In this document: positions 1 to 64,000 of the stretch, one piece after another | How the letters are laid out: each line of letters begins with the position of its first letter | Numbering within the stretch: the first letter of the stretch is position 1 | Program-made: the position numbers and the translations under genes | NCBI GenBank assembly: GCA_041662585.1 | Contig: JBAZSG010000001.1 | Coordinates: 2,381-66,380, forward strand | Reading direction: 5' to 3' | DNA length: 64,000 bases | DNA from: Patescibacteria group bacterium | GTDB taxonomy: Bacteria; Patescibacteriota; Patescibacteriia; UBA1558; GWA2-36-10 | Notes under the pieces: generated by a model | Database searches by the model: none | Told to the model about the DNA's origin: nothing | Seen by the model: only the letters and a program-made list of their open reading frames with translations

Positions 1-1156
1 CTTCAAAACTACAATCAGAACATTCATAAGCCCCTAAAACTTTACGAAAACTGCCAACCTCATGTTCAAAACAGGTACCAAAAGTATTACAAGTGTTCCA
101 ACCTAGCGATCCTACATTTGTACAATCATATTCTTCTATATTCTGTCCTACTGGAATTACACAGCTACTAATATTTTGACAAGTCTCACCCGTATTGCAA
201 TCATCATTATTTATACAACAATCATCTTGACTAAGGGTAAAATCCTCACAGTCCATAGCAGCATTAACATTACCACCTCCATCTTCACACCTACCAGGAT
301 AATAAAAATATTCTAAACAATTGTCACATTTTTTATCAATAGATTTTACAACCGAACAAGTTTGTGACACAAGTACTGGAGGATCTCCAACAAAACGATC
401 TGGACAATCAGTAGCAGCAGTGGCCACGGTACAATCATTGTTGGTGATACTACAACCATAATTATATTGCTCATAACAATTAAAACATCCTTCTATTGGC
501 TTAGCGCTGGTTGGAAAATCAGGATCGGCTGATGCTGATTTTTCAATAGGAAAACCCAATTTCCAAGCTTCATTGTCTGTGTCTGTAAAAGTACAATCAC
601 CGCCATTTTCTACACAAAATATTCCATTAGGAGCACAGCTTAAACCATCTCTATCTACTGTACCAGTACAACGCCAATCTTCTTGATTGAGGATACTAGC
701 AAAAGTATTGGGATTTAAAGCATTGAGATAGTCAGTAGAAGTAGCTACGGAATACAAATTACCACCTCTTTGAATACCAAAAGGATCATCAAAACATACC
801 CAACCCAAAGGACTACCACTAGCACTCAAATTGCTACCAGACCAAGCACAACCAGTAATATTTCCGGTATTGGCTTGTACTTCTAGTCCATAATCTATAC
901 CTAAACATTGACTGTATTCACCTGGTGTATCAAAATCATTATAACAATTTAAACTAAGCCAACCAGCTCCAATAGGATTGGGAGTAGTAGGATCATTGTC
1001 GTGTTGAGGATTCCAAGCCCAGCCACTGATTCTGTATGGATAGGAAGTTATTTGAGCTGTACTAGTGACAGATTTTTGTATCAAAACCAGCGAAATAGCC
1101 AAAACAGCCATGATTATTAGGCGGCTATAAAAATGAAAGTGAAAATCAGATTTCAT
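1..1156 (-). CDS. Secreted Cys-rich protein, partial (N-terminus at 1156, C-terminal part runs off the window start)
   Basis: Reverse-strand reading from ATG (complement of 1154-1156) gives MKSDFHFHFYSRLIIMAVLAISLVLIQ... a signal-like N-terminus followed by a long Cys/Asp/Gly/Asn-rich frame with no stops to position 1. The composition is similar to the Cys-rich C-terminus of the 3640-5136 protein. Confidence 0.55.
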   Translation of the reverse strand, partial: MKSDFHFHFYSRLIIMAVLAISLVLIQKSVTSTAQITSYPYRISGWAWNPQHDNDPTTPNPIGAGWLSLNCYNDFDTPGEYSQCLGIDYGLEVQANTGNITGCAWSGSNLSASGSPLGWVCFDDPFGIQRGGNLYSVATSTDYLNALNPNTFASILNQEDWRCTGTVDRDGLSCAPNGIFCVENGGDCTFTDTDNEAWKLGFPIEKSASADPDFPTSAKPIEGCFNCYEQYNYGCSITNNDCTVATAATDCPDRFVGDPPVLVSQTCSVVKSIDKKCDNCLEYFYYPGRCEDGGGNVNAAMDCEDFTLSQDDCCINNDDCNTGETCQNISSCVIPVGQNIEEYDCTNVGSLGWNTCNTFGTCFEHEVGSFRKVLGAYECSDCSFE

Positions 1157-1236
1157 CTAATATACAATCAATTTAAAATTAATAAAATAAATTATTAGTA
1201 TGTTTATTATACCATAAAATATAATTTACCAACAAG

Positions 1237-1267
1237 AAAACCACCTCCCTAAAAGGAGGTGGTTTTT
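1237..1267. terminator. Rho-independent terminator hairpin (bidirectional A-run/T-run flanks)
   Basis: AAAA-CCACCTCC-CTAAAA-GGAGGTGG-TTTTT immediately after the stop of the 1275-3602 minus-strand gene. Confidence 0.6.
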
Positions 1268-1274
1268 CAAAAAA

Positions 1275-3602
1275 TTATAAAGCTTGAAATGATCGCCAAC
1301 CACCAGTACCACAAATCATTAATCTACTAACTCCATCTTTCCAAAACATTCTGCCAATTTCTGATATTTCATCACAATCAGTAAATGGAGGCTCGGCAGT
1401 ATTATAATCCAACTGAACATAATTATATGTAGCATCATTAGAACTTACTACACCCAAACTATTACTCTTTAAAATTACCTTATTAGCACCATTCCAAAAT
1501 CGAAGCTCATCAGTAGTATCATCTTGATAAATACCCCAATAAGGACTGGCACCACTCTGAATATCTATTTCGGCATTACCACTATTTGATTTGACATGTA
1601 AGGTGCTGTTTGGAGCAGCTGTACCAATACCTACTCTAGGAACACTACCAGTTGGATCAGTTGGAAATACTATAAATGAATTATCTCTAGTAATAGAAAC
1701 CGCTGCATCTGAATAGCCCCAAGCAAAAGTTTTATCAGCAAGAGCTGAGAGTTGCATATTGTGACCACCAGCAAATGAATAATCACCAGCTGCCACATTA
1801 TTTTTACCACCGGCAACCGTAGCATATAGTCCAGAGGCAAGATTAGATCTACCTCCTCCCACTGCTGAATAAGACCCAGAGGCAGTATTTGAATCACCAC
1901 CACCAACAATTGAATATGGCCCAGAGGCTGTATTTAAAGTGCCTCCCAAAACAGCTGAATAAGACCCAGAAGCAGTAGAAGTAGCACCACCACCGATAAC
2001 AGCATATGGACCAATAACCAAATTACTTAAACCACCGCCGATAAAAGCTTCGTTGGCAGTGACATTGGCTTTATTGAGCCAACCACCACCGATAAAAGCT
2101 CTAGTACTAGAGGCAACGTTGGTATCACCACCAGCAACAGTAGAACCATCTCCAGCTGCTTTATTTTTTAAACCACCACCAACAGTAGTCATATTTCCAG
2201 TAGCTTGATTACCACTTTCAGCAGTTACACTACCACCTCCAGATACGGTAGAATAATAACCAGTAGCTATATTACCATTACCACCACCTACTACAGATGC
2301 TAAACCACTAGCCATAGTATCAACACCAAAAGCTACTGAACCGGGGCCAATATTTGCATAACTCCAACGAGTTGCCAAATTGGGCAATGTACCAGCTCTG
2401 ATAGCTCCTGCCTTATCTGGCAACCAAAGAAATCTACTAGTAGTTATACCATTGGGATCAATGCCAGTAACAACAGCACCGGCTGGCAAACTAGTACTAC
2501 TAGTAGCCGATAAAAATGCATTACTTTCTACTCTGGATAAATTCTTACTAGCATCTTCTGTCCAATGACTTACTCCAGTGGCCCCATTAAAACAATTATT
2601 ACCATTAATATCACAAATATTCCCAAAAACATTTATATTCCCATCATCTGTAAAAATTACTCGATTGACTGCGTCTTTCCAAAAGAAAAGATCGTCAGAT
2701 ACAGGCTCATGATAAATTCCCCAATGACCGTTTTGTGTCCAACCAGTTTGAATGTCTAGTTCTGCATTACCAGTATTTGTATTAATGTGCACAAGACCAT
2801 CTGAAGCAGTGTTTGGAGTAGAAGTACCCACACCCACTCTACCATTAGCATCAATTACAAATGGTGTTGGTTCATAATTATTATTAGTTGTCTTAATATA
2901 AACTGTAGGATTGGGACCACCATTAGAAAGCCACAATGAAGCCTTGCCATCTAATACATTTAGATTGGTATCTTGGATTTTCATAGCACCCGATTCACCA
3001 GAATTAATAAGATTAAAAGCAGGATAAGCTAAATTATTAGTTGCAAAAGAAATATCTAATCCTATAAAGTCACTAGCAGCAGAAGTATGAAAAATCTTCA
3101 GTCCAGCATTTTGATCAGTACTTCCCATACTCACCAAACCACCAACTTGCTTTATTATAGAATTTTCTATCTCATTAGTAGTCTCATTAGATGTTGCGTC
3201 TCCATCATTCTTAAATCTTGGTATAAAATATTCTGTTCCACTACCAAGCACACCTCCTGTTACTGTTGGCCAGCCAGATATACAGCCATATTGTGAACCA
3301 GAACCAGATTCATCGCTATTAAGACAAATTTTAGAAAATGTAGCGGTTCCAGGTGCAGTTACATTTATTACATTAGCGCCATTACTATCAATGGTTATAT
3401 TATCGCCTGTAATATCAAAACCATTCAAACTTAAATTTTCTTTTAAGGGATTGACCACAAATCTATTGTTGGCTGTCTGCCCCGGTAAAGCATCTGGTGA
3501 TACCCACTGAGCTGTGGCATATTGCTGTATCAAAGTAATACTCACTATGGATACAATAGCCACCAAAACTGATAAATGCCGATTATTTATTTTTTTGAAC
3601 AT
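1275..3602 (-). CDS. Secreted Gly-rich repeat, fibre/adhesin-like protein (775 aa)
   Basis: N-terminal signal anchor, then a conserved segment QWxSPDALPGQTANNRFVVNPLKENL shared with the 3640-5136 protein. Central tandem repeats of type GGxxNxASGxYSxVxGG (YadA-head-like or tail-fibre-like). Two copies of a module G(V/I)GTxxPNxx...LHxxxxxGNAE(L/I)DIQxGxxxxxWGIYxxxxxDxLxFW. Confidence 0.6.
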   Translation of the reverse strand: MFKKINNRHLSVLVAIVSIVSITLIQQYATAQWVSPDALPGQTANNRFVVNPLKENLSLNGFDITGDNITIDSNGANVINVTAPGTATFSKICLNSDESGSGSQYGCISGWPTVTGGVLGSGTEYFIPRFKNDGDATSNETTNEIENSIIKQVGGLVSMGSTDQNAGLKIFHTSAASDFIGLDISFATNNLAYPAFNLINSGESGAMKIQDTNLNVLDGKASLWLSNGGPNPTVYIKTTNNNYEPTPFVIDANGRVGVGTSTPNTASDGLVHINTNTGNAELDIQTGWTQNGHWGIYHEPVSDDLFFWKDAVNRVIFTDDGNINVFGNICDINGNNCFNGATGVSHWTEDASKNLSRVESNAFLSATSSTSLPAGAVVTGIDPNGITTSRFLWLPDKAGAIRAGTLPNLATRWSYANIGPGSVAFGVDTMASGLASVVGGGNGNIATGYYSTVSGGGSVTAESGNQATGNMTTVGGGLKNKAAGDGSTVAGGDTNVASSTRAFIGGGWLNKANVTANEAFIGGGLSNLVIGPYAVIGGGATSTASGSYSAVLGGTLNTASGPYSIVGGGDSNTASGSYSAVGGGRSNLASGLYATVAGGKNNVAAGDYSFAGGHNMQLSALADKTFAWGYSDAAVSITRDNSFIVFPTDPTGSVPRVGIGTAAPNSTLHVKSNSGNAEIDIQSGASPYWGIYQDDTTDELRFWNGANKVILKSNSLGVVSSNDATYNYVQLDYNTAEPPFTDCDEISEIGRMFWKDGVSRLMICGTGGWRSFQAL

Positions 3603-3639
3603 ACACTTATATTAATTTATTTTATAAATTTTAAAATAT

Positions 3640-5136
3640 TTAAGACCCCCAACCGTTAGCACAAGCAGTTGGCCCTGGAGTAGTACAATTGTCAATGACA
3701 TAATATTCTTCATGAGGCGGCTCTTCAGATATACATCTAAATCTACATTGACATACAGCACTATTTTCTAAACAGGCTGTTTCACAAGCAACTTTTGCGC
3801 GATTAAAGGTGGAATAGGCTGAACAGTTGTACAATCCAGCTTCTGAAATATCATAGCTATATCTAACACTGCCAACTGGATCACATTCTTCTCCATTGGT
3901 TGGTTCTACAATACTGTTACCACAAACATTGGTAGGGGCATAACAGACAATATTGAAATGTCCAGCACCAGAAGTATTGGGGTTTATTCTGTCCGATACA
4001 AGCTCCACAGTGCAAGAATCTCCAGAAGTAGAATTCATAGTAATACTAGGAGTATTTAAAACCAGTCCATCTTCAGCAGTTAAAGTAGAAGCAGTCAATT
4101 CGGTCATAAATCCTTGGTTGGCCAATAAAGTATTGGCTGATATTGAAGAGTTGACTAATAGATTATCAAATCTACCCGTACCCAGCACATCCAATTGAGC
4201 CTGTGGATTGATTGTACCGATACCTACATAGCCATTGTTGGTCAAAGTCAGTTTGTTGCTATCATGCCAAAATCGCAAAGATTGATCATTTATATCTTGA
4301 TAAATGCCCCAATGCTTACTATTCCAACCACTTTGAATATCTAGCTCAGCGTTGGCATATTGCGTTTGGATATGTAAAATACCGTCTGAAGCAGCTGTGG
4401 GATTGGGTGTGCTAGTGCCTAGCCCCATCCTACCTCTAGCAGTAAGTACAAAAGGACTGTCGTCATAATTTTGACCAGTGTCATTGATATAAAGAGAATT
4501 CCCATTGGTACCGTTTCTAATAAAAATAGAACTACGATTGCTAGTAGATGAACCATTGTCACTATCAATGATCCTAATAGCTCCTCCATCACCATCACTG
4601 CTATTGTTTATATTTAAGGCGCTGTAGCTAATATTGGGATTGGCAAAATCAAGACTCAAAGCATTGTAAGGCTGACCAAAGTCTCTAATCCAAAAAGATC
4701 CATCATCCAATTTGTATCTACCAGAAGAAACTTCTTTTATTTTAGAATTACCCAATTCATTGGCACCAATATATTGAGGTATGTAGCCCACATCTCCTGC
4801 TCCGGTCAAACCTCCGGTAACGCTAGGCCAATCTGTCTTGCATGAATATACACCAGTACCATCACCAAAGCACAATTCTCTGTCACCATCTATAATAATA
4901 GCTCTGCTAGCACTAGAACCATCAATGGTAAGATCGGTACCAGTGATACTCTTGATACCCAATTGCAAATTTTCTTTTAAGGGATTGACCACAAATCTAT
5001 TGTTGGCAGTCTCTCCTGGCAAAGCATTTGGGTCTGTCCACTGAGCCATGGCATATTGCTGTATCAAAGCAATGCTCACAACTGAAACAGCTCCAACAAA
5101 AAATAATAAATACCAATTTTTAATTCTAGGATGCAT
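3640..5136 (-). CDS. Secreted fibre/adhesin-like protein, paralog of 1275-3602 (498 aa), with Cys-rich C-terminal domain
   Basis: Same conserved N-terminus (ALIQQYAMAQWTDPNALPGETANNRFVVNPLKENL), same LHIQTQYANAELDIQSGWNSKHWGIYQD...LRFW module, and a C-terminal ~100 aa with about 14 Cys. Confidence 0.6.
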   Translation of the reverse strand: MHPRIKNWYLLFFVGAVSVVSIALIQQYAMAQWTDPNALPGETANNRFVVNPLKENLQLGIKSITGTDLTIDGSSASRAIIIDGDRELCFGDGTGVYSCKTDWPSVTGGLTGAGDVGYIPQYIGANELGNSKIKEVSSGRYKLDDGSFWIRDFGQPYNALSLDFANPNISYSALNINNSSDGDGGAIRIIDSDNGSSTSNRSSIFIRNGTNGNSLYINDTGQNYDDSPFVLTARGRMGLGTSTPNPTAASDGILHIQTQYANAELDIQSGWNSKHWGIYQDINDQSLRFWHDSNKLTLTNNGYVGIGTINPQAQLDVLGTGRFDNLLVNSSISANTLLANQGFMTELTASTLTAEDGLVLNTPSITMNSTSGDSCTVELVSDRINPNTSGAGHFNIVCYAPTNVCGNSIVEPTNGEECDPVGSVRYSYDISEAGLYNCSAYSTFNRAKVACETACLENSAVCQCRFRCISEEPPHEEYYVIDNCTTPGPTACANGWGS

Positions 5137-5241
5137 AATTTATAATTTTAAACTAAATATATTATAACACATTTTATAAAAAATAGTAATACACTATTTA
5201 GTTACCAAAAAATATAAGCCAAATATTCTTATAACAATCTG

Positions 5242-5276
5242 TTGACTAACCCGATACTGCAAGGTAAACTTATAGT
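5242..5276 (+). promoter_or_regulatory. Candidate sigma70-type promoter upstream of lemA
   Basis: TTGACT, 17-nt spacer, TAAACT, with TATAGT just downstream; about 35 nt upstream of the lemA ATG. Confidence 0.3.
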
Positions 5277-5306
5277 ATCAAAATTTAATAATTAAATTTA
5301 AAAACT

Positions 5307-5864
5307 ATGAACAATATTCTTATTGTCATACTAGTAGTAATAGTATTGCTAATTTTATGGCTAATAAACGTCTATAACAGCCTAATAAAACTCAAAAATC
5401 GTGTCAAAGAAGCTTGGTCTGATATAGATGTACAGCTAAAACGTCGCTATGATTTGATTCCAAATCTTATGGAAACTGTCAAAGGCTATATGAAACACGA
5501 AGAAGGTGTGCTAGTAAAAGTCACTGAAGCTAGAACCAGTGCTATGAATGCCAAAGGCATTGAAGAAAAAGGCAAGGCTGAAAATATGCTGTCTGAAACT
5601 CTCAAAAGCTTGTTTGCAGTAGCTGAAAACTATCCAGATTTAAAGGCCAGTCAAAATTTCTTACAATTACAAGATGAAATTTCTGACACCGAAAACAAAA
5701 TTCAAGCATCACGTAGATTTTATAACGGACAAGTTAGAGACTTTAATACCAAGATAGAAGTCTTTCCAAACAACTTAATTGCTGGTATGTTAAAATTTAA
5801 AGCTTGGGATTTCTTTGCTATAGAAAATGACAAAGAAAAAGAAAATGTGCAAGTCAAATTTTAA
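5307..5864 (+). CDS. lemA: LemA family membrane protein
   Basis: N-terminal TM helix followed by [31 protein letters not shown], typical of LemA. Sits upstream of htpX, a common pairing. Confidence 0.85.
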
Positions 5865-5888
5865 ACTAACCCCTCCTATCCTCCCCTG

Positions 5889-5917
5889 TTAAGGGGAGGA
5901 TTTTTTTATTTAATAGT
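5889..5917 (+). terminator. Rho-independent terminator after lemA
   Basis: TCCTCCCCT-GTTA-AGGGGAGGA hairpin followed by TTTTTTT. Confidence 0.65.
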
Positions 5918-5975
5918 CCCCCCTGTCAAGAAAAATTATTGCCTACCGACAAACAGGTAAGGGGTTAATAATAGA

Positions 5976-6005
5976 TTGACAAATAAGTCACTATATTGTT
6001 ATATT
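5976..6005 (+). promoter_or_regulatory. Candidate sigma70-type promoter upstream of htpX
   Basis: TTGACA, 17-nt spacer, TTATAT/TATATT; about 30 nt upstream of the htpX ATG. Confidence 0.3.
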
Positions 6006-6036
6006 AAGCTTACAAAAACTAATAAAATAAAATTAA

Positions 6037-6909
6037 ATGTACAATCAAATTGATAGTAATAAACGCAAAAGTCTAGCCTTAATGATACTGTTTGTTTTGG
6101 TTATTGTTGCTCTAGTATTTGCTTGGGCGCAATATTCTGAAGCAGGCTACTATATGCTGATTCCAGCTACTTTGTTTGCTACTGGTATGAGCTTGATTAG
6201 CTTTTTTGCTGGAGACAAAATAGCCCTAGCTGCTTCAGGAGCCAAAAAAATAAAAAAAGAAGACAATCCTTACTTGTGGCGTATAGTAGAAAACTTGAGT
6301 ATTACTGCTGGCTTATCAATGCCCAAAATACACATCATAGATGATCAAGCTATGAACGCTTTTGCAACTGGTCGTGATCCAGAGCATGCCTCTATCGCTG
6401 TGACTACTGGCCTACTGGCCAATCTAGAAAACGAAGAACTAGAAGGTGTCATTGCTCACGAACTCTCTCATGTCAAAAACTATGACATCAGACTAATGAT
6501 GGTAGTAATTGTTTGTGTGGGTATCATCACACTTTTAGCTGATTGGATGATGCGTAGCTTTATTTTCCGTGGACGAGGTAGTAATGACAATAATAAAGGA
6601 GGTCCACTAATAATAATTGGCATTGTACTAGCCATACTATCTCCTCTCTTTGCCAAACTAATTCAAATGGCCGTATCTAGAAAAAGAGAATTTTTGGCCG
6701 ATGCCTCTGCCTCTTTACTTACTCGCTATCCAGAAGGGCTAGCTAGAGCCTTGGAAAAAATATCGGCACAAAATATACCCCTTAAAAAAGCCAACAAAGC
6801 TACTGCTCACCTCTATATCTCTAGCCCTTTCAAAGGCCAAAGTATATCCAAATTATTTTCTACTCATCCTCCTGTAGAAGAGAGAATAAAAGCTCTAAGA
6901 ACTATGTAA
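6037..6909 (+). CDS. htpX: Zinc metalloprotease HtpX (peptidase M48)
   Basis: HELSHVKNYD (HExxH) zinc motif between TM segments; overall HtpX-like length and topology. Confidence 0.9.
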   Translation: MYNQIDSNKRKSLALMILFVLVIVALVFAWAQYSEAGYYMLIPATLFATGMSLISFFAGDKIALAASGAKKIKKEDNPYLWRIVENLSITAGLSMPKIHIIDDQAMNAFATGRDPEHASIAVTTGLLANLENEELEGVIAHELSHVKNYDIRLMMVVIVCVGIITLLADWMMRSFIFRGRGSNDNNKGGPLIIIGIVLAILSPLFAKLIQMAVSRKREFLADASASLLTRYPEGLARALEKISAQNIPLKKANKATAHLYISSPFKGQSISKLFSTHPPVEERIKALRTM

Positions 6910-6913
6910 AAAT

Positions 6914-9382
6914 ATGATAAATAATAGTGCTCAAAATATATTAAATAAATTTACTCAGCACTTTAAACAAGTGCTCATTGGTGCTCAAAATATAGCTTTT
7001 AGTAAAAAACGTGAATCTATAGAACCAGAAGATCTGTTGATAGCTTTGATAAAAACCAAAGGTTCTTTGGGGTCTGATATTTTGATAAAACAAAATATAG
7101 ATATTAGTTTTTTACAAACCAGTGATTATACTTCTTATCAAAGTGTAGCTATCAATCCCGAACATTTACCCCAACCATCTTTGGAGACTCAAAAAATAAT
7201 AGAAAAAGCCGTAGTGACTGCCTACAAACACAAACACAAATATATTGGTACCGAGCATTTGTTATGGGGTATTAGTCAAAGTGCTGATGAAAAAACTGCA
7301 CAAATATTACATAAGGCCAAAATAAATTCTCAAAGCCTAAAACAACATCTAAATTTGATCTTAAAAAGCACTTCCAAGTTTGGTGACTTGACCGAAGATG
7401 AAGAACTAAAAGAAATTGAAGATTTGCTAGATGATGAACGTATAGAAAACAACAATCTAGAAAGTTTTACTATCAATCTAACTAGCGATGAAGTACAAAA
7501 AAACATAGACCCAGTAATAGGCCGTAGCAAAGAAATAGACAGATTGATAGAAATATTGTCTCGTCGTACCAAAAATAATCCTGTGCTCCTAGGAGACGCC
7601 GGCGTGGGCAAAACAGCCATCATTGAAGGTCTAGCCAAACGAATTACTGAAAACAAAGTGCCAGATGTACTATTAAACAAAACCATACTTAATCTCGATA
7701 TATCTAGCCTCATAGCTGGTACTATGTATAGAGGTGAATTTGAAAATAGACTAAAACAAGTAATATCAAGCATCAAAAATAGCCCAAATACTATACTGTT
7801 TATTGATGAACTACACACTATCATGGGTGCTGGAGCTACCACTGGATCACTAGATGCGGCCAATATCCTAAAACCAGCTCTTTCCCGTGGACAACTAAGA
7901 TGTATTGGGGCAACTACTTTTGAAGAATACAAAAAACATATTGAAAGTGACAAGGCACTTGAGCGAAGATTTCAAACTATAGTAATAGAAGAATCATCAG
8001 ATGACGAAGCTTATCAAATATTACAAGGTTTAAGAGAAAACTACGAAAAATTTCATAATGTCTCTATAGATGATGGAGCTATTAAAGCAGCTGTAGAACT
8101 CAGTAAAAGATTTTTACCTGACAAAAAATTACCTGACAAAGCTATTGATCTGATAGATGAAGCAGCCGCGCGCTTGAGAGTCCAAAAAACTAGACATGGA
8201 TTACTCAAAAAAATAAAAATCTGGCAAGATGAATTGAACAATCATCAAAACAATAAAAAACAAGCTATTTTGGAAGAAAAATATCTAGAGGCTTTGGAAT
8301 ACAAAGAAAAGGAAGAACAAACTATGGAACAATTGTCACTCTTGCAAGCCAAACAAGATAAAATAAAAAACAAACTTCTAGGAAACATAAGCGAAGAGGA
8401 TATCAAAACAGTGCTCGCCAAAATAACTGGCATTCCCCTAACTTCTATCAGCACTAGCGAAAACAAAAAATTGTTAAACTTAGAAAATAAAATTGCACAA
8501 AGCATTTTTGGCCAAGACAAAGCTCTAACCAATATTGCCCATACCATACGCAAAGCCAAAACTGGCTTAAACAACAAAAATAAACCCCTAGCCTCTTTTA
8601 TGTTTCTAGGACCAAGTGGTGTCGGCAAGACAGAAACTGCCAAACAATTGGCCAAAGAAATTTTTGGTGGAGAAAAAAATATGCTGCGTATTGATATGAG
8701 CGAATTTTCAGAAAAATTCAATATTTCCAAACTGATTGGTTCTCCGGCTGGCTATGTTGGCTACCGAGAAGGTAATAAACTGACTGATTTGGTAAAAAAT
8801 AAACCCTATAGTCTGATATTGTTTGATGAAATAGAAAAAGCGCATCCTGATGTTTTCAATCTGCTATTGCCTGTTTTGGAAGAAGGAGAGCTCACTGATG
8901 CTACTGGCAAAACTGTCAATTTTAGAAATTGTGTGATTGTTATGACTTCCAACGTTGGTTTAAATATCTTCAATCAAGAAGCTATTATGGGTTTTGACAC
9001 ACTAGAAAATAAAACTAGCTTCAATAAAAAAAGCGAAGAAATACTAAGCTCTCTTAACAAATATTTTCCTCCAGAATTTTCCAATCGTTTGGACAATATC
9101 ATAGTATTTGAACCATTGAGCATTGATACAGCCAAAAAAATTATCAAAAAAGAATTGATTACTATTGCTGAGCGTCTCAATGAACAGGCTATAGCTATAG
9201 AAATTGATAATAAAATAATCAAGCATCTTCTAAAACAACCCGATGCTATCAAAGAAGGAGCTCGTAGCCTCAAAAGGCTAGTAGATCAACATATATCCAA
9301 TGTTTTGGCCAATAATATATTAAATAAAAATAGTAAAAAAATAAAAATCTCTCTAGAAAAAAACAAAATAGCTATTAGATAA
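6914..9382 (+). CDS. Clp/Hsp100 family AAA+ chaperone ATPase (ClpC/ClpB-like, two NBDs)
   Basis: Clp_N-like N-terminus. NBD1 Walker A GDAGVGKTA and Walker B ILFIDELH; middle coiled-coil segment; NBD2 Walker A GPSGVGKTETAK and Walker B LILFDEIEKAH. Confidence 0.9.
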   Translation: MINNSAQNILNKFTQHFKQVLIGAQNIAFSKKRESIEPEDLLIALIKTKGSLGSDILIKQNIDISFLQTSDYTSYQSVAINPEHLPQPSLETQKIIEKAVVTAYKHKHKYIGTEHLLWGISQSADEKTAQILHKAKINSQSLKQHLNLILKSTSKFGDLTEDEELKEIEDLLDDERIENNNLESFTINLTSDEVQKNIDPVIGRSKEIDRLIEILSRRTKNNPVLLGDAGVGKTAIIEGLAKRITENKVPDVLLNKTILNLDISSLIAGTMYRGEFENRLKQVISSIKNSPNTILFIDELHTIMGAGATTGSLDAANILKPALSRGQLRCIGATTFEEYKKHIESDKALERRFQTIVIEESSDDEAYQILQGLRENYEKFHNVSIDDGAIKAAVELSKRFLPDKKLPDKAIDLIDEAAARLRVQKTRHGLLKKIKIWQDELNNHQNNKKQAILEEKYLEALEYKEKEEQTMEQLSLLQAKQDKIKNKLLGNISEEDIKTVLAKITGIPLTSISTSENKKLLNLENKIAQSIFGQDKALTNIAHTIRKAKTGLNNKNKPLASFMFLGPSGVGKTETAKQLAKEIFGGEKNMLRIDMSEFSEKFNISKLIGSPAGYVGYREGNKLTDLVKNKPYSLILFDEIEKAHPDVFNLLLPVLEEGELTDATGKTVNFRNCVIVMTSNVGLNIFNQEAIMGFDTLENKTSFNKKSEEILSSLNKYFPPEFSNRLDNIIVFEPLSIDTAKKIIKKELITIAERLNEQAIAIEIDNKIIKHLLKQPDAIKEGARSLKRLVDQHISNVLANNILNKNSKKIKISLEKNKIAIR

Positions 9383-9400
9383 TTTTTTAAACAACTAAAT

Positions 9401-10099
9401 ATGAAGAAAAGCGATGTAAAAACTTTTTTGCTTTACATCAAAAAAGTTTTTAATTTATTTTTAGATTTTGTTTGGCCACAATTTTGCCTAGGTTGCCAAC
9501 GAGAAGGATCTCTGTGCTGTGGTTTTTGTCTAAATGATATAATACTGGATGATATAAAAAATATTAGCTGGCCCGATAATCGACAAAGCTATTTTAAGGC
9601 TTGCTATACTTGCTGTGATTATCAAAATAAATTAGTCCAAAAACTAATTAAAAATTATAAATATAATTATCTAGAAAACTTGGGCAATTTATTAACTGAT
9701 ATATTAGAAAAACAAGCTAGACGCCTAAGTCTAGATAAAAATACCATAATCATAAATATTCCTCTGCACAAAAACAAAAAGAAACAAAGAGGCTTTGATC
9801 AAACAGAAATACTAGCCAAAAAACTAGCCAAGCGTTTATCTCTAAACTACTCTCCTCTGCTAATAAGAACCAAAAATAATAAAGCTCAGGCTCAACTCAA
9901 TAAAACAGCTCGTCAAAAAAACGTAACCGATATTTTTGCTATAAACAAAAAAATATTATCTAGTGTACCAGATAATATCAATATATTGCTCATAGATGAT
10001 GTGACAACTACTGGTTCTACTTTAAATCAAGCTGCCAAAGTACTGACAGAAAATAATTTTACAAATATAATTTGCCTAGTTTTAGCCAAAAATAATTAA
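9401..10099 (+). CDS. comF: ComF family protein (phosphoribosyltransferase-fold competence protein ComFC-like)
   Basis: N-terminal Cys cluster CLGCQREGSLCCGFC and C-terminal PRTase motif LLIDDVTTTGSTL. Confidence 0.8.
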   Translation: MKKSDVKTFLLYIKKVFNLFLDFVWPQFCLGCQREGSLCCGFCLNDIILDDIKNISWPDNRQSYFKACYTCCDYQNKLVQKLIKNYKYNYLENLGNLLTDILEKQARRLSLDKNTIIINIPLHKNKKKQRGFDQTEILAKKLAKRLSLNYSPLLIRTKNNKAQAQLNKTARQKNVTDIFAINKKILSSVPDNINILLIDDVTTTGSTLNQAAKVLTENNFTNIICLVLAKNN

Positions 10100-10117
10100 A
10101 ATAACTTGGACTAATAT

Positions 10118-10294
10118 TTACATTTGAAAAAATTCCAATAATTTGTAAATAAGAAAAGCTGGCCAGACTATAGCTTTTAAAAATCCAATGAGTCCAACGA
10201 CAAAAGAATCGGCGTGCTGAATATAATAAACAACTGCCCCGATAAATCCCAAACCATAAATAGCTCCACCAGCTCCACAAGTATTTTTTGACAT
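10118..10294 (-). CDS. Small conserved membrane protein (58 aa), below the ORF-track length cutoff
   Basis: Reverse-strand ORF MSKNTCGAGGAIYGLGFIGAVVYYIQHADSFVVGLIGFLKAIVWPAFLIYKLLEFFQM. The Gly-rich motif GxGGxIYGLGxIGAxVYYIQH resembles a widespread small-protein family. The overlapping 10059-10280 track ORF is in a different frame and is probably spurious. Confidence 0.5.
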   Translation of the reverse strand: MSKNTCGAGGAIYGLGFIGAVVYYIQHADSFVVGLIGFLKAIVWPAFLIYKLLEFFQM

Positions 10295-10468
10295 ATTTTT
10301 AATTAAATAATTATAAGCCTATCTGTATTATATCAAAAAAATAGCTTAAAAGACAGAATTTTATCAACTTTATTACTAATAAACACAAATTAACTATATA
10401 AATATAGCCTACAGTTAGTCTTTACAAAAATCACATAATATATTATTATATAGCAGTCTTAATATTGT

Positions 10469-10556
10469 GGAGAGTTGGCAGAGCGGTCGAATGCGGCGGT
10501 CTTGAAAACCGTTGAGCTGAAAGGCTCCGAGGGTTCGAATCCTTCACTCTCCGCCA
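10469..10556 (+). tRNA. tRNA-Ser (anticodon UGA), type II with long variable arm
   Basis: Cloverleaf: acceptor GGAGAGT/ACTCTCC, anticodon loop CTTGAAA, long variable arm, T-loop GGTTCGAATCC, encoded CCA. Confidence 0.85.
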
Positions 10557-10632
10557 GTCCTCGTAGCTCAGTGGATAGAGCGTTTGGTTGCGGACCAAAA
10601 GGCCGCAGGTCCGATTCCTGCCGGGGACACCA
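10557..10632 (+). tRNA. tRNA-Arg (anticodon read as GCG)
   Basis: Acceptor GTCCTCG/CGGGGAC, D-arm GCTCAGTGGATAGAGC, anticodon stem TTTGG/CCAAA with loop TTGCGGA, T-arm GCAGG-TCCGATT-CCTGC, CCA encoded. The anticodon assignment depends on my manual fold. Confidence 0.75.
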
Positions 10633-10657
10633 TTAAAGACTTATTTTGTATTTATAT

Positions 10658-10747
10658 GGAGAGGTGCCTGAGTGGTTGAAAGGGGCACCCTGCTAAGGTG
10701 TTATTCGGGAAACCGGATCGAGGGTTCGAATCCCTCCCTCTCCGCCA
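10658..10747 (+). tRNA. tRNA-Ser (anticodon GCU), type II
   Basis: Acceptor GGAGAGG/CCTCTCC, anticodon loop CTGCTAA, long variable arm, T-loop GGTTCGAATCC, CCA encoded. Confidence 0.85.
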
Positions 10748-10825
10748 GATAATAAACCCTTTATTTCAGGGATTTTTTGTTTATCAAAAATATGCTATAA
10801 TAAAAATGCTTAGAAATATAAAAAT

Positions 10826-11377
10826 ATGCCAAAAAATACAAAAAAAGAAGCTAACAAAAATGAAAATTTGGAGTCCGAAAAGGCAGAAAATATTGATGAT
10901 AGTGATTATGGTAAAGTTTTTGCTGCTTGGGAATTTCCCGAATTTATAAAGCATGAAAGAGGCAAAATATGGTATGCCAGTTTTACAATAGTCTTTTTGG
11001 CCCTGTTGATTTATGCTTATTTTTCTGACAATCTATTGTTTGCTATTATCTTGGTAATTTTTGCTGTCCTCTATCTCACTTCTGCCAAAAACGATCCTCT
11101 TACTGTAGAAACGGCTATTACAGAAGGTGGTATATTTATTAATAACAAATTTATACCTTATGAAGATTTTGCTAACTTCTATATTATCTATTATCCTCCT
11201 GAAATAAAAAATCTTTACCTTGAACCAAAAAGTATTATCAAACATACAATAGTCATTCCTCTAGAAGATCAAAATCCAATACATTTACGAGAAATACTTT
11301 TAACTTACCTGGATGAAGACTTAGAAAAAGAAGAAATTCCAGCCAACGAAGGCATATCAAGAATACTAAAATTATAA
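10826..11377 (+). CDS. Hypothetical membrane protein (two TM helices plus a PH-like soluble part)
   Basis: ORF with plausible codon usage; hydrophobic segments FTIVFLALLIYAYF and FAIILVIFAVLYL. No recognisable catalytic motif. Confidence 0.5.
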   Translation: MPKNTKKEANKNENLESEKAENIDDSDYGKVFAAWEFPEFIKHERGKIWYASFTIVFLALLIYAYFSDNLLFAIILVIFAVLYLTSAKNDPLTVETAITEGGIFINNKFIPYEDFANFYIIYYPPEIKNLYLEPKSIIKHTIVIPLEDQNPIHLREILLTYLDEDLEKEEIPANEGISRILKL

Positions 11378-11441
11378 ACCAAAAAATAAGCAAATACCTT
11401 TAAGCTGGACCCTATAAGTCCAGCTTATTAAAACATAGCAA

Positions 11442-13571
11442 ATGTCTATAAAAACTTTAAACTTGGATTTGGATATTAAAAAATTGCATAATATTGCCAA
11501 TAAGCTGGCTTCTGATTTAAAAAAAATAAATATAAATACTGTCGGTGACCTGCTCTGGTACTTTCCTCATCGCTATGATGATTTGAGTGAAATAAAACAA
11601 ATCAAAGATATTGCTGAAAATGAAATAAATACAGTGAGAGTCAAGATTACAAATCTAAAAACCTATCGTGCTTGGCGAGCCAAGATGACTATCACTGAAC
11701 TCACAGGAGAAGATGCCAGTGGTCAAGTAGAAGCTATCTGGTTTAGACAAAAATTTGTAGCGCAAATACTAAAAATTGGTGATGAAATATATCTCAGTGG
11801 TAAAGTAAAAAGGAAAAAAGATATTTGGCAATTTGTCAGTCCTAGCTATGAAAAAGAAAAAATAGATCCTATCCATAGTGGTCGTCTAGTGCCTATTTAT
11901 CATCTCAGTGGTAAGCTCACTCAAAAACAATTGCGTTTTTTGATAAATAAGGCGCTCAAAGAAGTAGTCTCTATCAATGATCCTCTGCCAGTAGAAATAT
12001 TAAATAAAGAAAAATATCCATGGCTCCAAAATTCTCTAGAACAAATTCATTTTCCCACAGATAAAACTACTCTAAAAGCAGCTAGTCAAAGACTGAAATT
12101 TCAAGAATTGTTTTATCTACAAATAAAATATCAGCTAGCCAAACAAGACTACCAAACTCAAGCTACTTACAAAATAGCCCTAGATAATAAACTGATAAAC
12201 CAACTACTAAAAAGCCTGCCTTTTAAGCTAACCTTAGACCAACAAAAAGCCCTCTATGATGTCTTGGCTGATCTAAACAAAGATATACCTATGAATAGAC
12301 TAATAGAAGGAGATGTGGGCTCTGGTAAAACAATAGTAGCTATTTTGGCTGCTCTAAACACCATGGCTAGTGACTTACAAGTGGCTCTGATGGCTCCAAC
12401 CGAAATACTAGCTAGTCAACATTTTGCCAATATCAAAACTATACTACCCTCCAAATATCTATCAAGCATAGCCTTGCTGACTAGAAGCAAACAAGAACTA
12501 GGCAATGAAGCAAAAATCAGCAAAAAAATATTGAGTCAAAAAATAGCCAATAACTCTATAAAATTTGTGATTGGTACTCATAGTCTAATTCAAGATAAAA
12601 TATATTTTAAAAAGTTGGCTTTGGTCATTATAGACGAGCAACATCGTTTTGGAGTCAAACAAAGAAAAGCTTTAAAAGACAAGGTGAATGGCGAAGCCAG
12701 AGAAGGTGGCCTGGGCCACAAAAATAATCCGCCAGCTGGCGGAAATAAAGTCCCTCATCTATTATCTATGACTGCCACTCCTATCCCTCGCACTCTAGCT
12801 CTCACTTTGTATGGTGATCTAGATATATCACTCATCAAAGAAAAGCCAGCTGGTCGTCAAGCTATAAAAACTTTTTTGGTGCCTGATCAAAAAAGACAAG
12901 CTGCTTACAAATTTGTGCTTGAAAAAATAAAAAACAAAGAACAAGTTTTTGTGATTTGTCCTTTGATTGATGACAGTGATAAACTGGGTGTCAAATCCGT
13001 CACAGCTGAATACAAAAAATTGAATAAAGAAATATTTCCTGATTTGGAAATACGCATGCTACACGGCAAATTAAAATCAGAAGAAAAATCAAAAATAATG
13101 ACTGATTTTAAAGCCAATAAATTTCCTATTTTGGTAGCTACCTCGGTCATTGAGGTTGGTGTGGACATACCAAAGGCTACTATGATGATTATAGAAAGTG
13201 CTGAAAGATTTGGTCTTAGCCAGCTCCATCAATTTCGTGGTCGAATTGGACGCAACAAATTGGCTAGTTTTTGTCTACTCTTTACTAGTGATAATTCTCA
13301 AATCAATACTACCCGCCTACAAGCTCTCAGCAAAACAAACAATGGCTTTGAATTGGCTGATTTGGATTTAGAATTACGGGGAGCTGGTGAAATGTTTGGT
13401 AACCGTCAAACAGGCCTTATAAAACTAAAAATAGCCAAATTGTCAGAAACAAAGCTAATCAAAAAAGCCCAAAACTGGGCTCAGGATATATTGTCGGATA
13501 AAAAGTATTTGGCTAGACATGACTTGCAAGCCACTATCAAAGCTCTAAAAACTGAAACTCATTTAGAATAA
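11442..13571 (+). CDS. recG: ATP-dependent DNA helicase RecG
   Basis: Wedge/OB N-terminus, Walker A GDVGSGKT, DEQHRFGV, LSMTATPIPRTL, HGKLKSEEK, QLHQFRGRIGR. Carries a ~20-aa insertion after DEQHRFGV. Confidence 0.9.
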   Translation: MSIKTLNLDLDIKKLHNIANKLASDLKKININTVGDLLWYFPHRYDDLSEIKQIKDIAENEINTVRVKITNLKTYRAWRAKMTITELTGEDASGQVEAIWFRQKFVAQILKIGDEIYLSGKVKRKKDIWQFVSPSYEKEKIDPIHSGRLVPIYHLSGKLTQKQLRFLINKALKEVVSINDPLPVEILNKEKYPWLQNSLEQIHFPTDKTTLKAASQRLKFQELFYLQIKYQLAKQDYQTQATYKIALDNKLINQLLKSLPFKLTLDQQKALYDVLADLNKDIPMNRLIEGDVGSGKTIVAILAALNTMASDLQVALMAPTEILASQHFANIKTILPSKYLSSIALLTRSKQELGNEAKISKKILSQKIANNSIKFVIGTHSLIQDKIYFKKLALVIIDEQHRFGVKQRKALKDKVNGEAREGGLGHKNNPPAGGNKVPHLLSMTATPIPRTLALTLYGDLDISLIKEKPAGRQAIKTFLVPDQKRQAAYKFVLEKIKNKEQVFVICPLIDDSDKLGVKSVTAEYKKLNKEIFPDLEIRMLHGKLKSEEKSKIMTDFKANKFPILVATSVIEVGVDIPKATMMIIESAERFGLSQLHQFRGRIGRNKLASFCLLFTSDNSQINTTRLQALSKTNNGFELADLDLELRGAGEMFGNRQTGLIKLKIAKLSETKLIKKAQNWAQDILSDKKYLARHDLQATIKALKTETHLE

Positions 13572-13588
13572 AATTTAAAACTAGTTTA

Positions 13589-14479
13589 TTAAATTGCTGG
13601 TTGTGGAGTACCCCCTCCGCCACCTCCATAAACACCACCTCCATAAACTGGCTCCGTACACCCATCTGGATCCTCAGTTGCACCACCCAAATCATCATTG
13701 TCACAATCACAAGGATCTAATCTCTTATATTCTGCTGTAGAATAAAAACTACAAGAACAATTTCTCCCAACTGGAGACCAAGGGCAATCAATACATTCAT
13801 CAAATTCAAGATTATTATTAACTACTGACCCCTTAAATACTGGCGTGCAAGTATCATCAAAATCACCAACTCCTACCAACTTACAAACATCAAATCTGCA
13901 ACTAGTCTCGTCTTTATAATCTTCGCAATTTTCAACTATTTTGTCCTCGTCTACCACACCATTTTCATCAATACCTTTACAAAATGCTTCTTCTGCCTTA
14001 CTGAGTTCAACAGCTCTTAAAGCTGCTTCGGGTAACTTAATTGTCAAGCTTTGTATTGAATCAAAATCAGAACTAATCTGCCTGAGTAACAATTGTCCAC
14101 CAAACAACAATGCTAAACCAATCAAAACACTAGTAACCATATCTTTGGATTCATTTATTTTTTGAGCGTTGCCAGCGGCCATAAGCCAGCGCCAAGCAGC
14201 AATCACCAACATAAACATAGCTACAATACCGGCAAAGCCAGCACCATAAGTATAAATAGCCACAATATAAGAAGCCAAAAAATCACCACCATGGATAGTA
14301 TTTTCTCCAGCAAAATTGTAGCCATTTATTGTAATTGGTATTGGAACATTTGGCTTATATGTTATATCAACAAAATCTGGTAATCCCAAAGCATCTCCGA
14401 CCTGTGCATTTGCTACAATAGGTAGTATCACAAATAAAGTCACTAATAACCCCAGAATGATTGATTTTTTATTCTTCAT
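13589..14479 (-). CDS. Secreted membrane protein with VirB2/TrbC-like topology (signal peptide plus two TM helices) and a long Cys/Asp-rich C-terminal tail ending in a poly-Gly tract
   Basis: Signal peptide ending PIVANA; hydrophobic hairpin ASYIVAIYTYGAGFAGIVAMFMLVIAAW ... VTSVLIGLALLFGG; tail rich in C/D/E and ending VYGGGVYGGGGGGTPQPAI. Last gene of the T4SS-like operon. Confidence 0.35.
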   Translation of the reverse strand: MKNKKSIILGLLVTLFVILPIVANAQVGDALGLPDFVDITYKPNVPIPITINGYNFAGENTIHGGDFLASYIVAIYTYGAGFAGIVAMFMLVIAAWRWLMAAGNAQKINESKDMVTSVLIGLALLFGGQLLLRQISSDFDSIQSLTIKLPEAALRAVELSKAEEAFCKGIDENGVVDEDKIVENCEDYKDETSCRFDVCKLVGVGDFDDTCTPVFKGSVVNNNLEFDECIDCPWSPVGRNCSCSFYSTAEYKRLDPCDCDNDDLGGATEDPDGCTEPVYGGGVYGGGGGGTPQPAI

Positions 14480-14488
14480 AAAATTTGT

Positions 14489-15712
14489 TTATTTTAATCT
14501 AATGCTTTGTAAATTTCCATAACCATCTGTAAAATATAACAATGATCCATCAGGAGAGGTAAAAAGATTATAAGCCGTATAGGTACCACTATCACCGACT
14601 GGACTAGCAATCAAAGTCTTGGTTCCTGAATTTAAATTTACATAATAAAAATTATCTGGATAACGCTCAGCTATCTCTGGATAAAGACCAGCACCACGAG
14701 GCAGACCTTGTGGCACCGCACAATACATAGCATCTTCCCCAGCAAAAGTACATTTATCTGGCCAAGTAGCAATATTTAATGATACTTTTATATCCCCTAG
14801 TTCACTAGTACGCCCATTGGTCACCCAAATATTTGGATTATAATTTGTACTTTCACTATACACACTATAAACCATACTATTACCTTCTGGAGACCAATCA
14901 TACTCAAAACCAGCTCCATTGACTACAAAAGATTTGAAAGATTCACCGTGTAAACCAATAGGATAAATCTCTTGTCTTTGAGCATCAGCATACTTTCTAT
15001 TGATAATTGCTACTTGATTGTCCGGAGAAAAACCAACAAAAGTATTGTGTGATTGATCGCCTAGTGGTTCTATCAAAGACATACCCGAACCATCATCATT
15101 GGAAGTTATCAACCAATTGTCTTCGTCATTTTGACCGATCCATTTGGCAGCTATCTTACTATTGGAAGTATCAAAAGAAAAATCTTCCAACTCTTGAGGT
15201 AAAGTTACCTGTCTACCTGTTTTAAAATTGTATAAAATATTTGAACCATCAGGATATTCTAAAATAGCTTTTTCAGCATTATTGGCCCAAGTAACATTTT
15301 CAACTTGATAAAATAATTTATCACTCAATTCTTCAAGCTCTCCATTTTCATTGATACGATAAAATTTTTGGCTATTGGTATCATAATATTGCAAGCCACT
15401 TTGACTAGCTGTCAGCCCCTTTATTTCATTGTTTACCAATTCATTGACTCTGGTCAGACCTCCACTAGCTACATCTGAAACTTTGTCTTGGATATAATCT
15501 TGCCAAGGCAAGGATGTGTCATTGGTATTGGTATTATCAACATCAACAATAGATACATTGCCATTACCAATCCCTGGTAAATCACCGGCATTAAAATTGG
15601 CCGGTGGTACAATCGGTGCGCTAGGTTTAAAAAATACATAGTATAAAGCATAGCCTAGTCCAAACACCAAGATAATAAAAGCTATGACTGTAAAAATCTT
15701 TTTTTTATCCAT
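14489..15712 (-). CDS. Membrane-anchored beta-propeller (TolB/PD40-like repeat) protein
   Basis: N-terminal TM anchor FTVIAFIILVFGLGYALYYVFF, then repeated ~40-aa units with W/Y-S-P-D-G patterns (YDWSPEGNSMVYSVYS, FTSPDGSLLYFTD). Confidence 0.45.
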   Translation of the reverse strand: MDKKKIFTVIAFIILVFGLGYALYYVFFKPSAPIVPPANFNAGDLPGIGNGNVSIVDVDNTNTNDTSLPWQDYIQDKVSDVASGGLTRVNELVNNEIKGLTASQSGLQYYDTNSQKFYRINENGELEELSDKLFYQVENVTWANNAEKAILEYPDGSNILYNFKTGRQVTLPQELEDFSFDTSNSKIAAKWIGQNDEDNWLITSNDDGSGMSLIEPLGDQSHNTFVGFSPDNQVAIINRKYADAQRQEIYPIGLHGESFKSFVVNGAGFEYDWSPEGNSMVYSVYSESTNYNPNIWVTNGRTSELGDIKVSLNIATWPDKCTFAGEDAMYCAVPQGLPRGAGLYPEIAERYPDNFYYVNLNSGTKTLIASPVGDSGTYTAYNLFTSPDGSLLYFTDGYGNLQSIRLK

Positions 15713-15744
15713 ATTATATAATATATAAATTCATTTTTAGCTTA

Positions 15745-16209
15745 CTAATCAAACAAACTGGTGATAGTATCCCAAGCAAGATCTAGCCCAAAACCAATTG
15801 GATCAACTAAAATGGTCAATAAAGTCAAGGCTAATAATACAATTGCTGCCAACAAAACACCCAGTATCAACCAAAGAATCAACTCATACAATTCTAGCTT
15901 TGGTATCCACTTTGATCCCATAAGATTGCCACCAATAGCCTGTACAGTCCAAATACCAAAAGTAACCAATAATCCTACACCAGTAGCTCCAGCTCCCCAA
16001 GAAGCTGCTCTAACACTTACTTTTTTGGCCACTTCTTTGACTATCTTATCTCTCCATTCTTTACTGATTTTTTCTCTGGCCTGTCGTTTTATTTGCTCCA
16101 AATCTCTAGCAACAGCTTTGTTAGACGCCCCTTGTAAACTACCAAAGTCTTGCTCTTCTGGTGTTTCCTGAAAATCATCCTGATCTAATGTTGTATCTAG
16201 TGCTGGCAT
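15745..16209 (-). CDS. Small membrane protein of the T4SS-like operon (2-3 TM)
   Basis: Hydrophobic segments GVGLLVTFGIWTVQAIGG and LILWLILGVLLAAIVLLALTLLTILV; charged N-terminus. Confidence 0.4.
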   Translation of the reverse strand: MPALDTTLDQDDFQETPEEQDFGSLQGASNKAVARDLEQIKRQAREKISKEWRDKIVKEVAKKVSVRAASWGAGATGVGLLVTFGIWTVQAIGGNLMGSKWIPKLELYELILWLILGVLLAAIVLLALTLLTILVDPIGFGLDLAWDTITSLFD

Positions 16210-16218
16210 AAAATAAAA

Positions 16219-16773
16219 TTATTTCCAAATTACTTGGTCAACCAACCATTTATCATCTACTTTTAATAAATCTACTTGCGTTTCTTGATAATAAACATTT
16301 TCTTCCAGTTTGGCATTGGTTTCTATTTTTTGGGTATTTACTAATATCTGAGCACTAGTATCATCTATCACTATAATCTGGGCGCTAATACTCTTGGTCG
16401 TCACACCTCTAAATTCTTCAGCACCAAAATTGAGTTTTATATTTTTTAAATAATTTTGCATTTTAACAGTGCTAAGAGACAAGAGCTCACTTAGATTTGC
16501 TCCTTGATTGTCAGTAGACCAAGATCCAAATCTAGCGACATAAGACTTGGCCAAATTGATAGCGGAAAACTCCGTAGGATCCTCTCCAACTACTTTAGTT
16601 GGATCATATTGTAATACTGTGCTAGGTGGTGTAAAAACTGGTGGTGGTGTATTGGTATTTTCATTGACAATTGGAGACTGATCTGAAGTTCTAAGCACCC
16701 AAAGTAAAAAAGCCAAAAGCAGTATAACAATGACTATGGCCAATAATATTTTTTTCCTTTTGTCTTCTTCCAT
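16219..16773 (-). CDS. Bitopic membrane protein, VirB8-like candidate (N-terminal TM plus ~150-aa extracytoplasmic domain)
   Basis: MEEDKRKKILLAIVIVILLLAFLLWVL anchor followed by an alternating beta-rich domain, directly downstream of VirB4. The assignment rests on position and topology only. Confidence 0.3.
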   Translation of the reverse strand: MEEDKRKKILLAIVIVILLLAFLLWVLRTSDQSPIVNENTNTPPPVFTPPSTVLQYDPTKVVGEDPTEFSAINLAKSYVARFGSWSTDNQGANLSELLSLSTVKMQNYLKNIKLNFGAEEFRGVTTKSISAQIIVIDDTSAQILVNTQKIETNAKLEENVYYQETQVDLLKVDDKWLVDQVIWK

Positions 16774-16809
16774 ATTTTTGATTTATTAAATATTGAATTA
16801 AATATTTGT

Positions 16810-18720
16810 CTATGCTTTTTCTGCTTCGGCCATCATTTGTTCTTCAAATTCTTTTTTGGCTTCTTCTATCTCAATCAATTGTCTTGGATCAGAAGTAATG
16901 ATTTGATGTTCTGCATAAGATGCTTGAATCTTTATAGCTGCGTGTTTGGCTCCAGCAAAAAATATCCCCTCTCCCAAACCTGCTTCAAGTAAAAGATATT
17001 TTTCTCCTTCAGTCAACATAAATGTTTTTTGTACTAGATTGACTGCTGCTGGTGTTTGTTTTAAAAGTAATTGTAGAGCACAATTGGTCACAATAGCATT
17101 GCCATAAGTAGAGGTCAAAAAGTCATTGACATCTTGAGTAATGGTAGTAATACCCAAATAATATTTACGACAACGCTTGACCAAGGCATACATAAACTTG
17201 GCACTATCTTCATGTCGCATCATAATCCAAGCTTCATCAACTACTAGCATTCTACGTTTGAGCTCACTTCTGATAATATTCCAGATATAGTTCATGATCA
17301 TATACATAGCAATTGGACGGAGCTCATCTTCTACATCTCTAATACAAAATACTACCAATTGATTATCTACTTTTATATTAGTCGGACTATTAAACAAACC
17401 CGCAAAAGTACCTTCGGTATATTTTTTGATACGTAAAGCCATGTCTTCACCACCCTCCATACTGAGCAATACCTCTTCCAAATCTGACATAACAGGAGCT
17501 TCAATATTGGACAAGTCACTAGCCGCTGTAATATCTTTTTTGGCATAAGTTTCAAGTATTGCCCTATCCAACAAAGAATCTTCTGAATTGGTAATATCGC
17601 CAATCATCAAACGAATCAAACCCTTGAGAGTAATGATAGCACTACGAAGTATATCTTCTGGCTTACTCTCTCCTCCTACTCCTCTTGGCAAATCAAAAGG
17701 ATTGAGCTTGCTCTCAGAATTGAGAGATACATTGATATAAGCTCCACCAACAGATTCAGATAAATGTTGATATTCATTTTCTGGATCAATAATGATAACA
17801 TCTGCTCCCAACATCATAGAACGAAGTATCTCCAACTTGATAGCATAAGACTTACCAGCACCAGAAGTAGCAAAAACTACCATATTGGCATTTTGCAAAG
17901 AAAATCTATCAAACAATATCAAACTATTGTTGTGTCTATTGATGCCATACAAAATACCCTCATCAGAAGTCAGCTCTGATGATACAAAAGGAAATGATGA
18001 AGCAATTGGTGAAGAGTTCATGTTGGTAGAAATGGTGAGTTCGTCATTGCCCAAGGGAAGTGTAGAATTGAATCCTTGTTCAGATTGAAATAATGCCCGA
18101 CGAGAATAGATGAGTTGCATACCCAATAAATTTTCTATCCTATCCGTAGCCAAATCAAGTTCATCTTTGTCTTTGGCATAGATAGTTACATAAAGTGCAA
18201 ATTGAAAAAACTTTTCCGTGCCCTGACTGAGACCATCACGAAGAGCTTCTATATCTTGTAAAGCTGTTTCGGTAATTGGATCACGGGGAGCGCCTTTTTC
18301 ATGATCAGCTATAATCTGAGCCTGCATAGTACCTACTTTATTTTTCAATTGTTTCAGTACTATTTGAATATCCAATGGATAAAAAAACATCGAAATATCC
18401 AAAGTCAAACTTTCATTGATGATAGGAGCAAACCAACCAATGGTAACATAACGAGGATAAGTCATCACAAATAAAGTACGTACAAAAAGATTGTTTAATT
18501 GCAAAAATTTTGGATCTACTTTTAAGGAAGCTGGCGCTATAATATCTCTGACCGAAACAATGCCTTCTCGAAAGACCTTTTCAGCTTCAATCAATTGTTT
18601 ATCTCTGGATATTTGCTCTTCTGGAGATACTTTGGCTCTATCACTAGCCGACAATCTTTCTAGATCTTTATCTACCTTAGTTTCTTTTTGAGCTTGTTTT
18701 ATTTTATTAAAACCAAACAT
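16810..18720 (-). CDS. VirB4/TrbE/CagE-family T4SS ATPase, C-terminal (ATPase) part
   Basis: Walker A VVFATSGAGKSY, Walker B MLVVDEAWIMM, ITQD motif; length and order consistent with the VirB4 NTPase domain. Confidence 0.8.
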   Translation of the reverse strand: MFGFNKIKQAQKETKVDKDLERLSASDRAKVSPEEQISRDKQLIEAEKVFREGIVSVRDIIAPASLKVDPKFLQLNNLFVRTLFVMTYPRYVTIGWFAPIINESLTLDISMFFYPLDIQIVLKQLKNKVGTMQAQIIADHEKGAPRDPITETALQDIEALRDGLSQGTEKFFQFALYVTIYAKDKDELDLATDRIENLLGMQLIYSRRALFQSEQGFNSTLPLGNDELTISTNMNSSPIASSFPFVSSELTSDEGILYGINRHNNSLILFDRFSLQNANMVVFATSGAGKSYAIKLEILRSMMLGADVIIIDPENEYQHLSESVGGAYINVSLNSESKLNPFDLPRGVGGESKPEDILRSAIITLKGLIRLMIGDITNSEDSLLDRAILETYAKKDITAASDLSNIEAPVMSDLEEVLLSMEGGEDMALRIKKYTEGTFAGLFNSPTNIKVDNQLVVFCIRDVEDELRPIAMYMIMNYIWNIIRSELKRRMLVVDEAWIMMRHEDSAKFMYALVKRCRKYYLGITTITQDVNDFLTSTYGNAIVTNCALQLLLKQTPAAVNLVQKTFMLTEGEKYLLLEAGLGEGIFFAGAKHAAIKIQASYAEHQIITSDPRQLIEIEEAKKEFEEQMMAEAEKA

Positions 18721-19400
18721 TATGTTTCGATGGTTAATTTATTTATATTTTCCATTGGTTGTCTTTGAAACAAATCTGGATTATAACTATTATAATACAA
18801 TTCAATCAGAGCCTGTGTACTCAAACGTTGACTCCTGAGTCCTAAACTACCAAGTCCTGAGGCAATAAAATTGCATCTTTTTTCCAATTGAGCACTAAAT
18901 TCTTCAAAACGCTTACGTCCCAAAGTAACTACCTTGGCTGAAGAAAATACGGAAGCAAATCTACTCTTAAAGCCCTTTCGTTTGTCAGTGAGCGAACTAT
19001 AAGGAACTATGACATAAAATTTCTTGCTCATTATCTTTTCTAATGTAAGTAGCTCATTTACAAAGCCTCTATAATCAGCTGTTTGAATACGTAACAATTC
19101 ATTGGTCTGCTCTCGCTCCACTTTTTTTAATCTATCCATATAATCATCAATATTTAGTGGTCTAGAATGTATAACTACTTGTAATGGATAATCTAGGGTA
19201 TTTAAAAAATTTACATAATTGCCAATTATAGCCCGTTGTTCATCTTCTGATTTTAAATCAAAGTTTACAGAAGATACCAATAGTACTCCTCTCACTGTTC
19301 CATCATTTAAAACTACTAGATCATCCCTGATCTCAGCAATATCCAAATATTTTTGTGTCGAAGTCAATACTTTTTTTCCAGCCAATTTTTTATTTTTCAT
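18720..19400 (-). CDS. VirB4-family N-terminal domain encoded as a separate ORF (split VirB4)
   Basis: YLDIAEIRDDLVVLNDGTVRGVLLVSSVNFDLKSEDEQ resembles the conserved start of VirB4/TrbE proteins. The stop overlaps the ATG of the ATPase ORF (TAATG). Confidence 0.55.
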   Translation of the reverse strand: MKNKKLAGKKVLTSTQKYLDIAEIRDDLVVLNDGTVRGVLLVSSVNFDLKSEDEQRAIIGNYVNFLNTLDYPLQVVIHSRPLNIDDYMDRLKKVEREQTNELLRIQTADYRGFVNELLTLEKIMSKKFYVIVPYSSLTDKRKGFKSRFASVFSSAKVVTLGRKRFEEFSAQLEKRCNFIASGLGSLGLRSQRLSTQALIELYYNSYNPDLFQRQPMENINKLTIET

Positions 19401-19416
19401 ACTACTTTATAATATA

Positions 19417-19893
19417 TTAAATATTATCCTCTGAAAAACTAACATTGTTTTCCCTATTTACTTGTTTTTCTCCTTTATACATACCACCAGTATCAATGAT
19501 CAAAGAAAGCTCTGATAACTTTCTACTGGAACTGAGTCTTTTGGGAACAAAAATTTCTTCTTTTGTTTCTTTGTCTTCTTTTGATTTGTATTCTTCTACT
19601 TTTATATGTTCTTTGCGCCAAATACGAAGGGCTGGTTTTTTGAAAGTTGTTTCAATAAAATTAAGAGCAAAGGTATGAAAAGGAGCTCCGTTTACTTTAT
19701 AAAAAGCAAATATACTCACTAAAATCACAATAATTACTGCCCAAAAAATAAATAATGAAAAATCTGAAAGTTTATAGGCAATAAAACCAAAAAGTAAACC
19801 AGCTAAAATAATGATAAACTGACGGACTGTAATCGGTCCCCAAATCCTATCTTCTATGTCTATAAATTGTGGTACTATAAATCTTTCTGGCAT
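19417..19893 (-). CDS. PrgI/VirB3-like small membrane protein (two TM helices)
   Basis: RQFIIILAGLLFGFIAY and LFIFWAVIIVILVSIFAFY hairpin near the N-terminus, lying immediately upstream of VirB4 as is typical for VirB3 analogs. Confidence 0.45.
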   Translation of the reverse strand: MPERFIVPQFIDIEDRIWGPITVRQFIIILAGLLFGFIAYKLSDFSLFIFWAVIIVILVSIFAFYKVNGAPFHTFALNFIETTFKKPALRIWRKEHIKVEEYKSKEDKETKEEIFVPKRLSSSRKLSELSLIIDTGGMYKGEKQVNRENNVSFSEDNI

Positions 19894-19896
19894 AAA

Positions 19897-21300
19897 TTAA
19901 AATCTTAATTGCTTGTTCAAGTCAGATATAGCCGAAAATTCTTCTATAGTAAAAGTAGCTTTGTTATTTCTTTCACTTTCTTGTATAAATTCAGCAACTT
20001 CTTTACCAGCTATCATACTATCAGCGCCCAATTGTAAATACAGCTTATAAGCTTGACTACTTCTCCAAGCAGCAATGCCTTGGGCTTTTTTGGTATATGA
20101 CTCTTGTTCCAATAAATTAATTTTATCAAAAATCTTTTGAATTCTTTCTTTGGGTGTATTGCCCAAACGACGAAACCCAACCAAATCAAAAGATTTTAAT
20201 TCTTGTATTGGGCCAGTCAAAGCATCTTTTAAAGCAAAAGACTCATCTGCTTGCTTTTGTATTTCTTTTTTTGGTATTACTACATCACTAATCGGCTTTT
20301 TAAAACTTTGAGCGACTGTTGCTCTAGATACTTTTGGTAAAAATGTTTCTGTATTTTTTTGATTATCTGTGTCTTCAATTTTAGCTGCCGCTTCTTTTAT
20401 AGCCGCTTGCTTTTTCATCAAAGTTTCTGCAGATAACTCATGGATTGAGGCTTTTTTGATGGGTATTTCTTGATGGATATCTTCAGAAATAGCTGGAATA
20501 GAAAATCCTTCAGCTGGCTTGGATGTTTTTCCTAAACTTGATTTTAAATTGGCAGTATTTTTGATAGCCGCTTGCAAAACTGGATCAGTCTTTGTTTCCA
20601 AAATAGGTAATTCTCCTAAGGCTGCTTTTATCTCATCTTGAGCTGACAGTTGTTGGCTAGCTGAAGACTCCAACATAACCGCTGTTTTTTCTGATTTTGG
20701 TTTTTCAATTTTTAGTTCTTTCAAATCAGCTTGATTGACCACTAGTCCTCCGGCTAAATCAATTTTATTTTTAATACCTTTGATGATAGATAAAATATTA
20801 TCAATTACATTGGCTGATAATTTTTTATTATTTGATAAAACACTATTTACCAAAAGCTCCCGAATAATCACTGCACTTTTTCTGCTTCTAAAAAAATTAT
20901 ATAAAATATTAGAAAAAATCTTTTTATTTTTTTCATCAAATACTAAATTTTGTTTTTCAATAATACGATCAACTATCTTTTCTACACTATATTTTTTGCT
21001 ATCGTCTTGTGGTATATTTTTGGCAAAAAAATCAAGTTCTTCTTTGTCTTCAGGATGAAAAACAAGTTCTGCTTTATCTTGAGAGCCAGCATTAATATTT
21101 GGTATAGATAAAAAACTATCGTCCTTTGGTGCTAAATTTCCTTCAGAAACATGATTAATTTGAGAACCAATATCAACAGAATCAGTCTTTTTATTGGAAT
21201 TTAAATGCCCAAAATTGCCTTTTTCATCTTTAATCAAAAGAGCATCAGACCAATTATTAGTACTCAAAACATTTGCTACTTTATTATTTGAAAAATCCAT
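19897..21300 (-). CDS. Hypothetical Lys-rich soluble protein, first gene of the T4SS-like operon
   Basis: 467-aa ORF with no TM segment or signal peptide and a coiled-coil-like composition. It is 3 nt upstream of the VirB3-like gene. Confidence 0.4.
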   Translation of the reverse strand: MDFSNNKVANVLSTNNWSDALLIKDEKGNFGHLNSNKKTDSVDIGSQINHVSEGNLAPKDDSFLSIPNINAGSQDKAELVFHPEDKEELDFFAKNIPQDDSKKYSVEKIVDRIIEKQNLVFDEKNKKIFSNILYNFFRSRKSAVIIRELLVNSVLSNNKKLSANVIDNILSIIKGIKNKIDLAGGLVVNQADLKELKIEKPKSEKTAVMLESSASQQLSAQDEIKAALGELPILETKTDPVLQAAIKNTANLKSSLGKTSKPAEGFSIPAISEDIHQEIPIKKASIHELSAETLMKKQAAIKEAAAKIEDTDNQKNTETFLPKVSRATVAQSFKKPISDVVIPKKEIQKQADESFALKDALTGPIQELKSFDLVGFRRLGNTPKERIQKIFDKINLLEQESYTKKAQGIAAWRSSQAYKLYLQLGADSMIAGKEVAEFIQESERNNKATFTIEEFSAISDLNKQLRF

Positions 21301-21335
21301 GAATTATTATGTGTATATTTATTTTATTTGACTAT

Positions 21336-21365
21336 ATTATAACATATTTATCTCTTTATAGCCAA
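21336..21365 (-). promoter_or_regulatory. Candidate sigma70-type promoter for the T4SS-like operon
   Basis: On the minus strand: TTGGCT, 17-nt spacer, TTATAAT, about 30 nt upstream of the 19897-21300 start codon. Confidence 0.35.
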
Positions 21366-21382
21366 CAAAAAATACCCAACAA

Positions 21383-21451
21383 AAAATACCCTCTCTTTTT
21401 TCTCCTCCTAATTTAGGGGGAGATGTCCGTAAAGGACAGAGGGGGTATTTT
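21383..21451 (-). terminator. Structured element or terminator downstream of efp
   Basis: AAAATACCCTCTC ... GAGGGGGTATTTT long-range inverted repeat with an inner CTCCTCC/GGGGGAG hairpin, flanked by T-runs on the minus strand. Confidence 0.4.
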
Positions 21452-21461
21452 AAATAATAAA

Positions 21462-22019
21462 TTAAGCTCTTTCTACATATTCACCAGTCTCAGTATTGAT
21501 AATAATTTTTTCTCCTGATTTTATAAATAAAGGAGTCCTTATTTCTAAATCATTTTCCAATATTACTGTTTTGGTAATTGATCCAGCACTATTGCCCTTT
21601 ACTCCCTCGGGGGCTGATTTGACTTCTAGAGTAATTTTGGTCGGCAAAGCAATGGACACTGGATTATTGTTGAAAACCAAAACATCCACTTCTTGACCAT
21701 CTATAAGATATTTTACCAAATCGCCCAAACTATCTTCAGAAAATTGAAACTGCTCAAAACTTTCATTATCCATAAAATGAAAATCATTGTCTTGCTTATA
21801 AAGAAAATTGGCTTTGCGACGAGTAATATCTGCTTCAGCTATACTATCTGCACCGGAAAATGTCTTTTCCAAAGTATTGCCAGAGATCAAATTTTTGAGC
21901 TTGGTTTTCATCACTGCTCCACCTCTAGCAACTTTGATATGTTGGTTCCAAACTACTTGATAAGGCTCATCATTGACAGAGATTACTCTGCCTAATTTTA
22001 AATCATTTAATCCTAACAT
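21462..22019 (-). CDS. efp: Elongation factor P
   Basis: MLGLNDLKLGRVISVNDEPYQVVWNQHIKVARGGAVMKTKLKNL... The track ORF (to 22139) extends 40 codons upstream over rpsR, so the internal ATG at 22017-22019 is the likely start. The residue equivalent to E. coli K34 is Arg (ARGG). Confidence 0.88.
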   Translation of the reverse strand: MLGLNDLKLGRVISVNDEPYQVVWNQHIKVARGGAVMKTKLKNLISGNTLEKTFSGADSIAEADITRRKANFLYKQDNDFHFMDNESFEQFQFSEDSLGDLVKYLIDGQEVDVLVFNNNPVSIALPTKITLEVKSAPEGVKGNSAGSITKTVILENDLEIRTPLFIKSGEKIIINTETGEYVERA

Positions 22020-22023
22020 AATA

Positions 22024-22242
22024 TTATTTTGATGCGTAAGGAAGTAAGGCCATAAAACGAGCTCGTTTGATAGCTTGAGCCAATATTCTTTGGTGTTTTG
22101 AACAAACGCCACTTCTTCTCTTTGGCACAATCTTACCATAAGAGGATGTAAAACGTTTTAATTGTTGCCAATTTTTATAATCAATATCTGAGATATTATT
22201 TACACAAAAATGACAATATTTACTAGTTTGTTTTGTATGCAT
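22024..22242 (-). CDS. rpsR: 30S ribosomal protein S18
   Basis: CHFCVNNISDIDYKNWQQLKRFTSSYGKIVPKRRSGVCSKHQRILAQAIKRARFMALLPY. Confidence 0.9.
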   Translation of the reverse strand: MHTKQTSKYCHFCVNNISDIDYKNWQQLKRFTSSYGKIVPKRRSGVCSKHQRILAQAIKRARFMALLPYASK

Positions 22243-22261
22243 ATTAAATTTAAATTAATCT

Positions 22262-22729
22262 TTAAAATGGTATATCCTCAATACTAATTTCTTCTTCGCT
22301 GTCACTTACATTGTTTGAAGAACTTTGATTTATATCCACTGTTGGTGTTTTGTCCATTGATGGCTGTGCTGTACTAAAATCTCCACCACTTGGAGCATTG
22401 CCTGCTCGATCAAGCATAATCATATTTTCAACAATGATTTCTGTACGATACTTTTTGACGCCATTTGGATCATCCCATGATCTAGTTTGAAGTCTACCTT
22501 CAATATATACTTTAGCTCCCTTTTTGAGATATTGATTGGCTATTTCAGCCAATCTGCGCCAAGCTACTATATTGTGAAATTCTACTTTTTCTTGTTTTTG
22601 ACCATTGTTATCATTCCATACTCTATTGGTGGCTATTGAAAAAGAAGTAACATTTTGACCACTAGGAGTAGTGCGCATTTCTGGATCACGCACCATATTG
22701 CCAATTAGCATTACTTTGTTTAGATTCAT
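22262..22729 (-). CDS. ssb: Single-stranded DNA-binding protein
   Basis: OB-fold N-terminus MNLNKVMLIGNMVRDPEMRTTPSGQNVTSFSIATNR, acidic C-terminal tail ending DIPF. Confidence 0.9.
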   Translation of the reverse strand: MNLNKVMLIGNMVRDPEMRTTPSGQNVTSFSIATNRVWNDNNGQKQEKVEFHNIVAWRRLAEIANQYLKKGAKVYIEGRLQTRSWDDPNGVKKYRTEIIVENMIMLDRAGNAPSGGDFSTAQPSMDKTPTVDINQSSSNNVSDSEEEISIEDIPF

Positions 22730-22747
22730 ATAATTGTATTAATAAAA

Positions 22748-23275
22748 TTAATCAAGTTTTGGTTCTTCTAAAATTGCATCTAATTTCTTATCAATATCTT
22801 CCAATTTTATTGTTCCCTTATCTTTATTTTTATCAATATCCTTACTTGGTTCTCGTCTGACATCTGCAGCTTTTTTGAAAAAAGGCTTGGCAGATGTTGT
22901 TTTTGTTTTGCGAGATGTCTTGGCATTATCTTTGTTCATATCTCTTTCTACCATTTTAGAAAAATCAACATCCACACTCTTGGAACGATTTTCTAATCTA
23001 ATAACTAAATAACGAAGCAAAGAATTATTGTGCTTCAATTTGGTATCCACTTCTTTTAGAGATTTGCTGTCTTCTGTTTCAAATTCTAGAGAAACATAAA
23101 AACCTTGTTTTTGTTTGGCTATTGGATAAGCCAATTTTCTACGACCCATAAAATATGGCTCGCGAGTAATCTTGGCCTCAATGCCCTTTAAGTAGCCCAA
23201 AACTTGCTGATTAACAGCTAGATGCTCTGTTTCGGCAATAGCTGGACTAATAATAAAAGATAGTTCGTATTTCAT
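22748..23275 (-). CDS. rpsF: 30S ribosomal protein S6 with a long charged C-terminal extension
   Basis: MKYELSFIISP...GFYVSLEFETEDSKSLKEVDTKLKHNNSLLRYLVIRLE; canonical S6-SSB-S18 gene order. Confidence 0.9.
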   Translation of the reverse strand: MKYELSFIISPAIAETEHLAVNQQVLGYLKGIEAKITREPYFMGRRKLAYPIAKQKQGFYVSLEFETEDSKSLKEVDTKLKHNNSLLRYLVIRLENRSKSVDVDFSKMVERDMNKDNAKTSRKTKTTSAKPFFKKAADVRREPSKDIDKNKDKGTIKLEDIDKKLDAILEEPKLD

Positions 23276-23439
23276 TTTTCTATCTAATTACCTTGATCTT
23301 ACAATCAAGGGCCCCCGATGGTTAATACTGGGGCACGGTTAATTAAGATATATTAACTGCACGCAATTTACCATAATCATGAGCATAAGTCAATACTTAT
23401 TATATTGCACAAAAACACTATTTACACTATCATATAGCT

Positions 23440-24609
23440 ATGAATAAATATTTATTTATGCTTGGTCAGTCTCCTGACTTGGCTCAAGAAGAATTAAAAG
23501 CTATTTTAAGCTCCAAAAACGACCAAATAGAGCTGTATAACTCTGATTTTGTACTGGCCAATACTGACCAAGCAGCTAGTGACTTGATCAATGTTTTGGG
23601 TGGTACTATCAAAATTGCTCGTTATCTTCAAGCTATTGATAATCTCCATGATTTGAACGCTGATCTTTGGTATAGTTTTTTAGCCAAAAACCTTAACCCA
23701 AACCTTAAAAATTGCTTTGGTTTTAGCTTGTATAATGATACTAATGCCAATTATAATACAATACTAAAAATAGCTTTTAAATTAAAAAGAACATTAAAAA
23801 ACAATAATTATAAATGTCGCTTAGTCACTGGCCAAGACCCTGTACTCTCCTCGGTCATAGTAGCAAAAAATAAATTGATCGGCAGTGAACTATTGATTAT
23901 AAAATACCAAGAAAAATATATTTTGGCTCTGACAGAGGCTGTGCAAGATTTTGTGGCCTATGGTTTTAGAGATATGAAGCGTCCTCATCGTGATGACCGG
24001 AGTGGCATGTTGGCTCCCAAAGTAGCTCAAATGATGGTCAACTTGGCTGGAAATGATAAAAACAAAAACATTTTGGATCCTTTTTGTGGCTCTGGTACAA
24101 TACTACAAGAAGCTATGCTCTTGGGTTACAAAAAAATATATGGTTCTGATATTAGTCCCAAAGCCGTCAAAGAAACAAGTGAAAATCTTGACTGGCTTAG
24201 TAAAAATTTTCATCTAAAAGCTAATATCAAAATATTGGAATCAAGTATAGAAAATTTAGCCAATAATTTTGCTAAAAATTCTATAGACCTGATAGTCACT
24301 GAGCCATTTATGGGTGATGCACGCATCATCATTCGTCAAAATAATAGTCAGGATATAATCAAAATAAAAGACGAACTGCAAATGCTATATAAATCTGCTT
24401 TTACCAAATTCAAAAAAATAATATCTTCTGACAGTCTCATAATATTTATATTTCCTATTTTTCATATTTCCAATCAAGACATCTATACTCTAGATAAACA
24501 AATTATTTCCCAACTTGGCTTTAAATATCAACTAGACAAAGATATAATCTATAGTCGCGCCAATCAAAAAGTAGCCAGACAAATCACTGTCTGGAAACTA
24601 AAAAAATAA
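23440..24609 (+). CDS. THUMP-domain RNA methyltransferase (UPF0020/Trm14/RlmL-like, SAM-dependent)
   Basis: SAM motif I ILDPFCGSGTILQEA and motif IV-like DLIVTEPFMG, with an N-terminal THUMP-like region. Confidence 0.7.
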   Translation: MNKYLFMLGQSPDLAQEELKAILSSKNDQIELYNSDFVLANTDQAASDLINVLGGTIKIARYLQAIDNLHDLNADLWYSFLAKNLNPNLKNCFGFSLYNDTNANYNTILKIAFKLKRTLKNNNYKCRLVTGQDPVLSSVIVAKNKLIGSELLIIKYQEKYILALTEAVQDFVAYGFRDMKRPHRDDRSGMLAPKVAQMMVNLAGNDKNKNILDPFCGSGTILQEAMLLGYKKIYGSDISPKAVKETSENLDWLSKNFHLKANIKILESSIENLANNFAKNSIDLIVTEPFMGDARIIIRQNNSQDIIKIKDELQMLYKSAFTKFKKIISSDSLIIFIFPIFHISNQDIYTLDKQIISQLGFKYQLDKDIIYSRANQKVARQITVWKLKK

Positions 24610-24610
24610 T

Positions 24611-25867
24611 TTATATTTTATCTACCCAAGCAAATTTATTGGCTAATACTTGTATAGTACACCATTTAAATTTTTGATCTTGCTTATCCAAATACATCAC
24701 TTGCCCAGAATCTGCTCCTGTATTGGTCAGATAATAAATAGCGGCGTATAATTCATCAGCCGAAAATTTTAATTTTTCTACCAAAAGCATCTCCAAAAAA
24801 AGACGCAAAACTATAAGTTTTTCTATATTTTCATCCAAAGATCTCTCCATACTCTGACCAAACTTTATACCAATAAATCTCTTGAGTATGCTTTTATACC
24901 TAGAATCTTCTTTGATCATAAAATCAAAGGATTTTTTTTCTAGCAAAATTTTGAGACAAGAAATTGCCTTATATTTGTCTTCTACGCCAATAGCTTGCCA
25001 GAGTATATCCCTGACTTTATTTATATCATTATTAGCTTCAGAAAGTATCATATCACTAGAAGGCAAATTTTCTTGAAATAGATCTAAAGTATTTTTAAAA
25101 TTTGTCAAAACTTTTTCAAAAGACAACTCATAGTCATCATTATCTTCTTCTCTGGATTTTTTTTCTACTTGCTCTTTGACTATCAAAAGCCCATCTGATC
25201 TATCAAAATAAAGCTCTATATCTTCATCATAAGATAACAATAAAAAACGTAAACTATCCTTATATTTATCCTCTAGTTGTAAAGCATTTTTATTTTTGGC
25301 AATATATCTTGTCCTCTCCAAAGAGCTATGTTGGCCGGCACCCAAAAAATGTACATAATCCTTAATCCAATTTTGTACACTAGGGTTTGTTATCCTTCCT
25401 CTTTCATCTAATATCTTATTGGGTGTTAAACGAAAATCTTTGAATTCTTCATATTTTTTTAAGAGTTCTTTTACTTTTCCTTGAAAAATTTCTGGTAAAA
25501 CATCAGGTTCTACCACTTGTTTTTTCTTTAAAAAAACTGGCCTGGGCACTTTGCCTCCCAAACGCAAAATTAATCTATCCACTCCTCCGATATATTCTTG
25601 GAGTGGCCAAAATATTTCCATTGCCATTTGCAGAGCCAATTCTCTAAGATCTCCTTTAAATTCTCCCGGTATTTTTTCCAAATCTTTGGGCAGATCAAGG
25701 ATATTTCTTTTTTTGAGAATAATATCATCTTCCAATTTATTTACAAAATCAAATTGCTCAAAATTAAAAGAAAATTTATCATCTATAGCATAATTGACAT
25801 CTGCTACCTCAGTCCAAATAAAATCTTGTACTTCCTCTGGTAAAATATTTAAATCATTTATATTCAT
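24611..25867 (-). CDS. Hypothetical soluble protein, last gene of the giant-protein operon
   Basis: 418-aa ORF lying 10 nt downstream of the VirB6-like gene. No recognisable motif. Confidence 0.45.
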   Translation of the reverse strand: MNINDLNILPEEVQDFIWTEVADVNYAIDDKFSFNFEQFDFVNKLEDDIILKKRNILDLPKDLEKIPGEFKGDLRELALQMAMEIFWPLQEYIGGVDRLILRLGGKVPRPVFLKKKQVVEPDVLPEIFQGKVKELLKKYEEFKDFRLTPNKILDERGRITNPSVQNWIKDYVHFLGAGQHSSLERTRYIAKNKNALQLEDKYKDSLRFLLLSYDEDIELYFDRSDGLLIVKEQVEKKSREEDNDDYELSFEKVLTNFKNTLDLFQENLPSSDMILSEANNDINKVRDILWQAIGVEDKYKAISCLKILLEKKSFDFMIKEDSRYKSILKRFIGIKFGQSMERSLDENIEKLIVLRLFLEMLLVEKLKFSADELYAAIYYLTNTGADSGQVMYLDKQDQKFKWCTIQVLANKFAWVDKI

Positions 25868-25877
25868 TTACAATATA

Positions 25878-28800
25878 TTATTTAATCTTACTTAGGCTAC
25901 CTTTATCTACTGCGGCTGCTTTTTTCTTTGCTTCCCTTATAGTTATACCAGGTATTTCTTGCATAAACTTTTGTACATGCATCTGTACATACAATTCATT
26001 TCTGATGGTATCTGCCAAATTATCTGTAACGACTTTACCTAGTTTACCTCCTCCACCCACGATAGATTGAGCTAGAAGTTTTATTTGGTCTGAATTACCA
26101 GCTTGAAGAATTTGTCTTTGTTGATCAACTGTAGCTACTTTAGCCAATTCTTCAAACAAATGACGAGTATTTGGATGCTTAATATCCATTTCTTCTAGCC
26201 TTGAATAATCTGATCCATCTGTACCATTTTTTAATATAGCCCTAGAATAAAGATTCTTATTATTAGGATTGGTTAATCCAAGCTCTCTTCTCTTCAAAGT
26301 ATTTTGTAAACGTATTAAACTATTTTGCTCTGATAATAATTTTGAAACAAGCTTTTTATCAGGGTCTGGTTTAGCTTTTTCTGTAGCTATATCTTGCTTC
26401 AATTCTTCTATTCTAAGATTATTTTTATTATTTGGATCATTCAAGTCTTTTAATTTACTAGTAATAGCTTTTCGTAAAGCTTCAGCTTCTTTATCATAAT
26501 TTGCCTGATCAAAAACAAATCTATCGTTTTCTTTCTTCTGATCTCTCTTATGGTCTTTTTCTGCCTGTTTTTCCATTCTTTCTCTAATCTCGTTTCTGAC
26601 TCTTTCTTCTGCCTTTTCTCTTGACTCTGGTGGAGTGCCATCAAAACCAGCTTGTGTCTTTGGAGACCAAGCTTTCATCGCTTCTTCAACCTTTTCATCT
26701 AATTCATCTTCATCTATTTCTTGTCTTTGTACTGTTTTTGCCCGCTCTGGTCTTGGCCCTAAATTGGCCAAAATAGCAGCTTCCATATCAGCTATTATAT
26801 CTTCTTCCATGACCTTAAATACAGGTGATTCACGCAAACCTAATTTGGATTTTTCTACATAAGCCAATTCTTCTTCTAACCCTTTTCTTTCCTCTTTACT
26901 TAAACCAGTATTAGTTAATTTTACTTTTAATTCTGTTGCCTGTTCTTCTAATTTAACTTCCTCTTCTTTTATTTCATCATTGGTATAATGCCCCATGAGA
27001 TTTCTTCTGGTCTTATACAATTTGTCAGTCGCTTCTTTACCTTTGTCACTGTTTTGCCATTCTTCGTTATTTTTGTCCCATGCTTCTTTTGTTTTGGCTT
27101 TTCTTATTTCAAAATCTTTTTCAGACTCAAAAGAATTTTTAGCAAGATGATTTATTGAATCATTATCAAAATTGACTTCTCCACTATTAAATCCTTGTTC
27201 TAAGGCCCCTACTATAGCTTCGTGCAAAGCTTCGGCTTGTTCTGGATAAACTTGAAGAAGAGCTTCAAATAATTTTATAGCTTCATTTTGATCATTTGTA
27301 GAAAGAACTCCTTTGTTGTTATGTTTAGTCTCTTGACGCTTGGTTTCTAAATTTACTTCAGTAGCCAACATACCAAGATCTTTTTTGTCTTTAGCGGTTC
27401 CTCTGATACCATCTTTATCTTTTTTACCATATTTAATATCTGCTCCCTTCTCTGTATCATTATTTATATCTACCAAAACCTCCTCTCCTTCTTGACGAAA
27501 TGCTTCTGATTCAGCTTGCCTTGTCTTTTTAAATTGATTTAATACATCCCTACCAATACCTCCACCTTCATAATTTGGATCTTCCAAAAGAGCCCTGATA
27601 ATATTACGCATACCTGCTGTTGTTTTACCATCTTCGTCTAAAACACCATCAGCTTCCTTATCAAGCAATTTTCTAGAGCCAACATCATTTAGATCTTTTT
27701 TAACAGCCGCTAAATCTGTATTGGTATTTGCATATCGAGCATGTAAGGCATCAATCCTAGGTTGATCATTTATTCTCTCTAAAGCTTCAATATCCTCAGC
27801 TGCTTGTTTTGCATCGTGTTGTTCTTTTCTATCGGTTCTTATGATGGCTGCTTTTGTTTTTGCTTCATCATGTCCACCTCCCCAAGAAGTAATAAGCTGT
27901 GTCGCCCTCGCTACTTTAGAACTCTCTCCAATAGCCTTAGGTAAAAATTTACCAATTAACGGAATATCTTTTAATTTATCAGGTGTAGATGATTGAGTTC
28001 TATAAAATTCTTCTTTTTGTTTAGGATTAATATATTTGGTATCTTCCGCGTGTTCAGCAAGAATCCTAGCTGTGTTTCTACCTTGCATTTCCATAGCTCC
28101 TCTTTGCAGTTTACCTCCATAAAAAGGTACTTTGGTAGCAACTCCTGTAAATTTACCCAAAAGTGTATCCTTCTTTGGTTTTCCTTTATCATCTACCATA
28201 CGCTCAGCAATAGCAGTGCCGGCTCTCATAGCCAAAGCTTTTGGATAACGTCTAGCAATATGTCCAGCTGTGCTCTGAATTTTGGCCATACCCTTGGCTG
28301 CCACACTAGCTCCAGCCGCACCAGAAGCAGCTGCCATCTTAATACCCATCATAAGTAAGGCAATAGCAATGATATAATTCATCATATTACTGCTATCCAA
28401 AAATTCAGTTGCTCCTTGTGCCCCTCCTCCGGTCATAAAAGTACTATAGGCATTTCCATTGCCAACAATACTAAAAGTAAGCCACAAGAAAAAAGCCAAC
28501 ATCGGACCAGTTACCAGATTGGTACCTAGCTGTTTTGTCCAAGTATTATAAAAACTATTGGTAGCTGGAAAAATACTAGCCATAAAAGCCAAAGGAGCCA
28601 TAATAATAGCTATCCACAAAGCTACAATTCTCATCATCAACATCATAACCATTACGCCCACAATTACCACAAGTATTGCTACTAGAGCTGCTCCTAAAAC
28701 CATAGATACTACATAATCCCCAAAACCAGTAACAGGAGCATCGGGATTAATAGTGGTAAATTTATGCAAACCAATGGCGACCACCACTCCTCCTGACATT

Positions 28801-29264
28801 ATTTCATTGATAGCTGAAATAAAAGTAAGCATTATTACTTGTACCACATCAATAAAAAATCCCACAATGGTCTTGGAAAAATTTATCAAAATAGCCACAA
28901 GTATTGTACGTTTTAAAAGTTGTTGGTAACCATAACTGGAAATTCTCAGTATAGTCGCAAAAGAAATAACCAATAATATTAAAATAAAAAACATATTGGA
29001 CAAATCACGAAGTGCTATCCAACCCAATGTCACGCCTGCTTCATGAGTAAAACCATTGTAACTAGCCACAAGTTTCAAAAGTTCCAATTCCAATTCAAGA
29101 ATCCAAACAAAAGGTTGCATAAAAAATGTCCAGATTACACCACCTACTAGCTGTATAACAGCCTCTACAAGTGCCAAAGATTTCATGGGAGCCAAAGAAA
29201 ACAAACTCAAGGCAAGTACAAAATATTGCCATCTGATAGCTAGTTTATGTTTTTTAAACTTCAT
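25878..29264 (-). CDS. VirB6/TrbL-like polytopic membrane protein with ~700-aa charged coiled-coil C-terminal extension
   Basis: Residues 1-340 contain 7-9 hydrophobic helices with Gly/Ala-rich loops, as in TrbL/VirB6. The remainder is K/E/D-rich with heptad-like character and no Cys. Confidence 0.45.
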   Translation of the reverse strand: MKFKKHKLAIRWQYFVLALSLFSLAPMKSLALVEAVIQLVGGVIWTFFMQPFVWILELELELLKLVASYNGFTHEAGVTLGWIALRDLSNMFFILILLVISFATILRISSYGYQQLLKRTILVAILINFSKTIVGFFIDVVQVIMLTFISAINEIMSGGVVVAIGLHKFTTINPDAPVTGFGDYVVSMVLGAALVAILVVIVGVMVMMLMMRIVALWIAIIMAPLAFMASIFPATNSFYNTWTKQLGTNLVTGPMLAFFLWLTFSIVGNGNAYSTFMTGGGAQGATEFLDSSNMMNYIIAIALLMMGIKMAAASGAAGASVAAKGMAKIQSTAGHIARRYPKALAMRAGTAIAERMVDDKGKPKKDTLLGKFTGVATKVPFYGGKLQRGAMEMQGRNTARILAEHAEDTKYINPKQKEEFYRTQSSTPDKLKDIPLIGKFLPKAIGESSKVARATQLITSWGGGHDEAKTKAAIIRTDRKEQHDAKQAAEDIEALERINDQPRIDALHARYANTNTDLAAVKKDLNDVGSRKLLDKEADGVLDEDGKTTAGMRNIIRALLEDPNYEGGGIGRDVLNQFKKTRQAESEAFRQEGEEVLVDINNDTEKGADIKYGKKDKDGIRGTAKDKKDLGMLATEVNLETKRQETKHNNKGVLSTNDQNEAIKLFEALLQVYPEQAEALHEAIVGALEQGFNSGEVNFDNDSINHLAKNSFESEKDFEIRKAKTKEAWDKNNEEWQNSDKGKEATDKLYKTRRNLMGHYTNDEIKEEEVKLEEQATELKVKLTNTGLSKEERKGLEEELAYVEKSKLGLRESPVFKVMEEDIIADMEAAILANLGPRPERAKTVQRQEIDEDELDEKVEEAMKAWSPKTQAGFDGTPPESREKAEERVRNEIRERMEKQAEKDHKRDQKKENDRFVFDQANYDKEAEALRKAITSKLKDLNDPNNKNNLRIEELKQDIATEKAKPDPDKKLVSKLLSEQNSLIRLQNTLKRRELGLTNPNNKNLYSRAILKNGTDGSDYSRLEEMDIKHPNTRHLFEELAKVATVDQQRQILQAGNSDQIKLLAQSIVGGGGKLGKVVTDNLADTIRNELYVQMHVQKFMQEIPGITIREAKKKAAAVDKGSLSKIK

Positions 29265-29299
29265 ATTTATATAAGTTATTTAAAAACTATTTTTTAAAT

Positions 29300-32200
29300 T
29301 TATTCATCATAGACAACTATCCAGCCATTGAATGGCATGACTCGATACCAATACCAATTGTCCATCACTGTAATACTAGGTTGATAACATGAAGCATTTG
29401 GTATATTTGGTTTGAGTGGTGTACCAGGAGCTCCTCCAGCAGCACCATTGCAATCATGTTGTCTGCTAGCATCATAGGTATAGTCATGATAAAATATTTT
29501 ATAACCTGGACGACAAGCATCTTCTGTGCCAGCAAAACCCATTTTCTGAATTTCTTTGCCAATGGTTGTTGGATTGGCATCTCCTGGAGCATCTTTTTCA
29601 GGATTACAATATTCAGCTGGTAAAGAATTTTGATATTTACCTGGATTTGGAAGATTGTTGTCAATATCATCCCCCCAATTGGCCGTAATACTGTAAACTG
29701 GCATATGATCTGGATGGGCATGATAAAAGAATTTAACATTTACAAACAATGAGCCATCAAGACCAGTCAAAGTAGCACCTACAGTATTGACATCATTTAC
29801 CGTGATACCTTCTTTTACGCCTACTACATTACCAGCGGCATCTACTGTTTCACATAATGAATCACCACAGGTAGCCAAAATACGTGGTCTATAATCTGGA
29901 CCAGCATAAGGATTGGAATGATTACCAGCATTTAACTCAGGGGCATCAAGATATTGATAAGTACTAGAAGCGGCTATCCATTCAAAATTGTAAACTCTAA
30001 AAAATATACCTTTCATTTCCAATTGAGCAGCATTTAAAGCCTCGTCCAAAGTATTTACCAATGGATCGTAATTTCCAAAAAAAGTACCAGCAGTAATATT
30101 ATCATTACTTACTTTATAGTAAGGTACCCTAGTAGCCACCACTCTATTTTTAATAAAAGTATCTAAACCAGCACCAAAATGTGAAAAATTGGCTGGATAA
30201 CCGGAATCACTTGGATAACCAGTCAAACCAGATATCTGATTATACAACACTTCATCATCTATAGCATTTGGGTTGGAAGCGATATAACCATTTGTTGAAT
30301 TCCAATACCAAGAAGACCAAGGTGGCACTACAACTCTTTTGCCATCTTCTTTGTTTCTCCACCAAATATCAGTACGTAAAGCTGATTTCAATCCTTCACT
30401 GTCTAGCTGAGTAACTACACGACACTGTTGATAACAATCTAGAGAATTAATAACATCACAATTAATCCCTATGCTTATACTAGCATGTGTTATTGGAGAA
30501 TCTACTAAACTACAAGATTTACAAAATTTTTCTAAACCAGCTTCATCAACCTCCGTACCCCCTCCAAATGATCGTCTTGTAAAATTATCTTCATTATCAG
30601 TAAGGCACTTATCATAGACACTGGCATCATATATCCCCGCTGGTCCAAATGTATCATTGATATCACCAGCAACTATCCTAGCTGTAGCTGGATCATCATC
30701 ATGATCTTTGTTACTAAAACAAGCTATTGATTCAGCATACATTGCTTGACTAGATATATAACCATATAGATTAATTGGATCGTCTATATACTGAAAACAA
30801 TTATCGTAAAGACTACAAAAATGTGATTCATTTTGATTGCTAATAGTCAAACTTTCTATACAATCTACAAATAAACAATCGTTAACATTTTCGCTTGCCT
30901 GACATGTGGCTAAAGCAAAACCATTGGCTGCTGTAGCACTTGGATAGGAAGCTAAAATGCCAGAGTAAGTAGGTGATAAATTATCATCCTGCAAACAACC
31001 ACGACCATGATTGTAATCAAAGACAGAAACATTTATAAATTTGCAATCATCAGCACAACTACCTACATAACTTGGCTCTACTGGCTCAAATGTTTGTGGA
31101 CCACTATTTAAATCAACATAATAATTTTGACGGTACGGGTTATAATATGCTACTGTGTGTCTCCACTTATGCGTACCACACCAACCTCCCTTTTTACAAT
31201 ATTGATAAACAAGATGACCGTCATCATAAGCTATTGGTGCCGGACAATTACCACAGTCACTACTTGTAAGTCGCACTGTTGCATCTGGGATATTGACAAA
31301 AGCCGAACCACCGCTAGCTCCACTTGGTGCAACACCATCATCAAAATAAAAACGATGGATACCTGGACTAGCCAAATGCGTAGTATCAAACATAGTGTCA
31401 ATTATACCTACAAAATCCAATGTTGTTGGATAAACATTATTAAAATATGAAAATCTATCAAATTTTGAACCATAACCTTCGTAGGGAGTCAAAATAAGAT
31501 CTCTACCAACATTATTATCAGCGGCTGCCCAGATTGAAAAATCTTTGTCTTTTTCTATCCAAGTTCCTTCATCTAATAAATCACTATAATTAGCTGCTAC
31601 TTCAAGATTTATTTTAGAGCCAGCCGGGACTCTCATCAAAAGATTACACTGTCCTTCTTCGCTAGCTCGGTCAAAACGACCACAATAGTATCTATCTTTA
31701 GTAGTTACATATGGTTCGGATACTGCACAAAACAAAGCATCATATCCAGATGGTTCAAAATAACCAGCGGCTCTATAATTGTCATAAAGACTAGCTGTTC
31801 CTTGAATTTTTTGAGCTGGATACCATTGGTTACAATAATATGAACTTTCTATATCTTTTACTACTGACCGGCTAAGATCATGTTCCAAACAAATACCTGG
31901 CCAATTTTGATAGGTTATTTCTTCAGTTTTAAGGGCACAAAAACCATCATTTCTAGAGGTATTATCTGGATTTCTAGAATCACAATCTGAATTTTCTTCA
32001 CAAAAATTTGGATCCAATTTTTCCTGAGTATTAGGATCAACTCCAATAAGTTTTCCTGAAGTACAAATACCTTTTGGTATAGCATCACTATCTATATTGG
32101 CTGGATAATAGAAAGTTTTTTGACCAGCCCCATAAGTGACTTTTTTAAAGGAGTCTTCACAAGAATTTGGATTATCTAGGTCACTATTACAAATATTACC

Positions 32201-35200
32201 TTGATCATATTTGGATAATCTTTGTATGCCATCTGGCTCTATAGCAGCTGGAAAAGGTGCGTCAGCTACAGAATAAGCTCTGGTCTCTAAAGCAAAAGTA
32301 CTGGTAGTATTTTCATTGACTTTTGGGCTAACCCAACAAACTCGCTGTTGACATTCCCCCCTGAAAGTATAGGCTCCTTCTGTATTGATAACAGCTGTAC
32401 AAGATTGACCATCTAAAGAATTTCCAAACTCGTCAACACAAGCTTCATAATAACTACCCTCGTTGTCGGCACTATCAGTAACATCATAAACCAAGCGCTT
32501 GCCTTCTTTACCAGCTTCTCCAAAATCATAAACCAACAGATCACTAACTGGTAAAGTGTTTGGGATTGAATAACCAGTATACTCTTTGTCGCTCCAAGAA
32601 ATATGATTTTTTAAACCTGTATCACGAGATTGATATTTTTCAATAGTAAGAGCTTCTATGTCTTCGTCATAAGATCCCCATTTTTTACATTTGGTAGTAT
32701 TGCTGTCTGGATTATACTGAAATTCTAAACAAGTATCCAAATCATCACAAATTATTTTGTAATTACCGTCAGCATCTTTAACGGCCGTTGAAGATTTACA
32801 AGCCAACCACTCAGAACATTGTCTGTCTTTGTTTACTTTTATCAGTCTGTTGGCATTTAAATTGCAAGTAGGATCAAAACTAGGATCACAAGTCACTGGA
32901 CTATTGGCTTTGTTGTCTACTTCTACATTTTCATAAGTTTCATCTGCATCATACACAGTGCCAACTTGACTATGCTCTCCGTTCCAATTGTTGGCATCAT
33001 AAAACAACACACAACCATTTTGCCTATCTACTAGACCATTACAAGATGTTTCGTCAATATTATCTTTGTCATAATAGTAATAATCTTTACAATATGCTGT
33101 CCATGACCAACCAGCATTAGTACAATCTCGTTCATTGTTAAATATATCTGACGCACAATAACCATCACGACTAGGGAAAACCCAAGTCTGTCCTGGATTG
33201 GCCTGACAATTTACTTGATTTACGGAAATTTTATTTTTGGATATATTATCAATACAAAAACCATCATAATCTATAAAATCTATATTTCTTCCCTTTGGAT
33301 CACAGCCTATTGGATCAACTGGATCTTTAAATGAAGTACACAAATCTTCACTAGCTGGACATTGAGCTGCTTTTAAATAATTGTTCCAATAAGGAGTGGT
33401 CCAAGTATAAGCGGCATTGGCCTCACAATCCGCTTGGTTTTCAAATACTTGATTTTGACTTACATTTTCTATACATATATTGGTTGATTCGCAATCATCT
33501 TTGGTAAACAAAGGTAGTTGTATAGGATTTGTAGCTGAAACACTACAATAATCTCTAGGCAATATCAATTCTTCTACATCATACAAACCGTCACCATTGC
33601 TATCAGGATTATTGTCTGTATCTATACAACCAAGCGGTATCTCGTCACCCAAAGAAGTGGTTTTGAACCAGCCTGATAATAGACTATTGCCATCTACCAA
33701 AACATTTTGTTGATAAGTACACGTATTTAATCCTGGATCTTTGAGATAAAAAATACCTTTGGCTGTGTTGTATTCAGAACAACCCAGACCCTCTGAACTA
33801 CACAATATAGCACTATATTTATCTGGGTCATTTATTTTATAAACTGTATCAAATTTTGTATTATCCAATCTATCTGGTAAACCAAGCTCTGTACAACCCT
33901 TGAGATCTTTGGAACAATAATTGTTTGGATCTGGTACTAGATAAGTAAGGCTATCAGCAGCTACAATAGTCTCTGCATAGTCACCAGCATTAAATGTTTC
34001 GGCAAAAGGATTGCTAGAATTGTGTGTATCTATAGCTGGCATACAACCAATCACTTCTTCTCGACACAAATGATCAAAAGATTTCAAATCAAAGTCTTGA
34101 CCATTCAAATCTCGATATGACTGACAACCCAAGTGATAACCAGTATAAGGAGTATCACAAGACAATGGTGTATTCCAAGAATTTCTAATAACAGAGAAAT
34201 TATTGGCTACTTCCTTGATTATAAAATTGTCTATATACAATCCCTGATCAGGCAAAGGAGAACTGGTATCAAGTTGAAATTCTAATTGATTAATCTTGCC
34301 TATAACTAATGAATCTAGATTATCTAAATAAGTAGAAGTTTTATAATAATGCCAACGACCTGGCTCAATATTTTGAAAAGTACTATCTATAGCTGGATCA
34401 ACAAAAGCTTTTATGAGTGTGTGTCCCTCTGTATCACTACCCCATAAGTTTAAAGAAAAAGTATCAACCACCGCATCACTCTTCATCCACCAACTTATGG
34501 TATATTCTTTATTATTTTGTAATAACACATCCAACACATCTCTGACAAACAAACGTCCTGTTTCGGCTCGCAAAGAATGTCCGTTGTTATTTAAAGACTC
34601 GTTGGACAAATCTAGGCTACCAGCCCCCGCTGGACGCCAAGGAGAGTAAGTGCCATTTTCAAAATTATCACTTAAGACCAAGCGCACATTATTGGCATTA
34701 TTGCCATTATAGGCACTGCAACCATTGTTGGCTTCGGCACAATGTATACTTTCTTCTGGTACTGCTTTATATATTTGATCAGTAGCTGTCCGACGATAAT
34801 CATGACAATTGTCTGTAGCAAAAATCACTCTATCTTGGAATCTATAATGAGCATCACCATCCACATCAAAAAATTCTCTACAATTTGGATCATTTTCAGG
34901 ATCATCACTAATATCTGCTGTATCTGCTCCACAAGCCGCTACTTCATGCTCTTCACTAATACCATTGTCTGTAAAAGCTACATCCAAACAAGTACTACCA
35001 GCCGTATTCATATTGGTACATGGCGCATCACTTAAATTACTACTGAGTGAATACCAAGTTTTGATTTGATAGCCAGCTACTTCTGTACCTTCCCAAGTAT
35101 AGTAAACCGTGCCCAAAGATTCCTCTACGCATTGTCTGAGATAAGTAAAATATTCTTTACCTTCTCCGCCCTGAGCCACCACATCAAGATTGGTAAATTC

Positions 35201-38065
35201 TTCACAGCCCACTTCTTGAACAGGACATTGTGTAGCAGTATCATTTATAAAATTATAATATTTAGCTGAATTGTTGCCTTCTATAATATCAAAAATATTT
35301 AGCTGTTCGGCAAAAGTATCATAGCCCACGCATTCAGCTGGACATAAGTCACCTTGGGTGATGACTGCTGGAATCATTGGGTCGCCATTGTCTGGAAGAT
35401 ATCCCTGACAGCCGACTTCATCAGCTGAGCACATCACTTTGCCACTATCCATATATATTTTTGCTCCTTGACCATAATCAGAATAATCACTAAGAGTCGT
35501 ATCATCTAAAGAAGCTATCACCTCTAACTTGAGATTATCAAACCAGTTTGCCGCTGTAAGAGAATTATTGCTAAGAACCGCTACTTTGCCAAAAGCAGCT
35601 CTACCATTGGTCATAAATGTACAAGACCTTCTTTCCATATCAATGCTAGCTGGAAAGAAATTGGCTATAGCTACCATATTGGGATTTCCGCCTGAAGTTA
35701 AATCACAAGTACCGGCAGTAGCAGCTGCCTGGGAAGTGGTATTGGCACAGTTGCCATTATCATCACACATTTGTAAGGCTATACGAGCCTCATCATTTCT
35801 AGTATCGTCATATTGAGCCGCCTCACCAGACAACCTATACATAGTATTTGGTCGTAAAGTCACCTGTATATCCACTGCCTCTCTAGTTGGATAACCCTGG
35901 GCAGCAGTACCAAAAGAATAACCATTGGGTAGCCTATTACCATCATAATCCAAAGGCACATTATTTATATTATTAGCTCCCGTCGGATCATCAATACCAT
36001 CTCCCTTCCAACCATCGGGAAAATTGTCTCCATTTAAATCATCAAAACTACCATTGGGTATTAGATTGGCTCCTGTATTGGGTGCTAAAACAATATATTC
36101 CGAGCAACCAGCAGCATCAGCTTTACAATCTACGGCTTGATTGTTTAAAAATAAATCATTGACATCGTTGGCTATCTCTCCCAAAATCCAATCTCCAGTT
36201 CCATCCTTATCTCGAGAATAACGACTACAACCAGCTTGATTGGCACTACAATATTCTAAAGTATCTTGAATATAAGAATTGTTGCCAAAATCTTTATTGA
36301 CAAAAGTAAGACAACCAGCATATATCTCACCAGCTGCACAAGCTTGATCTGAAAAATTCCAAGTATTTTCACTACGAGTACAATAATTAAACTGATCATC
36401 CAAACAATTACCCTCAGCATCTTCAATTAAACATATTTTTGGATCAGCACAATATTTTTGACGAGTACTGCTATCTGGTGATTCCAACAACGAAGAAAAA
36501 GCATAGGCTTCACAGCGTACATCTGGTGCTTTTAAGACCCAATTTGGATCCACCAAATGATAAAATGGATTATGATCATTACCATCTACAGCAAAAGAGG
36601 CTGAACGATCAAAATCACAATTTGATTCACTTTCCTCAAAACAATCAATAGCTTGTTGCAAACTCACTGGTGCTCTGAGTGCCGCCAACTCCCAGCCAAC
36701 TGGAATAATATTGGCTTTTCTTAATTTGACCAAATTAGAATAGCAAAGCCCATCTCGATAACATTTATCAACTGTATGATTAATGGCATCATTGGCATTT
36801 ACAAATTTTGTATCACCCTTGATCATGCCTTTATCAATGGCTTGCTGAATAGTTATTTTACTATTTACGGCTTGTAAAAAAGCTGGACTCATCACACAAT
36901 TTTCTGGACCTCTAAACTCATTTGTACAAATAGCAAAATCATTGATATAATCAAAATCTTCTATTGATTCAACACTAACTGTTTTAAAACCTTTAAAAAT
37001 GTCTTTGCCTCTTGGTTGTCGAGTATCAGAACCACCTCTTAATTTATCCAGTAAAGTAGCTCTAGTATTTTGATAAAGATCATCATCCTCGCCATTGCCA
37101 AATAAAGACCACATACCTTTCTTGATCCAACCACTCATCAGCTTGGAAGTAAAAGTATTGACAAATCTATTACCAGCGTCTTTTAAAATTTGAGATAAAT
37201 TTTTTTGCGTAGCCGCTTCTCTGGCTGCTATTTTTTTGTCTTCTTCTGCTTTGGTAGCATTGGTAAATAAATCTCTAGCCAAACCATAAGTGACTACACA
37301 ATGAGTAATGACTTCTTCTGAAACAGTAGTTTTTTTATCTTTAAAACCTTGACATTCTGCAGCCGAAATTTGTTCAATTTGCAAAGCTACTTGTTTTCTA
37401 CGATTTATTTCAGCGGCCAATTCCATAGCTATACCCACATCTGAGCCTTTTTTGGAGACTATACCATCAAAAAAATCAGATGTACTAGTAACACCACTTC
37501 TTCTGGTATCCAGTTGAAATTTTACAATATTGGCTTGCATAGTATCTCCAAAGTCTACCCAGTTTTTTCTCAAAGTACTCCAAGTACATTTTGATGCAGC
37601 TGTCTTTTTTGGTGGAGCATCTTCATCAAGTAAATTTAAAGTCAAAGAAAGTTTCAATTCTACTGAAGGATCACAAAGATCAATGCCTAGTTGATCAAAA
37701 CCCTTACTGGTTAAATCACCAACAAATTCACCCAAAGCTTTGTCGCCAGCATTCTCCAAAGTCTTTTTTAAAGACACTGTTCTAAACATAGGTTTGCCAC
37801 CAGTGGCACCAGCAGCCAATTCACTAGCTACATCATAAGCCAAATTATCTAAATATTGATCAATAGCTTTTTTGGAAAGTTGGTCTGAGATTGATTCTTT
37901 AGTAACTTCATAAACATCCTTAATTCTTTCCCAGATAAATTTTACTACTGTTGTTGGACCTCCAATAATATCAGAAAAAGCATTGGCTGGCCGTGGAACA
38001 AATATTGCTCCAAAAACAAAAACGGCTAGGCAAAGGGTAAAAATAACTTTTTTGTAATTAGTCAT
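29300..38065 (-). CDS. Giant secreted Cys-rich protein (2921 aa) with signal peptide, jelly-roll/CBM-like segments, a TSP3-like Ca-binding motif and internal Cys-module duplication
   Basis: Uninterrupted 8.7-kb ORF. Signal peptide MTNYKKVIFTLCLAVFVFGAIFVPRPANA. More than 150 Cys spread throughout. DTDNNPDSNGDGLYDVEEL at about 33600-33660. Duplicated ~35-aa Cys module at about 33180-33500. Confidence 0.75.
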   Translation of the reverse strand: MTNYKKVIFTLCLAVFVFGAIFVPRPANAFSDIIGGPTTVVKFIWERIKDVYEVTKESISDQLSKKAIDQYLDNLAYDVASELAAGATGGKPMFRTVSLKKTLENAGDKALGEFVGDLTSKGFDQLGIDLCDPSVELKLSLTLNLLDEDAPPKKTAASKCTWSTLRKNWVDFGDTMQANIVKFQLDTRRSGVTSTSDFFDGIVSKKGSDVGIAMELAAEINRRKQVALQIEQISAAECQGFKDKKTTVSEEVITHCVVTYGLARDLFTNATKAEEDKKIAAREAATQKNLSQILKDAGNRFVNTFTSKLMSGWIKKGMWSLFGNGEDDDLYQNTRATLLDKLRGGSDTRQPRGKDIFKGFKTVSVESIEDFDYINDFAICTNEFRGPENCVMSPAFLQAVNSKITIQQAIDKGMIKGDTKFVNANDAINHTVDKCYRDGLCYSNLVKLRKANIIPVGWELAALRAPVSLQQAIDCFEESESNCDFDRSASFAVDGNDHNPFYHLVDPNWVLKAPDVRCEAYAFSSLLESPDSSTRQKYCADPKICLIEDAEGNCLDDQFNYCTRSENTWNFSDQACAAGEIYAGCLTFVNKDFGNNSYIQDTLEYCSANQAGCSRYSRDKDGTGDWILGEIANDVNDLFLNNQAVDCKADAAGCSEYIVLAPNTGANLIPNGSFDDLNGDNFPDGWKGDGIDDPTGANNINNVPLDYDGNRLPNGYSFGTAAQGYPTREAVDIQVTLRPNTMYRLSGEAAQYDDTRNDEARIALQMCDDNGNCANTTSQAAATAGTCDLTSGGNPNMVAIANFFPASIDMERRSCTFMTNGRAAFGKVAVLSNNSLTAANWFDNLKLEVIASLDDTTLSDYSDYGQGAKIYMDSGKVMCSADEVGCQGYLPDNGDPMIPAVITQGDLCPAECVGYDTFAEQLNIFDIIEGNNSAKYYNFINDTATQCPVQEVGCEEFTNLDVVAQGGEGKEYFTYLRQCVEESLGTVYYTWEGTEVAGYQIKTWYSLSSNLSDAPCTNMNTAGSTCLDVAFTDNGISEEHEVAACGADTADISDDPENDPNCREFFDVDGDAHYRFQDRVIFATDNCHDYRRTATDQIYKAVPEESIHCAEANNGCSAYNGNNANNVRLVLSDNFENGTYSPWRPAGAGSLDLSNESLNNNGHSLRAETGRLFVRDVLDVLLQNNKEYTISWWMKSDAVVDTFSLNLWGSDTEGHTLIKAFVDPAIDSTFQNIEPGRWHYYKTSTYLDNLDSLVIGKINQLEFQLDTSSPLPDQGLYIDNFIIKEVANNFSVIRNSWNTPLSCDTPYTGYHLGCQSYRDLNGQDFDLKSFDHLCREEVIGCMPAIDTHNSSNPFAETFNAGDYAETIVAADSLTYLVPDPNNYCSKDLKGCTELGLPDRLDNTKFDTVYKINDPDKYSAILCSSEGLGCSEYNTAKGIFYLKDPGLNTCTYQQNVLVDGNSLLSGWFKTTSLGDEIPLGCIDTDNNPDSNGDGLYDVEELILPRDYCSVSATNPIQLPLFTKDDCESTNICIENVSQNQVFENQADCEANAAYTWTTPYWNNYLKAAQCPASEDLCTSFKDPVDPIGCDPKGRNIDFIDYDGFCIDNISKNKISVNQVNCQANPGQTWVFPSRDGYCASDIFNNERDCTNAGWSWTAYCKDYYYYDKDNIDETSCNGLVDRQNGCVLFYDANNWNGEHSQVGTVYDADETYENVEVDNKANSPVTCDPSFDPTCNLNANRLIKVNKDRQCSEWLACKSSTAVKDADGNYKIICDDLDTCLEFQYNPDSNTTKCKKWGSYDEDIEALTIEKYQSRDTGLKNHISWSDKEYTGYSIPNTLPVSDLLVYDFGEAGKEGKRLVYDVTDSADNEGSYYEACVDEFGNSLDGQSCTAVINTEGAYTFRGECQQRVCWVSPKVNENTTSTFALETRAYSVADAPFPAAIEPDGIQRLSKYDQGNICNSDLDNPNSCEDSFKKVTYGAGQKTFYYPANIDSDAIPKGICTSGKLIGVDPNTQEKLDPNFCEENSDCDSRNPDNTSRNDGFCALKTEEITYQNWPGICLEHDLSRSVVKDIESSYYCNQWYPAQKIQGTASLYDNYRAAGYFEPSGYDALFCAVSEPYVTTKDRYYCGRFDRASEEGQCNLLMRVPAGSKINLEVAANYSDLLDEGTWIEKDKDFSIWAAADNNVGRDLILTPYEGYGSKFDRFSYFNNVYPTTLDFVGIIDTMFDTTHLASPGIHRFYFDDGVAPSGASGGSAFVNIPDATVRLTSSDCGNCPAPIAYDDGHLVYQYCKKGGWCGTHKWRHTVAYYNPYRQNYYVDLNSGPQTFEPVEPSYVGSCADDCKFINVSVFDYNHGRGCLQDDNLSPTYSGILASYPSATAANGFALATCQASENVNDCLFVDCIESLTISNQNESHFCSLYDNCFQYIDDPINLYGYISSQAMYAESIACFSNKDHDDDPATARIVAGDINDTFGPAGIYDASVYDKCLTDNEDNFTRRSFGGGTEVDEAGLEKFCKSCSLVDSPITHASISIGINCDVINSLDCYQQCRVVTQLDSEGLKSALRTDIWWRNKEDGKRVVVPPWSSWYWNSTNGYIASNPNAIDDEVLYNQISGLTGYPSDSGYPANFSHFGAGLDTFIKNRVVATRVPYYKVSNDNITAGTFFGNYDPLVNTLDEALNAAQLEMKGIFFRVYNFEWIAASSTYQYLDAPELNAGNHSNPYAGPDYRPRILATCGDSLCETVDAAGNVVGVKEGITVNDVNTVGATLTGLDGSLFVNVKFFYHAHPDHMPVYSITANWGDDIDNNLPNPGKYQNSLPAEYCNPEKDAPGDANPTTIGKEIQKMGFAGTEDACRPGYKIFYHDYTYDASRQHDCNGAAGGAPGTPLKPNIPNASCYQPSITVMDNWYWYRVMPFNGWIVVYDE

Positions 38066-38081
38066 ATGATATATTAGCTTT

Positions 38082-38903
38082 TTATTGTTTTGTTAAGTCT
38101 TCAGCAACCATCATCAATTCTTCATCTGACATAGCATTTATTTCTGCCGTATCAATGCCTGGTAATAATAATAAAAACTCTCTAATTTGATCTGGAGTAG
38201 TGCTAGCATTTAGCTGAGTATTATCCAAAATAGCACTCTCATCTACTATTCTAAAAATAGTCAAAAGATCTTGATCACTTAAAGCATCTAAGTCTTCTTT
38301 TGCCATACCATTGGCTTCCAAAAACTTCCTAAATTCTACCACGGCTGCTTGTTGAATAGTGAGGTTAGGATCAAGAGTAATATCTTCAATAATACTAGAT
38401 AATTTTGTATTGGGAGTGATAAGCCTTAATAAATTACATGACTCACCAATGGGACAAATAGGATCTTCGCCTAGGCCCACTTCTTCAGCATCTGTAAAAC
38501 CATCACTATCTGTATCTGGCAAAAATATACTAGTATAATATTGATAAATTTCTTGATAATCTGTAAGACCATCTTGATCTGTGTCACTCTCTTTTAGTTG
38601 AGCAATAGTCCTAGCCACTTGTTCTTCTGTATCCAATTGATTTTGTAAAAACTCAGGCACTTCATATTTTAAGGGATCAAATATATTACTATAAAATCTA
38701 AATCCAGCTAAAACCAATATAAACATCCCCAAAATTAAAAAAGACCAAAATTTTATGTAGCGATGGCTTTGTGAATTTTTATAATCATCATTAGCTATAT
38801 AATTATGACTAACTAGAGCATCTTGCTCTAGTGTTTCCAAATCATTATTTTTATCAAATTTTTCAATCATTGAGTTTATTAATGTGTATATATTATAACA
38901 CAA
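38082..38903 (-). CDS. Membrane-anchored protein with two thrombospondin-type-3-like Ca-binding motifs
   Basis: TM segment FWSFLILGMFILVLAGF followed by DTDQDGLTDYQEI and DTDSDGFTDAEEV (DxDxDGxxDxxE). First gene of the giant-protein operon. Confidence 0.55.
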   Translation of the reverse strand: MCYNIYTLINSMIEKFDKNNDLETLEQDALVSHNYIANDDYKNSQSHRYIKFWSFLILGMFILVLAGFRFYSNIFDPLKYEVPEFLQNQLDTEEQVARTIAQLKESDTDQDGLTDYQEIYQYYTSIFLPDTDSDGFTDAEEVGLGEDPICPIGESCNLLRLITPNTKLSSIIEDITLDPNLTIQQAAVVEFRKFLEANGMAKEDLDALSDQDLLTIFRIVDESAILDNTQLNASTTPDQIREFLLLLPGIDTAEINAMSDEELMMVAEDLTKQ

Positions 38904-38958
38904 AATTATAAAATACCCAAAGGATAAAAAATCCTGATCAGCTTATATTCAATAATTT

Positions 38959-39789
38959 TTATAAATACTTTGCTATAGCCAACCAATCGTCTATTTTCAA
39001 CTTTTCAGCCCTAATATTGGTATCTAAACCTATTTTATCAAAAACTATTTTCAACTTTTCTTTATTTATAGTCTGATCACTAAGTAAATTATTAAAAAGT
39101 TTTTTGCGCTTATAGGCAAAACCTCTTTTGACAATCTGCCAAGTCTTTTTTTCATCCTCATCATAATCCCAAGCGTGTATATCATAAATATATAATATTG
39201 CTGAATCTACTTTTGGCTGAGGATAAAAATTTTCTTTGCTGACCAAACTAGCCAATTTACTTTTAGCATAAAAAGCTACCGACAAAGATAATAGACTTTG
39301 TTTTTTATTGTCCACTACTCTTTGAGCTACTTCCTTTTGTATCATTAAAGTCATGCTCAATGGCTTTTTGTCAGCCACTACAAATTTTTGCACAAATTTG
39401 CCAGTCAAATAATACGGAATATTGGCCACTATTTTATAATCATCAACACCATAGCTATTTAAAATTTCTCGCCATTGTACGCCAGTCAAAGACAAGATAT
39501 CTTGCCAAATAATTTTTAAATTTTTATTTAACTTTACTAATGTATTCAATATTTCTTGTAAATTTTTATCAATCTCCAAAGCTACTACCTGTTTGCTAGT
39601 AGCTACCAATCTTTGTGTCAAAGCTCCTAGACCTGGACCAACTTCTAAAATCAAATCGTGCTTATCAATTTTTGCTGTCGCAATAATATCATCCAATACT
39701 TCGTCTGAAATCAAAAAATTTTGTCCTCGTATTTTATTGGGGCTTAAATTATATTTTTTCAACAAAAATTTTAATTCATCTATTTTCAT
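38959..39789 (-). CDS. ksgA: 16S rRNA (adenine1518/1519-N6)-dimethyltransferase
   Basis: GQNFLISDEVLDDII and SAM motif LEVGPGLGALT; KsgA/RsmA-like length. Confidence 0.9.
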   Translation of the reverse strand: MKIDELKFLLKKYNLSPNKIRGQNFLISDEVLDDIIATAKIDKHDLILEVGPGLGALTQRLVATSKQVVALEIDKNLQEILNTLVKLNKNLKIIWQDILSLTGVQWREILNSYGVDDYKIVANIPYYLTGKFVQKFVVADKKPLSMTLMIQKEVAQRVVDNKKQSLLSLSVAFYAKSKLASLVSKENFYPQPKVDSAILYIYDIHAWDYDEDEKKTWQIVKRGFAYKRKKLFNNLLSDQTINKEKLKIVFDKIGLDTNIRAEKLKIDDWLAIAKYL

Positions 39790-39792
39790 AAT

Positions 39793-40968
39793 CTACAGCA
39801 ACATATAGAGCAAAGTCATAGCTCCACCTAGTATAAAAGTTATCTTAAAAGCCAAGGCTTCATCAGCAATAAATAAAGTCAGAGCATAAACAGCTATTAT
39901 AGCCAATATTTTACCCACCACCAAAGACATTTCAAAAAATAAAACCCTGCTCATCACCACTCTTTTATGACTAGCTTCTTGTTCTTTGGCTTTTTCATAA
40001 GCCAAGGCAACTAATGGTACTGATATTACATTTTTACCCAATCTAGAAAGAGTATCAACAAAAAATACACCAGCGATATTGACAATAAAAATTCTAAAAA
40101 ACCAAGCCAACGCATAAATGTATGCCCCTAAAGACAAAATTTTTCTTTTATTTTTTGAATCCGTCAATTTGCCAATATAAAAAATTACCAAAGTGGTAAT
40201 AAATGTAGCCAAAGTAACAACTAATCCCAAATCAAAAATGTTTGATATAACAATAGAAATAAATACCGGCCAGATTATCATCACTATCAACTCTTCACCA
40301 AAACCAATATAACCCAAAAGGCTTTGACGATTTTCTTTGTTAAAAAGATCTTGATAAGCCTCTTTATAAGAAAAACCACTGGGTGTAAATTTTTCTCTGG
40401 TCATAAGAGTTGGTATATTTGAAGCCAAAAATATAATAGAGGCAATTGTAAATAATGCTCCATAACCCCATTCCAAAATAATAAAACCAGCCAAAACTGG
40501 CCCCATAATAAAAACCAAAGAGGTTGCTACATTCATAGTGGAGATCTCTCTGCCATCCTCTTTTTGATCAGAAAATCTAGCAAAATTGGCATGATAGGCT
40601 GGCCAGTAAAACATTTTTTGAACAGCAAAAATAAGTGGAGTAATATAAAATAAAATTGGATAATCAACAATAAAAAATAAAGCGATATAAAAAAATATAA
40701 AAAATACAGAGCCAACAAATATGCCCAGCTCATAGCCAAAATAGCGAGCAAACTTGGCACCTAAAGGTACAATAAAAAAATATAAGCCATAAACAATAAA
40801 ATAAAACAACATCAGCTCATGTAGTTTGTAGCCAATCTGATAAAGATAAATCGGTTCAAAAATTGTTACTAGTGCTAAAGCTAAATTTATCAAAGTAGTA
40901 GAGATAAACAATTCTTTGACTTGACGCCTCATATGTTGAGGTAAAAAGCTTTTGACAAAATGTAACAT
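39793..40968 (-). CDS. Polytopic membrane transporter-like protein (MFS-like, ~12 TM)
   Basis: Hydropathy only: about 12 hydrophobic helices and no diagnostic motif. Confidence 0.45.
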   Translation of the reverse strand: MLHFVKSFLPQHMRRQVKELFISTTLINLALALVTIFEPIYLYQIGYKLHELMLFYFIVYGLYFFIVPLGAKFARYFGYELGIFVGSVFFIFFYIALFFIVDYPILFYITPLIFAVQKMFYWPAYHANFARFSDQKEDGREISTMNVATSLVFIMGPVLAGFIILEWGYGALFTIASIIFLASNIPTLMTREKFTPSGFSYKEAYQDLFNKENRQSLLGYIGFGEELIVMIIWPVFISIVISNIFDLGLVVTLATFITTLVIFYIGKLTDSKNKRKILSLGAYIYALAWFFRIFIVNIAGVFFVDTLSRLGKNVISVPLVALAYEKAKEQEASHKRVVMSRVLFFEMSLVVGKILAIIAVYALTLFIADEALAFKITFILGGAMTLLYMLL

Positions 40969-40992
40969 AAATATTATTTTTTAATCTTTAAT

Positions 40993-41604
40993 TTAATCTA
41001 AAGATATTTTTATATCACCTTGACGAAGAATCTCACCTTTATCATCCACAAATTTTATAATGGTCGAAGCATTTCTTCTGGGCAATCTACCAGCATTGAT
41101 AAACAAATCTGGTTGTATTTTTGAATCTTTTAATTGTTTATAAATTTCTGCTGCTGTATAACAACTAGGATTGTTTGATATATTGGCTGAAGTAGCCACT
41201 ATTGGCTTGGCAAAATTTGTCACCAAATCCATAGCAAATACATGATCTGAAACTCTAAGCGCTAGATAATCATCACCATGCTCTTGTATTTTATAATATT
41301 TGTATGGCAAAACCAAAGTAAGTGGTCCTGGCCAATAATGTGAAGCTAGGCGTTTTGCTTTTTCTGAAAACCTGACCAAAGAATTAGCTGTTATCATATC
41401 TGGTATGAGTACTGATAAAGGATTTTTTTTATTGCGTTTTTTTATTTTATAAATTTTATTACACGCTTTCTTGTCATAAAAATCACAACCCATACCATAA
41501 GAAGTTTCCGTAGGATAAATAATTATTCCTCCTCTATTTAAAACTTCCATCGCTTCTTGCAAAACCTTTATTTTATTATTTTTATTTAATTTTATTTCTT
41601 TCAT
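40993..41604 (-). CDS. tsaC: L-threonylcarbamoyladenylate synthase (YrdC/TsaC/Sua5 family)
   Basis: GGIIIYPTETSYGMGCD and ATSANISNNPSCYTAAE, typical of YrdC. Confidence 0.85.
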   Translation of the reverse strand: MKEIKLNKNNKIKVLQEAMEVLNRGGIIIYPTETSYGMGCDFYDKKACNKIYKIKKRNKKNPLSVLIPDMITANSLVRFSEKAKRLASHYWPGPLTLVLPYKYYKIQEHGDDYLALRVSDHVFAMDLVTNFAKPIVATSANISNNPSCYTAAEIYKQLKDSKIQPDLFINAGRLPRRNASTIIKFVDDKGEILRQGDIKISLD

Positions 41605-41624
41605 AATATTATATAGCTCTAATT

Positions 41625-44048
41625 TTATTTTAACACTATAGAAATTATTTTATTTTTAATATGTATAAATTTTACAAGCTCTTTGCCTGCAAGGTGCTTG
41701 GCTACTTTACTTCTAGCTAATATTTCTTTTTTCAAATCATCTGATGGCTCAACATCAAAATCCAGTTCTATCTCATCACGAACTTTACCATTTATTTGAA
41801 TACCAATCACTATTTTTTCATCTCTAGCCAAGTCTGAGTCATACTCTGGCCAAGCTTGTCTGGTCAAACTTTCTGGATTACCCAAAATTTGCCACATCTC
41901 TTCAGCTATATGTGGAGCAAAAGGAGATAATATTAATACAAACTTTTCAAAAACATCTTTGGCAATATTTTTTTGTTTATCTAAATGATTTATCAAAATC
42001 ATCATCTGAGCAACAGCCGTATTAAAACGCATATTATCAATATCCTCTCCTACTTTTTTAATACTTTTATGAAGCAAGCTCTGACTGTCTTTATCAGCTG
42101 CTACTTCAGATACTTTGTCTTGTAAATCCCAAACTTTATTTAAAAATCTATACACACCACTAACCCCTTTATCATCCCAAGCAATAGACTGATCAAATGG
42201 TCCCATAAACATTTCATAGGTTCTGACTGTATCTGCTCCATATTTTTCCAAATAACTATCAGGATTTATGACATTGCCTTTTGACTTAGACATCTTGATA
42301 CCACCCTCACCCAGTATCATACCTTGAGCTGTGCGTTTATAATATGGCTCATCACCAATATCTTTGTGACTAGGTACTACATTTATATCAGCCAAAAATT
42401 TGTATACAAATCTAGAATAAAGTAAATGCAAGGTAGTATGCTCCATACCACCGTTGTACCAATCAACTGGTAACCAGTAATCTGCTTTTTTTATAGCTAT
42501 GAGTTCTTTATCATTATGTGGATCAATATAGCGCAAAAAATACCAATTTGATCCTGCCCAGTTAGGCATGACGTCTGTTTCTCTTTTGGCTGCTTGTCCG
42601 CATTTTGGACAAGTAGTATTGACCCATGCCGTTACTTTGGCTAGTGGTGACTCACCATTGTCACCGGGTTGAAAATCATCAATATTTGGTAAAGTGACTG
42701 GCAATTCATCTTCTGCAACTGGCAACCAGCCACACTCTTTACAATTTATCATTGGTATTGGCTCTCCCCAATAACGTTGACGAGAAAATATCCAATCGTG
42801 TAATTTATAATTTACAGTGGCCCTGCCCAGTTTATTACCTTCCAGCCATTTGACTATCTTTTTTTGAAAATCACTAACCAACAAACCATTATATTCTCCT
42901 GAGTTTATCATCTGACCTGTTTTGGTATCTGTATATGCCTCTTGACTAATATCGCCTCCACTGATTACTGCCCGTATCTCTATATTATATTTTTTGGCAA
43001 AAGCAAAATCACGCGTATCATGAGCCGGTACAGCCATAATAGAACCAGTACCATAATTCATCATAACATAGTCAGCTATAAACACTGGTATCTCTTCATT
43101 GTTTACTGGATTGACAGCTTTGATACCTTTGAGTTCTATACCAGTTTTGACTTTGTTTTCACCAGATCTTTCTATATCAGTTTTTTTGGCTGTAGCCTCT
43201 ATATACTCTTTGACTTCTGTAATATTAAAAATATTTTTTGCCAATTCATTCAAAATTGGATGTTCTGGAGCAACAACCATAAAAGTGACTCCAAACAAAG
43301 TGTCTGGTCTAGTGGTAAATACTTTTAATGTCTGCGTACTATTTTTGATGACAAAATCAAGCTCAGCTCCCTGACTTTTTCCTATCCAATCGCTTTGTTG
43401 TTTTTTGATAGTGTCTAAAAAATTTATTTTGTCCAGCCCAGCAATCAAGCGATCAGCATAGTCCGTAATCTTCAATATCCATTGTTCTTTTTGTTTTTTG
43501 ATTATTTCTCCTCCACACCTTTCACAAAAACCATTTATCACTTCTTCATTGGCCAAACCAATTTTACATGAAATACACCAGTTGATATTTTCACTAGCTT
43601 TGTAAGCCAGACCTTTTTTAAACATTTGAATAAATATCCATTGTGTCCATTTATAATATTTTGGATCTGTGGTTTCTACAAACCTAGACCAATCAAAAGA
43701 AAAACCAGTACCTTTGAGTTGTCTGACAAAGTTGTCTATATTTTTACGAGTAGTAATTTGTGGATGAGTATTTGTTTTGATAGCATAATTTTCTGCTGGA
43801 AGACCAAAGGCATCCATACCCATTGGAAATAAAGTATTAAAACCTTCCATTCTTTTCTTACGACAAATAATATCCATGGCCGTATAAGACCGCAAATGAC
43901 CCGTGTGCAAACCTTCTCCAGATGGATAAGGAAATTCTACTAGCCCATAAAATTTTTTGTTCTTAGTATCATCCTGAGCAGCAAAACTATGCTTATCTTC
44001 CCAATACTTTTGCCACTTTTTTTCTATTTTATTTGCCTGATATTTCAT
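41625..44048 (-). CDS. leuS: Leucyl-tRNA synthetase
   Basis: HIGH-class motif PYPSGEGLHTGHLRSY, KMSKSKGN, editing (CP1) domain and Zn-binding Cys pairs. Confidence 0.95.
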   Translation of the reverse strand: MKYQANKIEKKWQKYWEDKHSFAAQDDTKNKKFYGLVEFPYPSGEGLHTGHLRSYTAMDIICRKKRMEGFNTLFPMGMDAFGLPAENYAIKTNTHPQITTRKNIDNFVRQLKGTGFSFDWSRFVETTDPKYYKWTQWIFIQMFKKGLAYKASENINWCISCKIGLANEEVINGFCERCGGEIIKKQKEQWILKITDYADRLIAGLDKINFLDTIKKQQSDWIGKSQGAELDFVIKNSTQTLKVFTTRPDTLFGVTFMVVAPEHPILNELAKNIFNITEVKEYIEATAKKTDIERSGENKVKTGIELKGIKAVNPVNNEEIPVFIADYVMMNYGTGSIMAVPAHDTRDFAFAKKYNIEIRAVISGGDISQEAYTDTKTGQMINSGEYNGLLVSDFQKKIVKWLEGNKLGRATVNYKLHDWIFSRQRYWGEPIPMINCKECGWLPVAEDELPVTLPNIDDFQPGDNGESPLAKVTAWVNTTCPKCGQAAKRETDVMPNWAGSNWYFLRYIDPHNDKELIAIKKADYWLPVDWYNGGMEHTTLHLLYSRFVYKFLADINVVPSHKDIGDEPYYKRTAQGMILGEGGIKMSKSKGNVINPDSYLEKYGADTVRTYEMFMGPFDQSIAWDDKGVSGVYRFLNKVWDLQDKVSEVAADKDSQSLLHKSIKKVGEDIDNMRFNTAVAQMMILINHLDKQKNIAKDVFEKFVLILSPFAPHIAEEMWQILGNPESLTRQAWPEYDSDLARDEKIVIGIQINGKVRDEIELDFDVEPSDDLKKEILARSKVAKHLAGKELVKFIHIKNKIISIVLK

Positions 44049-44413
44049 ATTTATTTTACAATTTGTAATGAAATTTTATCATTTACTAGCCAAAAAATCA
44101 AACAAACAATATTGGCAAATATTGATCTTGACTGTTAAAATATGTTCTGATATGTTATTATTTCTATTATAAAAAATACTTAAATATTAAGTACAACTAT
44201 ATTTCACTTTTTATTAAAAAAATACTGAATAAATTAGCTATCCGTTCCATAGACGGACTTATTTATTTATACAAAAAATCTCTAATATTAGCACATTTTT
44301 TTGGTATTGCACTACTTTGGGTAGGTAAATATACAGTTTTACCAAGTATATTATTTGTCTATAAAAATATACTAAAATCTAAAATAAAACTAAAAAATAT
44401 CAGATTATCTGAT

Positions 44414-45547
44414 ATGAATTATATAATACTTATTAAAAAATATTTACCAAGTGCTATTATAATAATTATTATTATAGTCGTTACTACCAATAATATATTT
44501 GCCCAAAACTATAGTGCCGATGAATATGCTACTCGTACTCTTCTGTCAAATATAATACCAAAAAGTGAAGATGAGGTTGGTTGGAGTGAATTGATAGAAG
44601 AAACTGGCCCAGCTACCAATCAGGCTCCTATGGCCAATTATCTAGACGATCAAGGCACTTTACAACAATTGGTAGTAAATACTCCTTTTGCAGAAACAGA
44701 AAATATCTATGCTGATACATCGCCAGACTCATCTAGCTTAGTATTGTTAAGTCCTGAAGACACAGGTTCTGATACACCAGTAGAAATATCCAGAACCAAG
44801 CTAGTAGAATACACTATTCAACCAGGTGATGTCATAGGTGCTATTGCTGAAAAATTTGGTGTTTCGGCCAATACAATTCTTTGGGAAAATAACTTAACTT
44901 GGAATAGTACTATCAGACCAGGACAAAAAATAAATATCTTACAAGACTCTGGTATAAGTCACAAGGTGGTATCGGGTGATACAATACTAGCCATTGCCAA
45001 AAAATATCAAGCCGATGCCGAAAATATTGTGGCTGCCAACAAACTAGCTGATTCCTCTGATATTAGCATTGGTGAATTGTTATTTATCCCCGATGGTGTG
45101 CGCCCTACTAGAGTAGTATCCTCATATACTCCTCCATCTGCCAGCAACTTTGATGATGTGCCATCATCAGCTAGTGTAGACAGTGGCAGTAAATTACTAT
45201 GGCCAGTACTCAGTCATCGTATTACTCAATATTATACTTGGCGTCATTCTGGTTTGGATATTGGTGATAAAACTGGCAACCCTATTTATGCTGCAGAAGC
45301 TGGTAAAGTAGAAAAGGCTGGTTGGAATAGCGGTGGTTATGGAAATTATGTAATCATAAATCATGGTAATGGGCTACAAACTCTTTATGGCCATGCCAGC
45401 AAAGTGCTAGTATCAGCTGGCGACTCGGTATCTAGAGGCGAAACTATAGCCTTGGTGGGATCAACTGGCCGTTCAACTGGCCCACACTTACACTTGGAGG
45501 TCAAAGTCAATGGTGTTAGACAAAATCCTATAAACTACATTAAATAA
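44414..45547 (+). CDS. LysM-domain M23 family metallo-endopeptidase
   Basis: Two LysM repeats (YTIQPGDVIGAIAEKFGVS, HKVVSGDTILAIAKKYQ) plus M23 motifs HSGLDIG and GSTGRSTGPHLHLEV. Confidence 0.85.
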   Translation: MNYIILIKKYLPSAIIIIIIIVVTTNNIFAQNYSADEYATRTLLSNIIPKSEDEVGWSELIEETGPATNQAPMANYLDDQGTLQQLVVNTPFAETENIYADTSPDSSSLVLLSPEDTGSDTPVEISRTKLVEYTIQPGDVIGAIAEKFGVSANTILWENNLTWNSTIRPGQKINILQDSGISHKVVSGDTILAIAKKYQADAENIVAANKLADSSDISIGELLFIPDGVRPTRVVSSYTPPSASNFDDVPSSASVDSGSKLLWPVLSHRITQYYTWRHSGLDIGDKTGNPIYAAEAGKVEKAGWNSGGYGNYVIINHGNGLQTLYGHASKVLVSAGDSVSRGETIALVGSTGRSTGPHLHLEVKVNGVRQNPINYIK

Positions 45548-45560
45548 TTTGATTAAGATA

Positions 45561-45604
45561 AAACCGCCGCCCATAGCTTACGCGAAGAGCGGCGGTTTTA
45601 ATTT
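45561..45604. terminator. Bidirectional Rho-independent terminator between convergent genes
   Basis: AAACCGCCGC ... GCGGCGGTTTT hairpin flanked by T-runs on both strands. Confidence 0.6.
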
Positions 45605-45620
45605 TATAACTAATAAATCA

Positions 45621-47120
45621 CTACCAACAACCACTAGCTTCATTAAACACTAAACTATCTGGGCACTGACAATTATTATTTGACCAAGTACCTCCAGTAA
45701 ACTCACAAATTTCTTGTGGATTAACCTCCCAATCAGATGGCTTATAAAGAGTATCTAAGTTTAATTGACCCTCGCCAATTGGATTATAACCACTTAATAC
45801 TTCCTGCCCATCTAAGTAAGTATCCCCATCGCTATCGGGATTATTAATATCAGTACCATAAAAACTCTCATACATATCGGATAAACCATCTTGATCTGTG
45901 TCTAATTCCGTATCCATATTAGCATCTAATAAAGTATCATTGTTCATTTGCTCAGCATTCATTAAAATATCACTAATATTTTCAATATTTTGTACCTTAT
46001 CTGGTTTATTTATATCATAATAATCAATAGCTTTAATAAGCTGCTTTATATTGCCGTTTATAACAACAGAGCTTGAATCATCACCCAATATCAAATCATT
46101 AATATGAATTTCAAAACCTTGAATATTTTTGGTTTTAGAATTTATCAAAACTATAAAATCTAAACTTTCAAACATTTTTTTAAATTTGACAAAATCTTCT
46201 GGTTTTTCTGTCTTCATTTTTTCAAAGCCCTCCATATATTCTTTTCTATAATCTACATAAACAGGAGAATTTTTATCTACTTCTAGTATTGTTTCGTAAG
46301 TATTGGCAATATGATCAATAAATAATTTTACTAGCGTATCTATTTTTTCCTCTTTAACGTTTAATTGAATTTTTCTAAAACCATTGGCATCCTTTTTTAA
46401 ATCTGTAACAATAAAAACCTTTTCTTCTTTCAATTTATCTAAAAAATTATTAACTTGTATATTTATTTTAGCCAAATTATCTTTATTTATAGTTACATTA
46501 TAATTAATATCTGCATCTTTATAAATATTATCTATATTCATCTCCAACCAAGTATCACCAAAATCTGGTATTGGTACAAATCCTCCTAATAATTCCGACA
46601 ATGTGCCAGAATCAATCAAAAAATATAACTTATCATCAACTTTTTTTATTTTTGTTCCAATGTTTAAATCAAAACTTTCTGTCTTTGATGCCAAGTTTAT
46701 ATCTGATTCAAAATTTGAGCCTATATTTTTTTGCTGACTAGTTATATTTAAATTAAATTTCTGACCACCAAAAAACATGGCATAGAGACCTTCTTGTTTG
46801 TTATCTATAAAATTTATATCCAAAAATACACTAGCGTCATTTTGATAATTTTCTATATTTTCTAAACCCCAATCCCACTTGGCTTGTTTGAGTAGCATCA
46901 AAGCTTGTCCTTTGGCATAATACCACCAACCACCAACACCAATAATAATAAGCAATACAACTGCCAAGACAATAAAAAATATACGCTTATTAGAACGTCC
47001 AGCTTTGGGATTTTGACTAGTCATCCTATCCTGTAAACCAGCTGGAGACACTACATTAAAAGTCGGATTGACTGGTACATAAGTTTTATTAATTTGATTA
47101 TTATTTTCCAAATTTTCCAT
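45621..47120 (-). CDS. Membrane-anchored protein with TSP3-like Ca-binding repeats and Cys-containing C-terminus
   Basis: TM anchor IFFIVLAVVLLIIIGVGGWWYY, DTDQDGLSDMYESFYGTDINNPDSDGDTYLDGQEV, C-terminal CEFTGGTWSNNNCQCPDSLVFNEASGCW. The start is 4 nt downstream of the CaCA antiporter gene. Confidence 0.5.
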   Translation of the reverse strand: MENLENNNQINKTYVPVNPTFNVVSPAGLQDRMTSQNPKAGRSNKRIFFIVLAVVLLIIIGVGGWWYYAKGQALMLLKQAKWDWGLENIENYQNDASVFLDINFIDNKQEGLYAMFFGGQKFNLNITSQQKNIGSNFESDINLASKTESFDLNIGTKIKKVDDKLYFLIDSGTLSELLGGFVPIPDFGDTWLEMNIDNIYKDADINYNVTINKDNLAKINIQVNNFLDKLKEEKVFIVTDLKKDANGFRKIQLNVKEEKIDTLVKLFIDHIANTYETILEVDKNSPVYVDYRKEYMEGFEKMKTEKPEDFVKFKKMFESLDFIVLINSKTKNIQGFEIHINDLILGDDSSSVVINGNIKQLIKAIDYYDINKPDKVQNIENISDILMNAEQMNNDTLLDANMDTELDTDQDGLSDMYESFYGTDINNPDSDGDTYLDGQEVLSGYNPIGEGQLNLDTLYKPSDWEVNPQEICEFTGGTWSNNNCQCPDSLVFNEASGCW

Positions 47121-47124
47121 AAAA

Positions 47125-48075
47125 TTATCCTCTATTAATTAGATAAATTATATAAATAATATAAGTTCCCACCATGGTCATGCCTTGCCATTTCTGCAAA
47201 ACATTTTTTTTACCAATAAACATAAAAATAAATAATAACATCATGGCAATAATCATAAAATAAATGTCAAAATTTAAGACTGGCGAAAAATCAATCGGAC
47301 GAATAATAGCGCTAACTCCCAAAATATAAAAAATATTAAAAATGTTGGAACCCACCACATTACCAATAGCAATATCAGCCTTGTGTTTGTAAGCAGCCAT
47401 AGCACTAGCTGCCAACTCAGGCAAAGATGTACCAACAGCTACAATAGTCAAACCAATAAGTGATTCACTCATACCAAATTTATAAGCTATTTTAATAGCT
47501 CCATCAACTATCCATTGGCCACCCAAAGTCAAAGCTACTATGCCAGCTAAGACCATAAGTATAGATTTCCAAGTGCTATATTCTTGTATATCATCTGATT
47601 CACCTTCTACTTTGGTAAGGCCAAAAGTATAATACAAAAATATAATAAAAAAGGCCAAAAGAATGCTACCGTCTATTCTGGTCAAGGCAGAAAAATCAAA
47701 ACCGTCTATCATCATATCATTGACCAAAAACCACAAAACAAAACTAGCCAAAAGATTTAATGGGATTTCTTTGCTAACTGTGCCTTTTTTTACTGCCAAT
47801 GGGAAAATAATCGTAGCTACTCCCAAAATAAGCAAAACATTGGCAATATTTGAACCAACGATATTACCAATAGCCAAATCTCCACTACCTTTAAAAGAAG
47901 CAAACAAATTTACCACCAGTTCTGGAGCAGAAGTACCAAAAGCCACAATAGTCAGACCAATCATCAGATTGGACATCTTAAATCTTTTGGCTATTGAAGA
48001 TGCACCATCTACTAGCCAATCAGCACCTTTGATCAGAAAATAAAATCCAGCAATAAATAATGTATAAGTAAGCAT
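47125..48075 (-). CDS. Ca2+/cation antiporter (CaCA family, YrbG-like)
   Basis: Two alpha-repeat motifs GTSAPELVVNLFASFKG and GTSLPELAASAMAAYKHKADIAIGNVVGSNIFNI. Confidence 0.8.
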   Translation of the reverse strand: MLTYTLFIAGFYFLIKGADWLVDGASSIAKRFKMSNLMIGLTIVAFGTSAPELVVNLFASFKGSGDLAIGNIVGSNIANVLLILGVATIIFPLAVKKGTVSKEIPLNLLASFVLWFLVNDMMIDGFDFSALTRIDGSILLAFFIIFLYYTFGLTKVEGESDDIQEYSTWKSILMVLAGIVALTLGGQWIVDGAIKIAYKFGMSESLIGLTIVAVGTSLPELAASAMAAYKHKADIAIGNVVGSNIFNIFYILGVSAIIRPIDFSPVLNFDIYFMIIAMMLLFIFMFIGKKNVLQKWQGMTMVGTYIIYIIYLINRG

Positions 48076-48168
48076 AAATATTTTTATTATGAATATATTT
48101 TAGCATAAATTAGACAAAATAAAAAACATCCAGCCTCTTGTGAGAGACTGGATGATATATATAAGTGG

Positions 48169-49515
48169 TTACGCTTCTATCGGTTCCACTTTAGTGGAAA
48201 TTTCTGCGTTAGCTTGTTTTGTGACAGCCTTTTCAAATAAGATTGCTCCTATTACCGTCACCAATATCACTGCTAAAAGAGACGCTGAGGCCATGGTTTC
48301 ATCTAAAGCACGATTGGCCAAAGCGACAGCCACAAAGACTAGGCCAACTTCGCCACGAATAGACATGGCTAGACCCACAAGTTTTCCTTCTTGTTTGTCT
48401 TTAAAAAGATATTTAACGGCATATTTACCGAAAAAGGCCAGAATAGTGAACAATATTGCCCACAACCAAACCTTGATATCTATCAAAGCAGCTCTTGGCA
48501 ACATAGTACCAATGCTGACCAAAAATCCTCCTACAAAAATGTGGATATAGCCTTCGATTTTGTTCCAAGCATCATGCTTGATTGCATTGTCAACTTTGGA
48601 CAATACTACACCAATGCCGAAGGCACCGAGAACCGGCTCCAATCCCAAAAGAGCAGCCAATGATGCCCCAATCATAAGCATGCCAAAGAAAAATCTGGTA
48701 AAAACACCCGTACTGTGTTGGTTGTAGTTTTTGTTGAGATAAGTTGCTATCTTATCAGCCACACCCATATTCCATAACACATAAGTGCCTATCAAAAATA
48801 CCAATACACCAATCCCCAACATGACATAAGGATTGAGCATACTTTCTTCAGCACCATGACTAGCTCCAGAAGCAGACATCTTGGCCAATATGGTCAAAAT
48901 AATAACGCCGAGGATGTCGTCAATGACAGCTGCACCTACGATCTGATTACCCAGATTGGTTTCCAGCTTACCAACTTTCTTTAGAGCCTCTACCGAAAGA
49001 CCCACTGAAGTAGCGGTAAATATACCTCCCAAGAAAATAGCTGGCATCCATTCTAGGCCTATCCAATAGTGACCTAAGGCCGCAAAAGACACAAGCGGAA
49101 TCAATACACCCAAAAAGGCCACAGCTGTAGCAATGACAATATTCTTTTTGAGCAACTCCATATCAAAATGAAGTCCAGCCTCAAACAGAATAAACAATAC
49201 TCCTAGCAATCTAGCCAACTCAACACCTTCAGCGTCAGGTTGTAATACTGACAAAATAGCTGGTCCAGCAATAATACCCATGATAATGGTACCAGCCATT
49301 GGAGCTATACCCAAAGCCTTGGCCATCCGATCGCCATAGGTAGCAAAAAGTGCTAAAAAAGCGATGTCGATTAAAATAGGCATATAGTGACTGACATCAT
49401 GATGGTGACTTTCAACTAAAGCCCCCCTCACAAAATACAAAAAGACTGCCATCACAGCTACTTCTAGGGTGAAAAAAATCAATCCCTTGATTCTTTTGTT
49501 CATATTGTTCTCCAC
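48169..49515 (-). CDS. Monovalent cation:proton antiporter (CPA1/CPA2-like Na+/H+ or K+/H+ exchanger)
   Basis: About 12 TM helices and Na_H_exchanger-like conserved segments (LFILFEAGLHFD, GAAVIDDILGVIIL). Confidence 0.75.
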   Translation of the reverse strand: MENNMNKRIKGLIFFTLEVAVMAVFLYFVRGALVESHHHDVSHYMPILIDIAFLALFATYGDRMAKALGIAPMAGTIIMGIIAGPAILSVLQPDAEGVELARLLGVLFILFEAGLHFDMELLKKNIVIATAVAFLGVLIPLVSFAALGHYWIGLEWMPAIFLGGIFTATSVGLSVEALKKVGKLETNLGNQIVGAAVIDDILGVIILTILAKMSASGASHGAEESMLNPYVMLGIGVLVFLIGTYVLWNMGVADKIATYLNKNYNQHSTGVFTRFFFGMLMIGASLAALLGLEPVLGAFGIGVVLSKVDNAIKHDAWNKIEGYIHIFVGGFLVSIGTMLPRAALIDIKVWLWAILFTILAFFGKYAVKYLFKDKQEGKLVGLAMSIRGEVGLVFVAVALANRALDETMASASLLAVILVTVIGAILFEKAVTKQANAEISTKVEPIEA

Positions 49516-49648
49516 ATTTAAATTAATTAAGTAAATAACAAAAATCAGGAACAGTATACACTAACATTAGAAAAAAATCAAGACCTTTTTTCATAATCAA
49601 AAAACCTATTTAGTATCAAATAGGTTTTATTTTAAGTATTTTTAAATA

Positions 49649-50008
49649 TTATTGAAGATTATTTTTATTTGGCATCACTGGTTTTGGTGTATATATTGAA
49701 ACTGGCTGAGGCCATAAAAATAATATACCTATCAATATAGCTGGTCCAGCAATTATTAAATAAGCAAGCCAATCCACATCGCCCCAAGCCATTACTACAT
49801 AAGCCAACCCGGCCAATATCCACAAAATACCACCGATTTTTTCCTGTACCCAAGAAATACCCAAAATTATTACTAATACCAAAGTTGGTAAAAGATGCAT
49901 CAATAAACCAAGCCAAGAAAATTTGCCTAAATCAAAAACAAATAAAACAGTCAGCAGTATAAATAAAATTGCAAAGCCTCTAGATACCCAATAAATTGTT
50001 TTGTTCAT
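49649..50008 (-). CDS. Small membrane protein (4 TM)
   Basis: Hydrophobic 119-aa ORF with no recognisable motif. Confidence 0.4.
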   Translation of the reverse strand: MNKTIYWVSRGFAILFILLTVLFVFDLGKFSWLGLLMHLLPTLVLVIILGISWVQEKIGGILWILAGLAYVVMAWGDVDWLAYLIIAGPAILIGILFLWPQPVSIYTPKPVMPNKNNLQ

Positions 50009-50048
50009 ATGTTTTTATATATTCTACTTATATAATATACTATTAAAA

Positions 50049-53000
50049 TTATTTTGTATACTCCAACCCCCTGCTACCTTCTTTGGATTTTATGCCCTTA
50101 AGCGGTATGGTCACAAAAAAAGTACTGCCCTTGTGTTCTACCGATTTAAACCATATTTTACCATCAAATTGATCTATAATTGATTTTACTATATAAAGCC
50201 CCAAACCAGTGCCATCGGTTTCTCGTTCTTTAGCATTGTCGGCTCTAAATAATTTGGTAAATATCTTATTTTGCTGAGCTTTGGGAATACCAATGCCACT
50301 ATCAGCTACCTCTATCTTTATGTTATTTTTATTTTTTTCAATACTAATACTGATCTGTCCTTTGACCGGAGTATATTTTAAAGCATTGGAAAGTAAATTT
50401 TGCCAAACTATACGCATCAACTTATCATCCAAATTTATCTTGGGTATATTTTTACCAATTTTTTTATTAACCTTTAATTGTTTTTTATTGAGCAATGGCT
50501 TGATTTCATTTAAAACACTTTCTACTTGATCAATCAAATTAGTTGGTTTGGGGTCAATAGCCAGTTTGCCTAGCTCAATTCTACTGACATTTAAAAGAGC
50601 GTTCACTAAATCAATCATCCTTTGATTACCATTATACACTTCAGACACAAATTCCTTCTGCTCTTTATTTAATTTACCCATTTCTCCAGATAAAAGCATT
50701 TCCGCATACCAATTGATAGTGGCCAGTGGTGTTCTCAACTGATGAGAAGCCAGAGACACAAACTCTGATTTGGCTCTGTCTATATTTTTTTCTTCGGTCA
50801 TGTCCCTTTCAATACCCACAAAAAATTTCACATGCCCATGCTCATCTAAAATTGGGGAAATACTGCTCAAAGAGTCATAAGCCGTGCCATCTTTACGTTT
50901 ATTTTTTAAATAACCAATAAAAACATTTTTATCTTTTTTAATAGTGTCCCACAGCTTATCATAAATATCTATAGACATAAGACCACCCCAATTCTTTTTG
51001 GTACCTACTTTTTTGCCCAAAACTTCTTTTAGAGAAAAACCAGTTATTTTCTCTACGGCCTTATTAGCATAAAGACAATTACCATTTTCATCAGTTATGA
51101 CAATATGATCTGAAGCATTGTCTACAGCTAATTTAAATTTTTCTAAATCTTTGGCCAGATTATCAACTTTTATTTTTTCTGCTTCCACATCTTCTAAGAT
51201 ATTTAAAACCGCCGATTGCTTTTTATTTAACTCCTGATTTTTTATCCTAATTTCTTTGGTCTGCAGGGCAACTTTTTTATCTACCTCTGATCTAGATTGT
51301 TTAATGGTGGAAATCATTATATTAAAACTTTCAGCCAAATCTCTTAACTCATCTTTGGTTTCAATATATACTTTATTATCCAAATTACCTCCAGTTACTA
51401 TATTAATACTTTCTTTTAGCTTATCGATTGGTTTGGATATAAATTTGCTAAGTAAAAGACTAAAAATTATGGTTATAATTAAAATTACTAAAATTATCAA
51501 GTATATATAAAACAAACCAGCTTGCGTGATATCATCTAAAATATGTTTATCCACCTTAGAAAACAAAACCCAATAATAATCCTGACCCTGGACTTTTGTG
51601 GTTTTACTAGTATAAACCTGATTTGAGCCAACACTACTTATGTCTTCTTTCCCACTCGGATATATAAATTGATAGCTAATATAACAATCCTCAATTGGAC
51701 AAAAAAACTGATCAATCTGGTCATTGGGATTTTTTATTTTCTCATAAATACTCGGATAAACATTACTTAAATTATTTTCAGTTTTATCAAACATAAAACC
51801 CCACTCCATATTATCGTCGGGGTGACTCAAAAAATAACCTTCTTTATTGATCAGATAATTCTGCCGAAAATTATTTGGATTAGAATCTATTATATCCAAT
51901 AATTGTCTAGCATCTATATTCGTAATGATAATACCCCTGATTTTTCCATCAACATCAAAAACCGGCGTGCTATATCTTATCACTGGCTTATAAGGGACTT
52001 CTACTGTCTCTTGCTCTATATTCAAATCTAGTGGCGAAACAAAGACCGTACCGCGTTGAGTAATAATGGCATCTTCAAAATAATATCTACCTTTTTTATT
52101 TTGCAACTTATCTTCTGAGACAGCAAAAATCTCTGTGCCACTATTATCAACTCGAACAATTTCTTGTCCAGTTTCGTCTATATATCTTATTTGATAATAA
52201 ATTTTCCTTTGCTTAGAAAAATTTAAAAAGCTATCTTTTAAATTATTTTTGTATAAATCACTATTACCATCCTCCCGATTCAAAAGATTATTTAAACTAG
52301 ATAATTGACTCAAAAATAAAATGTCCTCTCGCCCCAGTCTCAAAAAATATTCAATAGATTCTTTTTTAATTTCCAGATCCCTTAATTCTTCTTGCAAATA
52401 TTCTGCTTCTAAAACCCGCGCTGTATTACTGTAAAAATAAGCTGAAATAGCCAAAATTGGGATTAGGGCTACCAAAATCATAGTAATGGTGATTTTATAT
52501 CTGATATTAAAACTTTTCACTTCGAAGTCAAAAATACCCCATTTATAAATTATATAAAGAGTAATTATTAATAAAGATAAAATTCCTAAAAAGGCCAATC
52601 GAGGGAAATCTATATTTAAAATTGGAAATAAAATATTAGATATAGCCACTAATATAAAAACAAAAATCAGACCAGAAACAAAATATTTTAAAGCTATTTT
52701 TTCATCCAAATCTCTTGAGGTCATAATTTTTTTAATAACAAGAAATATTGAAAATAATAATATCACACCCATTAAAGCTCCCCAATAGACAAATCCCCCA
52801 CCAACTATAAAATTGGAATCGCCGGTAAATCTAAGTGGCCTTAGATCACTAATTATATAGCTGGTAAATAATATTAAATAAGCTACTAAAAAGAATAATG
52901 GGTATGAAATGTAAATTAAAAATTTTGATAACTTTAAATCTACTTTTATAACAATTGTCCTAAATAATAAAGTAGCTAATAAAAATGAAGCAAAGACGCT

Positions 53001-53210
53001 CAATCGCCAAAAAAATAAATTTAAATTATTATTAAAAAAACCTTCTAGAGTAAAAAAATCAGCTGCAAACCAAAAAGCAGAAGTTGCAAAAGTAAACAAA
53101 ACCGCCTGATCCAGTCTAGTTCTTTTTCTGTACCTAAATAAAGCTACAAAAAACCAAATAGTAGCTACAAAAGATAATAAATAAAGAATCGAGTATATAA
53201 AAAATATCAT
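50049..53210 (-). CDS. Sensor histidine kinase (N-terminal multi-TM domain, Cache-like periplasmic domain, HAMP, PAS, HisKA, HATPase)
   Basis: H-box SHQLRTPLATINWYAEML, N-box QNLLSNALKYT, G-boxes ADSGIGIP and GTGLGLYIV. About 7 N-terminal TM helices, then an extracytoplasmic region and a second TM/HAMP. Confidence 0.85.
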   Translation of the reverse strand: MIFFIYSILYLLSFVATIWFFVALFRYRKRTRLDQAVLFTFATSAFWFAADFFTLEGFFNNNLNLFFWRLSVFASFLLATLLFRTIVIKVDLKLSKFLIYISYPLFFLVAYLILFTSYIISDLRPLRFTGDSNFIVGGGFVYWGALMGVILLFSIFLVIKKIMTSRDLDEKIALKYFVSGLIFVFILVAISNILFPILNIDFPRLAFLGILSLLIITLYIIYKWGIFDFEVKSFNIRYKITITMILVALIPILAISAYFYSNTARVLEAEYLQEELRDLEIKKESIEYFLRLGREDILFLSQLSSLNNLLNREDGNSDLYKNNLKDSFLNFSKQRKIYYQIRYIDETGQEIVRVDNSGTEIFAVSEDKLQNKKGRYYFEDAIITQRGTVFVSPLDLNIEQETVEVPYKPVIRYSTPVFDVDGKIRGIIITNIDARQLLDIIDSNPNNFRQNYLINKEGYFLSHPDDNMEWGFMFDKTENNLSNVYPSIYEKIKNPNDQIDQFFCPIEDCYISYQFIYPSGKEDISSVGSNQVYTSKTTKVQGQDYYWVLFSKVDKHILDDITQAGLFYIYLIILVILIITIIFSLLLSKFISKPIDKLKESINIVTGGNLDNKVYIETKDELRDLAESFNIMISTIKQSRSEVDKKVALQTKEIRIKNQELNKKQSAVLNILEDVEAEKIKVDNLAKDLEKFKLAVDNASDHIVITDENGNCLYANKAVEKITGFSLKEVLGKKVGTKKNWGGLMSIDIYDKLWDTIKKDKNVFIGYLKNKRKDGTAYDSLSSISPILDEHGHVKFFVGIERDMTEEKNIDRAKSEFVSLASHQLRTPLATINWYAEMLLSGEMGKLNKEQKEFVSEVYNGNQRMIDLVNALLNVSRIELGKLAIDPKPTNLIDQVESVLNEIKPLLNKKQLKVNKKIGKNIPKINLDDKLMRIVWQNLLSNALKYTPVKGQISISIEKNKNNIKIEVADSGIGIPKAQQNKIFTKLFRADNAKERETDGTGLGLYIVKSIIDQFDGKIWFKSVEHKGSTFFVTIPLKGIKSKEGSRGLEYTK

Positions 53211-53701
53211 ATCTTACTCTTTAATTTATTTTTCAGCTCGATCATTTTGAGTTCACGATTAATCATCAGTTTATTGATCCTTTCTAATTCCTTGACTTTA
53301 TTCTTTAAATCTTCATTAATCTTTTTGTTAGTTGTGACATCCAAAATCATAATCAAATCTTCTGTATTATTACCAGCCTCATCTTTAATCGGTCTAGCCA
53401 TGATCAAACCAACTTTTTTCTCTCCTGATTTGGAAATAAAATCTAGCTCATAGGGAGCGACATCTTTACCAGCCATACGGTAAGTAAAATTTTTAAGAGC
53501 TTTTGCTTTGCCAATTTTTGTTAAGTAGGGAAGCTGCAGTAAATTTTTACCTAAAACCTCTTCTTTTTTATACCCCAGCCAATCGTATAAACGATTGTTA
53601 ACATCAATCAAGGTTCCCTTTTTATCTAAAATAACAATAGCTTCTGGCGATAACTCAAAAATCAACTTATATCTATTTTTATTTTCTTTTTTAAATAGCA
53701 T
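53207..53701 (-). CDS. Stand-alone PAS-domain protein with C-terminal coiled coil
   Basis: PAS S-box-like ILDKKGTLIDVNNRLYDWLGYKKEEVLGKNLLQL. Its stop overlaps the HK start by 4 nt (ATGA). Confidence 0.55.
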   Translation of the reverse strand: MLFKKENKNRYKLIFELSPEAIVILDKKGTLIDVNNRLYDWLGYKKEEVLGKNLLQLPYLTKIGKAKALKNFTYRMAGKDVAPYELDFISKSGEKKVGLIMARPIKDEAGNNTEDLIMILDVTTNKKINEDLKNKVKELERINKLMINRELKMIELKNKLKSKI

Positions 53702-53722
53702 ATAAAAAATATTAATTTTTAT

Positions 53723-54142
53723 TTAAAAATCGGCTACTTCTTGCCAAGAACTCAAAATAATCTGTGGTTTTATTTTGGTTACATCAATTTCCAGCTTACG
53801 CACCACTACTCCCACTGTAGAAGATGCTTGAATATTTCTGGTTTGTCCACCGGTATTGGTAACAAAATACCCGCAAGTCCCCAGACTAAAATTTAAACTA
53901 CCATAGCCAACAAAAGGAAGAGAACCTTTCATCTGCTGCAAAGCCTCTTCGGCACAAGCATTGGTCAAGTGCCTAGCCTGATAAGATTGCTGTAAAAGCA
54001 AACTGTTTTTTGATAAATTGGCCCCCACTAAAAGCAAAGATGTAGCAATGGCTACCGCTATAGCACCCACTATTACCAAAACTAGCAAGATAGAATATCC
54101 TTGATCTTTATTATAACATATTTTATCAACTACTCTGAACAT
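53723..54142 (-). CDS. Pilin-like/pilus-associated small protein lacking canonical prepilin cleavage motif
   Basis: N-terminal hydrophobic helix YSILLVLVIVGAIAVAIATSLLLVG without the G-F-T-L-x-E signature. Positioned at the end of the pilin gene run. Confidence 0.4.
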   Translation of the reverse strand: MFRVVDKICYNKDQGYSILLVLVIVGAIAVAIATSLLLVGANLSKNSLLLQQSYQARHLTNACAEEALQQMKGSLPFVGYGSLNFSLGTCGYFVTNTGGQTRNIQASSTVGVVVRKLEIDVTKIKPQIILSSWQEVADF

Positions 54143-54146
54143 AAAA

Positions 54147-54653
54147 TTATCTCAAGCTAACAGACGTATAAAAAGTCTTAGACCATTTAAATTCTGGTCG
54201 ACTAGAATTACTTACATAATCCAAGGTAAATTCTACTCTAATAATCCCTGGCGTGTTGCTTTTTGAAAGATTAGTAAAATTAATGTTTGTAATCTCCACC
54301 GAAGAAGAATTTAAAACTACTGGCGAAGAGGCCCCTTCTGTAATATATAAATTACCCCCACTAAAACTAAAAATTGTCGGATTACTAGCTACTGTCGGCA
54401 TCTGTAAAGAAAGATTGGAGCTACTCACCCCCGTGGCTGGAGAATCAATAGCCGAAGCGTTAACGACATATTGACTAATCAAATTTAAAATTTGTACACC
54501 CTGCTGTTCCACTTCAGTGATAGTTTTATTTTTTACCCGAGAAGCTATATGAAGCTGAAAAAAACCAGTTATCGCCAATAATATTAAAGAAGCCAAGCTA
54601 ATATATATTATCAACTCTACCAATGTAAAACCCTTTTTATTTAAAATACTCAT
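54147..54653 (-). CDS. Type IV pilin/pseudopilin (prepilin N-terminus)
   Basis: MSILNKKGFTLVELIIYISLASLILLAITGFF: class III signal with G-1, F+1, E+5. Confidence 0.75.
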   Translation of the reverse strand: MSILNKKGFTLVELIIYISLASLILLAITGFFQLHIASRVKNKTITEVEQQGVQILNLISQYVVNASAIDSPATGVSSSNLSLQMPTVASNPTIFSFSGGNLYITEGASSPVVLNSSSVEITNINFTNLSKSNTPGIIRVEFTLDYVSNSSRPEFKWSKTFYTSVSLR

Positions 54654-54662
54654 ATAATGATA

Positions 54663-55295
54663 TTACAAACAACAACAGGTGTCCGTGTTTGGGTTTATTG
54701 GGCAATATATATCACCCCCCGTTTCATAAATTTCATTGTTATTTAAACACTGCTGAGGATTCTGACGACAGGTTCCGGAAATATAATTAATGGAGACACA
54801 ATACTCAGCACAATCTACAAATACTAGTGGTATTGACTCTGCCCAATTATTTAAATAAGTGGTTAAAGCTATTGTACCAACACGCTGTGGTGTTTGCTGC
54901 CAACTTACTTCGGCTATTACTTGCTTGCTATCAATAGATATAGTGCTAATAGTAAGTTCCCTAGTAAAAATGCCAACATTGTCAGAGCTGCCACTAAAGA
55001 TCCACTCATTACTAGAAGTAGCCAAACCATAAGTACCATCTACTAAATTGGAAAAATTATTATCCCGAATATTTCTAGTAGCTTCTAGACCCTCGGCAGC
55101 CAAAAATATAGCCCTACTCCTATCACCAGACAAACGAGCCGCTTCTCGACCGTAAACTAAGCTACCGCCTAAAGCTGTTACTAACAAAACAAATAAAGCG
55201 CTGGATAGAATTACTTCAACCAAAGAAATACCTCGATTATCAGTAACTGATAATCCCTCGGCTATTGATGGTGATTGTTTTATTGGTATTGGCAT
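54663..55295 (-). CDS. Type IV pilin-like protein (minor pilin candidate)
   Basis: ...DNRGISLVEVILSSALFVLLVTALGG prepilin-like N-terminus, with a Cys-rich C-terminus. The track ORF extends to 55349 and overlaps the upstream pilin by 110 nt, so I placed the start at the internal Met (MPIPIKQ). A non-ATG start is also possible. Confidence 0.55.
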   Translation of the reverse strand: MPIPIKQSPSIAEGLSVTDNRGISLVEVILSSALFVLLVTALGGSLVYGREAARLSGDRSRAIFLAAEGLEATRNIRDNNFSNLVDGTYGLATSSNEWIFSGSSDNVGIFTRELTISTISIDSKQVIAEVSWQQTPQRVGTIALTTYLNNWAESIPLVFVDCAEYCVSINYISGTCRQNPQQCLNNNEIYETGGDIYCPINPNTDTCCCL

Positions 55296-55692
55296 TGATA
55301 CTAAAATTAATTGTGCCCGTACTTTGAGGACTGGCTGAAAATTTAGCAAAAACTACTTCCGATAAACCAGAGATTTGTATAATATCACTGATATTATAGT
55401 TCTCATCATAATTAATGTCTCGAGACAAATAACTACTACCTTTAAAAAGAGTGATTTGTCCAGAAGATAAAAAAACTCCCCAACTACTATCACGGCTACT
55501 GGCCAATGATAAGAGATTGGCTCTTCTTAAAGCTTGGACTAATTCCATGGTAGCCAGCTCCAAATTATTAGAATTCTGAAATTTATTATAAGACGGTAAA
55601 GTAATGCCAGACAAAATACCAATAACGGCTATAACCAAAATCATTTCTAGTAATGTGAATCCAACGGTTTTTATATTTTTTAATCCTGACAT
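55240..55692 (-). CDS. Type IV pilin/pseudopilin
   Basis: MSGLKNIKTVGFTLLEMILVIAVIGILSGITLPSY: canonical prepilin signature. Confidence 0.75.
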   Translation of the reverse strand: MSGLKNIKTVGFTLLEMILVIAVIGILSGITLPSYNKFQNSNNLELATMELVQALRRANLLSLASSRDSSWGVFLSSGQITLFKGSSYLSRDINYDENYNISDIIQISGLSEVVFAKFSASPQSTGTINFSINANTNKTITINSRGIISY

Positions 55693-55708
55693 ATTAAATC
55701 AAAAATAT

Positions 55709-56914
55709 CTAAAAACCATTTTTATCGGCATAATAAATTACTAAATTCTGACTACTATTAGATTGGTGTGACTCCTGTCTAGAAACACTTTCAGCATTAT
55801 TAATATTGTCCATCAATGTATAAACGGGCAATATTATTCCAATAGCTATAGCCGCTACTCCCAGACCGACCAATATCAAAAGAATCGGTTCTATCATTAC
55901 AGCGACATTCTTGGTAGTACCATCCATCTTGGATTCATAATTTTCTCCCAGCCTAATAAGTGTATCTGACAGCCGTCCAGATTGTTCTCCGGTCACAATA
56001 ATTTGCTGAATAGGTGCTGGCATTATTTTTCTCATCTTTGGATACTCTTTAAAACTTTTTTGAAATGAGTTGCCGTCATCAATGCTCTTGTGTAAATAAT
56101 TATAAAACTTTTTATATTTATTAGAGGTGGTAGAAGAAATCAATGAGTCCAAGGAATCATTGATGGACAAACCAGCCTCCAAAAGAGTACCTAAGATAAA
56201 ACCAAAACGAGACAATTGTGCTTGTTTTATAAAATCCCTTATTACTGGCAGGTTGAATAATAAAACTTCACCGATAAATCTAGTTTTACGAAAGAAAAAT
56301 ATAAAATAAATTAAAACAAAAAATAATAATATAATTAAGGGAATAACATTAAAACTATTGGCACTAACAAAATTTCCAGCTTTAATAATCAGCCTAGTCA
56401 TAAAGGGCAATTCTACATTAAGACTAGAAAAAACTGAAGATAATCTTGGCAGGACAAACCAAGATATAAAAATTCCGACTATAAAAGTAAAAAATAAAAC
56501 AAAAACCGGATAAAGCATAGCCGAACGAACTTTGGAACGAAGTGCATCTTCTTTTTTTTGTTGAGAATTGATAATCTTTAGATTTTCCGCTAAACGACCA
56601 GATTTTTCGCCAATATCAACCAAAGAAATAATATAAGGTGAAAATAATTTTGTACTAGCCAAAGCTTTGGATAAATTAGCTCCGTTGTTTATATCCTCTG
56701 CTATACCATCGACCAAACGCTTCATAACCAAAGATTTTAGTTCTACTTTGATAGATTTGAGAGCATCTAAAACACTTATACCAGATGATAAAAGCATGGA
56801 TAAATTTTCCACCAAATACTGTTTTTCTTCTTTTAAACCAAAACGATATAACCAGCTGACTCGTTTATAGCTAAGCTGCTGGTTACTTTTTTTTATGGAG
56901 TTTGAACTAATCAT
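55709..56914 (-). CDS. pilC: Type IV pilus assembly platform protein PilC (GspF family)
   Basis: Two T2SSF repeats (LSSGISVLDALKSI; LEAGLSINDSLDSL) and three TM segments. Confidence 0.85.
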   Translation of the reverse strand: MISSNSIKKSNQQLSYKRVSWLYRFGLKEEKQYLVENLSMLLSSGISVLDALKSIKVELKSLVMKRLVDGIAEDINNGANLSKALASTKLFSPYIISLVDIGEKSGRLAENLKIINSQQKKEDALRSKVRSAMLYPVFVLFFTFIVGIFISWFVLPRLSSVFSSLNVELPFMTRLIIKAGNFVSANSFNVIPLIILLFFVLIYFIFFFRKTRFIGEVLLFNLPVIRDFIKQAQLSRFGFILGTLLEAGLSINDSLDSLISSTTSNKYKKFYNYLHKSIDDGNSFQKSFKEYPKMRKIMPAPIQQIIVTGEQSGRLSDTLIRLGENYESKMDGTTKNVAVMIEPILLILVGLGVAAIAIGIILPVYTLMDNINNAESVSRQESHQSNSSQNLVIYYADKNGF

Positions 56915-56917
56915 CTT

Positions 56918-58570
56918 CTAATAATTATTAAATGGAGAAACTCGCATCAATTCTTCCAAAGTGGTAACGCCATTTTTTATCTTATCCAAGCCATCTTCAA
57001 ATAAAGATTGACTGCCTTGTTTTTTGGCCAAAGCCCATATTTTTTGTTTGGAAGGATTTTCTAATATCAAATCTTGTAGCTCGGGGGTGATTTTAATAAT
57101 TTCATAAATAGCTGTCCGACCAGTATAACCAGTATAGCCACAGACACTACAACCCTTCCCTCGATAAATAGTACGAAGTTTGTCAATTGATGGTTGATCT
57201 AAATTTTTCATCAATTTTTGAATGACTTCATCATTTTTATCTACGCTAACTCGACATTTTTCACAAATACGCCGTACCAATCTTTGAGCTATTATTAATT
57301 CTAAAGTAGAGGCTAATAAAAACGGCTCTATACCCATATTTAAAATCCTAGGTATAGCTGTGGCCGCATCATTAGAGTGAAAAGTAGATATCAGTAAATG
57401 CCCGGTCAAAGCGGCATTAACAGAAATCTCTGCCGTTTCTTTGTCTCTTATCTCCCCTACCAATATGATATCCGGATCTTGCCTAACAATAGCTCTCAAA
57501 CCTTTGGAAAAAGTCAGATTGGTTTGTTCATTAATCTGAATTTGATTAATACCAGGTATTTTATATTCAGCCGGATCTTCAATGGTGGTGATATTTACTT
57601 CCGGTTTATTCAACAATTTTAACAAAGCGTACAGTGTAGTTGTTTTACCAGAGCCTGTCGGACCGGTCACAATGATCATACCAAATGGTTTGCTAGCCGC
57701 TGTCTGTAGAATCTCTTGGTCTTTTAAAGATAGGCCCAAATTACCAAAATTCAAATTTTTTACATACTCCGCCAAAATACGAATAACTATTTTTTCTCCG
57801 TTTAAAGTCGGAGCAACTGATACTCTTAAGTCTATTTTATTAGTCTCACTAATCTGATAGCGTATAGCCCCATCTTGAGCAGCAAAATGCTCATCGATAC
57901 GCATCCTAGCCTGAACTTTTACTCTATTTAAAATATTTTCATAATACGTTTTGGGTATAACGCCAGCTTCATGCAAAACTCCGTCTACTCGAAAACGAAT
58001 ATTGACAGAGTCTTCCTCTGGTTCAAAATGAATATCCGATGCCTTATAACCCAAAGCATCCTCTATAATCTCATTAATAATTTCTGGAGCAACTCGACCC
58101 TTTTCTTCTATAATTCTGGCAAAACGAGTAGCCAAAGGTTTACGATAATAGCCCAGAGCCTTATCTATATCATCAGCAATAGAAAAATTAATTTTTATTT
58201 TTTTATTGGGGAAAATAGCCTGCAAACTAATCTCCAATTCTGGTTGCTGAGGATCATCGCTGGTGACAGTTATAGAATCTTTGTCTTCAGCAAATAAAAC
58301 TACTCTAAATTTCTTGGCAATTTTTTCTGGTATTTTTAATACCTGCTCCTTCGGTGGTTCATGAGTGTTCAAATCAGCATAAACCACCCCTAAAGATTCG
58401 GCAATGGCCTGCCCCAACAGATCTTTGGTAATAATGCCAGCAGACAAAAGATAGTCTGTAATCAAAACATTATTATTTTTTATATATTCTTTAGCCACCT
58501 CCAAGTCTTGCTGTTCTACATAATTTTCACTAGCCAAGATATCAATAATTTTCTTGCTATCCAGCCTCAT
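56918..58570 (-). CDS. pilB: Type IV pilus assembly ATPase PilB (GspE family)
   Basis: Walker A GPTGSGKTTTL, Asp box and Walker B IILVGEIRD, His box, tetracysteine CEKC...CSVC. Confidence 0.9.
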   Translation of the reverse strand: MRLDSKKIIDILASENYVEQQDLEVAKEYIKNNNVLITDYLLSAGIITKDLLGQAIAESLGVVYADLNTHEPPKEQVLKIPEKIAKKFRVVLFAEDKDSITVTSDDPQQPELEISLQAIFPNKKIKINFSIADDIDKALGYYRKPLATRFARIIEEKGRVAPEIINEIIEDALGYKASDIHFEPEEDSVNIRFRVDGVLHEAGVIPKTYYENILNRVKVQARMRIDEHFAAQDGAIRYQISETNKIDLRVSVAPTLNGEKIVIRILAEYVKNLNFGNLGLSLKDQEILQTAASKPFGMIIVTGPTGSGKTTTLYALLKLLNKPEVNITTIEDPAEYKIPGINQIQINEQTNLTFSKGLRAIVRQDPDIILVGEIRDKETAEISVNAALTGHLLISTFHSNDAATAIPRILNMGIEPFLLASTLELIIAQRLVRRICEKCRVSVDKNDEVIQKLMKNLDQPSIDKLRTIYRGKGCSVCGYTGYTGRTAIYEIIKITPELQDLILENPSKQKIWALAKKQGSQSLFEDGLDKIKNGVTTLEELMRVSPFNNY

Positions 58571-58622
58571 ATATTTTTATTTTTAATTTTATTTTAAAAA
58601 CAGCCTAAAACAACTACTTTAT

Positions 58623-58985
58623 TTACATCCTTTTGATGTTTTCTACAATCTCAGATAAAGAAGTATCTGATTTTACAAAATAATCGCTAGCACCCAAAGA
58701 CTTGGCTTTTTCAAAATCTTCAGGCTGACCCAAATTTGAAGTAACGATTACTTTGGTTTTAATGCCGCCTTCTTTAATTTTAGCCAAAACAGAAAATCCA
58801 TCCATCCGAGGCATGATCATGTCCAACAAAAGTAAATCATAAGACTCTTTTTCTAGCTCAGCTAAAGCATCTTCACCATTAAAAACCGCCTTAGCCTCAA
58901 AACCAGCATTATTTAATTTCAAAACCAAGGCCTTGGACATCGGCTTCTCGTCTTCGGCTACTAAAATCTTTTTTATTGTTGCCAT
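58623..58985 (-). CDS. Single-domain response regulator (CheY-like receiver)
   Basis: ILVAEDE, phospho-acceptor D in LLLLDMIMP, T in TKVIVTS, and K near the C-terminus. Confidence 0.85.
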   Translation of the reverse strand: MATIKKILVAEDEKPMSKALVLKLNNAGFEAKAVFNGEDALAELEKESYDLLLLDMIMPRMDGFSVLAKIKEGGIKTKVIVTSNLGQPEDFEKAKSLGASDYFVKSDTSLSEIVENIKRM

Positions 58986-59202
58986 ATTTTTAATATTAAT
59001 CTTATTACTTAATAGTTATATTATACCATATTTATAAGACTTATCCTAAAAATTAAAATTAAAAAAAATATCCACAAGATTAGGCTTTTTAAATTTTTTA
59101 AAATGCGCTATACTAATAAAAATATCTTATGAATATACTATCAAAAAAATACCGACTGCCGTCAGATCTACAACCAAAACTTTTATTTTTAATAATAACA
59201 TC

Positions 59203-59237
59203 AAAAAAATAATCCTAATCTAAGGATTATTTTTTTA
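59203..59237. terminator. Hairpin with A/T flanks (bidirectional terminator candidate)
   Basis: AAAAAAATAATCCT-AATCT-AAGGATTATTTTTTT. Confidence 0.4.
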
Positions 59238-59530
59238 ATAAGCATAATGAATTTAAAACATAAATGAAATGGAGAGCTTTTATGCAAGTACAAGTAGTTC
59301 TTTTTCACTATCAGGCTTCGCTTAGAGGACTTACCTTTGAAGCTAATAAAATGTATGTTTTTAAAATAAAAAAATTGTGGGGAGAACAATTTCTCTGCTA
59401 CCAAGATATATACCTATTATGTATTGATACTTTCCAAAATCAATACGTTGAAACACACTTAATTTCTTGGGTCGACGACCCAGAAATAATAGCTAAATTG
59501 GTGGCCTAGAAACGCCTAAAACATACAAAA

Positions 59531-59568
59531 ACAAAAACCCCTGATTAAGGCAGGGGTTTTATATTTTA
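59531..59568. terminator. Bidirectional Rho-independent terminator
   Basis: AAAAACCCCTG-ATTAAGG-CAGGGGTTTTATATTTT; a GC-rich stem in AT-rich context. Confidence 0.6.
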
Positions 59569-59583
59569 TACGAATCAAAAAAT

Positions 59584-59673
59584 TATTTCTTTTTCTGATT
59601 ATTTCTTCTTTTGAGTTTTTTTCTACGTCTTCTTTTGACGGAAAGTCTTTTGTTTTTTAATTTTGTTCCCATA
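59584..59673 (-). CDS. Possible micro-ORF encoding a 29-aa highly basic peptide
   Basis: Reverse-strand MGTKLKNKRLSVKRRRRKKLKRRNNQKKK, located between tRNA-Ile and a strong terminator. It could be a real basic micropeptide or a chance ORF in an A-rich spacer. Confidence 0.2.
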
Positions 59674-59735
59674 TATTATTTACATTTAACGCTCAAAATA
59701 TATCAAATATTAATCTTTGTGTCAATAATAAAAAG

Positions 59736-59812
59736 TGGTCGTCCTGCTGGGACTTGAACCCAGGACCCCCACTTTATAAGAGTGGTGCTCTAACCAGCTG
59801 AGCTACAGGACG
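59736..59812 (-). tRNA. tRNA with anticodon UAU (tRNA-Ile, AUA-decoding type) as folded by hand
   Basis: Reverse complement folds as acceptor CGTCCTG/CAGGACG, D-arm GCTCAGCTGGTTAGAGC, anticodon stem CCACT/AGTGG with loop CTTATAA, T-arm CTGGG-TTCAAGT-CCCAG, discriminator A, CCA encoded. Confidence 0.75.
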
Positions 59813-59881
59813 TAAATATTAGTCCGCCTCTGACGGAAAACATAAATATTATAAACTAGTTACCATGTTTTGTGAAGCCTT

Positions 59882-60991
59882 CTATCTAGCATTTATGATA
59901 TTTAATTTTTTAGCTATATTATCTATAAGCTGTTTGCTAGCTACTTCCAAATCTTTATCAATGACCACTTTGGCTAAATGTCTACTACCACTCGCTCCCA
60001 TATCTTTTATCAGCTCCGCTGCATTGATATTGTTTATACTATAAATCCAAGCTTCTGTAGAATACAACTCCAATTGATAAAATATAATGGCTACCTGAGA
60101 GCCTGGAGTAGCCAATATTAAATCTTGTACCATATCAGCAAAATCTTTTGGTAAATTTTCTATTTCTTCATGATTCAAATAAGAACTGATAATATTACCC
60201 TGCTTTTTAAGTCTAGACAGAACTTTACCCCAAGATTTTAAAGTATCAATATCTTTGGTTCGATAAAGACCTTCTATTATTTGTTCACGATTGGCTCCTT
60301 TGATAATCAATTGTGATGCCAAATCTAATGTATCGGGAGTGACTTTGGGAGATTGAAAACTGCTAGTTGCCATTATCATACCAGCCAAAAGACAAGTGGC
60401 TATCTCCCTATCAATATCTTGTCGTAAAACTTGATAAGATACTTCGGCGATAGAAGTAATATTTGCTTCTACTATATTTACTTGTCCATAATTTTCATTG
60501 AGCACTGAAGTATCAATATTTACAATTGCTCTATTGTGAAAAAAGTGTCTGTTCTCAGAAAATATATTTCCCAAAGATTCTAAATCATTAGCGCCCAAAA
60601 CAATAATCAAATCATACTTATATTCTCCTCTATCTGTTTTGACATCTTGCGAACTAAAAATACCATTGTCTGGAACAATATCAATAATCAATTCGCTATC
60701 TTCCATATCATAGCTAAGTTGTTTTACTTTTGTTTTGGAAGTATCAAGAATAATTTTAAACTTATTCAAATTACCCAAATTATTTGAAATATTTATATGC
60801 CCTGGCAAAAAATTATATTTGGCAATTTTGCCATCAAAACATATATCAGCTTTCTTTTTTTGCTTGGACAAAAAAATCTGCCAAGCCATAGCTGAACCTA
60901 AAACATCTAAACTTGGATTATTTGGACCAGTAATGAGTATATTAGTAGCTGAATCCAAAACTTTTTTTAATTCTTTATTTAATAAATCCAT
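59882..60991 (-). CDS. DHH/DHHA1-family phosphoesterase-like protein with degenerate catalytic motifs (NrnA paralog)
   Basis: Overall NrnA-like layout, but the Asp motif reads GPNNPSLDVLGS (not DxD) and the DHH motif reads NIDTSV (not DHH). Compare the canonical copy that begins at 63534. Confidence 0.5.
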   Translation of the reverse strand: MDLLNKELKKVLDSATNILITGPNNPSLDVLGSAMAWQIFLSKQKKKADICFDGKIAKYNFLPGHINISNNLGNLNKFKIILDTSKTKVKQLSYDMEDSELIIDIVPDNGIFSSQDVKTDRGEYKYDLIIVLGANDLESLGNIFSENRHFFHNRAIVNIDTSVLNENYGQVNIVEANITSIAEVSYQVLRQDIDREIATCLLAGMIMATSSFQSPKVTPDTLDLASQLIIKGANREQIIEGLYRTKDIDTLKSWGKVLSRLKKQGNIISSYLNHEEIENLPKDFADMVQDLILATPGSQVAIIFYQLELYSTEAWIYSINNINAAELIKDMGASGSRHLAKVVIDKDLEVASKQLIDNIAKKLNIINAR

Positions 60992-61163
60992 TATATTTTT
61001 AATTTTGACTGTTAAATCTACACCAAATTACCCCTAACTGTCAATAGCCCTATCTTCTTCAATGGTTGACTTTTTTGTCAATTTTTAGTAAAGTAAGCAC
61101 GAAATATATAATTTTTACTCAAAATACACCAAATTATCTCGTGTATTTAATTTATTTAAAACT

Positions 61164-63146
61164 ATGAATGTAAGCACTCTAGCTCGACAATTAAAGGTAA
61201 CTACTAGCGAATTACTAGAAAAGCTCCCTGAGCTAGGTTTTGATATTGGTGCTAGAGCAATCAAAGTTGATGATAAATTGGTTCCCAAAATAACCAATGC
61301 TTGGAAAAAAGCTATCAAAAAAGAAAAATTTAAAACTGATTTATCTAAAATAGAAGAACGTGGTAAAGAGGATTTAAGTCCAAAAGTCACTAGTGAAAAT
61401 AAACAAATATCAATAAACGATACTATCATAGTCAAAGACTTTGCTGAAGCAATGAAATTGCCAATAGCCAAGTTAATGGCCGAGCTAATGAGAAATGGCA
61501 TCATGGTATCGCTAAATGAAAGAATTGATTTTGATACAGCTACTATCATAGCTGAAGATCTAGGATTTAAAGTGATTAAATCCAATGAAGAAATACTAGA
61601 AGAACAAAGTAAACGTGAAAAATTGGAAAAACTTTTGATCAATAGAAAAAATAAAACTGCCAAAGCCCCAGTAGTAGTGGTCATGGGTCATGTTGATCAT
61701 GGCAAAACAAAACTGCTAGATGCTATCCGAGAAACAAATGTCGTTGATCAAGAAGCTGGTGGTATTACTCAACATATTGGTGCTTATCAAGTAACTACCA
61801 AAGGTAGACTGATTACTTTTTTAGATACTCCAGGACATGAAGCCTTCAAGGCTATGCGCAGTCGTGGTGGACAAATCGCTGATGTAGCAGTACTCGTTGT
61901 AGCAGCTGACGATGGCCTCCAACCCCAAACACTAGAAAGTATTTCTGTTATTCAAAAAGAAAAACTTCCTTATGTAGTAGCTATAAACAAGATTGATAAA
62001 GAAGAAGCTGATGTTGATAAAGTAAAAAATGAATTGTCAGAATTAAACCTTGTTCCAGAAGATTGGGGTGGTAAAACTATTTGCCAACCTATATCTGCTA
62101 AATTCAAAAAAAATATTCCCGAGTTGCTAGAAACTATTCTTTTGATAGCTGATTTGGAAGAGCTCAAAGCTGATTTGGATGGTAATGCTGTGGGTACTAT
62201 TATAGAATCACATATCGACAAAAGTGCTGGACCAGTAGCAACCATATTGGTACAAGTTGGAACGCTCAAAATAGGTGATATGTTTTTAGTTGGTAGTGTT
62301 CCGGGCAAAATAAAAATAATGGAAGATTGGTTAGGCAAAGGCATCCAAAGTGCTGGACCAGCTACCCCTGTCAAAATACTAGGTCTAAAAGAACTACCTA
62401 GTGTCGGCGAAATATTGGAAGTTATTACTGATAAAAAAGAATACAAAGCCCGATTAAAACAAGTAGGTTCTCAAAGTAAAGCTATGAGAAATTCTTCTAG
62501 TGTCCATAAAAATGGCAATGGCTCTGATGAAGAAAATCCAGATATAGCTATTTTGAACTTGATTATCAAATCAGATGTACTGGGTTCTGCTGAAGCTATT
62601 GAAGAATCATTATCAAAAATAAAAGTTGAAAATACAGCTATCAAAATACTCAAAAAAGGCTTGGGTCAAATCACCGAAGATGATGTTGCCAATGCTGAAG
62701 CGACCAATGCTTTCATTCTTGGTTTTCATATCAAAGAAAACAAAAGCGTCAATGCTCTAGCCAATGAAAAACATGTTACTATCCTCCACTTCGATATTAT
62801 CTACAAACTACTTGAAGAAATAGAAAAGATTTTGATTGGTATCAAAGCTAAAAAAACTATTCACAAATTCATGGGTAAGCTAGAAGTACTGGCGATATTT
62901 AAATCTACTCCAAAATCTATGATTGTTGGTGGTAAGGTTATTGAAGGTAAGATCACTAAAAATAGTAAAATAAAAGTATTAAAAAATGGTCAAGTAGAAA
63001 GTATTGGCGAATTGCTCAGTTTGCAATCTGCCAAAGAAAATGTCTCTGAAGTAGTAGCTGGAAATGAAACTGGCTTGGAATATAAAGGAGAGCCAATTAT
63101 AGAGGTCGGAGATATATTAGAATTTTTTGAAGAAATATATGAATAA
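61164..63146 (+). CDS. infB: Translation initiation factor IF-2 (short N-terminal form)
   Basis: G domain G1 GHVDHGKT, G3 DTPGH, G4 NKID, followed by the beta-barrel domains. Confidence 0.95.
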
Positions 63147-63465
63147 ACGTAGCGCACAAGTAGCTGAGCTTTTGCGCAGTGAAATAAATAAAATAATTAT
63201 CAAAGATTTTGAATCACCAATGGGTACACTGATTAGTATTTCTGAAGTCACTATTTCAGATGATCTCAAAAATGCTACAGCCTATATTAGTATTATCCCT
63301 CATAACAAACTAGGCACCGGACTAGAAGCTATCAAAAGATTTTCTGGACATATCCAAAAAAACATTGGCAAACATATCGCCATCCATACCACTCCTAGAA
63401 TAAGTTGGCAATTAGATGAACGAGATCTCAAATATAGTGCCATAGACGAAGCTTTAAAAGACTAA
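63127..63465 (+). CDS. rbfA: Ribosome-binding factor A
   Basis: RSAQVAELLRSEINKIII...ISISEVTISDDLKNATAYISII. Overlaps the infB end by 20 nt; an alternative start lies at 63139. Confidence 0.85.
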   Translation: MKKYMNKRSAQVAELLRSEINKIIIKDFESPMGTLISISEVTISDDLKNATAYISIIPHNKLGTGLEAIKRFSGHIQKNIGKHIAIHTTPRISWQLDERDLKYSAIDEALKD

Positions 63466-63495
63466 AAACCTCCATAATCACACGGAGGTTTTTTC
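63465..63495 (+). terminator. Rho-independent terminator after rbfA
   Basis: AAAACCTCC-ATAATCACAC-GGAGGTTTTTTC. Confidence 0.65.
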
Positions 63496-63496
63496 A

Positions 63497-63525
63497 TTGA
63501 CTAAAATATATTTTTAAGCTATATT
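63497..63525 (+). promoter_or_regulatory. Candidate sigma70-type promoter for nrnA
   Basis: TTGACT, 17-nt spacer, TATATT; 8 nt upstream of the ATG at 63534 (possibly leaderless or a very short leader). Confidence 0.35.
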
Positions 63526-63533
63526 GTTTAGCT

Positions 63534-64000
63534 ATGGAAAATCACAAAACTAGCAGTGAAAATATAAGACAAGAGATAAATAAGGCCAAAGATATTTTGC
63601 TCCTTTCTCACAAAAAACCCGATGGAGATACTCTGGGAGCAAATTTGGCTATGCTCACTTATTTGAAAGCGCAAAATAAAAATGTGACTAGTTTTTGTTT
63701 GGATCCATTACCAAGTATTTTTGAATTTTTGCCAAATAGTCATTTTATAACCAATGATCACAGAGTTTTTAGTAAAAAATATGATCTGGTTATAGTACTA
63801 GACTCTGGTTCCTTGGAATATGCTGGTATAGACAAACTACTAACTGCTCTACCACCAGTTTATATATTAATAAATATAGATCATCATATTAGCAATCCAA
63901 ACTATGGCGACATCAACCTCGTCATTCACGAAGCATCTTCAACTTGTGAAGTAATTTATAGATTATTAAAAGATTGGAATATTAATTGGACTAGCGATAT
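63534..64000 (+). CDS. nrnA: Bifunctional oligoribonuclease/pAp phosphatase NrnA (DHH family), partial at window end
   Basis: Canonical motifs HKKPDGDTLGANLA, VLDSG and NIDHH; the ORF continues past position 64000. Confidence 0.75.
   Translation, partial: MENHKTSSENIRQEINKAKDILLLSHKKPDGDTLGANLAMLTYLKAQNKNVTSFCLDPLPSIFEFLPNSHFITNDHRVFSKKYDLVIVLDSGSLEYAGIDKLLTALPPVYILINIDHHISNPNYGDINLVIHEASSTCEVIYRLLKDWNINWTSD

What the first reader, a model, noticed from the sequence alone, without database searches (positions are those of the whole stretch)
1..5136. Cluster of three secreted proteins: two paralogous fibre-like proteins with a conserved mature N-terminus and repeated tail-fibre-like module
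The 775-aa and 498-aa proteins share a near-identical segment right after the signal anchor (AQW-x-x-P-x-ALPG-x-TANNRFVVNPLKENL). Both carry one or two copies of a ~60-aa module GxGTxxPNxx...LHxxxxxxNAE(L/I)DIQxGxxxxxWGIYxDxxDxxLxFW. The GIGTxxP...LH(V) opening is reminiscent of phage tail-fibre and endosialidase chaperone-type domains. The longer protein also has a long run of GGxxNxASGxYSxVxGG beta-helix-like repeats, as in YadA heads and tail fibres. The paralog and the upstream partial gene end in Cys-rich domains instead. This could be a family of surface fibres or adhesins diversified by domain swapping, or a phage-derived receptor-binding protein kept by the cell.
Basis: partly seen in the sequence, partly recalled or inferred. 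Interest (0 to 1): 0.6.

Follow-up and report, generated by a model that had tools for sequence, protein, structure and literature searches.

The report
Tail-fibre-like adhesins heading a pilus operon
Two paralogous secreted proteins of an ultra-small Patescibacteria (CPR) bacterium are relatives of the trimeric, tail-fibre-like 'MAT' adhesins that Bdellovibrio uses to recognise prey, and in related genomes they always sit at the head of the type IV pilus operon, which makes them good candidates for how these episymbionts grip their hosts.

Summary
The genes at 3640-5136(-) (498 aa, B) and 1275-3602(-) (775 aa, A) are paralogs: 41% identity over about 325 aa, E 3e-66. They share a 63-70 aa module, two copies in A and one in B. 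A also has 12 UspA1-head-like GG repeats (PDB 3PR7, E 1e-20). No Pfam, NCBIfam or PHROG family matches either protein.

A family profile matches four solved Bdellovibrio MAT fibre structures, best Bd2133 (8OND, E 1.9e-9 over about 200 aa). The module is therefore one MAT-type beta-helix unit.

There are no phage genes nearby. In every sufficiently long related Patescibacteria locus the order is fixed: ClpB-HtpX-LemA facing away, then 1-3 fibre paralogs, a Cys-rich protein of 650-970 aa (the window's partial third gene), then pilM-N-O-B-T-C and prepilins.

The fibres share a strongly conserved non-prepilin hydrophobic N-terminus and a QW..P..PG..VNP..DL.L segment, but they carry swapped C-terminal tips.

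Best reading: Sec-exported trimeric surface fibres, co-encoded with type IV pili, that bind host surfaces. This is a new variant of a known kind. "Prophage remnant" is not supported, and the pilus context was missed.

The parts
3640..5136 (-). Fibre paralog B, 498 aa (NCBI tag WCS88_01530). Layout: signal peptide, conserved N-terminal segment, beta-rich region, one MAT-type module, Cys-rich tip.
   Evidence: ORF. 100% match to P0001. Paralogy with A. Family profile hits Bd2133 (8OND).
5044..5136 (-). B aa 1-31: Sec-type N-terminus (MHPRIKNWYLLFFVGAVSVVSIALIQQYAMA|QW) with A-x-A before the conserved QW. It has no prepilin G|FTLxE motif.
   Evidence: Sequence and alignment. The hydrophobic segment is the most conserved part across 19 paralogs. 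True prepilins in the same window serve as contrast. Cleavage is inferred, not shown.
4822..5043 (-). B aa 32-105: conserved mature N-terminal segment QW.DP..LPGE.....VVNP..E.L.L.G..I...L.ID ... (I/L)C..G..C...W.
   Evidence: Alignments A1 and A6. W33, P36, P40, P52 and L57 are invariant.
4225..4434 (-). B aa 235-304: the module (GRMGLGTSTPN...LHIQT..NAELDIQSG..HWGIYQD...LRFW...), i.e. one MAT-type beta-helix unit. It is followed by a restart of the GYVGIGTxxP motif at aa 302-311 (about 4204-4233).
3643..4014 (-). B aa 375-498: Cys-rich C-terminal tip with 12 Cys. It is shared only with P0002 (78%) and P0003/L001 (56%).
   Evidence: No Pfam match.
1275..3602 (-). Fibre paralog A, 775 aa (WCS88_01535). 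Layout: signal peptide, N-terminal region homologous to B, module 1, linker, UspA1-head-like repeats, module 2, small disulfide knob.
   Evidence: Same-architecture orthologs are L003a, P0044, P0081 and P0091.
3273..3602 (-). A aa 1-110: signal peptide plus conserved N-terminal segment. It contains the 159-nt DNA repeat 3433-3591, which is 81% identical to 4967-5125 in B.
2637..2843 (-). A aa 254-322: module copy 1.
1728..2330 (-). A aa 425-625: 12 GG(x)N.A.G.YS.VGGG repeats, like the trimeric beta-roll head of Moraxella UspA1.
   Evidence: PDB 3PR7 at E 1e-20. Repeat positions. A weak UspA1_rep Pfam hit lies below threshold.
1452..1640 (-). A aa 655-717: module copy 2.
   Evidence: P0005 best stretch 656-715.
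1278..1445 (-). A aa 720-775: C-terminal 'knob' (YNY.QLD....PP..DC.....GRM.......L.IC...GW), the commonest tip of the pilus-linked family.
   Evidence: Alignment A9 of 19 sequences has P, C, C and W invariant. It is the only part of the AF2 model with pLDDT of about 80. No PDB or Pfam match.
1237..1266 (-). 13-bp GC-rich hairpin 8 nt after the stop codon of A. It could be an intrinsic terminator or attenuator between A and the third gene.
   Evidence: Free energy is -20.5 kcal/mol. Function was not tested. Relatives have only 33-40 bp gaps at this position.
1..1156 (-). N-terminal 385 aa of the third gene, the 'C-type' protein (MKSDFHFHFYSR..., GWAW..GWLSLNC, 28 Cys). It runs off the window start. 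The full length is about 788 aa, and it is the conserved gene immediately upstream of pilM in relatives.
   Evidence: P0191 100% identical. Synteny.
5137..5306 (.). 170-bp AT-rich divergent intergenic region between fibre gene B and lemA (5307-5864, +). It is the presumed promoter region of the fibre/pilus operon.
   Evidence: The same divergent LemA-HtpX-ClpB arrangement occurs in all related loci. Promoter-like matches are not above chance.

Best explanation
A and B are Sec-exported, trimeric, tail-fibre-like surface adhesins of a Patescibacteria (CPR) bacterium. They are small relatives of the 'mosaic adhesive trimeric' (MAT) fibres of Bdellovibrio.

Proposed mechanism:
1. The N-terminal hydrophobic segment takes the chain across the membrane. 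Whether it is then cut at A-x-A|QW or kept as an anchor is not known.
2. The conserved segment after it (QW..P..PG..VNP..DL.L.G..I, then a C..G..C...W loop) holds the base of the fibre at the cell surface, next to the type IV pilus machinery with which the genes are co-encoded.
3. The GxGTxxPN..LH..NAE.DIQSG..HWGIYQ..L.FW module folds as an intertwined trimeric beta-helix stalk. In A, the UspA1-like beta-roll does the same.
4. The interchangeable C-terminal tip binds a ligand on the host cell. The tip is Cys-rich in B and a small disulfide knob in A.

Two paralogs with different tips give two specificities. Pili would supply long-range capture and retraction, and the fibres close-range binding.

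Shown: the paralogy, the modules, homology to the MAT beta-helix and to the UspA1 head, domain swapping, and the conserved operon position in relatives. Inferred: trimer state, surface display, the anchoring role of the N-terminus, host binding, and co-transcription with pil genes in this genome.
For: - Paralogy: 41% identity, E 3e-66.
- The module is repeated within and between the proteins.
- The family profile A2 hits four independent Bdellovibrio MAT fibre structures and almost nothing else in the PDB: 8OND Bd2133 at E 1.9e-9 over query 193-395 and chain 97-312, 8OJN at 5.4e-7, 8OML at 2.4e-5, 8ON4 at 0.013.
- The module-only profile A3 hits the GxVGIGTxxPxxxLHV motif at the start of each Bd2133 beta-helix subdomain.
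- MAT fibres are surface-displayed trimers with a signal peptide, a conserved N-domain and swapped tips, and they bind prey glycans (PMC10769870, read).
- The A repeats match the obligately trimeric UspA1 head (3PR7, E 1e-20).
- Relatives with the same module end in Peptidase_S74 trimerisation chaperones, a ConA-like lectin, or C-type-lectin-like ends.
- Domain swapping: the same N-terminal region is joined to different C-terminal ends.
- Synteny: 1-3 fibre genes, then the C-type gene, then pilM, pilN-like, two small genes, pilB, a response regulator, pilT, pilC and N_methyl prepilins. This holds in every related locus long enough to show it: L003-L006, L008, L026, L032-L035, L040, L048, L049 and the P0007 contig.
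- The divergent LemA-HtpX-ClpB genes of that arrangement are present in the window at 5307-9382.
- Type IV pili mediate host binding in cultivated Patescibacteria, and additional close-range adhesins have been proposed (PMC12206443).
Against: - Nothing shows function directly.
- AF2 monomer models of A and B are poor (mean pLDDT 45), so the trimeric fold rests on sequence homology only.
- The pil genes of this genome lie beyond the window start and could not be fetched. The operon link is therefore inferred from relatives, the closest with fibres 36-50% identical.
- A strong hairpin follows gene A, so A and B may be transcribed separately from the third gene and the pil genes.
- The N-terminal domain shows no detectable similarity to anything solved, and no Bdellovibrio protein was retrieved by the family searches. 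The anchoring mechanism may differ from that of MAT fibres.
- A's tip is more conserved than its N-domain between orthologs (72% against 42% identity to L003a). That is not the pattern of a fast-evolving receptor-binding tip.
- In a more distant locus (L048), the pilus-linked proteins keep the N-terminus and a knob-like C-terminal end but lack the NAE module.
Confidence: 0.6

Rival explanations
1. The proteins are parts of the type IV pilus itself. In this reading they are a non-canonical class of pilus-borne adhesins, or priming-complex subunits. Their conserved hydrophobic N-terminus would insert into the pilus core, or dock onto the C-type protein or the minor pilins. They would then be functional analogues of modular pilins or of PilY1, rather than fibres standing on the cell body.
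For: - They occupy the position directly upstream of pilM in every related locus.
- The hydrophobic segment is the most conserved part of the family, with 53% mean identity over aa 9-32 against 32% for aa 59-105. S18 and S21 are invariant. This is unusual for an ordinary signal peptide.
- The 5' 159 nt of A and B are 81% identical in DNA.
- In Saccharibacteria, the adhesin candidate PilX2 has a non-canonical signal peptide and a bulky C-terminal domain (PMC12206443).
- The MAT paper itself raises a possible interplay between these fibres and type IV pili.
Against: - There is no Gly at -1, no FTLxE motif and no N_methyl Pfam hit. Canonical prepilins exist in the same window (G|FTLLE and G|FTLVE at 54147-55692) and at the end of the related operons.
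- The hydrophobic stretch ends in an A-x-A|QW signal-peptidase-I-like site, followed at once by prolines. The long pilin alpha-1 helix is therefore not possible.
- A trimeric fibre does not fit a single pilin position.
Confidence: 0.2
2. The genes are a leftover of a prophage or of a phage-tail-like particle: receptor-binding tail fibres kept by the cell.
For: - The GIGT..P...LHV repeat is common in proteins annotated 'tail fiber domain-containing' that end in Peptidase_S74.
- There is a weak PHROG tail-fibre hit at E 0.025.
Against: - There are no phage structural, integrase or lysis genes around. The neighbours are lemA, htpX, clpB, tRNAs and recG.
- The same chromosomal arrangement is conserved across several Patescibacteria lineages.
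- The proteins have Sec-type N-termini, which phage fibres lack.
- There is no S74 domain in A or B.
- GC content is uniform with the rest of the window.
Confidence: 0.03
3. They are structural envelope proteins, for example S-layer-associated or cell-wall spacer fibres, with no ligand-binding role. In that case their place next to the pil genes reflects shared envelope biogenesis only.
For: - No binding domain of known specificity is recognisable in A or B.
- A's tip is well conserved between orthologs.
Against: - Every characterised relative of each recognisable part is an adhesin: MAT fibres, the UspA1 head, and S74 tail fibres.
- Tips are swapped between paralogs. Relatives carry lectin-type ends.
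Confidence: 0.12
4. A is a trimeric autotransporter adhesin of the YadA/UspA1 type.
For: The 12 GG repeats match the UspA1 head (3PR7, E 1e-20).
Against: - There is no YadA_anchor beta-barrel and no coiled-coil stalk in Pfam scans.
- A ends in a 56-aa disulfide knob instead.
- The polarity is reversed, with the conserved attachment end at the N-terminus.
- Patescibacteria are generally regarded as lacking an outer membrane (general knowledge, not tested here).
Confidence: 0.02

Closest known systems
Bdellovibrio bacteriovorus MAT (mosaic adhesive trimeric) fibres: Bd2133, Bd1334, Bd2439, Bd2734, Bd2740, Bd3182 (Caulton et al. 2024, PMC10769870; PDB 8OND, 8OJN/8ONB/8ONC, 8OML, 8ON4)
   Same: - Both have a signal peptide, a family-conserved N-terminal domain, a beta-helix stalk built from units that open with GxVGIGTxxPxxxLHV, and interchangeable non-S74 tips.
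- Profile-level sequence homology runs over about 200 aa (E 1.9e-9).
- Both belong to bacteria that must recognise and attach to other bacteria.
   Different: - These proteins are much shorter: 400-820 aa with 1-2 stalk units, against about 1,000 aa.
- The N-terminal region is different, and no similarity to it was detected.
- The tips are different: a Cys-rich domain or a 56-aa disulfide knob, with a UspA1-like beta-roll inserted in A.
- The host organism is a Patescibacteria member.
- The genes are fixed at the head of the type IV pilus operon, whereas the MAT paper reports no such pilus gene linkage.
Head domain of trimeric autotransporter adhesins (Moraxella UspA1, PDB 3PR7; YadA-like heads)
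   Same: Both have 14-16 aa GGxxNxAxGxYSxxGGG repeats that form a trimeric beta-roll. The match covers A aa 486-630.
   Different: There is no C-terminal beta-barrel anchor and no coiled-coil stalk. The repeats are an internal insert in a fibre attached at its N-terminus.
Phage tail fibres and tailspikes, and bacterial 'tail fiber domain-containing proteins', with the Peptidase_S74 intramolecular chaperone (K1F endosialidase, T5 pb1)
   Same: They share the GIGT..P...LHV stalk repeat. Relatives of the window proteins with the same module end in S74 (P0009, P0045, L009, L017).
   Different: A and B have no S74 domain, have secretion signals, and are not in a phage context.
Pilus-associated adhesins: modular type IV pilins and PilY1-type tip adhesins, including Saccharibacteria PilX2 (PMC12206443). 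The Streptococcus sanguinis PilB and PilC examples are from memory only.
   Same: Both are bulky adhesive domains encoded inside a type IV pilus locus, and both have a conserved hydrophobic N-terminus.
   Different: There is no prepilin cleavage motif, no N_methyl domain and no PilY1 beta-propeller. The architecture is a predicted trimeric fibre.

Membership tests
MAT fibre superfamily (Bdellovibrio-type chimeric trimeric fibres) | Beta-helix stalk units homologous to those of solved MAT fibres (GxVGIGTxxPxxxLHV ... G.LRF ... V.I..GNVGIG) | tested here: met
   Profile A2 against the PDB gives 8OND at E 1.9e-9 over about 200 aa, 8OJN at 5.4e-7, 8OML at 2.4e-5 and 8ON4 at 0.013. Module profile A3 hits the motif at three subdomain starts of Bd2133.
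MAT fibre superfamily (Bdellovibrio-type chimeric trimeric fibres) | N-terminal signal peptide | tested here: met
   The N-terminus has a positively charged start, about 20 hydrophobic residues and A/V-x-A before QW in all 19 paralogs. This is by inspection only. No signal-peptide predictor was available, and cleavage is not shown.
MAT fibre superfamily (Bdellovibrio-type chimeric trimeric fibres) | The conserved beta-rich N-terminal domain of about 130 aa shared by all 21 Bdellovibrio MATs | tested here: inconclusive
   The CPR family has its own conserved N-terminal segment. No Bdellovibrio protein was named among the hits of the family searches. No solved structure of the MAT N-domain exists for comparison.
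MAT fibre superfamily (Bdellovibrio-type chimeric trimeric fibres) | Interchangeable C-terminal tip (S74 or non-S74) | tested here: met
   The same N-terminal region carries a Cys-rich tip (B, P0002, P0003), a knob (P0006, P0007 and many loci), or head repeats plus module plus knob (A, L003a).
MAT fibre superfamily (Bdellovibrio-type chimeric trimeric fibres) | Trimeric fibre displayed on the cell surface that binds target-cell ligands | not testable with these tools
   Only monomer AF2 was available, and it gave pLDDT 45. This needs multimer modelling, EM and binding assays.
Trimeric autotransporter adhesins (YadA/UspA1) | C-terminal YadA-type beta-barrel membrane anchor | tested here: not met
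   There is no YadA_anchor hit even at E up to 1. The C-terminus is a 56-aa disulfide knob.
Trimeric autotransporter adhesins (YadA/UspA1) | Head repeats of the left-handed beta-roll type | tested here: met
   3PR7 UspA1 at E 1e-20, matching A 486-630. There are 12 repeats.
Peptidase_S74 tail fibres / 'tail fiber domain-containing proteins' | C-terminal Peptidase_S74 intramolecular chaperone domain (PF13884) | tested here: not met
   It is absent from A and B. It is present in the relatives P0009, P0022, P0025, P0026, P0029 and P0045.
Type IV pilins / minor pilins | Class III signal peptide (Gly at -1, F/M-T-L-x-E, N_methyl PF07963) | tested here: not met
   There is no N_methyl hit and no G|FTLxE motif in any of the 19 paralogs. 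Canonical prepilins in the same window and in related operons show what the motif looks like in these organisms.
PilY1/PilC-type pilus tip adhesins | C-terminal PilY1 beta-propeller domain | tested here: not met
   No Pfam hit in A, B, the window's third protein, P0191 or L003C.
Prophage / phage tail module | Neighbouring phage structural, integration or lysis genes | tested here: not met
   The neighbours are lemA, htpX, clpB, tRNAs and recG. PHROG hits are weak only. The chromosomal synteny is conserved.

The most novel reading that the evidence does not exclude
The fibres are not free-standing surface adhesins. They would be an undescribed accessory of the Patescibacteria type IV pilus. In this reading, tail-fibre-like trimers carry an exceptionally conserved, non-prepilin hydrophobic N-terminus and a QW..P..PG..VNP..DL.L segment. 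This N-terminal end would dock them onto the pilus machinery, the Cys-rich C-type protein or the pilus tip. The pilus would then present interchangeable phage-like receptor-binding tips to host cells, a 'pilus plus tail fibre' capture device. The third gene would be the adaptor.
Probability: 0.2. Interest if true: 0.8.

Novelty: new variant of a known kind. Interest (0 to 1): 0.55.

Why it matters
Patescibacteria make up a large share of bacterial diversity, and all cultivated members live attached to other microbes. How they choose and hold their hosts is largely unknown outside Saccharibacteria, where type IV pili and unidentified close-range adhesins are implicated (PMC12206443).

This locus gives concrete candidates. 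They are relatives of the adhesins that the predator Bdellovibrio uses to recognise prey. They have swappable tips, and they are hard-wired to the pilus operon in a whole clade (Komeilibacteria-like, Parcubacteria-like and Nomurabacteria-like genomes).

If the reading is correct, tip repertoires could be read from metagenomes as predictors of host range. The suggestion in the MAT paper that such fibres interplay with type IV pili would also gain its first genomic support.

None of the three proteins matches any Pfam, NCBIfam or PHROG model, so they are currently invisible to annotation.

Tried and rejected
- Pfam, PHROGs and NCBIfam scans of A, B, the third protein, the knob and the Cys-rich tip gave nothing at or near threshold.
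- AF2 predictions of B and A with 12-row alignments gave mean pLDDT 45. Only A 731-775 reached about 80. The Foldseek search of the A model against the PDB gave no hit at E<=0.001 and was discarded as meaningless. The other two fold searches were not spent on such poor models.
- Attempts to see beyond the window start all failed. The exact-product look-ups for A, P0001 (B) and P0191 found no record. A 40-mer from the window start is not in metagenome contigs. The genome is not a GTDB species representative.
- Profiles of the third-gene family and of the knob against the PDB gave no significant hits.
- I looked for a diversity-generating retroelement, prompted by a weak Mtd_N hit in P0042. The window has no template/variable repeat pair, and the only long repeat is the shared 5' end of A and B.
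- Prepilin, TAA and prophage readings were rejected by the membership tests.
- Promoter-like matches in 1-5400 are at chance level (21 found against 21.3 expected).
A 6-sequence version worked.


Full report
WHAT IS THERE

The window is low-GC DNA (about 34%) from a Patescibacteria (CPR) metagenome-assembled genome. The 498-aa and 775-aa products are identical to NCBI proteins WCS88_01530 and WCS88_01535 of a 'Patescibacteria group bacterium' on a 702-kb contig.

Three genes lie head to tail on the minus strand:
- B, 3640-5136, 498 aa.
- A, 1275-3602, 775 aa.
- A third gene that starts at 1156 and runs off the window start.

Diverging from B across a 170-bp AT-rich spacer are lemA, htpX (Peptidase_M48-like) and a clpB-like gene, followed by three tRNAs and recG. 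The family assignment of the first three rests on the Pfam hits of their orthologs in relatives.

CHECK OF THE OBSERVATION

A and B are paralogs over aa 1-325 and 1-306, at 41% identity and E 3e-66. The first 55 residues are 67% identical, and the underlying DNA (3433-3591 against 4967-5125) is 81% identical.

Pairwise E-values are 1e-12 to 1e-15.

A aa 425-625 holds 12 GG-repeats. They match the solved head of the Moraxella adhesin UspA1 (3PR7, E 1e-20).

B ends in a domain with 12 cysteines.

Two details were wrong. The partial gene is downstream of A, not upstream. What the window holds is its N-terminal 385 aa (28 Cys), not its end. P0191, which is 100% identical over 370 aa, shows a protein of about 788 aa.

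WHAT THE PROTEINS ARE RELATED TO

No Pfam, PHROG or NCBIfam model matches any of the three proteins. Close homologs are rare: 9 proteins by single-sequence search and 29 with a profile, out of 5.8 billion.

A 63-position profile of the module (A3) found 27,505 cluster representatives at E<=1e-3 and 4,317 at E<=1e-10 among 1.84 billion. In most of them only the first 20-35 positions match (GxVGIGTxxPxxxLHV). These matches are repeated up to 46 times in giant proteins, some of which end in Peptidase_S74 (P0045). A smaller set has the full module.

Against the PDB, the module profile hit only Bdellovibrio fibre proteins (8OND Bd2133 and 8OJN). The profile of the whole family (A2) hit four of them: 8OND at E 1.9e-9, aligned over about 200 residues, then 8OJN at 5.4e-7, 8OML at 2.4e-5 and 8ON4 at 0.013.

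The alignment shows that the window's module corresponds to one repeating beta-helix unit of Bd2133. The unit reads GxVGIxTxxPxxKLHV, a Trp-containing strand, G.LRF, then +V.I..GNVGIG.

These structures come from Caulton et al. 2024 (PMC10769870). That paper defines the MAT family as surface-displayed trimeric fibres with a signal peptide, a conserved N-domain, a meandering trimeric stalk and swappable tips. The tips include S74, novel beta-sandwiches, TNF-like domains and a C-type lectin. One fibre binds prey glycans. Patescibacteria are not mentioned in the paper's main text.

ARCHITECTURE AND DOMAIN SWAPPING

Nineteen paralogs and orthologs taken from related loci share two N-terminal features:
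- A hydrophobic N-terminus, M.K.NNWHLS.L..IVS..S..LIQQ.(A/V).A.
- A conserved start of the mature protein, QW..P..PG.....VVNP..(E/D)L.L.G..I, then a (I/L)C..G..C...W loop.

After a variable beta-rich stretch come one or two modules and then different ends:
- The Cys-rich tip, found only in B, P0002 and P0003.
- A 56-aa knob with two invariant Cys, the most common end (alignment A9).
- In A and its orthologs (L003a, P0044, P0081, P0091): UspA1-like repeats, a second module and the knob.

The module also occurs outside this family in other secreted Patescibacteria proteins (Gracilibacteria, Peribacteria, Buchananbacteria). There it sits next to S74-type coiled-coil ends, a ConA-like lectin domain or C-type-lectin-like ends.

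GENOMIC CONTEXT, THE MAIN NEW POINT

Every related locus long enough to show the neighbourhood has the same gene order. The order is ClpB, HtpX and LemA facing away, then 1-3 fibre paralogs, then the Cys-rich C-type protein (MKSDFHFHFYSR..., 650-970 aa). These are followed by PilM, a PilN-like protein, proteins of about 250 aa and 120 aa, PilB, a response regulator and PilT. Where the locus reaches far enough, PilC and N_methyl prepilins follow.

This holds in L003-L006, L008, L026, L032-L035, L040, L048, L049 and the P0007 contig. These loci are from Komeilibacteria, Parcubacteria, unclassified Patescibacteria and a Nomurabacteria-like genome.

The C-type family is Patescibacteria-specific: 56 proteins, all unnamed except one partial hit labelled as LamG domain-containing, and without Pfam domains apart from a PF13385 (LamG-type) hit in P0204. 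It has no PDB match.

The window shows the left half of this arrangement and is cut inside the C-type gene. The pil genes themselves could not be retrieved.

There are no phage genes, and GC content is even, so a prophage origin is not supported.

NOT PILINS

The same window holds a second pilus-type locus: PilB-like at 56918-58570, PilC-like at 55709-56914, and four small proteins at 53723-55692. Two of the small proteins have textbook prepilin ends, VG|FTLLEM and KG|FTLVEL, and two have variants. The related operons end in N_methyl prepilins.

The fibre N-termini have none of these features. They end in an A-x-A|QW site followed by prolines.

Even so, the hydrophobic stretch is the most conserved part of the family, at 53% mean identity against 32% for aa 59-105. 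An ordinary signal peptide would not be expected to be so conserved. This keeps open the idea that it does more than target the protein for export.

MECHANISM PROPOSED

The proposed steps are:
1. Sec export.
2. Trimerisation into a short fibre. This is inferred because both recognisable structural parts, the MAT beta-helix and the UspA1 beta-roll, are known only as trimers.
3. Attachment of the conserved N-terminal end at the envelope near the pilus machinery.
4. Binding of host-surface ligands by the variable tips, with pili providing reach and retraction.

The paralogy, the homology, the domain swapping and the synteny are shown. The rest is inference.

The main rival (probability about 0.2) is that the fibres are carried by the pilus or its priming complex rather than by the cell body.

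Three points weaken the simple adhesin picture:
- AF2 monomer models failed.
- A strong hairpin follows gene A (-20.5 kcal/mol).
- A's tip is more conserved than its N-domain between orthologs.

VERDICT

The proteins are best filed as MAT-like chimeric fibre adhesins. They form a new variant of a known kind because they are small, have their own N-terminal anchor and tips, occur in Patescibacteria, and are fixed at the head of the type IV pilus operon together with an uncharacterised Cys-rich partner.

Noticed in passing
window 53723-58985 (-): A second pilus-type locus. It has a response regulator (58623-58985), a PilB-like T2SSE ATPase (56918-58570), a PilC-like protein of 401 aa (55709-56914, assigned by sequence inspection only) and four small prepilin-like proteins. 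Two have canonical G|FTL(L/V)E ends. One (54663-55349) ends in a Cys-rich tail. A large PAS/HAMP/Cache histidine kinase follows at 50049-53210.
   Followed up: partly
window 1-1156 (-); L003:12588-14873 and orthologs: The third gene belongs to a Patescibacteria-only family (56 hits, unnamed apart from one partial hit labelled LamG domain-containing, no PDB match and no Pfam match apart from a PF13385 hit in P0204). It has a near-invariant N-terminus MKSDFHFHFYSR, GWAW..GW(L/I)SLNC motifs, 28-52 cysteines and a conserved C-terminal half (...IPSLVWIV.GDL.I...GTFIVLG...NDGRLQ.NPP.G..DFS..IPRFSE). It is always the gene just before pilM. Its role is unknown.
   Followed up: partly
window 3433-3591 and 4967-5125: The 5' ends of A and B (signal peptide plus first mature residues) are 81% identical in DNA, while the rest of the proteins is about 35-45% identical in amino acids. 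Either selection on this end is very strong or gene conversion has occurred between the tandem paralogs.
   Followed up: partly
window 1237-1266 (-): A perfect 13-bp GC-rich hairpin (-20.5 kcal/mol) lies 8 nt after the stop codon of A, in a 118-bp gap before the third gene. Related loci have only 33-40 bp gaps at this position.
   Followed up: partly
window 59736-59812 (-): A tRNA-Ile with anticodon TAT (UAU). From memory, most bacteria read AUA with a lysidine-modified CAU tRNA, so this may indicate an unusual AUA decoding strategy. This was not checked.
   Followed up: no
window 25878-38065 (-): Two very large adjacent ORFs of 2,921 aa and 1,128 aa. The first has only a CBM_4_9 carbohydrate-binding domain recognisable, and the second has no Pfam match. 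They may be further giant surface proteins.
   Followed up: no
window 16810-18720 (-): A TraG/VirB4-like P-loop ATPase (PF19044, E 7e-28). It is possibly part of the monoderm-type type IV secretion system described for Patescibacteria (PMC12102498, seen only as a title and abstract).
   Followed up: no
L010, L011, L014-L016, L021 (module-bearing proteins outside the pilus locus): Another group of module-bearing secreted proteins ends in a ...(I/L)C(L/I).(G/N/D).C(I/V)..W(E/K/Q)(D/E)LK... motif. This resembles the (I/L)C..G..C...W loop near the N-terminus of the pilus-linked fibres. Some of these genomes are labelled Gammaproteobacteria MAGs, which may be misbinned.
   Followed up: no
L048:3796-8909: In a Nomurabacteria-like genome, the three genes before the C-type gene keep the conserved N-terminus and a knob-like C-terminal end. 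They lack the NAE..DIQ module, and only one has a GIGT motif. The pilus-linked family is therefore defined by its ends, and the MAT-type stalk unit is exchangeable.
   Followed up: partly

Follow-up and report, generated by a model that had tools for sequence, protein, structure and literature searches.

Within the analyzed stretch of DNA, in the following called the window (64 kb), eight open reading frames (g1 to g8) form a cluster at positions 13589-21300, all of them on the minus strand and separated by intergenic gaps of -1 to 36 nt. An earlier note on this DNA had described tightly spaced co-directional genes behind one candidate promoter; its coordinates and this general description hold. 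Its count of nine genes has to be reduced to eight, because gaps of this size leave no space for a ninth gene. The features of the operon are:

21383..21451, minus strand: hairpin followed by a U-run after efp, likely intrinsic terminator (RNA fold)
21336..21365, minus strand: candidate sigma-70-type promoter for the g1-g8 operon, TTGGCT, 18 nt, extended -10 (TGTTATAAT)
19897..21300, minus strand: g1, soluble Lys-rich protein of 467 aa (12% Lys, no TM helix), first gene of the conserved core
19417..19893, minus strand: g2, PrgI/VirB3-like protein of 158 aa (PF12666 and two TM helices)
18720..19400, minus strand: g3, TrsD-like protein of 226 aa (NCBIfam); its stop codon and the g4 start share 1 nt
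16810..18720, minus strand: g4, VirB4 ATPase, C-terminal two thirds, 636 aa (NF045971, PDB match)
16219..16773, minus strand: g5, predicted bitopic VirB8-like protein of 184 aa (AF2 model and Foldseek)
15745..16209, minus strand: g6, small membrane protein of 154 aa (TM prediction), lineage-restricted
14489..15712, minus strand: g7, predicted membrane-anchored beta-propeller of 407 aa (PD40/TolB-type repeats, N-terminal TM helix 6-24)
13589..14479, minus strand: g8, VirB2/T4SS_pilin-core protein of 296 aa (PF18895, Mbov_0395 pilin-like family)

The candidate promoter at 21365-21336 (TTGGCT-18 nt-(TG)TATAAT) has the highest score in the region (10 of 12, with TG) and is located in the only intergenic gap larger than 40 nt, just past the hairpin and U-run that end efp, in line with the single promoter proposed before. 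As promoter-like sites were not enriched overall (35 observed, 34.9 in shuffles), the assignment depends on this position. The efp hairpin folds with -30.3 kcal/mol (z = -3.59; 0 of 200 shuffles fold equally well), and together with the U-run it is likely an intrinsic terminator that shields the operon from transcription upstream. The gene string g1-g2-g3-g4-g5 was found again in 75-80 of 80 related genomes, and therefore the cluster is not a chance arrangement.

Two helical domains are predicted with confidence in g1 (residues ~80-198 and 361-467); a disordered linker of ~160 aa bridges them. The PrgI profile PF12666 is matched by g2 at 6.5e-11 (43.1 bits, cutoff 27); its TM segments are located at 17-35 and 45-63, and the gene is present in 78 of 81 loci. 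g4 carries the Walker A motif GAGKS and the Walker B motif DEAW and matches NF045971 (conju_CD1110) over profile positions 145-729 of 752 (3.9e-103; 346 bits, cutoff 325). In the NCBIfam ranking this family is followed by Mbov_0397 (284 bits), F-type TraC (193), VirB4_CagE (125) and TrbE (30), an order which suggests an affinity to MPF_FATA. Comparison with the PDB identified VirB4 (4ag5, 2.1e-48) and TrwK (1e-7). Genome contigs contain 587 relatives of g4, the best of them (91% identical) in Ca. Komeilibacteria RIFOXYD1_FULL_37_29; those relatives that are named all belong to the Patescibacteria (Falkowbacteria, Magasanikbacteria, Parcubacteria). A soluble Lys-rich protein as first gene, a two-TM PrgI/VirB3-like protein and a VirB4 with both Walker motifs had been proposed from the sequence before, and these three identities are confirmed. 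The TrsD-like gene g3 was absent from this list of components. It matches VirB4_plasma (positions 92-239, 2.4e-10), TrsD/TraD NF041427 (4e-8) and CD1110 (positions 16-119), with scores which fall, like those of g8, under the curated profile cutoffs when the window proteins are scored singly. It is an ORF of its own in 80 of 81 loci, and its homologue in loci L083 and L084 has a precomputed match to PF26593 (TraC-like). As judged from these profiles, g3 is the detached N-terminal domain of VirB4, so that VirB4 is split into a TrsD-like gene and an ATPase gene.

A reading which had been set beforehand as the refuting test takes the ATPase for one of the FtsK/HerA or coupling protein (TraG/VirD4) type, or the cluster for a Tad or type IV pilus system. 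Indeed, the top Pfam match of g4 is named 'P-loop_TraG', and matches to DUF87 and the HerA central domain also appear. However, we take this family (PF19044; the matching NCBIfam family is TIGR03783) to be the TraG of Bacteroides conjugative transposons, a protein homologous to VirB4 rather than a T4CP. The match to VirB4 equivalogs is full-length (346 bits) and is joined by solved VirB4 structures, whereas VirD4-type models reached only 0.004-0.13. The type IV pilus genes (PilB, PilC, prepilins) lie apart in a distinct cluster at 53.7-58.6 kb, and PilB is the sole T2SSE-family ATPase among the window ORFs of at least 110 aa. The VirB4 profile and PDB matches refute this reading, and the chance that it applies is practically nil.

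g5 shows an N-terminal TM helix, a Pro-rich linker and an NTF2-like domain. Using the AF2 model (pLDDT 84.3), Foldseek retrieved TcpC (3ub1, 4e-5), PrgL (7aed), TrwG (4nhf), CagV (6iqt), OrfG (7pkw) and R388 VirB8 as top PDB matches, and the family profile reached PrgL at an E-value of 0.09, spanning the whole domain. The modelled fold supports the bitopic VirB8-like candidate of the earlier note. The gene is present in 80 of 81 loci; g5 and g1 are 100% identical to the NCBI proteins WCS88_01460 and WCS88_01440 of 'Patescibacteria group bacterium'. g6 has a charged N-terminal region of ~70 aa followed by 2-3 hydrophobic helices, matches no Pfam or NCBIfam family and occurs in only 7 of 81 loci, all of them close relatives. 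It is not the VirB6 equivalent of the system.

PD40 was detected in g7 (4.4e-4) and in 10 of 18 members of its family (best 4.4e-7), and some other members match further beta-propeller families. This points to a beta-propeller, as suggested previously, which is predicted to be extracytoplasmic because the N-terminal TM helix anchors it. g7 is always accompanied by g8-type genes, and both are located within 10 kb of virB4 in 15 loci. g8 contains a signal peptide, hydrophobic helices at 82-100 and 114-132 and a Cys/Asp-rich tail of ~160 aa with 12 Cys at 167-274 and a Gly-rich end, which is extracellular by predicted topology. The window protein reached 0.0042 against PF18895 and 0.0023 against the Mbov_0395 pilin-like family; within the g8 family, PF18895 (T4SS_pilin) was found in 29 of 30 members (best 2.7e-12) and TrbC/VirB2 in 6. 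The VirB2/TrbC topology with a Cys/Asp-rich tail is thereby supported; its classification as an unusual part is not, as VirB2-like pilins are a known hallmark of Patescibacteria T4SS. The tail has no family match, and g8 of the window has no enzymatic domain of its own. In relatives, the pilin-core proteins have interchangeable cell-wall hydrolase domains at the C-terminus; SLT (74.6 and 73.8 bits), VanY, 3D and M23 domains follow the core in these g8-type proteins.

Synteny across 80 related loci revealed that the module exceeds positions 13589-21365 and has further conserved partners 5-17 kb upstream. The core order is thus upheld by the relatives, but the module is larger than the earlier coordinates, and a VirB6/TrbL-like gene together with these partners makes the apparatus less minimal than had been assumed. 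The additional features are:

38082..38903, minus strand: g273, TSP3-repeat (calcium-binding type) membrane-anchored protein between ksgA and g2921
29300..38065, minus strand: g2921, giant secreted Cys-rich protein of 2,921 aa, conserved neighbour directly upstream of g1128
25878..29264, minus strand: g1128, candidate extended VirB6/TrbL protein (TM prediction; TrbL matches of homologues)
24611..25867, minus strand: g418, soluble charged protein of 418 aa (synteny)
21462..24609, both strands: housekeeping block of efp, rpsR, ssb and rpsF (minus) and a methyltransferase (plus) (Pfam)
9401..13571, plus strand: comF (9401-10099), 2-TM protein (10826-11377) and recG (11442-13571), convergent with g8

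For g1128, ~8 TM helices are predicted in the first 320 aa, followed by a charged tail of ~800 aa. Of the 51 loci that extend far enough upstream, 45 contain the gene, two genes upstream of g1. Since the window protein has no direct match in Pfam or to VirB6/TrbL, the assignment goes through its homologues, which show precomputed PF19590 (TrbL_3) and weak PF04610 (TrbL; 9.8e-5, 8.7e-4) matches; a search of the PDB with the family profile found nothing. g418, which in relatives is flanked by the VirB6-like gene and g1, was found in 36 of 51 evaluable loci. It has no Pfam or NCBIfam match and is unrelated to g1 (hhalign probability 0.2). g2921 contains 111 Cys, an N-terminal signal anchor and one CBM_4_9 domain. 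Its collinear homologue in L083 and L084 is a 2,560-aa protein upstream of TrbL_3 (tblastn 6e-96), and C-terminal matches are located upstream of g1128 in L003, L005, L063, L073 and L078. g273 matches PF18884 (TSP3_bac, 2.2e-5) and has a collinear homologue in L084 (1e-15), annotated TSP3_bac.

The housekeeping block separates g418 from g1 in the window, L001, L003 and L005, and a rearranged copy is located there in L019; in L002 block genes lie upstream of g1, and the sequence ends before the g418 position. In the remaining evaluable loci g418 directly adjoins g1. As read from this gene order, an inserted rpsF-ssb-rpsR-efp block splits the T4SS locus in this lineage. On the other side of the operon, comF (TIGR00201, 2.8e-28) and recG (RecG domains) were identified. 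Among 69 evaluable loci, 31 have comF as the next gene after the VirB8-like one, in the same orientation; of 80 loci, 38 contain RecG and 40 contain ComF, and in L083/L084 RadA and DsbA follow the VirB8-like gene. The string of VirB6-like, g418, g1, PrgI, TrsD, VirB4 and VirB8-like genes is kept in 80 species-level genomes beside ksgA, recG and comF.

Pfam/NCBIfam scans of all window ORFs of at least 110 aa revealed no VirD4/T4CP, relaxase, VirB11 or secretin, in agreement with the earlier note. For the T4CP this absence covers the 64-kb window only, and VirD4 homologues are encoded elsewhere in most Patescibacteria genomes (PMC12102498). One alternative is that the locus is an ICE remnant, a conjugative element now cryptic or decayed after loss of its relaxase and coupling protein: Gram-positive conjugative plasmids and ICEs carry VirB4, PrgI and TrsD proteins of the same families, and tRNA genes are located 3 kb away. 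However, the same gene order with intact ORFs occupies the same ksgA/recG/comF site in 80 species-level genomes with a VirB4 identity of 65-91%, no integrase was found at the locus among the window ORFs (Pfam/NCBIfam), its GC content equals that of the flanks with no compositional break, and the literature describes a monophyletic, near-universal Patescibacteria clade. The remnant reading is largely refuted and very improbable. Conserved order, flank-like GC and the missing integrase suggest that the locus is inherited vertically on the chromosome.

Most likely, the locus is the chromosomal relaxase-less T4SS typical of ultra-small Patescibacteria (CPR). This is close to the Gram-positive/CPR-style apparatus suggested before and is indicated by the VirB4, PrgI/VirB3, VirB8-like and VirB2-topology parts with no relaxase or T4CP nearby. 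The window derives from a Komeilibacteria-like Patescibacterium, and its lineage presumably belongs to class ABY1, based on GTDB and the matching synteny. Pilin-bearing T4SS of this kind, derived from MPF_FATA and including the comF/recG neighbourhood, are already described across Patescibacteria (Wang 2023; Quinonero-Coronel 2025). They were found in 2,417 of 3,035 genomes, with TrsD, PrgI, VirB6 and VirB2-like genes, and in class ABY1 comF/recG/radA adjoin the T4SS and VirB8 matches are present (PMC12102498). In Southlakia epibionticum, a relaxase-less pilin-bearing T4SS is essential for epibiotic growth (PMC10633639). A term search of the survey PMC12102498 yielded no mention of a beta-propeller, and its T4SS gene-repertoire section contains neither pilin tails nor a g1-type protein.

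By analogy to pCF10, R388 and related systems, TrsD and VirB4 would form the membrane-associated ATPase, docked by PrgI/VirB3, and the VirB8-like g5 and the upstream-encoded g1128 may build the membrane translocon and span the wall. g8 would enter the membrane as a hairpin of two helices, its two termini lying outside the cell. It could then polymerise to a pilus-like tube or stay in the membrane as an anchor that exposes the disulfide-rich tail; g7, the anchored beta-propeller, may act with g8 in the envelope. Since the system is accompanied by neither a relaxase nor a coupling protein, it would not serve conjugation; most likely it would be a contact-dependent conduit between epibiont and host cell. 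Within this explanation we tentatively favour the inward direction, in which nucleic acid or other macromolecules of the host would be imported as by ComB or Ced, because of the recurrent operonic comF link and the recG/ssb/radA neighbourhood; the position of comF in 31 of 69 loci, RadA and DsbA in L083/L084 and a weak CedB similarity were counted toward it. Export of proteins breaching or manipulating the host envelope is ranked second, as a possible direction. Import is also favoured by a 2026 preprint, which reports feeding on host RNA and describes tubes that may be pili of the T4SS. Against it, Southlakia can dispense with comEC but not with the T4SS (PMC10633639, PMC12857230), so that what makes the T4SS essential in this organism is not DNA uptake through ComEC; the linkage to comF and recG might also reflect nothing more than a conserved gene order.

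Taken as an explanation of its own, the outward-directed apparatus would deliver effectors or hydrolases like bacteria-killing or effector-translocating T4SSs, and present wall-degrading or binding tails of the pilin-core proteins at the contact site. The SLT, VanY, 3D and M23 domains of relatives, the Cys-rich, topologically extracellular tail of g8 and the conserved neighbourhood of the giant Cys-rich surface protein and the TSP3 protein are consistent with this, and protein export is among the possibilities raised by Wang 2023 (PMC10633639). However, Sec signal peptides are found on the hydrolase tails, which might just be assembly enzymes of the VirB1 type acting on the cell's own wall, g8 of the window lacks an enzymatic domain, and neither a T4CP nor a recognisable effector with secretion signal is found near the locus. 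We regard this explanation as rather unlikely and retain the conduit with import as the preferred reading.

Compared with known systems, the locus resembles Gram-positive conjugative systems in its CD1110-family VirB4 (best match), PrgI, the TrsD-type split and the bitopic NTF2-like VirB8 homologue (TcpC and PrgL as top structural matches). In contrast to these, it has no relaxase, T4CP, oriT context or PrgB-type adhesin, possesses a VirB2-like pilin absent from those systems and resides at a fixed chromosomal position, not on a mobile element. ComB of Helicobacter pylori cooperates with ComEC/ComF for entry into the cytoplasm, and comF is operonically linked to window-type loci in many relatives. 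Both systems are T4SS-derived with VirB2-, VirB3-, VirB4-, VirB6- and VirB8-type parts, and both are without VirD4, VirB11 and relaxase. However, the likeness is one of parts. ComB belongs to a diderm and includes VirB7, VirB9 and VirB10, and the T4SS of Saccharibacteria is essential regardless of ComEC. The archaeal Ced system (CedA/CedB) also has a VirB4-family ATPase without relaxase and imports DNA together with pili, but the CedB similarity is weak (1.6e-13; 50 bits, far under the cutoff of 700), no CedA-like proteins were identified, and the phylogenetic affinity of the window locus is to bacterial MPF_FATA. The Patescibacteria-clade T4SS (Southlakia epibionticum SEML1_0006-0019; Quinonero-Coronel et al. 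2025 survey, 3,035 genomes) shares the chromosomal location, the monoderm context, VirB4 with a separate TrsD, PrgI/VirB3, VirB6-like and VirB2-like pilin genes and the lack of relaxase and T4CP beside virB4; with class ABY1 the locus additionally shares VirB8-like matches and comF/recG neighbours. It differs in having one pilin-core gene instead of an array of six, no lysozyme/peptidase gene directly downstream of virB4, a split by the rpsF-ssb-rpsR-efp insertion and a 160-aa Cys-rich tail on the pilin core, and it adds a PD40 beta-propeller partner and the small membrane protein g6.

The minus strand between positions 13589 and 21300 contains eight ORFs with spacers of -1 to 36 nt, which are numbered g1 to g8 in the order of transcription. 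The earlier note had counted nine genes, a number that has to be corrected: no gap inside the cluster exceeds 36 nt, and a ninth gene was ruled out. The GC content of the cluster (0.32-0.36) is the same as that of its flanks. The ORFs and the putative transcription signals are:

21365-21336 (-), promoter-like site, TTGGCT-18 nt-(TG)TATAAT
19897-21300 (-), g1, Lys-rich cytoplasmic protein, 467 aa
g2 (-), PrgI/VirB3-like protein, 158 aa
g3 (-), TrsD-like protein, 226 aa
g4 (-), VirB4 ATPase, 636 aa
g5 (-), VirB8-like protein, 184 aa
g6 (-), 154 aa
g7 (-), membrane-anchored beta-propeller protein, 407 aa
13589-14479 (-), g8, pilin-core protein, 296 aa
13482-13465 (-), terminator-like hairpin within the 3' end of the convergent recG

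The gap upstream of g1 comprises 161 nt and contains a hairpin with a U-run closing efp (-30.3 kcal/mol, z = -3.6), which is directly followed by the promoter-like site, the top-scoring one in the region. Because the total number of promoter-like matches was not above the count in shuffled sequence, the promoter is proposed from its position and quality and not on statistical grounds.

The ATPase g4 matched the NCBIfam model NF045971 (CD1110-family VirB4 equivalog) with 346 bits over profile positions 145-729 of 752, above the curated cutoff of 325 bits. Lower NCBIfam matches were obtained with the Mbov_0397, F-type TraC and VirB4_CagE models, and this score ranking favours MPF_FATA prototypes. 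Among solved structures, the C-terminal domain of VirB4 in 4ag5 is closest (2e-48), with TrwK of R388 next. The best Pfam match of g4 is named 'P-loop_TraG', a model which we take to represent the TraG protein of Bacteroides conjugative transposons, a VirB4 homologue with TIGR03783 as NCBIfam counterpart. VirD4-type models reached E values of only 0.004-0.13. Judged by these matches, g4 is a VirB4 and not a coupling protein. The TrsD-like protein g3 matched VirB4_plasma over positions 92-239 (2.4e-10) and TrsD/TraD (4e-8), both below the curated cutoffs, and additionally the NCBIfam CD1110 model over positions 16-119. Its stop codon overlaps the start of g4, and the TrsD-like gene forms an ORF of its own in 80 of 81 loci (80 loci around virB4 relatives, plus the window). 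By these matches g3 is the detached N-terminus of VirB4. The product of g2, located one gene from virB4, has two TM helices and matched PF12666 (PrgI) with 43.1 bits (cutoff 27). Thus, the VirB4 ATPase with GAGKS and DEAW as Walker A and B motifs and the PrgI/VirB3-like two-TM protein described in the earlier note were both confirmed, and an FtsK/HerA- or TraG-type ATPase, which it had kept in mind together with a Tad pilus, was not borne out, since VirB4 models match and the pilus genes of the window are located separately.

A scan with one genome per species yielded 587 VirB4 relatives. The closest one belongs to Ca. Komeilibacteria RIFOXYD1_FULL_37_29 (91% identity); other named relatives come from Falkowbacteria, Magasanikbacteria, Parcubacteria and the 'Patescibacteria group'. 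Komeilibacteria, Falkowbacteria and Magasanikbacteria belong to the class ABY1 (GTDB). At 65-91% identity every named relative is a member of the Patescibacteria, apart from evidently mislabelled MAG titles: L003, L005-L007 and many more MAG records with the locus are titled 'uncultured Gammaproteobacteria', 'Planctomycetota', 'Candidatus Methylomirabilis' or 'Saccharimonadales', which are probably taxonomic mislabels. In a Patescibacteria MAG, a 702-kb contig encodes NCBI proteins identical to g5 (WCS88_01460) and g1 (WCS88_01440). Counting in the 81 loci by tblastn and iterated profiles revealed an invariant order of g1 (75 loci), PrgI (78), TrsD (80), VirB4 (81) and g5 (80). Of 69 evaluable loci, 31 have comF in the same orientation immediately after the VirB8-like gene; 38 loci contain a nearby recG and 40 a nearby comF. 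In the window lineage g6, g7 and g8 fill the slot after the VirB8-like gene, and recG and comF (TIGR00201, 2.8e-28) lie convergently just beyond.

In the VirB8-like protein g5, a Pro-rich linker connects a single TM helix to a domain of about 115 aa. An AF2 model from 29 homologues reached a pLDDT of 84, and its top Foldseek matches in the PDB were TcpC, PrgL, TrwG, CagV, Rickettsia VirB8, OrfG and R388 TrwG (E 4e-5 to 5e-4), in agreement with the bitopic VirB8-like candidate noted before. Other NTF2-fold proteins (CaMKII hub domains) likewise match the model. As this fold is common, the VirB8 call also leans on the position after virB4 and on the family sequence profile, which picks PrgL over the whole domain (E 0.09). 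In the text of the Patescibacteria survey (PMC12102498), few VirB8 matches are reported from sequence searches. A domain shared by g7 and g5 was considered after an iterated g7 profile had drawn in g5 proteins, and was rejected: with a clean profile of full-length g7 proteins only, the overlap with g5 was limited to the TM anchor and the low-complexity linker (positions 1-125, E 1e-6 to 0.05), indicating profile drift.

The cluster is part of a larger conserved locus. Further minus-strand genes are located upstream of g1:

24611-25867 (-), g418, 418 aa
25878-29264 (-), g1128, candidate extended VirB6, 1,128 aa, about 8 TM helices in the first 320 residues and a charged tail of about 800 aa
29300-38065 (-), giant Cys-rich protein, 2,921 aa, 111 Cys, one CBM_4_9 domain
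38082-38903 (-), TSP3-repeat protein, downstream of ksgA

Among 51 loci with enough upstream sequence, a g1128 homologue is located two genes upstream of g1 in 45, and a g418 homologue lies between the two in 36. No Pfam/NCBIfam assignment was obtained for g418 and no direct match for g1128 itself, and a profile of the g1128 N-terminal family gave only noise against PDB sequences. The homologues of g1128 carry precomputed TrbL_3 (PF19590) matches and weak TrbL/VirB6 matches (PF04610; 9.8e-5 and 8.7e-4), so that g1128 is the probable, not proven, extended VirB6 of the system; this architecture of TM helices with a long hydrophilic tail has been described (PMC12857230). In contrast, g6 was rejected as VirB6 equivalent, as only 7 of 81 loci contain it and the TrbL_3-related protein is conserved upstream. 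In a more distant genome (L083/L084, VirB4 66% identical) the order is ksgA, TSP3 protein, 2,560-aa protein, 200-aa protein, TrbL_3 protein, 336-aa protein, g1 homologue, PrgI, TraC-like/TrsD, VirB4, 221-aa protein, DsbA and RadA. The window genes for KsgA, the TSP3-repeat protein, the giant protein, g1128 and g1-g4 are homologous to this series and collinear with it. In distant relatives the VirB6-like, giant and TSP3 genes adjoin the T4SS core directly, whereas in the window and in those of its closest relatives whose upstream sequence reaches far enough (L001, L003 and L005) the rpsF-ssb-rpsR-efp block and a methyltransferase gene sit between g418 and g1; L002 has the same housekeeping genes upstream of g1, and in L019 the block is rearranged. 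Collinearity and the inserted block together define a conserved locus at about 13.6-38.9 kb, interrupted at 21.5-24.6 kb, and the bounds originally proposed (13589-21365) are too small. The longest efp ORF in the block (21462-22139, 225 aa) has an N-terminal extension of about 40 aa overlapping rpsR; since the EF-P domains begin at residue 45, the true start is probably an internal Met near 22019.

In the pilin-core protein g8, a signal peptide and two hydrophobic helices precede a tail of 160 aa, in which all 12 Cys are located. Taken alone, it matched PF18895 (T4SS_pilin) with 17.6 bits (E 0.004), below the cutoff of 26.6, and the Mbov_0395 pilin-like family at a sub-threshold E of 0.002. 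Among aligned relatives, PF18895 was found in 29 of 30 (best 2.7e-12) and TrbC/VirB2 in 6, consistent with the VirB2/TrbC topology and Cys-rich tail ascribed to g8 earlier. In these relatives the pilin core is followed C-terminally by SLT (74.6 and 73.8 bits), VanY (at most 28 bits), 3D (32.5 bits) or M23 domains, and Cys-rich inserts are frequent ahead of the core. Fusions of pilin core and hydrolase in related ABY1 genomes are located at:

L053:16269-17627
L041:18582-19658
L003:14322-15539
L064:8637-9917
L049:20621-21517
L029:18617-19909
L033:17552-19123

By domain content these fusions amount to a VirB2-like core bearing putative VirB1-type enzymes, and tails vary among pilin-core paralogues within one locus. 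The cleaved signal peptide and the two-helix hairpin place both predicted termini of g8 outside the cell, so that the tails are predicted to be extracellular, which agrees with their Cys content and with the DsbA gene in L083. The pilins of F-type pili have their termini at the outer surface. The tails could be assembly enzymes of the VirB1 type tethered to the machine, or tools directed at the host. Elsewhere in the window, a LysM-LysM-Peptidase_M23 protein is encoded at 44414-45547 (+), about 23 kb from virB4; M23/LysM architectures are among the VirB1-like candidates in the text of the Patescibacteria survey (PMC12102498).

The beta-propeller protein g7 is anchored by an N-terminal TM segment and contains PD40 repeats (4e-4 for the window protein). 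PD40 was matched by 10 of 18 family members (best 4e-7) and further beta-propeller families by others, which supports the membrane-anchored beta-propeller reported before; a phmmer search against PDB sequences gave nothing useful. Genes of the g7 and g8 types occur together within 10 kb in 15 loci at variable positions, and two g8 paralogues often flank g7.

No family match (Pfam/NCBIfam) was obtained for g1 and g6. Clustered at 50% identity, the g1 family numbers 2,062 clusters up to an E value of 1e-3 and 1,498 up to 1e-10; its conserved part of about 110 aa is always located at the C-terminus. The AF2 model of g1 shows two well-folded helical domains (pLDDT about 96); no structural relative was detected, and the family profile gave only noise against PDB sequences. 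Paralogy of g1 and g418 was rejected (hhalign probability 0.2) despite five ORFs matching both profiles. As the first gene of the conserved core, with a cytoplasmic, Lys-rich product, g1 is a speculative candidate for an adaptor of the ATPase. We tentatively combine these observations in a reading of the ABY1-class system that we regard as rather unlikely in its entirety: the VirB2-like 'pilin' as a modular tail carrier paired with the beta-propeller, and g1 as a substitute for the coupling protein. The two-helix core may place a swappable extracellular tail at the T4SS and may not be a plain pilus subunit; the tails may be wall hydrolases (SLT, VanY, 3D or M23) or, as in the window, a Cys-rich binding module. 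Carrier and propeller would then form a polymorphic module for breaching the host wall or recognising the host, merging VirB1-type and VirB2-type functions, and g1 could stand in for the missing coupling protein as the substrate receptor.

In the proposed mechanism, TrsD and VirB4, docked by PrgI, would energise assembly and transport, the VirB6-like and VirB8-like proteins would build the translocon through membrane and wall, and the VirB2-like protein would form or decorate an extracellular conduit. Concerning the cargo, we tentatively favour the import of nucleic acids of the host, or of other macromolecules. This view is based on the operonic link to comF, on recG, ssb and radA in the neighbourhood, on the analogy to ComB/Ced-type DNA import and on a preprint from 2026 that deals with feeding on host RNA and possible T4SS pili. 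A similarity to CedB, far below the cutoff, is likewise circumstantial evidence. In Southlakia comEC is dispensable and the T4SS essential (PMC10633639, PMC12857230), which counts against import. Export of envelope-active proteins is a close second; for the T4SS of this organism the authors consider protein export or an alternative role (PMC10633639). For the import reading, the recurrent operonic comF link provides a testable hint.

The type IV pilus genes of the window form a separate cluster (53.7-58.6 kb):

53723-58985, type IV pilus cluster with PilC (55709-56914), PilB (56918-58570) and several prepilin-like genes
58623-58985, flanking response regulator

Apart from the T4SS, type IV pili are the envelope machine known to be required for an epibiotic lifestyle. 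A T2SSE ATPase, a PilC/TadBC platform and class III prepilins characterise type IV pilus and Tad systems, and none of these is encoded within 13589-21300. Beside the pilus cluster, 50049-53701 encodes a histidine kinase of 1,053 aa with Cache, HAMP and PAS domains, and in addition a stand-alone PAS protein. At 59736-59812 ARAGORN predicts a tRNA-Ile with the anticodon TAT (UAU); in most bacteria AUA codons are read instead by a CAU tRNA with a lysidine modification. Three membrane-anchored proteins without Pfam match (775, 498 and 499 aa; 1275-5136 and 45621-47120) are probably surface proteins, the 499-aa one with weak thrombospondin-type-3 (CglD/MtsD-like) similarity.

A conjugative MPF_FATA plasmid or ICE is marked by a relaxase and VirD4/TcpA and by a mobile context. 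When every ORF of 110 aa or more in the 64-kb window was scanned with Pfam/NCBIfam models, no T4CP, relaxase, VirB11 or secretin was identified, in line with the earlier note, and no integrase was found at the locus. The locus is flanked by chromosomal housekeeping genes (recG, comF, efp, rpsF-ssb-rpsR, ksgA) and, with conserved synteny, occupies a single chromosomal site in 80 genomes. With VirB4, PrgI, a VirB8-like protein and a pilin core, and no conjugation genes in the window, the reading as a Gram-positive/CPR-style T4SS-like apparatus is supported. An essential T4SS was described in the saccharibacterium Southlakia epibionticum (Wang et al. 2023, PMC10633639); despite its resemblance to Gram-positive conjugative systems, its pilins are essential as well, and neither a coupling protein nor a relaxase is recognisable. 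The Patescibacteria T4SS is among the few machines shown to be essential to the epibiotic life of a very large, mostly uncultivated radiation. The window provides no new kind of system. As a clean and complete case from an ABY1-type lineage that is uncultivated, it makes the component list of this lineage more precise: the VirB8 homologue, the extended VirB6-like protein, g1, the giant Cys-rich neighbour and the tail-swapping pilin-core proteins with the beta-propeller are concrete candidates for host contact and substrate selection.

According to the text of the Patescibacteria survey (Quinonero-Coronel et al. 2025, PMC12102498), VirB4 is present in 2,417 of 3,035 genomes and forms a monophyletic clade nested in MPF_FATA, with TrsD, PrgI/VirB3, VirB6 and VirB2-like genes near virB4 and ksgA among its common neighbours in most classes. 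The same text describes relaxases as almost absent and VirD4 homologues as mostly far from virB4, and reports VirB8-type matches and comF/recG/radA neighbours for class ABY1 in particular. The structure-supported VirB8 homologue in essentially all 80 loci, the modular g8-type proteins and the large g1 family may go beyond this published text; the supplementary tables of the survey may already list some of them. Otherwise the window agrees with the text point by point: relaxases are lacking and a T4CP is usually lacking near virB4, as in the 64-kb window, a separate TrsD-like gene lies beside virB4, and a VirB2-like pilin (PF18895/PF04956) is encoded near virB4 in monoderm bacteria and also here. 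Since the window fits the published Patescibacteria T4SS, the earlier identification is correct and the kind of system is already known.

Follow-up and report, generated by a model that had tools for sequence, protein, structure and literature searches.

Described systems with an intact or divided VirB4

In single-chain VirB4 proteins such as CD1110 (NF045971), Mbov_0397 (NF045975) and TrwK of R388 the chain is uninterrupted, whereas in the T4SS cluster described here it is broken inside the N-terminal domain. A comparable arrangement is known from pSK41/pGO1 of Staphylococcus (MPF_FATA, pGO1 subclass), where, as here, a VirB3-like gene (trsC/prgI) is followed by a small gene and then by the gene for the VirB4 ATPase. 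The sizes also correspond (227 aa for TrsD and 672 aa for TrsE of pSK41, against 226 and 636 aa here), but in pSK41 a 14-nt spacer separates trsD and trsE where the present genes overlap, the two small proteins are only remotely similar in sequence (33 bits on NF041427, for which the cutoff is 200), and pSK41 is a conjugative plasmid with a relaxase and a coupling protein, whereas the cluster studied here is chromosomal.

For Patescibacteria, a T4SS with a matching component set, consisting of VirB4, a TrsD homologue, PrgI/VirB3 and VirB2-like pilins, was described by Quinonero-Coronel et al. (2025; PMC12102498). In that study, TrsD homologues, retrieved with the authors' own TrsD profile, outnumbered every other T4SS component in Patescibacteria, and 1,664 of the 2,272 adjoin virB4. 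The TrsD homologue of Ca. Southlakia epibionticum is essential (PMC12102498), and the essential T4SS of this organism was reported by Wang et al. (2023; PMC10633639). The combination of TrsD and VirB4 is thus a published and typical form of the Patescibacteria T4SS, essential in one cultivated species, and finding it once more has little discovery value; the geometry of the junction and the equivalence of the split point are not discussed in PMC12102498 and are documented here.

VirB4 is likewise split on the megaplasmids of Pontibacillus sp. ALD_SL1 and B. thuringiensis Bt407 (BTB_502p), where the gene for a 'hypothetical protein' of 274 or 328 aa overlaps the start of a VirB4/DUF87 gene of 621 or 661 aa by 11–14 nt. 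Upstream of the split VirB4, Bt407 has a PrgI-family gene and Pontibacillus an unannotated gene of 116 aa, and the Pontibacillus cluster has a Mbov_0395 pilin-like gene nearby. These Bacillota pairs differ from the present one, with 27–29% identity, longer small proteins and a location on plasmids. Plastic gene boundaries at the N-terminus of VirB4 are also evident from the VirB3–VirB4 fusions of some conjugative systems, which represent fusion and not fission (PMC12102498); no such fusion was found in Patescibacteria in the same study.

The T4SS cluster

The window, i.e. the whole stretch of 64,000 nucleotides that was analysed, contains the following features around the divided virB4:

19897..21300, minus strand: ORF of 467 aa that matches no family, first gene of a tightly packed cluster
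19417..19893, minus strand: gene for a PrgI-family (VirB3-like) membrane protein (PF12666 PrgI, E 6.5e-11, 43 bits, with the cutoff at 27)
18720..19400, minus strand: TrsD-like gene, 226 aa (ORF call, profile and structure matches)
18718..18722, minus strand: TAATG junction, in which the TAA stop and the ATG start share one base (from the sequence)
16810..18720, minus strand: gene for the VirB4 ATPase, 636 aa (C-terminal NTPase domain, preceded by what remains of the N-terminal domain)
18601..18690, minus strand: N-terminal tail (residues 11–40) of the ATPase, variable and rich in indels (per-column conservation)
17848..17871, minus strand: Walker A motif ATSGAGKS, ATPase residues 284–291 (read from the translation)
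17233..17250, minus strand: Walker B motif MLVVDE, ATPase residues 491–496 (read from the translation)
14489..16773, minus strand: three ORFs downstream of the ATPase gene, of 184, 154 and 407 aa, with hydrophobic segments at the N-terminus or internally
13589..14479, minus strand: candidate VirB2-like pilin gene, 296 aa, with a Cys-rich C-terminal extension (weak profile matches)

The order is thus prgI, the TrsD-like gene and the ATPase gene, with 16 nt between prgI and the TrsD-like gene and a gap of 3 nt between prgI and the preceding 467-aa ORF, which is found upstream of prgI in same-strain Logan contigs as well. The three ORFs downstream of the ATPase gene gave sub-threshold matches only in a family search, and from their position they are probably further T4SS membrane components. 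The candidate pilin matches PF18895 T4SS_pilin (E 0.004) and NF045849 Mbov_0395 pilin-like (E 0.0023), both below the curated cutoffs. The cluster is chromosomal and adjoins rpsF-ssb-rpsR-efp. Since a replication origin has been reported near the T4SS in many Patescibacteria, an origin was sought here too; the GC skew was negative throughout, and the ORFs scanned included neither dnaA nor dnaN.

Two genes that jointly cover VirB4

The 636-aa protein has Pfam matches to P-loop_TraG (PF19044, E 6.8e-28), AAA_10 and DUF87, scores 346 bits on NF045971 (CD1110-family VirB4), above the cutoff of 325, and in the structure database matches 4AG5, the CTD of T. pseudethanolicus VirB4 (E 2e-48), and TrwK (7O41, E 1e-7). 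Together with the Walker A and B motifs this supports the first-pass annotation, which had placed the NTPase domain in this ORF. Its residues 14–591 align with positions 145–729 of the 752 of NF045971 (E 3.9e-103), residues 37–608 with positions 275–893 of the 894 of NF045975 (E 2.1e-84), and the protein also aligns with residues 186–750 of a fused Carboxydocella VirB4 of 754 aa (E 1e-67); its core, from residue 59 onwards, aligns with pSK41 TrsE from residue 36 (BLASTP E 1e-44).

The 226-aa protein, which had been proposed to carry the conserved N-terminal segment of VirB4, is colinear with the ATPase on the same full-length VirB4 profiles: its residues 4–139 match positions 92–239 of NF045975 (E 2.4e-10) and, more weakly, residues 29–132 match positions 16–119 of NF045971 (E 8.7e-4). 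The proposal is further borne out by its alignment with residues 3 to 129–131 of the fused Carboxydocella VirB4 (BLASTP E 5e-16; hhalign probability 98.2%) and by the fold comparison given below. The joint colinear matches to VirB4 are far beyond chance, and the summed length of 862 aa is, as had been remarked before, normal for VirB4, the matching profiles having 752–894 positions. As compared to the fused VirB4 profiles, about 80–100 extra residues are present around the junction. The C-terminal third of the small protein (residues 137–226) is strongly conserved in its family and does not align with the fused Carboxydocella VirB4.

The exact 226-aa protein is a Patescibacteria MAG protein, and the best 120 of its 1575 homologues are all 197–234 aa long. 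Residues 16–132 match positions 16–142 of the 201 of NF041427 (TrsD/TraD) with an E value of 4e-8 and 33.3 bits, far under the 200-bit cutoff, which indicates homology and not equivalog-level membership. When a family alignment of 104 sequences was compared with pSK41 TrsD by hhalign, residues 12–208 aligned with residues 31–217 of 227 (probability 92.9%, E 3.8e-7), which means end-to-end homology. Precomputed hits to PF26593 'TraC-like' exist for P0001, a protein 100% identical to the present one, and for all 120 best homologues, and the same name is listed for the TrsD-like gene on Logan contigs; our own Pfam search of the 226-aa ORF did not report PF26593, and the Pfam copy used is probably older than the family. 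The small protein is encoded on its own, is homologous to the initial part of VirB4's N-terminal domain and most probably belongs to the TrsD / PF26593 family. This known stand-alone family membership had been missed in the first-pass annotation. Many members of the TrsD family have long low-complexity tails (P0122, P0136, P0270). A PrgI–TrsD fusion was considered for the N-terminally extended members and rejected, the extensions being low-complexity, Q/P/A-rich tails.

Structure prediction with AF2 gave an unusable model when a shallow alignment of 17 sequences was supplied (pLDDT 48), and was redone with the 104 sequences, which raised the pLDDT to 83.7. In a Foldseek search of the PDB with the latter model the top 14 matches were all TrwK/VirB4, with a probability of 1.00, an E value of about 2e-3 and a modest TM score of 0.37–0.47, and with alignments spanning 182–214 of the 226 columns. 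Since the Foldseek output gives no target residue range, it is the colinearity of the sequences that places the small protein on the N-terminal part of TrwK. A sequence search of the PDB with the profile of the small protein gave no match, so that its link to TrwK comes from the fold search.

The junction and its conservation

The two ORFs run on the minus strand from 19400 to 18720 and from 18720 to 16810, and are joined by TAATG as described previously: the junction reads GAA ACA TAA, and the final A of the stop codon is also the first base of the ATG. The frame relationship had been given as +1, which is incorrect; the start-to-start distance is 680 nt, or 3x226+2, and this puts the ATPase gene in the -1 (=+2) frame. 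Each ORF has its own stop and start codons, and the NTD and CTD are not on a single polypeptide. An SD-like motif is absent upstream of all 44 genes in the window (44/44), which makes this feature uninformative with respect to coupling.

Comparison with orthologues confirmed the split throughout, the two genes being separate in all 79 of the related species-level loci in which both are present, and the TrsD-like gene adjoins the ATPase gene in 79 of 80 related loci. When junction classes are assigned by a first-ATG rule, stop and start overlap in 39 of the 79 loci (by 1, 4 or 8 nt), gaps of 0–18 nt are present in 29 and gaps of 26–127 nt in 11. The ATPase gene lies in the +1 frame in 40 loci, in the +2 frame in 27 and in frame 0, with an intervening stop, in 12. 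The TAATG sequence is identical in 17 of the 79 species loci, and it recurs exactly in nine independent metagenome contigs, with no length variant; a metagenome scan that permitted 0–9 inserted bases at the junction found the 0-gap form only.

The Met-Phe start of the ATPase is conserved across junction types. In 71 orthologues, identity over the following residues 11–40 is 0.11–0.14, with gaps up to 0.42, after which it rises to 0.6–0.97, and the conserved ATPase core begins near residue 41. The variable, gapped segment 11–40 resembles a linker remnant. Fusion of the two parts is rare. P0232 (898 aa) is the single fused protein among the 150 best representatives (50% clustering), and it carries a P/A-rich linker of 97 aa at the region equivalent to the variable tail of the ATPase. 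In fused relatives, which include P0232 and the Carboxydocella VirB4, a simple, flexible linker connects the two parts. According to the alignments, the split lies at the same position as that between trsD and trsE of pSK41. The best 120 homologues of the ATPase are 563–682 aa long.

Alternative explanations

Three readings of the junction had been put forward, namely a genuine split with translational coupling, a programmed frameshift, and an indel from sequencing or assembly, and of these the genuine split is supported whereas the other two are refuted. A single virB4 broken by a 1-nt error would be compatible with two ORFs that abut with a one-base overlap and add up to a normal VirB4 length. 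Moreover, two same-strain Logan contigs break off precisely at the junction, and initially this gave the impression of faulty assembly. An A/G difference between strains accounts for the breaks; it is located exactly 31 nt upstream, a distance equal to the assembler k, and, with the 0-gap form as the only one found, junction polymorphism or misassembly was rejected. Since a TAA is located 7 codons upstream of the ATG in the frame of the ATPase gene, only a single indel at the junction could restore one frame, and this is seen in no relative. The split in 79/79 related loci, with differing junction geometries and frames, the half-size length of all close homologues of each part, and the identical TAATG in nine independent contigs make a sequencing or assembly error so improbable that we regard it as virtually eliminated. 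Scarcely better are the prospects of a programmed -1 ribosomal frameshift near the end of the TrsD-like gene, producing some fused, full-length VirB4, although the ATPase gene is in the -1 frame and a rare fused relative exists (P0232). A slip would be confined to the last 7 codons (AAA TTA ACC ATC GAA ACA TAA), and this segment, which includes the stop, holds no slippery heptamer of the form X XXY YYZ, as used in frameshift genes of the dnaX / IS3 type. The different frames of the relatives, of which some have the ATPase start 26–127 nt downstream, leave no possibility of a common recoding signal, and the Met-Phe start is kept whatever the junction type.

A more serious competitor, but still an improbable one, is that the TrsD-like protein derives from VirB4 as a paralogue and has taken on an independent role, e.g. 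in assembly, in regulation or as an adaptor, at a different stoichiometry. TrsD lacks an assigned function, and the Gracilibacteria homologues mostly do not adjoin virB4 (PMC12102498). The low-complexity tails of many family members, the family-wide conservation of residues 137–226 outside the region aligned to the fused Carboxydocella VirB4, and the long spacers in some relatives, which allow separate regulation, would also fit such a role. On the other hand, the ATPase lacks exactly the segment that TrsD provides, its alignment to fused VirB4 beginning around positions 145–275 of the profiles, and fused forms exist with a simple linker between the two parts. Adjacency in 79 of 80 loci and the coverage of most of the small protein in the TrwK alignments likewise argue against independence.

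Proposed arrangement and implications

The split is genuine, conserved and already known, and we consider it highly probable that it represents the standard two-polypeptide VirB4 of Patescibacteria (monoderm, pGO1/pSK41-like), encoded by two co-oriented genes. The 226-aa product of the TrsD family would then fold independently and be homologous to the initial part of VirB4's N-terminal domain, and the 636-aa product would supply the remainder of this domain and the ATPase domain with its Walker A and B motifs. The two proteins may assemble non-covalently, and by analogy with R388, where VirB3 wraps the VirB4 NTD (PMC9259494), the TrsD-like part may contact the PrgI/VirB3-like membrane protein encoded just upstream. 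According to PMC12102498, physical association of TrsD with VirB4 or PrgI has not been demonstrated anywhere. The geometry of the TAATG overlap suggests that translation is probably coupled, i.e. that ribosomes ending on the TrsD-like gene can restart on virB4, which would lead to roughly equimolar synthesis. Since 11 of the 79 relatives have spacers of 26–127 nt, coupling cannot be obligatory.

The same split boundary in Patescibacteria, pSK41-type plasmids and Bacillota megaplasmids, in combination with fused forms in which only a flexible linker is added, leads to the speculation, which we think rather doubtful, that TrsD is a deliberately dissociable sub-domain of VirB4. Reversible docking of TrsD between the PrgI/VirB3 membrane anchor and the ATPase ring could then act as a checkpoint in assembly or activation of the monoderm T4SS. 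The identity of the split point with that of pSK41, the variable junctions and the rare fused forms with a disordered linker could guide experiments on TrsD function. For annotation the result does matter: the 226-aa gene commonly carries the label 'hypothetical protein', and annotators should neither merge the two genes nor treat them as a pseudogene or a frameshift.

Organization of the split virB4 gene

In the window, VirB4 is encoded by two abutting minus-strand ORFs with one base common to stop and start codon, as the first-pass annotation had described:

19417-19893, minus strand: prgI, a PrgI-family (VirB3-like) gene
19400..18720, minus strand: N-ORF, TrsD-like gene, 226 aa
18718-18722, minus strand: TAATG junction
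18720..16810, minus strand: C-ORF, VirB4 ATPase gene, 636 aa

The N-ORF ends with GAA ACA TAA, the ATG of the C-ORF starts on the final A of this stop codon, and an in-frame TAA is present seven codons upstream of that ATG in the C-ORF frame. The start codons are 680 nt apart (3 × 226 + 2), so that, relative to the N-ORF, the C-ORF has the -1 (= +2) frame and not the +1 frame initially reported.

Together, the two ORFs constitute a VirB4. In profile searches with NF045975 (894 positions), N-ORF residues 4-139 correspond to positions 92-239 (E 2.4e-10) and C-ORF residues 37-608 to positions 275-893 (E 2.1e-84); on NF045971 of the CD1110 family (752 positions), N-ORF residues 29-132 correspond to positions 16-119 (E 8.7e-4) and C-ORF residues 14-591 to positions 145-729, with 346 bits against a cutoff of 325 bits. 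A fused 754-aa VirB4 from a Carboxydocella plasmid matches N-ORF 6-134 with its residues 3-129 (E 5e-16) and C-ORF 59-618 with its residues 186-750 (E 1e-67), and hhalign of the N-ORF with the N-terminus of this protein gave a probability of 98.2%. This colinearity supports the earlier identification of the N-ORF as the N-terminal segment of VirB4; no residues are missing at the junction, and about 80-100 are extra as compared to the fused profiles.

A Walker A motif is present in the C-ORF at residues 284-291 (ATSGAGKS) and a Walker B motif at residues 491-496 (MLVVDE). The C-ORF also matches 4AG5, a solved VirB4 C-terminal domain (E 2e-48), as well as TrwK of R388 (E 1e-7) and, weakly, a model of the archaeal DNA-import ATPase CedB (E 1.6e-13). 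A sequence search of the PDB with the N-ORF profile gave no match. With an AlphaFold model of the N-ORF (104-sequence alignment, pLDDT 83.7, pTM 0.73), the top 14 Foldseek matches were all TrwK/VirB4 chains (E about 2e-3, probability 1.00, TM at most 0.47 over 182-214 aligned columns), and all remaining matches had E >0.2.

Conservation of the split and variation of the junction

The division of VirB4 over two genes is real. At E ≤1e-3, 1575 homologues of the N-ORF were found, of which the best 120 are all proteins of 197-234 aa from Patescibacteria MAGs (59-100% identity); the best 120 homologues of the C-ORF measure 563-682 aa (70-100% identity). When 1.84 billion cluster representatives were searched with a profile, 3201 relatives were recovered, P0232 (898 aa) being the sole fused protein among the best 150. 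We further compared 80 loci, each from a different species, of the Komeili-, Parcu-, Nomura-, Kerfeld-, Magasanik-, Veblen- and Kuenenbacteria. In 79 of these, an N-ORF of 225-241 aa with its own stop codon is followed by an ATPase ORF with its own ATG (619-661 aa where complete); the remaining locus is truncated and was left out of the junction counts. The split itself is invariant across these relatives, whereas the geometry of the junction is highly plastic.

Table Junctions between the two genes in 79 loci (first-ATG rule, with one manual correction, L079, true gap 6 nt)
20-nt overlap: 1
14-nt overlap: 1
8-nt overlap (ATGTTTAA / ATGTTTGA): 17
4-nt overlap (ATGA): 3
1-nt overlap (TAATG): 17
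Gap of 0-18 nt: 29
Gap of 26-127 nt: 11

A relative frame of +1 accounts for 40 loci and one of +2 for 27; in the other 12 the frame is shared (0) but interrupted by a stop codon. The 8-nt overlaps (L006, L011, L014, L015, L017, L021-L023, L025-L030, L032, L033, L039) lie near locus position 4679-4687; the ATG-TTT of the ATPase gene falls within the final TrsD-like codons, and the conserved Met-Phe start is thus dual-coded with the upstream C-terminus in 17 species.

Of the three explanations put forward earlier, a genuine split is therefore the correct one, as separate genes with differing junctions occur in all 79 loci that include both. A sequencing or assembly indel that breaks a single virB4 is refuted, since 79 species with different junctions cannot all reproduce one error. 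Moreover, when metagenomes were scanned with a pattern that left room for 0-9 extra bases at the junction, the nine matching contigs, which come from eight assemblies, all had the 0-gap TAATG. A programmed frameshift yielding a fused VirB4 is likewise refuted, because it cannot work across all three relative frames and long spacers, and the seven codons that end the window's N-ORF (AAA TTA ACC ATC GAA ACA TAA) hold no slippery heptamer.

The exact 226-aa N-ORF is also encoded on two Logan contigs, each from a different sequencing run, that break off one base past its stop codon (L085 3580-3682 and L086 2216-2318, corresponding to window ~18719-18821). An anomaly at the junction was rejected as the cause. 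Contig alignment revealed co-occurring close strains with GAT GAT ATA where the window's strain has GAA AAT ATA, and, counted from the G of the C-ORF ATG, the A/G difference is located exactly 31 nt upstream, so that paths in a k=31 de Bruijn graph merge there.

Position of the split and relation to TrsD/TrsE

The N-ORF scores below the cutoff for NCBIfam NF041427, 'TrsD/TraD family conjugative transfer protein' (E 4e-8, 33 bits against 200), and its precomputed Pfam family is PF26593, 'TraC-like'. Plasmid pSK41 has the order trsC (135 aa, placed as prgI is in the window), trsD (227 aa) and trsE (672 aa, VirB4-like), the last two being separated by a 14-nt spacer. TrsD aligns end-to-end with the N-ORF family profile (probability 92.9%, residues 12-208 against 31-217) and TrsE from residue 36 aligns with the C-ORF core from residue 59 (E 1e-44), which indicates that the split position is the same. 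The same arrangement is present in Bacillota on a Pontibacillus megaplasmid (274 and 621 aa, 11-nt overlap) and on the B. thuringiensis Bt407 megaplasmid (PrgI, 328 and 661 aa, 14-nt overlap).

In the fused P0232, which may be either a genuine fusion or the result of reading through an intergenic spacer, residues 2-224 match N-ORF 3-223 and residues 322-890 match C-ORF 49-616, with a P/A-rich low-complexity linker of about 97 residues in between. Among 71 orthologues, C-ORF residues 11-40 are indel-rich and poorly conserved (identity 0.11-0.14), conservation being confined to a short N-terminal MFxxxKIK and to residue 41 onward; the N-ORF is conserved throughout, including its C-terminal RLxTQALIELYYNSYNP motif. 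The linker and the variable segment thus place the split in a flexible inter-subdomain linker inside the VirB4 N-terminal domain rather than at the NTD/CTD boundary.

Many members of the TrsD-like family (P0122, P0136, P0270) carry extensions of 80-220 residues, N- or C-terminal to a conserved core of about 215 aa; these are of Q/P/A-rich low complexity, and their interpretation as PrgI fusions was rejected. Among archaea, Halobacterium hubeiense plasmid NZ_LN831303.1 (145493-145942; H12) is weakly matched in tblastn by residues 15-149 of the TrsD-like protein (27.6% identity, E 7e-3).

Among the T4SS components of Patescibacteria, a TrsD homologue is the most abundant, with 2,272 homologues in 2,221 assemblies, 1,664 of them associated with VirB4; outside this group TrsD occurs only in the pGO1 subclass of MPF_FATA, and it lacks an assigned function (Quinonero-Coronel et al., PMC12102498). 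The homologue is essential in Ca. Southlakia epibionticum ML1 (PMC12102498), the essential T4SS of which was described by Wang et al. 2023 (PMC10633639). The window locus adds a further member to this known system, and the split was already known. What is added here to these published accounts is the equivalence of the split point to that of pSK41 TrsD/TrsE, the plastic junction geometry with an invariant split, and the disordered linker in rare fused forms.

Gene cluster and possible functioning

A co-oriented, tightly packed cluster, its genes separated by only 3-36 nt, comprises a 467-aa ORF, prgI, the trsD-like gene, virB4 and another four ORFs. It lies on the chromosome, directly downstream of rpsF-ssb-rpsR-efp and convergent with recG. 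The TrsD-like protein and the ATPase have complementary domain content and probably assemble non-covalently to a functional VirB4, in which the TrsD-like part would probably contact the PrgI/VirB3-like protein. The TAATG overlap probably permits coupling by termination-reinitiation; the long spacers in 11 relatives show that such coupling is not obligatory. Essentially none of 44 window genes is preceded by a Shine-Dalgarno-like motif, so its absence before virB4 is uninformative, and initiation in this organism appears to be SD-independent. Anti-SD duplex energies at the 44 gene starts are about 0 kcal/mol, below -5 in one gene only, and the leaders are A/T-rich.

A possible VirB2-like pilin with an additional fused domain is encoded by a 296-aa ORF (13589-14479, minus strand). 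Its product combines a signal or TM segment with a stretch of weak similarity to T4SS pilins (residues ~74-126), after which come a Cys-rich region and a tail rich in Gly.

Other features of the window

The window has a GC content of 34%, and its GC skew is negative throughout, giving no sign of a replication origin. Further features are:

10469-10747, plus strand: tRNA cluster Ser(UGA), Arg(GCG), Ser(GCU), the first two directly abutting (10556/10557)
21462-22139, minus strand: efp ORF, mechanical call, 225 aa, about 40 codons longer upstream and overlapping the rpsR ORF
22024-22242, minus strand: rpsR ORF
24611-25867: 418-aa ORF, no Pfam match
25878-29264: 1128-aa ORF, no Pfam match
29300-38065, minus strand: giant ORF, 2921 aa, sole Pfam match CBM_4_9 carbohydrate-binding domain (E 1.4e-8)
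59736-59812, minus strand: tRNA-Ile, anticodon UAU (ARAGORN; Rfam tRNA 71.8 bits)

The efp call on same-strain Logan contigs has 185 aa, and the true start is therefore an internal ATG. AUA is decoded in most bacteria by a CAU tRNA with a lysidine modification, the UAU tRNA-Ile being the less common solution. The 2921-aa ORF and the 1128- and 418-aa ORFs downstream of it probably encode large surface proteins.
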